DNA from: Candidatus Hydrogenedentota bacterium
GTDB taxonomy: Bacteria; Hydrogenedentota; Hydrogenedentia; Hydrogenedentales; SLHB01
Reading direction: 5' to 3'
Length of the DNA stretch: 22,602 nucleotides
Assembly: GCA_045863295.1 (NCBI GenBank)
Contig: BTWA01000061.1
Coordinates: 1 to 22,602, forward strand
In this document: positions 1 through 22,602 of the stretch, in pieces
Layout: the number at the start of each line of letters is the position of its first letter
How positions within the stretch are numbered: the stretch's first letter is position 1
The notes under the pieces: generated by a model
The model's input: the letters and a program-made list of their open reading frames with translations, nothing else
What the model was told of the DNA's origin: nothing
The model's database searches: none
Program-made: the position numbers and the translations under genes

Positions 1-28
1 GTCAAACCCACACACCCTTTACTTAGCA

Positions 29-55
29 CCTGTCCAAAAAATGGGGGTAACTTCA
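29..55. mobile_element. Probable terminal inverted repeat of an IS3-family insertion sequence (element body, if any, lies left of the window)
   Basis: The reverse complement reads TGAAGTTACCCCCATTTTTTGGACAGG, resembling the TGAAnTnnCCCC...TTTTGGACA pattern recalled for IS3-family ends (5'-TG...CA-3'). No transposase is in the window. Confidence 0.5.
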
Positions 56-66
56 CATTTTCCCAT

Positions 67-621
67 CTAGTCAAACGAGTAAACCGTCGAAACGATCTTC
101 GCCACAGTGCCGAGCTTATTGTCAATTACAACTAGTCTCTGTTTGTGTGTCCAATTATATTTGAATTTAGTATATTCCCAGTTTGAGCGATCAAATGCCA
201 ACTTGACTTCATTTGGTTCGCCAAGCTTCTCTTCCAATTCCCGAATGCGCATCGGATCGAGTCCGTGCAGTTCCAGATACCCATTCGGATCACGGATTGA
301 GACAATAGTTTGATCTTGTTCTCTAATGATGGAAATGTCCTCATCACTATAGTAAAACAACTTTGGAAAGTCCGCAGGTGTTATCGCAAGCGGGCGACCT
401 AGAGTTTCAAGAACGAACTCAGTGGTATCCCCCACCCTTATCTTCTCAAATCCTTCCTCCGTGAAACCGGGAGCATATATTGTGAAGTAAGCGTTATCAT
501 ACATATAATGCCACGTAATCTTGGCCAGGTACATAATTGGCGCTAAAATGGCTGTAGTCAAAAACACAACGTAAAACGCGTTCCTCCCGAATTTAAATGG
601 CGCTTTTTTACTAAAGGTCAT
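67..621 (-). CDS. Putative Rhs immunity protein, membrane-anchored, with SmpA/OmlA(BamE)-like motif (~184 aa)
   Basis: ATG at 621 (alternative 630) overlaps the Rhs stop at 611-613. N-terminal hydrophobic helix (FYVVFLTTAILAPIMYLA), then FTEEGFEKIRVGDTTEFVLETLGRP. Low GC, like the toxin tip. Confidence 0.7.
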   Translation of the reverse strand: MTFSKKAPFKFGRNAFYVVFLTTAILAPIMYLAKITWHYMYDNAYFTIYAPGFTEEGFEKIRVGDTTEFVLETLGRPLAITPADFPKLFYYSDEDISIIREQDQTIVSIRDPNGYLELHGLDPMRIRELEEKLGEPNEVKLAFDRSNWEYTKFKYNWTHKQRLVVIDNKLGTVAKIVSTVYSFD

Positions 622-1815
622 AATGTACATTGCCGGTTTTGGGCTCTCTTCCCAAAAGAGGTGGCATTCTCCATTGAACTTCTGGATCCTCGTCGGTTTT
701 TTTGATATTGGGGTTAGGGGGAAACCAGTACCGATCGGGATCACCTTTCGGCTTACTTTCATCCTGCACAGCATTGCATGGCTGAGCTGGTGCAACAGGG
801 ACATTACCTGGTTCACATGACAAAGCACTTGGTCGGCCATCGTCACCACAACGTAATTTGCATGTGGCATTGTTTGGCACTTTGACCGCGCCATTGGGTC
901 CGTACACAGCATCAACGTCATATGTTTCACCTGCTTCAACAGGCAATGTCGTGTCGCCATCCCTAGAATGATAAGACTCTGGAACATATGAGTATCCGGT
1001 AAGGTCGGTACAATTCCCGGCAACAATGAGATCACCCAAACCGTATTTATCCGTTCTCATAATAGGATTGGATCGTACATAGCCATACATGTTCGGCCCA
1101 TCAATCATGGACAACGGATCGCGAGTCATCCAACGTGTAGTAACGGAATCGTAGGAGCGAAAGAAAGCTAAATGCGCACCTGATTGCGATTCCCGTTCAA
1201 TTCCTCCAAAGGATTTAGTTAGTGCCTGGGATGCCGTTGCACTGAAATATGAGCCGAAAGGAGCGAACTCGGAACTACCAACATGTTCGGAGGAATCGTC
1301 GTAATAGGACCGTATTGAACCAAGATGATCGTGAACGTATATAGTATAGTCGCTGGCTGCGGGATCGTTACCATCAACATGTCCCGCCCTATCCAGCAAA
1401 TACAATCGTGTTAGCTCCCCCGCACCATCGTCTTCACAAAGTGGCGTCCGGCCTCTGTGCCAGCGATACACCGTAGTTTGCGAGTTGGCTACTCGTACTC
1501 GCCGTTGTTTACTGGCGGAATACTCATACGTCACCTCGCCTTCGCCGGGGAAGTCGCTGTCGACGTTGTAGAGCATGCTTCCGTAGCGGTAGGCGTAGTC
1601 GGCGGTGAAGCTGCCGTTGGCTTTTTGGGTCATGCGGCCCCAGTCGTCGTAGGTGAAGGTGGTGGTGCCGCCGGGGGTCATGGTCATGGACGTGAGTTCG
1701 TTGGCGTTGTTGCAGGTGAAGGTGGTGGTGGTTTTGAGGTTGGAGCCGGTGAAGCGGATGTCGTCGATGTCGGCGGTTTGCCAGAAGCCGGTGCTGAACA
1801 GGGATTGGGCGGAGG
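611..1815 (-). pseudogene. Orphan, N-terminally truncated Rhs (YD-repeat) protein: core remnant plus ~141-aa C-terminal toxin domain
   Basis: YD-type repeats (FTYDDWGRMT, VHDHLGSIR) and the Rhs core end RWMTRDPLSMIDGPNMYGYVRSNPIMRTDKYGL. Upstream of ~1815 the frame runs into repeat DNA, with no credible start or RBS. Confidence 0.85.
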
Positions 1816-1838
1816 TGCGGGTACGACGAGGAGTTTTA

Positions 1839-1877
1839 TCCGCAGATGAACGCCGATGGGCGCAGATGGGACGATTT
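1839..1877. repeat. 39-bp dispersed repeat, copy 1 (TCCGCAGATGAACGCCGAT.GGCGCAGATGGGACGATTT)
   Basis: Matches 2321-2359 at 38 of 39 positions. Confidence 0.9.
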
Positions 1878-1978
1878 AATGGAAGGCGGATATTGCGGGT
1901 GTGCAGGTTGTAGGTGGGCGATGCCTGCATGGGGCTTCCTTTCGCGTTGAAGGCATTTTAGTTTAGTACGGAGAAGAA

Positions 1979-2036
1979 GACAAAGCGGAGCTTTTCGGGA
2001 GCGCGTTCCCAAGCGGAAGCTTGGGAACGAGGGAAA
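1979..2036. repeat. REP-like palindromic element (CGTTCCCAAGC-GGAA-GCTTGGGAACG)
   Basis: Perfect 11-bp stem at 2004-2029. An internally deleted derivative (GACAAAGCGGCGCTTTCGGGAACGAGGGAAA) is at 2228-2258. Confidence 0.75.
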
Positions 2037-2320
2037 TTTTTGGAAGTGGAGTGGGTCTCGTGAGTCCGGTGGGGTGGTTCGGAAGCGAGGCCGCGAAAGT
2101 CGGAAGGAAGCAATGGACAGAATGGACGAAAAGGACAAAAATTGAATGAGGGCGATGAAGGGCGCTCTTTTGTGTTGACGGCTACCGCGTGAATCCGGGA
2201 TTTGGTAGACAGACGATCAAGTCCAATGACAAAGCGGCGCTTTCGGGAACGAGGGAAAGGACGTTTTCACCACAGAGACACAAAGCGCACGGAGAGATGT
2301 GAACACAAGGACCGTTTTCG

Positions 2321-2359
2321 TCCGCAGATGAACGCCGATTGGCGCAGATGGGACGATTT
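2321..2359. repeat. 39-bp dispersed repeat, copy 2
   Basis: Matches 1839-1877 at 38 of 39 positions. Confidence 0.9.
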
Positions 2360-2371
2360 GAGGGGAAGCGA

Positions 2372-2810
2372 CGATGGATGGGGGTGTGTTTTTGAGGTGG
2401 TTGGTTTTTGGTGGGATGGTTTTGGGTGGTTGTGCGGGAGCAAGCTCCCTTGGGTAAGGCGGGAGCAAGCTTCCGCACTCCATAGTGGGAGCGGCTCCTT
2501 GTGCGGCGGGTGGAGTTCGTCGACGGATAGGGCCGATGGATGCGGGTGTGTTTGAGGTGGCTGGTTCTTTGTTGGGACGGTTTTGGGTGGTTGTGCGGGA
2601 GCAAGCTCCCTTGGGTAAGGCGGGAGCAAGCTTCCGCACTCCATAGTGGGAGCGGCTCCTTGTGCGGCGGGTGGAGTTCGTCGACGGATAGGGCCGATGG
2701 ATGCGGGTGTGTTTGAGGTGGCTGGTTTTTGGTGGGATGGTTGTGGGGGGTTGTTCGGGAGCAAGCTCCCTTGGGTAGGGCGGGAGCAAGCTCCCGCAGG
2801 CCAGAGTGGG
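2372..2810. repeat. Tandem repeat of ~161-bp unit (~2.7 copies), each with a doublet of GGGAGCAAGCT(C/T)CC REP-like palindromes
   Basis: TGTGCGGGAGCAAGCTCCCTTGGGTA recurs at 2431, 2592 and, slightly diverged, at 2752 (periods 161 and 160). The intervening DNA is near-identical. Confidence 0.92.
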
Positions 2811-2979
2811 AATGGATCCTTCGCGTGGCGGGAGCCTCTGGAGCGGAGGCCCCGAGCCACCGGCTGCCTCCTTCACATCGTTGCCAACGCTCCTGTGCCA
2901 GGCGCCCTTCCCGGCGACGGCATCGCGGCGAGTACTGAAAAACGGCCTCGGCGCGGAGACGCTTCGAAAACGCTGATCG

Positions 2980-4353
2980 TTACGTTTCCGGTTCCACTGG
3001 CTTCGGGAGAGTCGCGTCTGTTTCCTTCGCGAATGTCTCCAGCATCTGCCGGAGTTTGGCCGTGATGTCAGGGTGATCGGCGGCGACGTTGGTGCGTTCT
3101 TCGAAGTCTTGTTCGATTTGGAATAGTTCTTCCTGGCCGCTGGCGAGTTGGAGTTTCCATGGGCCTTTGCGGACGGCGTCGAGTCGCGACCCTAGGAAGT
3201 AGTAGTGCACTTCATTCGGCGATTGGCTCGTCTCCCCTTGCAGCAGGGGCAGCAGATTCACACCGTCAATGGGGCGATCGCCGGGCACGGCAACGCCGGC
3301 GGCAGTCAGCGCAGTCGGAAGAATGTCCATGGTGCTGCCCATTTCCTGGATCAGCTGACCTGCGGGGATATGTCCCGGCCAGCGGAAGAGCGCGGGCACG
3401 CGCACGCCGCCTTCGTAGGTGCTGCCTTTGGATTCACGGAAGGGTCCCGGCGATCCGACATGCCATGGTTTGTTGTCCAGGCCGTCGGGACCCGGTTGCA
3501 GCATGCGGTCTGGGGTGCTCTGCCACGGACCGTTGTCGCTGGTCCACATGACCAGTGTGTTGTCATCCAGGCCGTGGTCGCGCAGGGCCTTGATGATTTG
3601 TCCGGCGCTATGATCGAGTTCCTCAATGACGTCGCCGTAGAGCCCGCCTTTCGAGGCGCCCCTGAATTCAGCGGACGCTCCCAGAGGCAAATGCGACATG
3701 GAGTACGGCAGATAAAGAAAGAACGGGCGATCCCTGTTCTCCTTGATGAACTTCACAGCTTCTTCCGTGTATAGGGCAGTCAGCGTGTTCTGATCGACAG
3801 GGGCGTCGATGGGTTCGGTGTCCCGATAAAGGCGCAGTGGCCGGTCGGTTTGTACCCAGGGCTTGATCATGTCATTGCTGTAGAGGAGGCCGAAGTATTC
3901 GTCAAACCCATGCGACGTGGGCATGAATTCCGGCTTGGCATGGCCGAGATGCCATTTGCCGACGATCTTGGTTTTGTATCCCGCCGCTTTGAGTGCATTG
4001 GCCAGGGTGATCTCCGAGGCCGGCAGGCCGGTTTCCGATTCCGGTCCGAGCACATTGGCGACTCCTCCGGGTCGCACCGGGTAGCGGCCGGTCAACAAGG
4101 CCGCCCGCGAAGGCGTACATGCGGGACACGCGTAGAAGGTGGTAAGCCGGGCGCCTTCGGCCGCGAGTGCATCAAGGTTGGGTGTTTTAATGACGGGATT
4201 GCCGTAACAGGCGAGATCGCCGTATCCGAGGTCGTCCGCAAAGAGCAGGACAATATTCGGCGTTTTTGGGGACGATCCCGTTGCCTGGGCACGGGCCAAG
4301 ACCGCGGCGGCAGATGCCACGGTTGTGGCGAGGAACTGTCTGCGTGACGTCAT
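2980..4353 (-). CDS. Sulfatase (formylglycine-dependent, arylsulfatase A-like) with Tat signal peptide
   Basis: MTSRRQFL twin-arginine signal; PNIVLLFADDLGYGD; catalytic CTPSRAALLTGR (CTPSR at 4105-4119); GKWHLG; SDNG; KGSTYEGGVRVP. Confidence 0.96.
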   Translation of the reverse strand: MTSRRQFLATTVASAAAVLARAQATGSSPKTPNIVLLFADDLGYGDLACYGNPVIKTPNLDALAAEGARLTTFYACPACTPSRAALLTGRYPVRPGGVANVLGPESETGLPASEITLANALKAAGYKTKIVGKWHLGHAKPEFMPTSHGFDEYFGLLYSNDMIKPWVQTDRPLRLYRDTEPIDAPVDQNTLTALYTEEAVKFIKENRDRPFFLYLPYSMSHLPLGASAEFRGASKGGLYGDVIEELDHSAGQIIKALRDHGLDDNTLVMWTSDNGPWQSTPDRMLQPGPDGLDNKPWHVGSPGPFRESKGSTYEGGVRVPALFRWPGHIPAGQLIQEMGSTMDILPTALTAAGVAVPGDRPIDGVNLLPLLQGETSQSPNEVHYYFLGSRLDAVRKGPWKLQLASGQEELFQIEQDFEERTNVAADHPDITAKLRQMLETFAKETDATLPKPVEPET

Positions 4354-4619
4354 GGGATTCCTATCCAGTGTTACCGGCCCAAGTAGGACCGCTCTTTATT
4401 TCGCCCATGTTAAGCATTGGCGATTTCATCCGCCGAACACCGAAGGGGAGCGCCTGTGCATCATTGAACAGTGGGCAGGATGGATGCAAGGGTTCATAGC
4501 ACGGCGTTGGACACCTCTTGCGGCGGGTTGGTAGTATACGGCTCGCGTGCCGGGCGGCGTTCCGGGCTTGCCGTTGGCGACAAGGCGTTATCTTCATTTA
4601 TAAAGCGAGGATCGAGACC

Positions 4620-5450
4620 GTGCGCAGATTTCGAAGTGGTTTGAGAGGTGTGGTTTGTGGTGGTCTTTTGGCGGGGTTGGCGTTGACCCAGGCGGGGTGC
4701 AAGGTCGAGGCTCCTTGGTCGCCTTATGAAGACCCGGAGTTTACGCCGGGCGCCCCGGAGAAGCCGGATGCCGCGGGCGGGGACACCGCAGAAATCACGC
4801 TGTTGGACGTAGGCGACGTGGAGCAGACAATCTGGCTGGAAGGCCGGGTGGCGAGCGAATCCAAGGCCGCAAACGTGAAAGAGACGGAACTGGAAACGGA
4901 TCAGTTCAATCGCTTGGCCCTTCTTACCATCGATATTGCGCCGCCGGTACCGAAAGAGCTTTGGCTGAATTATATCGTTGAGACCAATCAGCGGTTTGCC
5001 ACAGAGCCCGTCGCATTGCGCGCCAAGGCGATGCGGGACAACGTGGAACTCGGCAGCATGTCCGGCGTGCTGGGCAAAGATGCCACGAAAAACACGATTA
5101 CGATGCGCGTAAATGCATTTCAAGGGTTGACCGAGTTTCCCGGAACGATGTTGATCAAGTTGGATTCCGAATCGATCATATTGAAAGCGGGCACGGATGA
5201 GACGACGGTCGATGCGGCGACGGTTACTTCCGATCGCATGACAAAAGCGATGAAGTTCAATCCCGTACGAATCAACATATTGGAGGAGCAGCCGAACGCC
5301 GTGTCTGCCGCGCCTCCGGTCGATGCCCCTGCACCTGCGGCCGTGCCTGAAGCAGCACCTGCTCCGGCTGATCCCGGTGCCGCACCTGAGGCGGCTCCGG
5401 CGCCGGATCCGAATGCGGCCCCCGCCGCTGAATCCAGCGCGGTGCAATGA
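4620..5450 (+). CDS. Hypothetical lipoprotein with Pro/Ala-rich C-terminal tail
   Basis: GTG at 4620 after GAGG. Basic N-terminus, hydrophobic stretch and lipobox-like TQAG-C. ATGA overlap with the next gene. Confidence 0.75.
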   Translation: MRRFRSGLRGVVCGGLLAGLALTQAGCKVEAPWSPYEDPEFTPGAPEKPDAAGGDTAEITLLDVGDVEQTIWLEGRVASESKAANVKETELETDQFNRLALLTIDIAPPVPKELWLNYIVETNQRFATEPVALRAKAMRDNVELGSMSGVLGKDATKNTITMRVNAFQGLTEFPGTMLIKLDSESIILKAGTDETTVDAATVTSDRMTKAMKFNPVRINILEEQPNAVSAAPPVDAPAPAAVPEAAPAPADPGAAPEAAPAPDPNAAPAAESSAVQ

Positions 5451-6250
5451 AGATCATTTGTATTGGCGCGCACCCGGACGATGCGGAATTTTACACGGGC
5501 GGCACCGCGCTGAAGTGGGTGGATGAAGGCCACAGCGTGCTGTTGGTGTCCATGACCAATGGCGACATAGGTCACTTTCGGGAATCGGGCGGAGCGCTCG
5601 CACAGCGCCGTTCCCGGGAGGCACATCTTTCCGCGGAGCGCGGCGGCATGCAGGGAATCACGCTCGGTTACCACGACGGCGAACTGCAACCCACGATCGA
5701 AGCCCGCAAGGAAGTGGTCCGCTTGATTCGACGCTGGGAAGCCGACATCGTCATCACGCACCGGCCAAATGATTACCATCCCGACCACCGGTACACGTCC
5801 ATTCTTGTTCAAGACGCGGCATTCATGGTGACGGTTCCCTATTTCTGCCCGGAGGCACCGCGTATGGAGCGCAATCCCATCTTTCTATATATGATGGATG
5901 GATTTCAGCGCCCTGTGCCATTCAGGCCGGACATCGCAGTGGACATTTCCGGTGTTATCGATCGCAAAGTGGATATGCTGGATGCCATGGATTCGCAAAT
6001 GTACGAATGGTTGCCGTGGTTGCACGGCACCATCGATCAGGTACCGGCGCCAGGTCCCGGCCGCAAGGTCTGGTTGCGGTCGACGCTGGAACCGATTCTG
6101 GTGAAGCACACGGAGTTGGCGAAACCCGGATTGGATAAGTGGTATGGAAAGCGCAAATCGAAATCGGTCCGGCAAGCGGAAGCATTTGAGATCTGTGAGT
6201 ACGGACATCAGCCCAACGACGAGGAAATCCGCCGTCTGTTTCCCTTCTGA
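5447..6250 (+). CDS. PIG-L/LmbE family deacetylase
   Basis: GAHPDDAE and DYHPDH metal-binding motifs; MTNGDIG; R..EA segment. Confidence 0.93.
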   Translation: MKIICIGAHPDDAEFYTGGTALKWVDEGHSVLLVSMTNGDIGHFRESGGALAQRRSREAHLSAERGGMQGITLGYHDGELQPTIEARKEVVRLIRRWEADIVITHRPNDYHPDHRYTSILVQDAAFMVTVPYFCPEAPRMERNPIFLYMMDGFQRPVPFRPDIAVDISGVIDRKVDMLDAMDSQMYEWLPWLHGTIDQVPAPGPGRKVWLRSTLEPILVKHTELAKPGLDKWYGKRKSKSVRQAEAFEICEYGHQPNDEEIRRLFPF

Positions 6251-6281
6251 TGCAATCGGCCAACGTTCGAGGAGGCTTTGT

Positions 6282-6983
6282 ATGTTTGCTTTCATCCGTC
6301 GCACGTCGGTTTGCATGGCCTGTATCACCATTCCCCTGCTCTTCTCCCCCTTTACCTCGCAAGCGCAAACCTCCTACGGTCCGGTGGTGGAATCCAAAGG
6401 CAAGGCGACGGCCGATGCCATGCCGGACTACGTGGAATTCCGGTTGCGCCTCGCACAATCCGGCGCGACCACGGAGGAAGCCGCCAAAAAGGCATCGGTA
6501 CTGGAAGCGAAAGTGCGTGCCGCATTAAAAGAAAAGGAAATCAACTTCACCAGTCTGACGACCCACGGTCCGGTCGTCTCCTCAATCCTTCGCCCCTCCG
6601 TGTATTACGAAGTCACGTTGCAGATACCGCTTTCGGTGGTGCGGCTGGCCGACGGCGACCCGTCGAAGTTTGGCGCGCTGTGCGATTCCATCGCGCTGTT
6701 GGCCAAGGAATTGGGCTGTGGTTTCTTCGGTCCCAAGTTCGGAGTCACTAAACCCGCGGATTACGAGCGCAACGCCGTGGCGCGCGCCGTGGAGACGGCA
6801 TACATTCACGGCGAAGCCGTGGCATCCGCAATGAAAACGGAGATCTCGTCCGTAGAGCAGGTCATCGTCGAAAAGGTGGAATGGAATACGGAGCAGGCCG
6901 ATCCGCCCGCGCCGGGCATCGCGCGCGTCGTATGTACGGCAAACGTCCGAGTGCTGTACACCTGCACGCCCACCGGCCGCTGA
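6282..6983 (+). CDS. SIMPL (DUF541) domain exported protein
   Basis: GGAGG RBS then ATG at 6282; signal peptide; SKGKATADAMPDYVEFRL and the ERNAVARAVETAYIHGEAVA pattern of the SIMPL family. Confidence 0.75.
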   Translation: MFAFIRRTSVCMACITIPLLFSPFTSQAQTSYGPVVESKGKATADAMPDYVEFRLRLAQSGATTEEAAKKASVLEAKVRAALKEKEINFTSLTTHGPVVSSILRPSVYYEVTLQIPLSVVRLADGDPSKFGALCDSIALLAKELGCGFFGPKFGVTKPADYERNAVARAVETAYIHGEAVASAMKTEISSVEQVIVEKVEWNTEQADPPAPGIARVVCTANVRVLYTCTPTGR

Positions 6984-7049
6984 TCATAAACCGTTCACTC
7001 CGCCGGGTCGCTTTGCGGAGTGCAATGAGAATCAATCTGGGAGCCCACC

Positions 7050-9011
7050 ATGTCAAGAATGCTTGTTGCCGTAATGCTGCTTTTCGTGACCGCGCTGCCT
7101 TCCGGGGCGGATTCCGCCCGTGAATGCGACGTAGTAGTCGTGGGCGCGACGCCGGGCGGAATCGCGGCGGCAGTGACGGCGGCGCGTCTGGGGCAGAACG
7201 TGGTGCTGATTGAATATCGCAGCCACGTGGGCGGCCTGTCCGCAAGCGGACTGGGAAAATCGGATATCGTCGTCGGCGGAGCGGTGGGCGGTATCTGGAC
7301 CGAATTCAAGAAGCGCATTCACGATCACTATGTTGCAGCATACGGCGCGGATTCGGAGGCAGTGAAAATCTGTAAGGCAGGTACGTTCTACGAGCCGCAC
7401 GTGGCCGAATCCGTGTTCATGGACATGCTGTCCGACGCGGGCGTCGACCTATTTAAGAAACACCGCCTTATGGAAGCCATTCGCAATGGAGACCGATTGA
7501 CGGCCGTGCGGGTCAAGAATCGCGAAAGCGGCAAGATCAGGGAATTTCGAGCGCAGGTTTTCGTGGATGGAACCTACGAGGGAGACTTGGCGGCATTTGC
7601 CGGTGCGGCGTATCGATTGGGCCGTGAATCGCGGACTGAGTTCAACGAACCGCACGCAGGCGTCATTTACATGGATCACTCATCGAGAAAATTCCTGCCG
7701 GGTACCACGGGCGAGGGCGATGATCGATTGCCTGCATTTACCTATCGCTTATGCCTGACCAATCAGCCAGAAAACAGTGTCCCGGTGGCCATGCCGGAAG
7801 GCTACGATCGGAATCGGTATACCAATTATTTCCTGGATCTCAAGTTGGGACGCTTGGACACCATTGTAAAGGCGCTTTCGATTGCGCCCATCCCCAACGG
7901 CAAATTCGATGCCAACATGAAGCCATGGCCGCTCGGCTTTCCCTTCGCGGAAGAAAATATCGGGTATATCGAGGCGGACTGGGACGAACGCGAGGCGATG
8001 GAGGCTCACCTGCGCAATCTCACGCTGGGGCTGGTGTACTTCCTTCAAAACGATCCCGAAATTGCTGATGAGCAAAGGAATGACGCACTCCAATACGGAC
8101 TTCCCAAGGATGAATTCCTGGATACCGGTCATTTTCCGTGGGCATTGTACGTGCGCGAAGGGCGGCGCATTGTAGGCGAATATACGCTGACTGAAAACGA
8201 TGTCACCTATGGTCCAGGAATGATGCGCGCGCCCATTCATCGCGATGCCGTGGCCACAGGCGAGTTTCCGATCGACGCGTTTCCCACACGCAAATACGAA
8301 CCGGGTCACGAGGCCGCGCTTGAAGGCTATATCCTCATGTTGGGCGAATACACGAAGCCCTATCAGATCCCCTACGGCTGCATGGTGCCGGAGAAAGTCA
8401 ACGGGTTAATTGCTCCCGTGCCGGTATCGGCAACGCATATCGCGTTTTCGACCGTGCGCCTGGAACCGACTTGGCTGAGCCTCGGACAGGCGGCTGGCAT
8501 CGCGGCCGATCTTGCAATTCGAGGCGAAACCGAGATCCGGGATGTGTCCATCGATGCACTGCAGGCCAAACTCATCGCCGAAGGTCAAGTGCTCTCCTAT
8601 TTCTCCGACATCGATGCCGCCAGCCCCTATTGGAGTGCTGTACAACGGTTGGGAACAGAGGGGTTCTTTGATTCCTACCTTGCGCGCCTTGATGCGCCGC
8701 TGACGAACCACGACGCAATTCTCTGGTTGAATCGGCTCGTCGAACACTCTCCGATTGCCGAAGCGATTTCCTCGGTTCCGCACACCTACGAATCAGCCAC
8801 CGTCCGACTGCGGGCGCTCAACCTGTTGGACCCCGTGTCAATCGAGGAAGACGCCGCCTGTTCTCCCTCGCAATGGAAGGCTTGGATGGATCGGCTCCTG
8901 CATGTCACTGGATGGACCGCGACCCCACCCCCGATGGATGCTTCTCCCGCCACCCTGAGCCGTGGCGCGGCCTGCATGAGTATCGACACGCTTCTATTCG
9001 GGGATCACTGA
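7050..9011 (+). CDS. Exported FAD-dependent oxidoreductase (FAD_oxidored family) with C-terminal SLH-like segment
   Basis: Signal peptide; DVVVVGATPGGIAAAVTAAR; GGLSASGLG; FVDGTYEGDL; LYVREGRRIVG; SATHIAFSTVRLEP; tail FSDIDAASPYWSAVQRL. Confidence 0.92.
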   Translation: MSRMLVAVMLLFVTALPSGADSARECDVVVVGATPGGIAAAVTAARLGQNVVLIEYRSHVGGLSASGLGKSDIVVGGAVGGIWTEFKKRIHDHYVAAYGADSEAVKICKAGTFYEPHVAESVFMDMLSDAGVDLFKKHRLMEAIRNGDRLTAVRVKNRESGKIREFRAQVFVDGTYEGDLAAFAGAAYRLGRESRTEFNEPHAGVIYMDHSSRKFLPGTTGEGDDRLPAFTYRLCLTNQPENSVPVAMPEGYDRNRYTNYFLDLKLGRLDTIVKALSIAPIPNGKFDANMKPWPLGFPFAEENIGYIEADWDEREAMEAHLRNLTLGLVYFLQNDPEIADEQRNDALQYGLPKDEFLDTGHFPWALYVREGRRIVGEYTLTENDVTYGPGMMRAPIHRDAVATGEFPIDAFPTRKYEPGHEAALEGYILMLGEYTKPYQIPYGCMVPEKVNGLIAPVPVSATHIAFSTVRLEPTWLSLGQAAGIAADLAIRGETEIRDVSIDALQAKLIAEGQVLSYFSDIDAASPYWSAVQRLGTEGFFDSYLARLDAPLTNHDAILWLNRLVEHSPIAEAISSVPHTYESATVRLRALNLLDPVSIEEDAACSPSQWKAWMDRLLHVTGWTATPPPMDASPATLSRGAACMSIDTLLFGDH

Positions 9012-9023
9012 CTCGACGGAAGC

Positions 9024-9054
9024 CCATAACTCACTTTTCATAAGGGAGTTATGG
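9024..9054 (+). terminator. Stem-loop after the oxidoreductase gene, possible terminator
   Basis: CCATAACTC...GAGTTATGG 9-bp inverted repeat 12 nt after the stop; no strong U-tract. Confidence 0.45.
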
Positions 9055-9095
9055 CGCGCGCCCGCACTTTTCTCCAGTCCTGAAAAAGAAAGGTA

Positions 9096-9148
9096 TTGAC
9101 ATTTTCGATTACACGTGTAATTGTATTAATTACAGACGTAATCGAAAA
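9096..9148 (+). promoter_or_regulatory. Promoter region with two BlaI/MecI/CopY-type operators
   Basis: TTGACA at 9096-9101; ATTACACGTGTAAT (9108-9121, perfect palindrome) and ATTACAGACGTAAT (9129-9142), 21 bp apart. The first matches the TACA-N2-TGTA family consensus exactly, the second with one mismatch. Confidence 0.85.
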
Positions 9149-9158
9149 GGAGCAGATC

Positions 9159-9533
9159 ATGCCTAATCTTCCCAATATTTCCGACGCCGAATGGGTCGTT
9201 ATGCGTGTGTTGTGGGATCACTCCCCGCGTACGGCCAACGAGGTAGTCGAAGCGCTTGAACGGAACACCACGTGGAATCCCCGCACCATCAAGACCCTCT
9301 TGAACCGATTGGTGAAGAAGAAGGCATTGGGGTACCAAGCCGATGGCCGAGTGTACCGGTACTACCCGCTTGTTCAGGAAGCCGAATCGGTTCGCGAGGA
9401 AAGCCGGACGTTTTTACAGCGCGTCTATCGCGGCGCGCTCACCCCAATGCTGGCTCACTTTCTCGAGTCCGAAAAGTTGAGCAAGTCCGATATCGATGAA
9501 CTCCGGCGCCTGCTGGATGAGAAAGGATCCTGA
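9159..9533 (+). CDS. blaI: BlaI/MecI/CopY family transcriptional repressor
   Basis: AAGGAG RBS; ISDAEWVVMRVLW, TIKTLLNRLVKKKAL, LSKSDIDELRRLL. The symbol is family-level only. Confidence 0.95.
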   Translation: MPNLPNISDAEWVVMRVLWDHSPRTANEVVEALERNTTWNPRTIKTLLNRLVKKKALGYQADGRVYRYYPLVQEAESVREESRTFLQRVYRGALTPMLAHFLESEKLSKSDIDELRRLLDEKGS

Positions 9534-9535
9534 CC

Positions 9536-12500
9536 ATGGATGCGTGGATGAACAACGCAATCGTCTTCCTGGGATGGGTGATTCCAACGTCAATGCAGGC
9601 AGCGGTGTTGGTGATTCTGGTTCTGTTGGTGCAGGCGTTCTTCAAACGCCAATTGACACCCCGGTGGACGTATGCGCTGTGGTTTGTCGTCGTGGTTCGG
9701 CTGTTGATGCCGACGGCCCCTTCGAGTGGTCTGAGCGTGTTCAACTTATTGCCGCTGCCGGACAATCTTGCCGCTCCGATGCTCCGTATCTTCGAACACT
9801 CCGAAACCATCGCGCAGGGCGAGGAGAACGCGCCAATTGTTTCGCAGGCCACACTTCCCCTCCCCCCCGCCACCCCGGTCGATGATTCAGGCACGATTCT
9901 GAGCCATGACCCGAATTCGGCCGCAATGCGGCAAAGCGCAGCGCAACTTTCACCCCAGGTTTCGAATGTATATATGCTGTGGACACGGGTATGGGAACGT
10001 ATGTTGGGCGTTTGGCTGGCGGGATTGGCAGCCCTGGGCGTACTCATGACCTACAGCAATTTGTCGTTGTTGCGTCGCGTCCGCCGGTGCCGCCCCGTGA
10101 CGGATCCCTCGATACTGAATGTGTTGGAGGATTGCAAGGATCGGCTGCGCGTGACGACGCCGATATCGGTCGTGGCGGTGGATTGGGATCGCGGGCCCGC
10201 GCTTTTCGGTTGGATACGGCCGCGCGTGTTGATACCGCAATCGATTGCCGTCGCCCCCGACCCCGTTGTGTTGCGGCATATCTTTTTACATGAAGTGGCG
10301 CACCACAAACGACATGACATACTCGTCAACTGGCTTACGTCCATCCTGTTGCTGGTCCATTGGTTCAACCCGCTAATCTGGTTTGCCTTTTACCGCATGC
10401 GCACGGATCGTGAGTTGGCATGCGACGCGCTTGCCTTGAGCGCGGCCGAATCCGAAGAAGCCAAAGCATATGGAAACACCATACTCAATCTGCTGGATCG
10501 CACCCGGGCGTTTCATGCGGTTCCGGGCGTTGTGGGGATTGTAGAGGGCAAGTCCGCTCTCAAGAGGAGAATTGCCATGATCGCGCTATTCAAGAAGGGA
10601 TCCTATGGCTGGTCCGTATTGGCATTGGCCGTCTTGGCCGTTCTGGCGTGTGTGGGATTGACCAACGCACGAACGGAAAACGCGCTGAAGAAATCGGAAG
10701 AAGGCGTCCAGGCAAGAATTGGTATCGCGAAAGCCGACGAGCCCAAGCCGGAAGCGCCCGAGTGGGCGAGAGAACTGCTTGATACTCCTGTGAATATCGA
10801 ATTCGAAGACGAGCACATTCAGAATGTGTTGGGATTTGTCGGGGAATATGTCGACGCCAACTTTGTAGTGGACACACGCGCCGTGCGTCCTTCCGACGAA
10901 GTGGCGGATTCCAACAACACCGAAGGCACACGCTTGAGTGGTATCGTCACAAGTATCAAATTGAGTGACGTAACACTTCGCGCCGCGCTTTCTGCACTGT
11001 TGCGGCCGCTTGGGCTGGACTATGCTTTTGAGGAAGGCTATTTCTGGATATCCAGCCCGGAGTTGTTGATGGCTGAAGGGTTTGTAGGTCAAATCGGCAC
11101 CAAGGGGATGGAATCCGGAACGACGGAATCCGGCAAACCGGCTGCCAAAAGATTCGCAAGCGAAAAGTCAGGTCAACAAGCCGGTCCGGGTAGGCCCATG
11201 GATACGATCGAGGAGGGCGGCGTCTCCCCAAAGTTGCGTTCGCAAGATCAGAACCAGCTCAAGCAAATGGGTATCGTGTTCAAGATGTTTGCGAATGAAT
11301 CCGAAGGAGGACGATTTCCAGCCGTGGATTCGAGGCCGGGATTCCTGGTTCCCTCCAAGGACGAGATCTACCCTGAATATGTGTCGGATTTGACCGTGAT
11401 GATCAATCCGTGGAAGAAACTGCCGAAAAAGGGCGAAGCCGACGCCTATTTCTACAGCGACAGCTATTGGTATTTGCCGTATGCGGTGAACACCGAGGCC
11501 ATGGGAATGGAACTGATCAAGGCGTATGAATCGACTGTTGCCAAAGGCGAGCCGCTCCCGGACAGGTGGGCATACAAGGATTCAGATGGAAACGAATTCC
11601 ATTTACACCGTTTAAAGGAAGGCATCGAGCGATTCTTCATCACCGACATCAATGACCCTGCGGCCTCCGCGAAACACCAATCGCAAATCCCAGTCATGTT
11701 CAGCGCTCCGACTCAATTTTCCGATGCTGGCGTGATTGGCGGAAACGTGCTGTTTCTGGATGGACACGTAGAATTTGTGAAGTTTCCGGGCCGCTTTCCG
11801 ATGACCCCTGACTTCCTGCAAGGGCTTGAGAATCTGAAGAAGTACCGCAAGGTCAACGTGTCAAGTCGTTCAGCGGGCGAGATGAGCGAGAAGCAAATGA
11901 TTGCATCGGATCAGAACAATCTCAAGCAGTTGGGACTGGTATTAAAGATGTTTGCCAATGAGCAACGAGGCGAGGTGTATCCAAAGATAGACATGCGGCC
12001 AGGGCATGTCATCATGGATAAAGGATCGATTTATCCCGAGTATTTGAACGATCCGAACGTGCTGCTCAGCCCGTGGTCCGAGCGCCCCGACAGCAAGGAT
12101 ATCGATGCTTTCTTCGACGATACGAGTTACTGGTACATTCCGTATGCGACGCAAGAGGAAGCGGCCGGCCTTGCGTTCGTGAAAACCTATCGAACGACAG
12201 TACTGAAAGGGCAAACATTGCCAGAAGAAGTCGATTTTGATTCGGCGAATGGTCCACAGAAAATGCATTTGTTCCGCGAGGGGATCGAGCGGTATTTCAT
12301 AACCGACATCAATGACCCGAACCAAGCCGCCAAGCAACAGTCCAGTACTCCCGTAATCGTGGGGCGTCCTCGTACGTGGGCCGACGGACGCACTGGGGGC
12401 AACGTATTGTATATGGACGGTCATGTGGAATTTGTTGAGTTTCCGGGCAAGTATCCAATGACATCTGAATTCATTGGCTCTTTGCGTGGATTGGACGGCA

Positions 12501-12964
12501 TCGAGAACGCGAATCATGCGGGAGCGGAAACCGCGGACGATAAAACATCTCGTCTACAAATCCGTTGGGTTGCCAAGGAAGGCGATACTGCCAACGCGGA
12601 GACATTTGAACGGGCAGGCAAAGAAGGCTCGGAAGCGCAGGTTGCCGTCGATGTCGAAGTCTTGATTCGCGACTCCGACGTGGCCGCGGCTGCCGTTAGT
12701 CCGGATACTGCCCCTAATAGCTTTGTTGTGACCGCCATTCTGAACGAGGAAGCAGCCCCGCGCCTCCAGAAAAGCTCACGCGAGAATATTGGGCGGAAAT
12801 TGGCGATTATTTTCGACAACCGCGTCGTCTGCACACCGGCGGTCCGAGCCGAAGTAGGTAACGTTGTCCAGATTACGGGCAATTTCACAAAGGAACAGGC
12901 AGAAGAAATTGCGCATGCATTGTCTGAGACATCAAACGACGAGAAGCCTGCGGAACAAGGTTGA
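9536..12964 (+). CDS. M56 (BlaR1-type) membrane metallopeptidase/sensor fused to STN-like, two DUF1559/H-X9-DG-like and SecD-P1-head-like domains
   Basis: YALWFVVVVRLLMP, GPALFGWIRPRVLIP, HEVAH (10289-10303), HWFNPLIW, DRELACD, LKRRIAMI. Then an STN-like region (~10775-11065), repeats at ~11235-11830 and ~11897-12500, and RENIGRKLAIIFDNRVVCTPAVRAEV..QITGNFT.EQAEEIA. No penicillin-binding domain. Confidence 0.92.
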   Translation: MDAWMNNAIVFLGWVIPTSMQAAVLVILVLLVQAFFKRQLTPRWTYALWFVVVVRLLMPTAPSSGLSVFNLLPLPDNLAAPMLRIFEHSETIAQGEENAPIVSQATLPLPPATPVDDSGTILSHDPNSAAMRQSAAQLSPQVSNVYMLWTRVWERMLGVWLAGLAALGVLMTYSNLSLLRRVRRCRPVTDPSILNVLEDCKDRLRVTTPISVVAVDWDRGPALFGWIRPRVLIPQSIAVAPDPVVLRHIFLHEVAHHKRHDILVNWLTSILLLVHWFNPLIWFAFYRMRTDRELACDALALSAAESEEAKAYGNTILNLLDRTRAFHAVPGVVGIVEGKSALKRRIAMIALFKKGSYGWSVLALAVLAVLACVGLTNARTENALKKSEEGVQARIGIAKADEPKPEAPEWARELLDTPVNIEFEDEHIQNVLGFVGEYVDANFVVDTRAVRPSDEVADSNNTEGTRLSGIVTSIKLSDVTLRAALSALLRPLGLDYAFEEGYFWISSPELLMAEGFVGQIGTKGMESGTTESGKPAAKRFASEKSGQQAGPGRPMDTIEEGGVSPKLRSQDQNQLKQMGIVFKMFANESEGGRFPAVDSRPGFLVPSKDEIYPEYVSDLTVMINPWKKLPKKGEADAYFYSDSYWYLPYAVNTEAMGMELIKAYESTVAKGEPLPDRWAYKDSDGNEFHLHRLKEGIERFFITDINDPAASAKHQSQIPVMFSAPTQFSDAGVIGGNVLFLDGHVEFVKFPGRFPMTPDFLQGLENLKKYRKVNVSSRSAGEMSEKQMIASDQNNLKQLGLVLKMFANEQRGEVYPKIDMRPGHVIMDKGSIYPEYLNDPNVLLSPWSERPDSKDIDAFFDDTSYWYIPYATQEEAAGLAFVKTYRTTVLKGQTLPEEVDFDSANGPQKMHLFREGIERYFITDINDPNQAAKQQSSTPVIVGRPRTWADGRTGGNVLYMDGHVEFVEFPGKYPMTSEFIGSLRGLDGIENANHAGAETADDKTSRLQIRWVAKEGDTANAETFERAGKEGSEAQVAVDVEVLIRDSDVAAAAVSPDTAPNSFVVTAILNEEAAPRLQKSSRENIGRKLAIIFDNRVVCTPAVRAEVGNVVQITGNFTKEQAEEIAHALSETSNDEKPAEQG

Positions 12965-13076
12965 GTCGTAGCGTTAGGCGTCTCGTCAATGATCGAATCA
13001 GAAGGTAATTGCCATTCTCGTCTTGAAAGCGCATTCTTTCTGGTAGCGTCATTGAAGCGGTCAGCAGAGGTGCCCG

Positions 13077-14747
13077 ATGCGTAATATCATCTTGTTGTGT
13101 TTGGGCGTCCTGATTGTGGGGGTGGCCGGGGGTCTGATTTGGAATCTGATGCAGCAGCGGGCTCCCGAACCGCCTCCCGCGCTTTCTGATACGCACCGGG
13201 AACCTACACCGGCGGTACCGCCTGCCGCTACACCTCCCCCCTCACCTCAAGCTACCTCACCCGACCCGCTGCCTATGGCCGAGAGCGTAAGGCCGCTTGC
13301 TCTTCCCTATGTTCTCAAAGGCACCGTCGTGGGACCAGTGTCAATAGCCATGATTGCCAATACGGATACGGGCGCGGAGGGCAAGTATTCCGAGGGTGAG
13401 TTACTGGAGCCGGGCGTCGTGGTAAACGCCATTAATAACCGTCAAGTCGTATTGGAGGCTCGAGGTGAAATCGTCATCCTCGAAATGGGTACGGATTTGA
13501 ATGGGACTTTGCCGGATCTCTCGGGAACGTGGAGGGCTGAGGTTGTCGATGATAATGGCAATGGGGTTGAGTCCGTGGATGTGAGCCTTTCCCAATCCGG
13601 CAATGAACTGACCATCAGCGTTGACAATAGTACCTTCTCGGGGACCCTTGTGGGTTTGCAGGTGCAGTTTAAAGGACTGATAAATGACAACGACGCCACA
13701 ATCACTGGTTCTTTTGACCCACTGGGGACTGTCTACAAAGGCGAAATGCGGTCTTTGGCGCCCGAGGCGGCACAGACGAATGAAATGGTCATGGCTGTCA
13801 CAATGACGCGCCTGACACAAGAACAAATAGTCATAGATGTCCTAAAAGTGAGCCGCGAAAAGGAACTACTGAAAGCGCTGCGCACCGTGTACGCGAGTCT
13901 GAAAGAGTTCGCTGAACAGAACAATGGAATTCCCCCCAGGACACTGGAGGAACTCGCATCCAAGAATCCGGATTTGCTGAATGCGTTAACCCAGGAAGGC
14001 ACACAGGTCACGTATTACAACAACGCCTTCCGGCACGATAAACAGGTGGAGGCCATACGGCGGTCGTTCTATGCCGAAGGCACACCAACGGTGGATCAAT
14101 TGCGGGCCATGGAGGCGGCGTTGACGGAAGTCTGGGGTGGACAGAGTCCATACGCTCGACCCCTAATACGTGTGCAAGACAACAGGACCGGCATTTCCAT
14201 ATCCATGGACGGATTTGGAAGCATCTCGAACGAAAACGATTCTCGGTACGATTCGGCACGCGGCAATGCGGACGAGCCCGTGGTGCGCGCCATGATTGCA
14301 TCGGATCAAAACAACATGAAGCAGTTGGGATTAGTGATCAAGATGTTCATGAACGAGCACGACAACATTATGCCGCCGGGTTGGAATTCGGTCTACCCGG
14401 AGTACCTGACCGATATGAATGTATTGCGTTCTCCTTGGGATGCCCCGGGCGAGCAGTCTTATGAATACCTGTTCCCTACTGCCACGGAGGAGAGCTTGCT
14501 TCAACTGGCGGCTGATTTGGTGAATTCAGGTCAAATCGCATCCGAGGACCTGGGGACAGACAACCCTCAGGCCTTGAACGCGCAGTTGATGAGCAAGGTT
14601 CCAATCCTGTTCAACCAGGCTGAGCTGCCGCGAACCCCCGGCCGGCCGGCGGCACGAAATGTGTTGTTCCTGGACGGCCATGTGGAAGTCGTACCCACGA
14701 GTGAATGGAACGCCCGCATCACGCCCTTTCAACAAAGAGCGGGCTAA
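13077..14747 (+). CDS. Membrane-anchored protein: GspC/PilP-like beta domain plus C-terminal DUF1559/H-X9-DG-like domain
   Basis: N-terminal TM helix; Pro-rich linker; LKGTVVGPVSIAMI...YSEGELLEPGVVVNAINNRQVVLEARGEIVILEM; C-terminal ASDQNNMKQLGLVIKMF...RNVLFLDGHVE. Confidence 0.8.
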   Translation: MRNIILLCLGVLIVGVAGGLIWNLMQQRAPEPPPALSDTHREPTPAVPPAATPPPSPQATSPDPLPMAESVRPLALPYVLKGTVVGPVSIAMIANTDTGAEGKYSEGELLEPGVVVNAINNRQVVLEARGEIVILEMGTDLNGTLPDLSGTWRAEVVDDNGNGVESVDVSLSQSGNELTISVDNSTFSGTLVGLQVQFKGLINDNDATITGSFDPLGTVYKGEMRSLAPEAAQTNEMVMAVTMTRLTQEQIVIDVLKVSREKELLKALRTVYASLKEFAEQNNGIPPRTLEELASKNPDLLNALTQEGTQVTYYNNAFRHDKQVEAIRRSFYAEGTPTVDQLRAMEAALTEVWGGQSPYARPLIRVQDNRTGISISMDGFGSISNENDSRYDSARGNADEPVVRAMIASDQNNMKQLGLVIKMFMNEHDNIMPPGWNSVYPEYLTDMNVLRSPWDAPGEQSYEYLFPTATEESLLQLAADLVNSGQIASEDLGTDNPQALNAQLMSKVPILFNQAELPRTPGRPAARNVLFLDGHVEVVPTSEWNARITPFQQRAG

Positions 14748-14792
14748 CCCACGCTCCTCGCGCTCACGTAGTGGAATCCAGTGCGCATTTTT

Positions 14793-14801
14793 TGCTACGC
14801 T
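14793..14801 (+). promoter_or_regulatory. Possible extended -10 promoter for the tRNA
   Basis: TG-C-TACGCT, 16 nt before the tRNA 5' end. Confidence 0.35.
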
Positions 14802-14817
14802 ATGCGACCGTTCGTGT

Positions 14818-14891
14818 GCCGACGTAGCTCAGTTGGTTAGAGCAGCGGAATCATAATCCGCGTGTCCGGGGTTCGAGTCCCTGCGTCGGCA
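14818..14891 (+). tRNA. tRNA-Met (anticodon CAT, elongator-type; CCA not encoded)
   Basis: Acceptor stem GCCGACG/CGTCGGC plus discriminator A; D arm AGCTCAGTTGGTTAGAGC; anticodon arm GCGGA-ATCATAA-TCCGC; T loop GTTCGAGTC. Paired G1-C72 and no GGG/CCC anticodon stem, so not an initiator. Ile2 is not formally excluded. Confidence 0.95.
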
Positions 14892-14972
14892 CTTCTTTTT
14901 AGCTAACCGTTCAATCACAAGCACTTACGAATAAATACCCATACAAAAACAGCGCGGAATCCACTGAAAATC

Positions 14973-15035
14973 TGGCGCAAAGTGGCGCAAAACGTGGCGC
15001 ACGCATGGCGCACAGCCTCGAAGGTGAGTGGCGCA
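14973..15035 (+). repeat. Five TGGCGCA direct repeats, candidate tyrosine-integrase arm-type binding sites
   Basis: Copies start at 14973, 14983, 14995, 15006 and 15029 (spacings 10, 12, 11, 23), 80-145 bp from the tRNA 3' end. Confidence 0.7.
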
Positions 15036-15036
15036 C

Positions 15037-15080
15037 AAATAAAAATCCCTGTCTGGCGCGTGAAATTTGACCAGACAGGG
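15037..15080 (-). terminator. Probable intrinsic terminator of the minus-strand phage operon
   Basis: CCCTGTCTGG (15047-15056) / CCAGACAGGG (15071-15080), followed on the minus strand by ATTTTTATTT. A second hairpin, CCGATGC/GCATCGG, is at 15085-15109. Confidence 0.7.
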
Positions 15081-15116
15081 GCCACCGATGCGCCGGGCAG
15101 AGGCATCGGGTAGGGG

Positions 15117-16301
15117 TTATTCGGTGAGCACGGCGCGGATGCGCAAGGCCCAATATGCGGGGTATTCCATCGACACCCGCGAATCCTTGTACCAACTACC
15201 GGGCGCAGCCCCCGAATCGTATTCGAACGCCTCGTCTGCGCCGTAGCCCGCGCCAGGGTATTCGTTAGTCACGGCCGCCACGGATTCGCCGTCCGCCCAC
15301 TCAATGAGCAATTCGGCGAGGTCATTCACAAGCGCGATCTCGACTGCAGTCAAATCCTCCGTATCCGGGATTTGCGAGGGAAGCCATTCGTACAGTTCCT
15401 CTGGCGCGTAGGCACCGCCAGGGTAAATGAGGTCCGCCGTGGTCCAGTGCGCCGGGTCTGAGATGTAAACCCGTAGCGCGTGCAAGATTGTCGCCGCGTT
15501 CGGGTGCGTGGTCGAAAAGCCAATTCCCGCATTGCGAGCGTATGTGGCCGTCTTGGTCAAACCAAGCACGCCATCGGGAAGAAACAGCACAGCCGAGTCA
15601 ATCGTTGCGGCATACTCCGCGCCGGCCCATGTATGCCGCTGATAGGTGGTGTGGTATTCGTGGGTCCATTGCGCCGTCCCGTAGAGCGGTGGAGTCCCTG
15701 GGTCCGCCACTACCGCGCCCGTTTGCATAACAGGCGATCCGAACGTATCGAATGCGCCGGACGCACCGACAATCGTGTTGTCGAAATCGGGCGTCCAGTT
15801 CGCTGGGTCCGGTGATGAGTGCTTATCAATCGCCTGTGTGCCGCCCGCAATACCGCCTGCCGTTCGCGGCTTGCGCGTGGGCAACAATTCGATCTGTACG
15901 TGCGTCAACGCCTCGATGATCGTTCGCATATCCGTGACAAACCCGTGCCAGTTGATCGGCTCGTCTAGCCCGAATGATTGTGAGAGATCAAGATCACCTC
16001 CAGCGCGACCGGGGCCTGTATATTCAGTCCAATCAGGATCAACAAACACTCCAGAGTCAACGCAACTTTTTAGGATCGTCTGGATGTCGTCCAGCATCCT
16101 CTTGACGCCATTCAAGCCGAGCGTTGTCACGCCTATTGGCGTATCGCTCACATGCGCAGCCCATCGCGCCTCGACGATTGCAATAAATCCGCTGTCCAAT
16201 TGTGCGACCTGATACCGTTCCTTGGCTTTCAGGAACAACTCGTACCAGAAATCATTGTCCATGAAATGAACGGTGTCTGTGTCGGTCCAAGTGATAGGCA
16301 T
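15117..16301 (-). CDS. Hypothetical acidic phage protein, likely virion/tail-associated (394 aa)
   Basis: Start MPITW at 16301 overlaps the upstream stop (TAATG). Rich in Asp, Thr, Gly and aromatics. Last gene before the terminator. Confidence 0.7.
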   Translation of the reverse strand: MPITWTDTDTVHFMDNDFWYELFLKAKERYQVAQLDSGFIAIVEARWAAHVSDTPIGVTTLGLNGVKRMLDDIQTILKSCVDSGVFVDPDWTEYTGPGRAGGDLDLSQSFGLDEPINWHGFVTDMRTIIEALTHVQIELLPTRKPRTAGGIAGGTQAIDKHSSPDPANWTPDFDNTIVGASGAFDTFGSPVMQTGAVVADPGTPPLYGTAQWTHEYHTTYQRHTWAGAEYAATIDSAVLFLPDGVLGLTKTATYARNAGIGFSTTHPNAATILHALRVYISDPAHWTTADLIYPGGAYAPEELYEWLPSQIPDTEDLTAVEIALVNDLAELLIEWADGESVAAVTNEYPGAGYGADEAFEYDSGAAPGSWYKDSRVSMEYPAYWALRIRAVLTE

Positions 16302-16588
16302 TACGGATCTATGTCCTGACCGGGTATACCGGTCGCAGTCGTTGGCTTTACGATAGGCCGCCAAAACGTGCTGTCTTGGTTTGCAAAATACGCCTGCCCG
16401 TTTGGAGCGCTGATTATTGTTGGCTTTACAGGACCTTCCGGGAATACGTCTGTGTAGTGCGCGATCGCGAACCCGCCACCGCCACCGCCAATCTGGACAG
16501 GCGGATTACCGACACGCCGCCGCAGATCGCGGATCTCAGATTGTAAGATGCGCAACTCGCCAAGCAGCATCCGCTCTGTTTCGGTCAT
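16301..16588 (-). CDS. Small phage protein with short coiled coil and Gly linker (95 aa)
   Basis: ATG at 16588 in ATGA overlap with the upstream stop; LRILQSEIRDLRRRVG...GGGGGG. Confidence 0.7.
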   Translation of the reverse strand: MTETERMLLGELRILQSEIRDLRRRVGNPPVQIGGGGGGFAIAHYTDVFPEGPVKPTIISAPNGQAYFANQDSTFWRPIVKPTTATGIPGQDIDP

Positions 16589-18537
16589 TGGGCAAACCCC
16601 TCGAAAGAGAGTTCTTCCCACCCGGTCGTAATCGTCGTGGTCATCGCCGTAAAATCGAATTCCTTTGTCGTGATCAGCGTGCCCACGTTCACGGAATGCC
16701 ACACGCCAATAGCGCCGCGCAACAACATGCCCGGCTCGTATTCGGGCGTAATGTATTTGAATTGGATCGATGCGGTGGCGCGGGCCTGTGAGTAGAATTG
16801 AGCGGCCAGTAGCGCGACCTTAATCAACTGCTGCCTGTCATCGCGGCTCTGCTGGTATTCGCTGGGGGAAAGAACAAGTCCTGCAACATCAACATCGAGT
16901 ACGGTATTAGGTAGCACGATCCACATTTCTGCGTCGGGTAAATTGATAATCTTTTCCCGTTGCCATGTTCCGTCCGGCGCATAGCGCAGCCGCAGGAATA
17001 CTTGCAGGTGCCGATCCGATTCGATCATGGCTGTAACCCGCAACGTCGCGTAGTCTACAGATGGCTCAGTGTTCGTCGGATACTCGGACTCGTATTGGTT
17101 CAACCCGATCACGTGGTTTGGATTCCCGCGAACGAACACCGCCAATTCGTTTTCCGCCGGAATGACGTGGCAGGAATTGAACCCCTCTCCAATATCACCA
17201 AGTCGATGCACAGGCATAAACCCAAGCGTCGGTACGTCGATCACGGCAAACATGCGCCGGAAGTCAGGGGCAACGTCGGTGTCTGCAGCGTCTTCGAGGA
17301 TCGGGATATGCCGCGAGAATCGCTTGTCTTTTCGGTAAAGCGGTGCCCGTAAATCTTCGCGAAAGTTTCCAAGATCATCGACTGCAGGGAGTGCGTTGTA
17401 TCCGCCGAGCGTGCCGTCCCAATCGTCGGGTACGCGGAATCGCGAAAAGACATGAGACAAAGCCTCTGATTGCCTGGCGCGGTCGTTTACGGCAGGGTCC
17501 GCCGAGTGTGCCCCGTCCTCATAAGCGATCCCCTCGGCAAGTGTCCATGCAGGGTCAAGCGTGCGCGGGTTATCAGATACCGACCACGTGCCGCAAATGC
17601 TGATGGGCCCACCCATAACCCGCACCTGGTCGTATTGCTCAATGGCCGAGTGATTGAACGACGGGTCCACGTCAAGCCGCCCGTCTGCGTAGAGCACAAT
17701 CTGATCGGGATTCGCCGGAATCGTTGTGCCCCCAAACGAAACAGAGTTAGCCAAATCGGAATAGACGTAGATGTAAAGCGGCGCGTTGTCTTGGAACGGG
17801 ACCACGAGCTTCCAACCCAGCCCATTGCGCCGATTGATCAGGCGATCCAAGGCTTGTTTGACGCTCATTCCGCGCAGGTTGTGTTCTTCAAAGATCGTAT
17901 CAAGCGCGTCGGTTGCCCCCACTATTTCAATGGTCAGATCCGACGGCAGAAAACGCGCCACGAGATACGTTGCAATGTCGAGATTGCTCCACAGATCCCC
18001 GGTGTCTTCAAACCACGGAATGCCGTCGCCGTCCTCTCCGTAGTTGCCATGACCGAGCAACCCGAATGCGTCTTGCCCATTGAATTTGATCGGCCTGTCA
18101 ACAACACCCGCCGATGTATGTGATGTGCTTATGTGCGCACGGTCGAATAAGTGCTCGACGCCAAACGCTGTGAATTGCTGACGGCCAGACAGGTACGTGC
18201 TCTGACCGTGAATGTTACATTGTTCCAATTGCACGACACCGGACCAGACTTGCCATGTGTGGAATGCGTCGTGCGCCACGACGGCGACATAGGCATCCTG
18301 GACAATCAGCGGCAGGTAGATATCGCGATAGTTCCGATCTTCGCGCTTGATGTCGCCATAGTCGAATTTAAGAATGGCCTCGGGCACGGCCGGCGAAACG
18401 GATTGACGCGCCTTTTCGCAATAGGCGTACGGTACCCACTGGTACAGATCGGACCAGCGCCGCTTGAACCACACGGATTGCTGTGTCGCGGGCCGAAGCG
18501 TGCCGGGTGCCTGCCCATATATAGCGACGGAAGACAT
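16585..18537 (-). CDS. Putative phage tail hub/baseplate-type protein (650 aa)
   Basis: Long ORF after an AAGGA RBS. Segments VWSGVV, SVKQALDRLINRRNGLGWKL and EQYDQVRVMGG resemble tail-hub architecture. Function inferred from context. Confidence 0.6.
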   Translation of the reverse strand: MSSVAIYGQAPGTLRPATQQSVWFKRRWSDLYQWVPYAYCEKARQSVSPAVPEAILKFDYGDIKREDRNYRDIYLPLIVQDAYVAVVAHDAFHTWQVWSGVVQLEQCNIHGQSTYLSGRQQFTAFGVEHLFDRAHISTSHTSAGVVDRPIKFNGQDAFGLLGHGNYGEDGDGIPWFEDTGDLWSNLDIATYLVARFLPSDLTIEIVGATDALDTIFEEHNLRGMSVKQALDRLINRRNGLGWKLVVPFQDNAPLYIYVYSDLANSVSFGGTTIPANPDQIVLYADGRLDVDPSFNHSAIEQYDQVRVMGGPISICGTWSVSDNPRTLDPAWTLAEGIAYEDGAHSADPAVNDRARQSEALSHVFSRFRVPDDWDGTLGGYNALPAVDDLGNFREDLRAPLYRKDKRFSRHIPILEDAADTDVAPDFRRMFAVIDVPTLGFMPVHRLGDIGEGFNSCHVIPAENELAVFVRGNPNHVIGLNQYESEYPTNTEPSVDYATLRVTAMIESDRHLQVFLRLRYAPDGTWQREKIINLPDAEMWIVLPNTVLDVDVAGLVLSPSEYQQSRDDRQQLIKVALLAAQFYSQARATASIQFKYITPEYEPGMLLRGAIGVWHSVNVGTLITTKEFDFTAMTTTITTGWEELSFEGFAQ

Positions 18538-18557
18538 TTAAACGCTATTCCTTACAG

Positions 18558-18983
18558 TCATCGTCCAGTTTGCGCATCCGTCGATGCCTTGGCCTTCTCC
18601 GGGTCGACCTTCTTCATGGCTTTGTTCTGCGCTTTCTGCAGCGTCTTCATTTCGGCGTTCGTCGTGCGCAGGTTTGTCAACGCCTCGGAAATAGTCTGTC
18701 GCCACTTTTCTGCGCTGGCCTCGGCAGCGGCACGTTCTTCGGCCGTCCTTGCGGCCTCGGATGCCCTCTCCGCCTCTTTCAAGGCGAGACGACCCTCTTT
18801 GTACTGCAACGTGTATTGGACCGTTGCTTGGGCCAGCAGCGTCGTTTCGGACGCAATGTCTCCGATCTGATCGGTCTGCAAATCGATCCGGGTGATGTAA
18901 CCGCGTTCATCGCGCACAATCTGACAGCCGACACTCACTAGGCAGACGATGACGGTCAAAGCCGTCAAGAATTCGCGTTTCAT
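18558..18983 (-). CDS. Phage lipoprotein with coiled coil (spanin-like or lysogenic-conversion candidate)
   Basis: AGGAG RBS; MKREFLTALTVIVCLVSVG-C signal peptide II; Ala/Glu/Lys-rich helical C-terminal half. Confidence 0.75.
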   Translation of the reverse strand: MKREFLTALTVIVCLVSVGCQIVRDERGYITRIDLQTDQIGDIASETTLLAQATVQYTLQYKEGRLALKEAERASEAARTAEERAAAEASAEKWRQTISEALTNLRTTNAEMKTLQKAQNKAMKKVDPEKAKASTDAQTGR

Positions 18984-19055
18984 GATTCTTCTCCTGTTAA
19001 CGGTTTCTTTAATCCCTTCCGCAGGATTAAAATTTTCGGCCGGTTTCTTTAAAGT

Positions 19056-19089
19056 GCCGGACCGGTCAGACTGCTAGACCCGGTCCGGC
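19056..19089. terminator. GC-rich hairpin downstream of the Acb2/Tad1-like gene
   Basis: GCCGGACCGG (19056-19065) / CCGGTCCGGC (19080-19089), followed by ACTTTAAAG on the minus strand. Confidence 0.5.
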
Positions 19090-19134
19090 CTCCGATGCGA
19101 CGACAGGCCGCACCAGAAAATCGATCAAGTACAC

Positions 19135-19362
19135 CTACTCGTTTCTGGCGATTGCCGCGTTTGCCCACATGTTGGCTTGCTCCAAGTTGGTCAGAGCAAC
19201 CGACAACTCGCGAGACTCCGGGCAATTGGTGATGAGCAAATGAGCGAGCTTGCCAAACTCGTCACGAATTCGCGTATACCGTTCGGGTTGGCCGTCTTTT
19301 GGCGCGTGGTACTTGTATGCTTTCGAGTTCTGATCAAGTTGACGCTCGCTCGGTGTATACAT
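19135..19362 (-). CDS. Acb2/Tad1-hairpin-like small protein (75 aa), candidate immune-signal sponge
   Basis: AAAGGAG RBS and ATG at 19362; YKYHAPKDGQPERYTRIR...CPESRELSVALTNLEQANMWANAAIARNE resembles the recalled SRE..A.T.LE.A.MW hairpin motif. Confidence 0.75.
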   Translation of the reverse strand: MYTPSERQLDQNSKAYKYHAPKDGQPERYTRIRDEFGKLAHLLITNCPESRELSVALTNLEQANMWANAAIARNE

Positions 19363-19372
19363 GATTCTCCTT

Positions 19373-19642
19373 TCAGGCCGGAACGGCCTCGCTGTTTCGT
19401 ATCCAATAGTGCGATTTGCAAGGTATCTGGTAATTTCCAATGGACGGCATGAGCGTGACGCCATTGGCATCTTCTGTAAGCGTCCATCCGCCTTTGTCGA
19501 TCGGTGTCACCACTTGATGGCCACAACCGCATGCGCAAAGATGGATTGCCACCTCGTATTCCCGAGACACGTACAATGTCCCTACGGCTAATTGCTCTGG
19601 GACTACCTTGACGATCTCGACTTTTAGGCGGACTCTGTGCAT
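19373..19642 (-). CDS. DUF6527 family protein (Cys/His metal-binding)
   Basis: GTLYVS..Y.VAIHLCACGCGHQVVTP...W.L...VTLMPSIGNYQIPCKSHYWIR. AAGGA RBS before ATG 19642 (alternative starts up to 19666). Confidence 0.8.
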   Translation of the reverse strand: MHRVRLKVEIVKVVPEQLAVGTLYVSREYEVAIHLCACGCGHQVVTPIDKGGWTLTEDANGVTLMPSIGNYQIPCKSHYWIRNSEAVPA

Positions 19643-19688
19643 CAGCATTCCTTCGCTCGGCATCATTTCGTTGACGCCAACAAAATGA

Positions 19689-20024
19689 TCAGGCAGCGGG
19701 CTTCGGCGGTTCCGTGCTGGTAGTCACGGGAACGACGTCTGCCACTTCCACGGTCTTGGTCCGAGTCTTACCTGCGTCCAGTGCCGCATGAATGCCGCCC
19801 GTGATGACCGTCACGCCAAGCACGACGGCCGCGAGACTGTCTGCTACCTCCGCAAACGCCTTCGTGACAGCGGCGATCTCATCGGGTGTCATTTTGAGAA
19901 GCCCGAATGCGACCACGCCGGAAATGACCGCGCCAATGGACCCGCCCGCGCTGGCAGCCGCTTTCAGGCCCTTGTAGATGTTCTTCGCGATACTGTTTTT
20001 GATCGGCACTTCCACGGTTTGCAT
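19689..20024 (-). CDS. Putative holin (two hydrophobic segments); start uncertain
   Basis: GGAGG before ATG 20024; hydrophobic GGSIGAVISGVVAFGLL and LAAVVLGVTVITGGIHAAL; charged tail; near the endolysin. The frame stays open upstream to 20387. Confidence 0.6.
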   Translation of the reverse strand: MQTVEVPIKNSIAKNIYKGLKAAASAGGSIGAVISGVVAFGLLKMTPDEIAAVTKAFAEVADSLAAVVLGVTVITGGIHAALDAGKTRTKTVEVADVVPVTTSTEPPKPAA

Positions 20025-20107
20025 GATTCGCTTTGCCTCCTCATAGTCGCGCTGGACGGCGACCTTTGCTTTCCATCCATGACGGACCTTCGATATGAAG
20101 CCCGTCT

Positions 20108-20350
20108 TTATCTCTCTCCCTTGGCCAGCCCGATCAGGTCCAGCAGGAACCGCCACAGACTGAAGGGCATGTCCCTGTCCGTCCGATTCTGGTTTGCTTC
20201 CAGGAACGTATCGGACATTTCCTCCATTGGCTCCTGCGTCATTTCGACGTAGTTCACCGGCACCTTGCTGGACGGCTGGCCGAACGTCGTTTTCCATGGC
20301 GCGTTTTTCTTCCTGGCGCCGCCGCCGCGCTTCCCGGATTTCTTTGTCAC
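20108..20350 (-). CDS. Hypothetical phage protein (80 aa), basic N-terminus and amphipathic C-terminus
   Basis: GGAGG before GTG 20350. Third codon positions are GC-rich in this frame over ~20290-20108, unlike the overlapping frame. Confidence 0.55.
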   Translation of the reverse strand: MTKKSGKRGGGARKKNAPWKTTFGQPSSKVPVNYVEMTQEPMEEMSDTFLEANQNRTDRDMPFSLWRFLLDLIGLAKGER

Positions 20351-20373
20351 GGTAGTTCTTGCCTCCGCTCATG

Positions 20374-20580
20374 TCACGAGTCTCCACTGCCCTGGAATAA
20401 GCCCATCAAGAAAATGTCAACGTCTTTGGGCTTGGGCGGAATGTATTCGACGGCCTCCGATGTGAAATGGCCACAGTGAGCGCATTCCAACGTATCCGGG
20501 TCCGCTTCCTCGGGAAACACGGCCACTACACGATGCCCACAGGCGCGACATTCACATTTGGATGCAAACCATGCGCTCAT
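20374..20580 (-). CDS. Small zinc-ribbon protein (68 aa)
   Basis: CRAC...CAHC; ATGA overlap with the upstream gene. Confidence 0.7.
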   Translation of the reverse strand: MSAWFASKCECRACGHRVVAVFPEEADPDTLECAHCGHFTSEAVEYIPPKPKDVDIFLMGLFQGSGDS

Positions 20581-20723
20581 TTGCGTAGCTCCGAGAGTCT
20601 TACGCCCGTATTGCAGTTCGGGCACTTCACCGCTTCGCGCAGGGTCGAAACAGAAAACGTCTGACCGCAATCGCATTGCACGAGCACGGAGCGCGGGCCG
20701 TGGTGCGGGTCGATGATCTTCAT
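20577..20723 (-). CDS. Small zinc-ribbon protein (48 aa)
   Basis: CDC...CPNC; GGAGG RBS and ATGA overlap with the endolysin stop. Confidence 0.7.
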   Translation of the reverse strand: MKIIDPHHGPRSVLVQCDCGQTFSVSTLREAVKCPNCNTGVRLSELRK

Positions 20724-21292
20724 GCCGCCGCCTCCATTCGCGCATACAGCGCAAACCACCGCGCGCGGGCGAGCACGTCCTCGCTGTAATTCCCGTGCGC
20801 CGTGTAGTGGTCCGGGTTCTTTTTGGCGTTCAATGCCCGCTTGACGTTGCCTGGGCCGCAGTTGTAACCCGCAATCGCGCACCGCATGATGCGGGGAACA
20901 GAGAGAGACGGGAATTGCCGACGAAGGTATTTGAACGACGCGAGCAGAACCGATGCGCCGTACAGGATATTCGCCTCGGGGTCCTGCCAGTTGCCGTTGC
21001 GCGCAAACTCGTGAGCCGCGTAGTCGATTTGCATCAGACCACGCCCCCATCCCAAGCCATCGGCAGGCATGTCGCCTTTGCGTGCAACCCAGTCGCCCGT
21101 GCCGGCCGGGCCATTCGGTCGATACAAACGGGTACGGCAGACGCCCCAGTTCGATTCACGCGAGCCAATGGCAAAAAAGATACCTGGCGCAACCCGGGCC
21201 ACTTTCGCGCCCGCCAGAATGTACGGCATGTATTGGCGTGCAGCCTCAAAGTCGGCATTCATGGCTTTATGGTTTTTCGGATATTCCATCAC
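20720..21292 (-). CDS. Endolysin, goose-type lysozyme/SLT (GH23) fold
   Basis: AIGSRESNWG (catalytic Glu), GRGLMQID, AGYNCGPGNV, DHYTAHGNYSEDVLARARWF. Confidence 0.92.
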   Translation of the reverse strand: MMEYPKNHKAMNADFEAARQYMPYILAGAKVARVAPGIFFAIGSRESNWGVCRTRLYRPNGPAGTGDWVARKGDMPADGLGWGRGLMQIDYAAHEFARNGNWQDPEANILYGASVLLASFKYLRRQFPSLSVPRIMRCAIAGYNCGPGNVKRALNAKKNPDHYTAHGNYSEDVLARARWFALYARMEAAA

Positions 21293-21540
21293 GTATTGCC
21301 ATCCATCTTGTTCTCGATCCGCTGCAACGTCTGTTTCATGTACGTCTGGTCAGTCTGAATCCGTTCCAGCGTCCGGCCTATCCCATTGACCTCGCCCTGG
21401 ACCGCATCCACCCGGACGTCAATCTTCTCGATCTGGCCCGCCGTCGCATTGACGTAGAACGTACCTAGTAACCCCACCGCCGACAGGGCAATGGTCACTA
21501 AAACCCCAACCACTGCCGTGATGATCTTTGCCGTGCTCAT
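21289..21540 (-). CDS. Single-TM plus coiled-coil protein (holin/XhlA-like or inner-spanin candidate), 83 aa
   Basis: GGAGG RBS and ATG 21540; TM IITAVVGVLVTIALSAVGLLGTFYV; heptad tail LERIQ...LQRIENKMD; stop overlaps the endolysin start. Confidence 0.75.
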   Translation of the reverse strand: MSTAKIITAVVGVLVTIALSAVGLLGTFYVNATAGQIEKIDVRVDAVQGEVNGIGRTLERIQTDQTYMKQTLQRIENKMDGNT

Positions 21541-21574
21541 TACGGTTGCCTCCAAGGGTTCGCGATAAGGCCAA

Positions 21575-22602
21575 TCAAAACATAACTCCACCACCACCCG
21601 GGGTCACACTGGCTGCACACCCCACAGTGCCTGTGTATTCGATCTCAATTTTCGGCCTCCGGCTCGTCGTCACGTTCCCGTACCCCGCGATTTCCATCGT
21701 GCAATCCCCGGAGTCTTTTTCCATGAAGACGTTCCCACTACCCGAACCGGCTTTAATCAAACTGCTCCCCGACGAATCCAACGCAACCGTAAAAATCCCC
21801 GGGTCACAGGTATCGCTATAACTCCCGCCCCCATCGTAGATATACTCCATCAACGACGTACCGTCGTGAATATCCCAATCCAACACCGTCCCCTCGAGAG
21901 TGCTCACGCCAATCGCCAACGTATCCGTCGCAGTCCCCAGGCTCAACCCATTGATGGTCGTGCCAGTGCTCCCCTCATTCCACGACACATCCGCCACATG
22001 CGACGTCAGTATCCAATTGTCTTCCAAGCCGCTCGTAAACGTGCAATCCTCATCCAACGTCACATACAACGTCGCATTGCTGATCGACCCGTTAATCCCC
22101 GGCATATCCACCTTGAACACCACACGGTCAAACTCACCACTCCCCTGCGTATACGCCATCGAATCAAACGACTGCTGCGCCTCGGTAGGATCGATATAGA
22201 CTGGATAGGTAGCCTCCCTCAGCCATTCCGCATCGACAACCGCCGTATACGATTTGCCGTCCCATTCGTAACGCCCCTGCGTCCGTCGCTTCCGCGGTAC
22301 ACTCGAATCCACAACCAACACCGGCGAGAAATCAAACACCGGCCGGCGTGCATCATCGAACACCCGAAACTTCCCATCCCGCTCCTGCAGCGACAAATGC
22401 GCCGCAACCACATACCCATTCACAATCCGCAACTCGCGCGCATCCTTCGGCACTTCGAATCCCACTGGGAGAATCAAATCTTCCTTATGCCCACCCTCGA
22501 ACACCGTTCGATGCAACTCCACTCCACCAGGAAACAGACCGCGAATTACCACACACTCCGCCGATACCTGCTCCGCCTTCGCCTCCAACGGCGTCAAATC
22601 GG
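21575..22602 (-). CDS. C-terminal part of a phage tail/adhesin-like protein with DNRLRE(CBM96)-like beta domain (5' end outside the window)
   Basis: Frame is open to the window edge; AEWLREATYPVYIDPT, then DRVVFKVDMPGINGSISNATLYV, SWNEGS and RPKIEIEYT. Confidence 0.65.
   Translation of the reverse strand, partial: DLTPLEAKAEQVSAECVVIRGLFPGGVELHRTVFEGGHKEDLILPVGFEVPKDARELRIVNGYVVAAHLSLQERDGKFRVFDDARRPVFDFSPVLVVDSSVPRKRRTQGRYEWDGKSYTAVVDAEWLREATYPVYIDPTEAQQSFDSMAYTQGSGEFDRVVFKVDMPGINGSISNATLYVTLDEDCTFTSGLEDNWILTSHVADVSWNEGSTGTTINGLSLGTATDTLAIGVSTLEGTVLDWDIHDGTSLMEYIYDGGGSYSDTCDPGIFTVALDSSGSSLIKAGSGSGNVFMEKDSGDCTMEIAGYGNVTTSRRPKIEIEYTGTVGCAASVTPGGGGVMF

Follow-up and report, generated by a model that had tools for sequence, protein, structure and literature searches.

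A prophage insert carrying a short-form BubE-type peptidase gene and an Acb2-family sponge gene, two counter-defence candidates of a Hydrogenedentota phage

Animal viruses use deubiquitinases and deISGylases against ubiquitin-like tagging. Like Cap3, these are peptidases that reverse ubiquitin-like conjugation and so damp immunity, and a phage-encoded BubE would share that idea. The analogy stops at the chemistry: Cap3 is a JAB metalloprotease and the viral enzymes are cysteine proteases, with folds and catalysis unrelated to the Ser/His zinc-finger beta-sandwich of BubE. Phages also carry morons, small accessory inserts in late or lysis regions.

BubE is the deconjugating peptidase of Bub (formerly 6E) operons, which also encode the ubiquitin-like protein BubA and E1/E2 proteins (BubBD, or BubAB/BubCD). 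As described in a preprint (10.1101/2024.11.21.623953), it combines a Ser/His dyad with a C4 zinc finger and takes BubA conjugates off; in the Citrobacter enzyme the zinc cysteines are C57, C59, C61 and C99 and the dyad is S92/H102. The same source describes an N- or C-terminal, hydrophobic-rich extension as conserved across BubE, and reports very weak activity in vitro and a loss of solubility when the extension is taken away. According to its authors, protection of E. coli from phage has so far been demonstrated for no Bub operon. A sequence-only reading of the locus studied here had assigned DUF6527, the BubE domain, to Bil/Bub-type operons; this is right for Bub, but Bil operons have a JAB peptidase in place of BubE (10.1101/2024.11.21.623953).

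The second family concerned is that of the Acb2 and Tad1 sponges. An Arg/Thr pair forms the cyclic-trinucleotide pocket in both (R67/T74 in PaMx33 Acb2, R90/T97 in CbTad1), and in Tad1 it also holds the hexamer together. A Tyr/Lys pair, Y11/K26 in PaMx33, forms the cyclic-dinucleotide pocket.

An insert among the lysis genes of a prophage at tRNA-Met

The locus lies in a 22,602-nt contig of a Candidatus Hydrogenedentota bacterium (BTWA01000061.1, the window). One end of a prophage occupies the window as far as the contig end (Table 1), with every gene on the minus strand. The last 19 nt of the tRNA-Met gene at its border recur exactly on another contig of the same genome (C29, 42691-42709), beside an integrase gene (42778-44064), and C29 encodes terminase, portal, protease, major head and tail-fibre proteins as far as its own end. 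Together with the endolysin gene, these features bear out the earlier placement of the gene pair in a prophage late/lysis region. The pair does not lie among early genes, an observation that runs against the reading we favor below.

Table 1. Features of the window around the gene pair
Feature	Position	Strand	Basis or remark
tRNA-Met gene, prophage attachment site	14818..14892	+	ARAGORN
One end of prophage, stopped by contig end	14893..22602	-	SLT endolysin, virion, tail-fibre-like and lysis genes
141-aa lipoprotein-like gene, possible spanin (candidate)	18558..18983	-	ORF; signal peptide and lipobox-like VSVGC
Conserved leader of lipoprotein gene	18984..19056	-	Backbone sequence, common to C15 prophage
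Two tandem GC-rich hairpins, terminator-like	19040..19135	-	After Acb2-type gene
~0.6-kb insert (moron): DUF6527 gene, Acb2-type gene, two GC-rich hairpins	19057..19662	-	Alignment with C15 prophage
Acb2-family sponge gene, 75 aa	19135..19362	-	PF24729, phrog_1454
Orphan short-form DUF6527 (BubE-type) Ser/His peptidase gene	19373..19642	-	89 aa from M9; PF20137
Palindrome, 12-bp stem, end of upstream gene	19662..19689	.	Backbone, conserved in C15 prophage
232-aa protein, two C-terminal hydrophobic segments, holin-like (putative)	19689..20387	-	Upstream of pair
48-aa zinc-ribbon gene	20577..20723	-	Conserved in C15 prophage; weak TerY_C metal-binding match
SLT-type lytic transglycosylase (endolysin)	20720..21292	-	PF01464, E 1.2e-7

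The neighbors had been called lipoprotein and holin-like. The downstream gene does encode a signal peptide and a lipobox-like motif, with no family above threshold in family profile searches; the upstream protein is holin-like in its hydrophobic segments but has no match in the same searches. A homologue of the latter, 35-39% identical, is found in a paralogous prophage of the same genome (contig C15). Because a search with the 232-aa query through another 132 genomes of the order came up empty, this paralogue is the sole sister prophage for comparison. Two other neighboring proteins, of 650 and 340 aa, had no match among isolated phages.

A look at related prophages for absence of the pair had been proposed, and the C15 prophage, aligned at the same site, lacks exactly the ~0.6-kb block that carries both genes. 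The paralogous contig departs from the window sequence at 19056 and passes directly to the palindrome; the adjoining leader region is 91% identical at the DNA level over 82 nt. The two genes thus constitute a single indel relative to the sister prophage, and because the paralogue is without exactly this block we regard the pair as a moron-type insert. Like morons, it is a small insert flanked by late genes that sister prophages conserve, and it brings its own terminal hairpins; unlike morons, it has no promoter of its own that the scan detected, and its cargo resembles counter-defence rather than lysogen fitness functions. The promoter scan found no sigma-70-like promoter for the pair, and promoter types of this host may fall outside such a scan.

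Two structures had been thought to bound the pair. The upstream palindrome is real, with 12-nt arms (19662-19673 and 19678-19689) that are 92% complementary and a folding energy of -13.3 kcal/mol (z -3.15, equalled by 1 of 200 shuffles); it overlaps with the upstream gene's stop codon and with the first two ATGs of the DUF6527 frame. The C15 prophage has the same palindrome, which is therefore part of the phage backbone rather than of the pair. The downstream hairpin turned out to be two hairpins in tandem, very stable (-43.1 kcal/mol, z -3.69, with none of 200 shuffles as stable) but with no T-run (U-tract) behind them and no call from the terminator scan.

Within the insert, the two small genes are open frames on the minus strand separated, as first noticed, by 10 nt (19363-19372, between the DUF6527 stop and the ATG of the Acb2-type gene), and each does have its own ribosome-binding site. 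For the Acb2-type gene this is AAGGAG, 4 nt before the ATG and inside the spacer. The DUF6527 frame extends from its first ATG over 19373-19666 (97 aa); its likely start is M9 at 19642, giving 89 aa, as suggested by AAGGA 6 nt ahead of that ATG, by an 89-aa database cluster representative and by the start point of homologues. Residue numbers below follow the 97-aa frame.

An ordinary member of the Acb2 sponge family

The families proposed from sequence for both proteins were confirmed by an HMM check above curated cut-offs: PF20137 for the DUF6527 protein (75.8 bits, E 2.4e-21, cut-off 23.6) and PF24729 for the sponge (72.6 bits, E 2.9e-20, cut-off 27), which also matches phrog_1454 (E 1.3e-24). 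Searched as a profile against the PDB, the sponge matched Acb2 homolog 43 (E 8.8e-6) and, at about E 0.008, Tad1, over an SRE..ALT..E motif. Its model (pLDDT 89) has three helices, two long antiparallel ones and one at the N terminus. The structural assignment by Foldseek that had been proposed for both proteins gave nothing usable. With the sponge model there was no PDB match at E <= 0.001 (T4 Vs.4 ranked 18 and Tad1 23), and VIA-align wide returned generic helical bundles only; the DUF6527 model had no match in the PDB, which holds no solved relative.

With the described Acb2 sponges (PaMx33 and JBD67 Acb2, T4 Vs.4, Acb2_43 of PDB 9PTQ, and homologues #4 and #44) the window protein has in common the PF24729 hairpin, small size, phage origin and an SRE..ALT..E..MW motif. 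By eye, it shares about 32 of 60 aligned residues with homologue #4 as given in Hadary et al. 2025. Its C terminus carries an "AIARNE" string that occurs in 533 sequences of the homologue list of that study and in none of the 84 proteins listed there as tested. Acb2_43 binds 3'cADPR through N-terminal strands, unlike the window protein, whose model has no such strands. The hairpin motif with its Arg/Thr pair is likewise common to Tad1 (PDB 7UAV, 8KBE-8KBH), but Tad1 chains are 123-138 aa long, with an additional segment that builds the gcADPR pocket, against 75 aa here.

R51 and T58 recur without exception in 49 relatives and align with the cA3-binding, hexamer-forming Arg/Thr of Tad1 (SRE..ALT), in an alignment of 20 residues only (window residues 49-68); the match to R67/T74 of Acb2 is by spacing only. 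The invariant Y18 and R33 stand 15 residues apart, as do Y11 and K26 of PaMx33, a likeness of spacing that was not matched by an alignment to the PaMx33 protein. Taken alone, the gene adds one more ordinary member to a large sponge family that is already known. Its role in counter-defence is well grounded. Its product would assemble into a homo-oligomer and sequester the cyclic oligonucleotide alarm signals of CBASS, most likely cyclic trinucleotides via R51/T58 and possibly dinucleotides too. The host itself has a type II CBASS comprising a cyclase, E1-E2 (Cap2), JAB (Cap3) and a SAVED-nuclease effector. Nothing points to Thoeris, which had been suggested as a further target: the extra domain of Tad1 is absent, and homologues #4 and #44, the nearest among the tested proteins, blocked CBASS only (Hadary et al. 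2025, Table S2).

An orphan form of BubE without the extension

In the DUF6527 protein, alignments show all four zinc ligands (C44, C46, C48, C83) and the Ser/His dyad (S75/H86) to be kept, the dyad being invariant in one of these alignments. The AlphaFold2 model (pLDDT 91.2) is a compact beta-sandwich of eight strands. The Pfam domain, C4 cysteines and dyad are thus shared with BubE of type I and II Bub operons (Citrobacter sp. RHBSTW-00271, E. coli ZDHYS365), as is, in the model, the eight-strand fold. Unlike BubE, the window protein has no hydrophobic or basic extension, with only 11 residues after the catalytic His; its gene is a solitary one in a phage, and BubA, E1 and E2 are absent from its surroundings; and it would act on the conjugates of others rather than regulate its own operon. 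No PADLOC model fits either protein of the insert or a genuine long BubE.

This difference separates two forms across genomes. Among 66 unique orphan sequences, the CxCxC motif is kept in all, Ser in 63 and His in 64, and the tail beyond the His is 11 residues in 57 and 25 at most; in operon copies it measures 39-81 residues (24/24). Genomic loci show the long form directly behind DUF6791+ThiF (BubBD) in 21 of 34 cases, most of them also with Multi_ubiq (BubA), whereas eight short-form loci lie among phage genes with none of DUF6791, ThiF or Multi_ubiq. In IMG/VR, where a single DUF6527 protein retrieved nothing and an alignment query was needed to find loci, BubBD occurs only at four long-form loci, one of them with BubBD at its cut start, and three of the four also have BubA; the other 73 of 77 loci, all short-form, have neither within 4 kb. 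A search of cluster representatives returned 2570 clusters at E <= 0.001; long forms predominate among them, since part of the extension is built into the profile, so that the search does not measure the share of short forms. The short form is also found in three isolated phages, including large ones of 249-322 kb, and its distribution is patchy and accessory-like. By these sequence features the window protein belongs to the extension-less orphan form of BubE.

The host genome holds one DUF6527 gene in all. It lacks a Bub operon, a point against our favored reading: DUF6791 has no match there, is present in 3 of 133 genomes of the order, and neither BubA nor BubBD occurs in the window.

The DUF6527 protein (residues 9-97) was modelled together with the final beta-grasp domain of BubA, and the predicted complex had a median ipSAE of 0.76 (runs 0.79, 0.76 and 0.68; best of three controls 0.01). 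Of 157 solved complexes 116 attained that mark, as did 2 of 215 mismatched pairs. Between runs, at least 93% of contacts agree, with a partner pLDDT of at least 86. The interface joins BubA residues 157 and 159-166 to phage residues 74-81 and 86, and the BubA C-terminal tail comes to lie at Ser75/His86. The BubA partner came from another genome of the host's family and the alignments were self-made, so these values describe a modelled fit and not binding. We infer that the short form may cut BubA conjugates: the phage-made 89-aa protein would bind the beta-grasp domain of host BubA, place its tail at the dyad, and either cut BubA from its targets or destroy its conjugatable end, with the outcome that Bub tagging is cancelled. 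Because BubE is weak in vitro and insoluble once its extension is removed (10.1101/2024.11.21.623953), an enzyme that lacks the extension is not guaranteed to be functional.

Adjacency of the two genes and competing explanations

The sequence-only reading treated the pair as a cassette. Locally this holds, in that both genes lie in one ~0.6-kb indel, but across phages the pair is not a conserved cassette: the genes are adjacent in 1 of 77 DUF6527-anchored viral loci and 1 of 78 sponge-anchored viral records. A DUF6527 gene next to an Acb2/Tad1-hairpin gene was found in three unrelated phage backbones, with components from different subfamilies (24% versus 55% identity) and a third hairpin protein that has no detectable similarity; the adjacency arose independently in the three. 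One viral record has a weak DUF6527-like match, below the cut-off, 1.2 kb from a sponge gene; the matched protein is a different zinc-binding one.

The reading we favor, with a probability of roughly 0.55, is that the insert is a moron of a temperate phage integrated at tRNA-Met and bears two single-gene counter-defence candidates, a CBASS sponge and a BubA deconjugase, that probably work independently of each other. The counter-defence module first proposed thus fares well for the sponge; for the DUF6527 gene such a role is plausible only, since on the preprint's account no Bub operon has been shown to protect against phage and a countermeasure to Bub is left with no proven target. Alternatively, the sponge could be a real anti-CBASS gene that shares a permissive slot with a small phage protease or zinc-binding protein unrelated to host immunity, its role phage-internal or other and only its ancestry shared with BubE. 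We consider this possible but somewhat unlikely. It would suit a host without Bub and a Bub system that is not a proven defence, and it would suit the surroundings of the orphan genes: 48-49 lineages have no recurrent partner gene, their nearest genes are mixed (lysis in 6 lineages, virion or packaging in 7, DNA modification in 5, the rest mostly unannotated), and one jumbo phage has the gene directly ahead of its prohead protease gene. It is harder to reconcile with a modelled BubA-binding surface and tail placement far above controls, with catalytic and zinc residues kept across distant phages, with the three backbones in which the gene adjoins hairpin genes, and with a patchy distribution unlike that of a core morphogenesis gene.

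A co-selected, two-pronged module directed at one pathway seems quite unlikely to us. Here the peptidase would reverse a ubiquitin-like priming step, for example the CD-NTase conjugates made by Cap2 in type II CBASS (mimicking Cap3) or a signalling-coupled Bub step, and the sponge would mop up the remaining signal. The type II CBASS of the host fits, as do the gain or loss of both genes as a single block and an adjacency reached in three backbones with different subfamilies; against this, adjacency is rare, the modelled contacts fall on BubA's beta-grasp body, a part absent from a CD-NTase, and clustering of anti-defence genes would explain adjacency with no common target. Least probable by far is that the DUF6527 gene is a remnant or cargo of a prophage-borne Bub system and serves defence. 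Viral or proviral Bub operons do exist, at the four IMG/VR loci with long-form BubE, but the window protein is of the short form, which has no BubA or BubBD beside it in the window or in 73 of 73 viral loci and which also occurs in the isolated phages of 249-322 kb.

In the favored reading the two genes work separately; that the extension-less phage clade of BubE is a set of "viral deconjugases" whose repeated adjacency to sponges reflects a real coupling of tagging and signalling, and hence a two-pronged module, is doubtful. A widespread, catalytically intact orphan BubE borne by phages would in itself count as the first viral answer to ubiquitin-like tagging in bacteria, and as strong indirect evidence that Bub, a ubiquitin-like pathway already characterised biochemically, is antiviral. 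Phages with and without the orphan gene offer a handle for finding conditions in which Bub restricts infection, and work with the short, soluble-looking form may prove simpler than with BubE itself.

Position of the gene pair in the prophage

The 22.6-kb window is a complete contig of a draft genome that totals 6.3 Mb, and its minus strand carries every gene from 14893 to the contig end. The final 19 nt of the tRNA-Met gene are repeated on another contig of the genome (C29:42691-42709), adjoining an integrase; onward from there, C29 encodes a large terminase, portal, head protease, major head protein and tail-fibre gene, and then ends. Read inward from its end, the window encodes a tail-fibre-like protein (cut by the end), a one-TM protein and an SLT endolysin (PF01464). 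Next come a zinc ribbon of 48 aa and a two-TM protein of 232 aa, followed by the DUF6527/sponge pair; a lipoprotein-like gene and late genes of larger size come last. This junction and the phage gene content of the two contigs confirm the prophage late region proposed from the sequence alone.

Coordinates of features in the window and in related loci of the same genome
Feature	Location	Strand	Remarks
Chromosomal genes	1-14800		sulfatase, BlaI/BlaR1-type pair, FAD oxidoreductase
BlaI-type repressor, then BlaR1 M56 peptidase	9096-12964		peptidase of 1142 aa with C-terminal SecDF P1-head subdomain; unusual sensor architecture
tRNA-Met gene	14818-14892
Sponge gene	19135-19362	minus	open frame, 75 aa
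DUF6527 frame	19373-19666	minus	open frame, 97 aa counted from first ATG
Palindrome	19662-19689		C15 prophage copy at L117:7600-7650
Prophage stretch compared, window	14893-22602		SLT transglycosylase
Prophage stretch compared, C15	L117:4174-12983		peptidase-type endolysin (phrog_894)
Host CBASS	L204:2833-7834	minus	complete

As first described, the two small genes are genuine frames, each with its own ribosome-binding site. The DUF6527 gene most likely starts at M9 (19642), giving 89 aa, because AAGGA lies 6 nt ahead of that ATG, the database cluster representative is 89 aa long and homologues start there. The sponge gene begins 10 nt past the DUF6527 stop, with AAGGAG 4 nt ahead of its ATG. 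The bounding palindrome is present (12-bp stem, -13.3 kcal/mol, z -3.15), but the single downstream hairpin of the sequence-only reading is in fact a tandem pair of GC-rich hairpins (-43.1 kcal/mol, z -3.69, 0/200 shuffles), after which no U-tract was found and the terminator scan made no call.

A second, related prophage on contig C15 of the same genome provided a comparison: its 497-aa gene is 79% identical to a 340-aa fragment in the window, and it carries a copy of the 232-aa gene (35-39% identity). In alignment A4, both prophages share as backbone the palindrome after the 232-aa gene and the lipoprotein gene's leader (91% identical across 82 nt). C15 lacks a counterpart to a window stretch of about 603 nt (about 19057-19662), in which lie the GC hairpins and the genes for the DUF6527 protein and the sponge. 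The pair is thus absent from a related prophage at the same site, a check suggested at the outset. A paralogue contig in the probable source run departs from the window sequence at 19056, straight into the palindrome. Because of the A4 gap and this contig joining the flanks, we conclude that the pair is a single indel, a moron-type insert. No further sister prophages could be compared, since the 232-aa anchor gene (window copy as query) was not found among the 132 other genomes of the order.

The lysis cassettes of the two prophages are mosaic, with the zinc-ribbon gene, two-TM protein and lipoprotein leader kept between them and the endolysins differing in type. The palindrome, directly 3' of the stop of the 232-aa gene, is kept in both (z about -3.1); terminator, attenuator and operator are candidate roles. 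The contig break at 22602 is probably due to the repeat shared by C15 and the window.

An orphan, extension-less form of the BubE peptidase

Profile searches bore out both suspected family assignments, PF20137 for the DUF6527 protein (E 2.4e-21) and PF24729 for the sponge (E 2.9e-20; also phrog_1454). In the preprint on Bub (formerly 6E) operons, DUF6527 is BubE, a serine protease that has a zinc finger and a Ser/His dyad, strips conjugates of the ubiquitin-like BubA and bears a conserved, hydrophobic-rich N- or C-terminal extension; no BubE structure is solved, and Bil operons carry a JAB peptidase, not DUF6527 (10.1101/2024.11.21.623953). Of the proposed Bil/Bub link, the Bub half therefore stands and the Bil half falls. 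By alignment, the window protein retains C44, C46, C48, C83 and the dyad S75/H86 (97-aa frame); its model (pLDDT 91.2) has eight strands, and neither sequence nor fold search found a solved relative. The family as a whole comprises 2570 representative clusters (E <= 0.001).

We surveyed 77 IMG/VR loci (81/115 pattern matches confirmed) and 34 loci in species-representative genomes. At 21 genomic loci, a 115-160-aa form lies directly downstream of a DUF6791+ThiF protein of about 392 aa (BubBD), in most cases with Multi_ubiq (BubA) and often with a divergent HTH and Peptidase_M78 pair. Another eight loci carry an 84-142-aa form with no C-terminal tail and none of the Bub genes. Seven of these have phage-gene neighbours: holin and SLT endolysin (L084), integrase and a Mom-like gene (L085), podophage fibre and lipase (L088), a tubulin-like gene (L108), RNA ligase (L111) and YopX (L112 and L113). 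The eighth, L114, is without an annotated neighbour, and its protein is identical to that of provirus locus L021. Five loci were left unclassed: L097 and L109 are truncated where the locus begins, L092 adjoins a type I restriction system, L106 comes from a tiny contig and L116 is a spurious short match. Among the IMG/VR loci, home-made profiles matched BubBD in the four long-form ones alone (L014, L015, L022, L027), and BubA in the last three, L014 being cut at its start; with these profiles, neither was found within 4 kb at the other 73 of 77. The short form is also present in three isolated phages, Burkholderia phage FLC9, Erwinia phage pEa_SNUABM_29 and Dulem virus 40.

The sequence set comprised 66 unique orphans (window included), 24 operon copies and 4 unclear proteins; L033, L074, L115, L116 and three 70-aa truncated frames were left out. 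Past the catalytic His, the tail is 11 residues in 57/66 orphans (maximum 25), compared with 39-81 in all 24 operon copies. Of the 66 orphans, all retain CxCxC, 64 the His, 63 the Ser and 48 the fourth Cys. A quick tree on 86 core columns, from which the fusions L077 and L082 were excluded, has poor resolution (54/86 inner branches open), but the operon/orphan label requires 2-5 changes on it versus a shuffled mean of 21-24. The nearest row to the window protein is L084 (56% identity), which likewise directly follows holin and SLT endolysin. The window peptidase belongs to an orphan BubE form that is phage-borne, lacks the extension and is catalytically intact by its residues, and of which we found no description in the searchable literature (DUF6527/BubE, phage deubiquitinase, anti-defense).

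The survey also revealed variants. A PYHAHY-type variant replaces the fourth Cys in 17/66 orphans (motif ..G(E)xPYHAHY..; IMG/VR L038, L044, L045, L048, L051, L052, L056, L058, L060, L064, L067, L070-L073 and L076, and genomic L111), a subclade whose zinc site may be rebuilt with histidine. DUF6527 is fused to unrelated N-terminal domains on two viral contigs (L077:3614-4237, 207 aa; L082:661-1647, 328 aa), and the representative search returned a 543-aa protein with a C-terminal DUF6527 and one of 1777 aa that matches in 23 short stretches. The orphan gene lies directly 5' of a Peptidase_S80 prohead protease gene in pEa_SNUABM_29 (L004, 2486-3577), and a gene of about 213-240 aa, of unknown family, precedes it there and in FLC9. 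Among the genomic Bub loci (L083-L110), many type II operons come with a divergent HTH and Peptidase_M78 (IrrE-like) gene or pair and, as would be expected in defence islands, adjoin further defence or mobile genes (type I R-M, AbiEii, Schlafen-like, integrases, a TraG-like gene).

As BubA partner for a co-folding run we took the final beta-grasp domain (residues 86-166) of the protein encoded by a type II Bub operon (L122) whose genome belongs to the same family as the host; the window protein entered as residues 9-97. Median ipSAE was 0.76 (runs 0.79, 0.76, 0.68; best control 0.01), a mark that 116/157 solved complexes and 2/215 mismatched pairs attained; these counts are approximate, as the alignments were our own. 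Runs had at least 93% of contacts in common, with partner pLDDT of at least 86. Within the modelled interface are the BubA C-terminal tail (157, 159-166) and, from the dyad region of the phage protein, residues 74-81 and 86; the preprint predicted this binding mode for BubE (10.1101/2024.11.21.623953). Recall of a known structure by the model is unlikely because no such complex is solved. The model supports a fit of the orphan peptidase to BubA, as distinct from binding. The type II BubA proteins (L122, L083, L089-L115; A5) end in an invariant Ser in 15/15 cases (...T-D/N/G/K-K/Q/R/E-S), differing from the Gly usual for ubiquitin-like proteins, and the BubA gene end overlaps the BubBD start.

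The sponge and the host CBASS

A near-length search returned 839 sponge relatives, and 258/50,697 isolated phage records contain relatives, most of these records being Mycobacterium, Paenibacillus and Gordonia phages. A profile built from 49 relatives matches Acb2 homolog 43 (9PTQ, E 8.8e-6) and, at about E 0.008, Tad1 chains across the SRE..ALT..E..MW motif. R51 and T58, invariant in these relatives, align with the Tad1 Arg/Thr (CbTad1 R90/T97); R90A and T97A abolish cA3 binding by CbTad1, and the same residues hold its hexamer together. In PaMx33 Acb2 the residues used are R67/T74, likewise spaced 7 residues apart. With its 75 aa, the protein is too small for a Tad1.

The preprint of Hadary et al. 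(10.1101/2025.08.24.671296) reports 533 'AIARNE'-containing sequences among Acb2 homologues and the motif in none of 84 tested proteins. The closest tested proteins, chosen by eye, are #4 (67 aa), which blocked 3'3'-cGAMP CBASS alone and was negative on all three Thoeris types, and #44 (70 aa), which blocked 3'3'-cUA CBASS, was positive by plaque assay for 3'3'-cGAMP CBASS, where 96-well transformation had failed, and was negative on Thoeris type II (transformation failed for types I and IV). The host encodes a type II CBASS on contig C16, with a SAVED-nuclease effector (510 aa), cyclase (420 aa), E1-E2 Cap2-like protein (612 aa) and JAB Cap3-like protein (327 aa). Given these relatives, the length and the host system, anti-CBASS sequestration is the best reading of the sponge, which is an ordinary addition to a known family. 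Beside the host CBASS is a gene for a 1203-aa SNF2 helicase, which matches HmaA/DrmD models.

Pairing of the two genes across phages

The proposed cassette holds locally, as one indel relative to C15, and mostly fails across phages, where adjacency is rare. A PF24729 gene shares the contig in 8/77 DUF6527 records (7 above cut-off), four of them one group of gut-type phages of about 38 kb with the gene 8-9 kb away, and is adjacent only in L040. Of 80 loci from the subfamily of the window sponge, one (L168) has an adjoining DUF6527 gene, and a whole-record search gave one match above cut-off in 78 distinct sponge records (L143 left out). No recurrent neighbour family was found among 48-49 orphan DUF6527 lineages.

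The adjacencies differ in setting. DUF6527 precedes the sponge in the lysis region of the window and, with a 1-nt gap, ahead of the neck terminator in L168, whose peptidase and sponge are 24% and 55% identical to those of the window; in L040 the order is reversed, between Mu portal and Mu F genes, and the 161-aa hairpin protein has no detectable similarity to the window sponge. By these comparisons, the three adjacencies are independent. Counter-defence genes tend to cluster. Repeated juxtaposition with a proven anti-defence family fits this tendency and so speaks for a putative counter-defence role of the orphan peptidase.

The preprint reports no Bub operon that had protected E. coli from phage (10.1101/2024.11.21.623953), and Bub is not an established defence. 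Bub is absent from the host and was found in 3/133 genomes of its order. We infer all functional steps for the pair; the original observation is upheld, and its counter-defence interpretation in part only. The same two-gene junction occurs outside the probable source sample, because a 229-nt contig from an estuary metagenome of another study (run X2) spans it (window 19271-19499) with only 2 differences.
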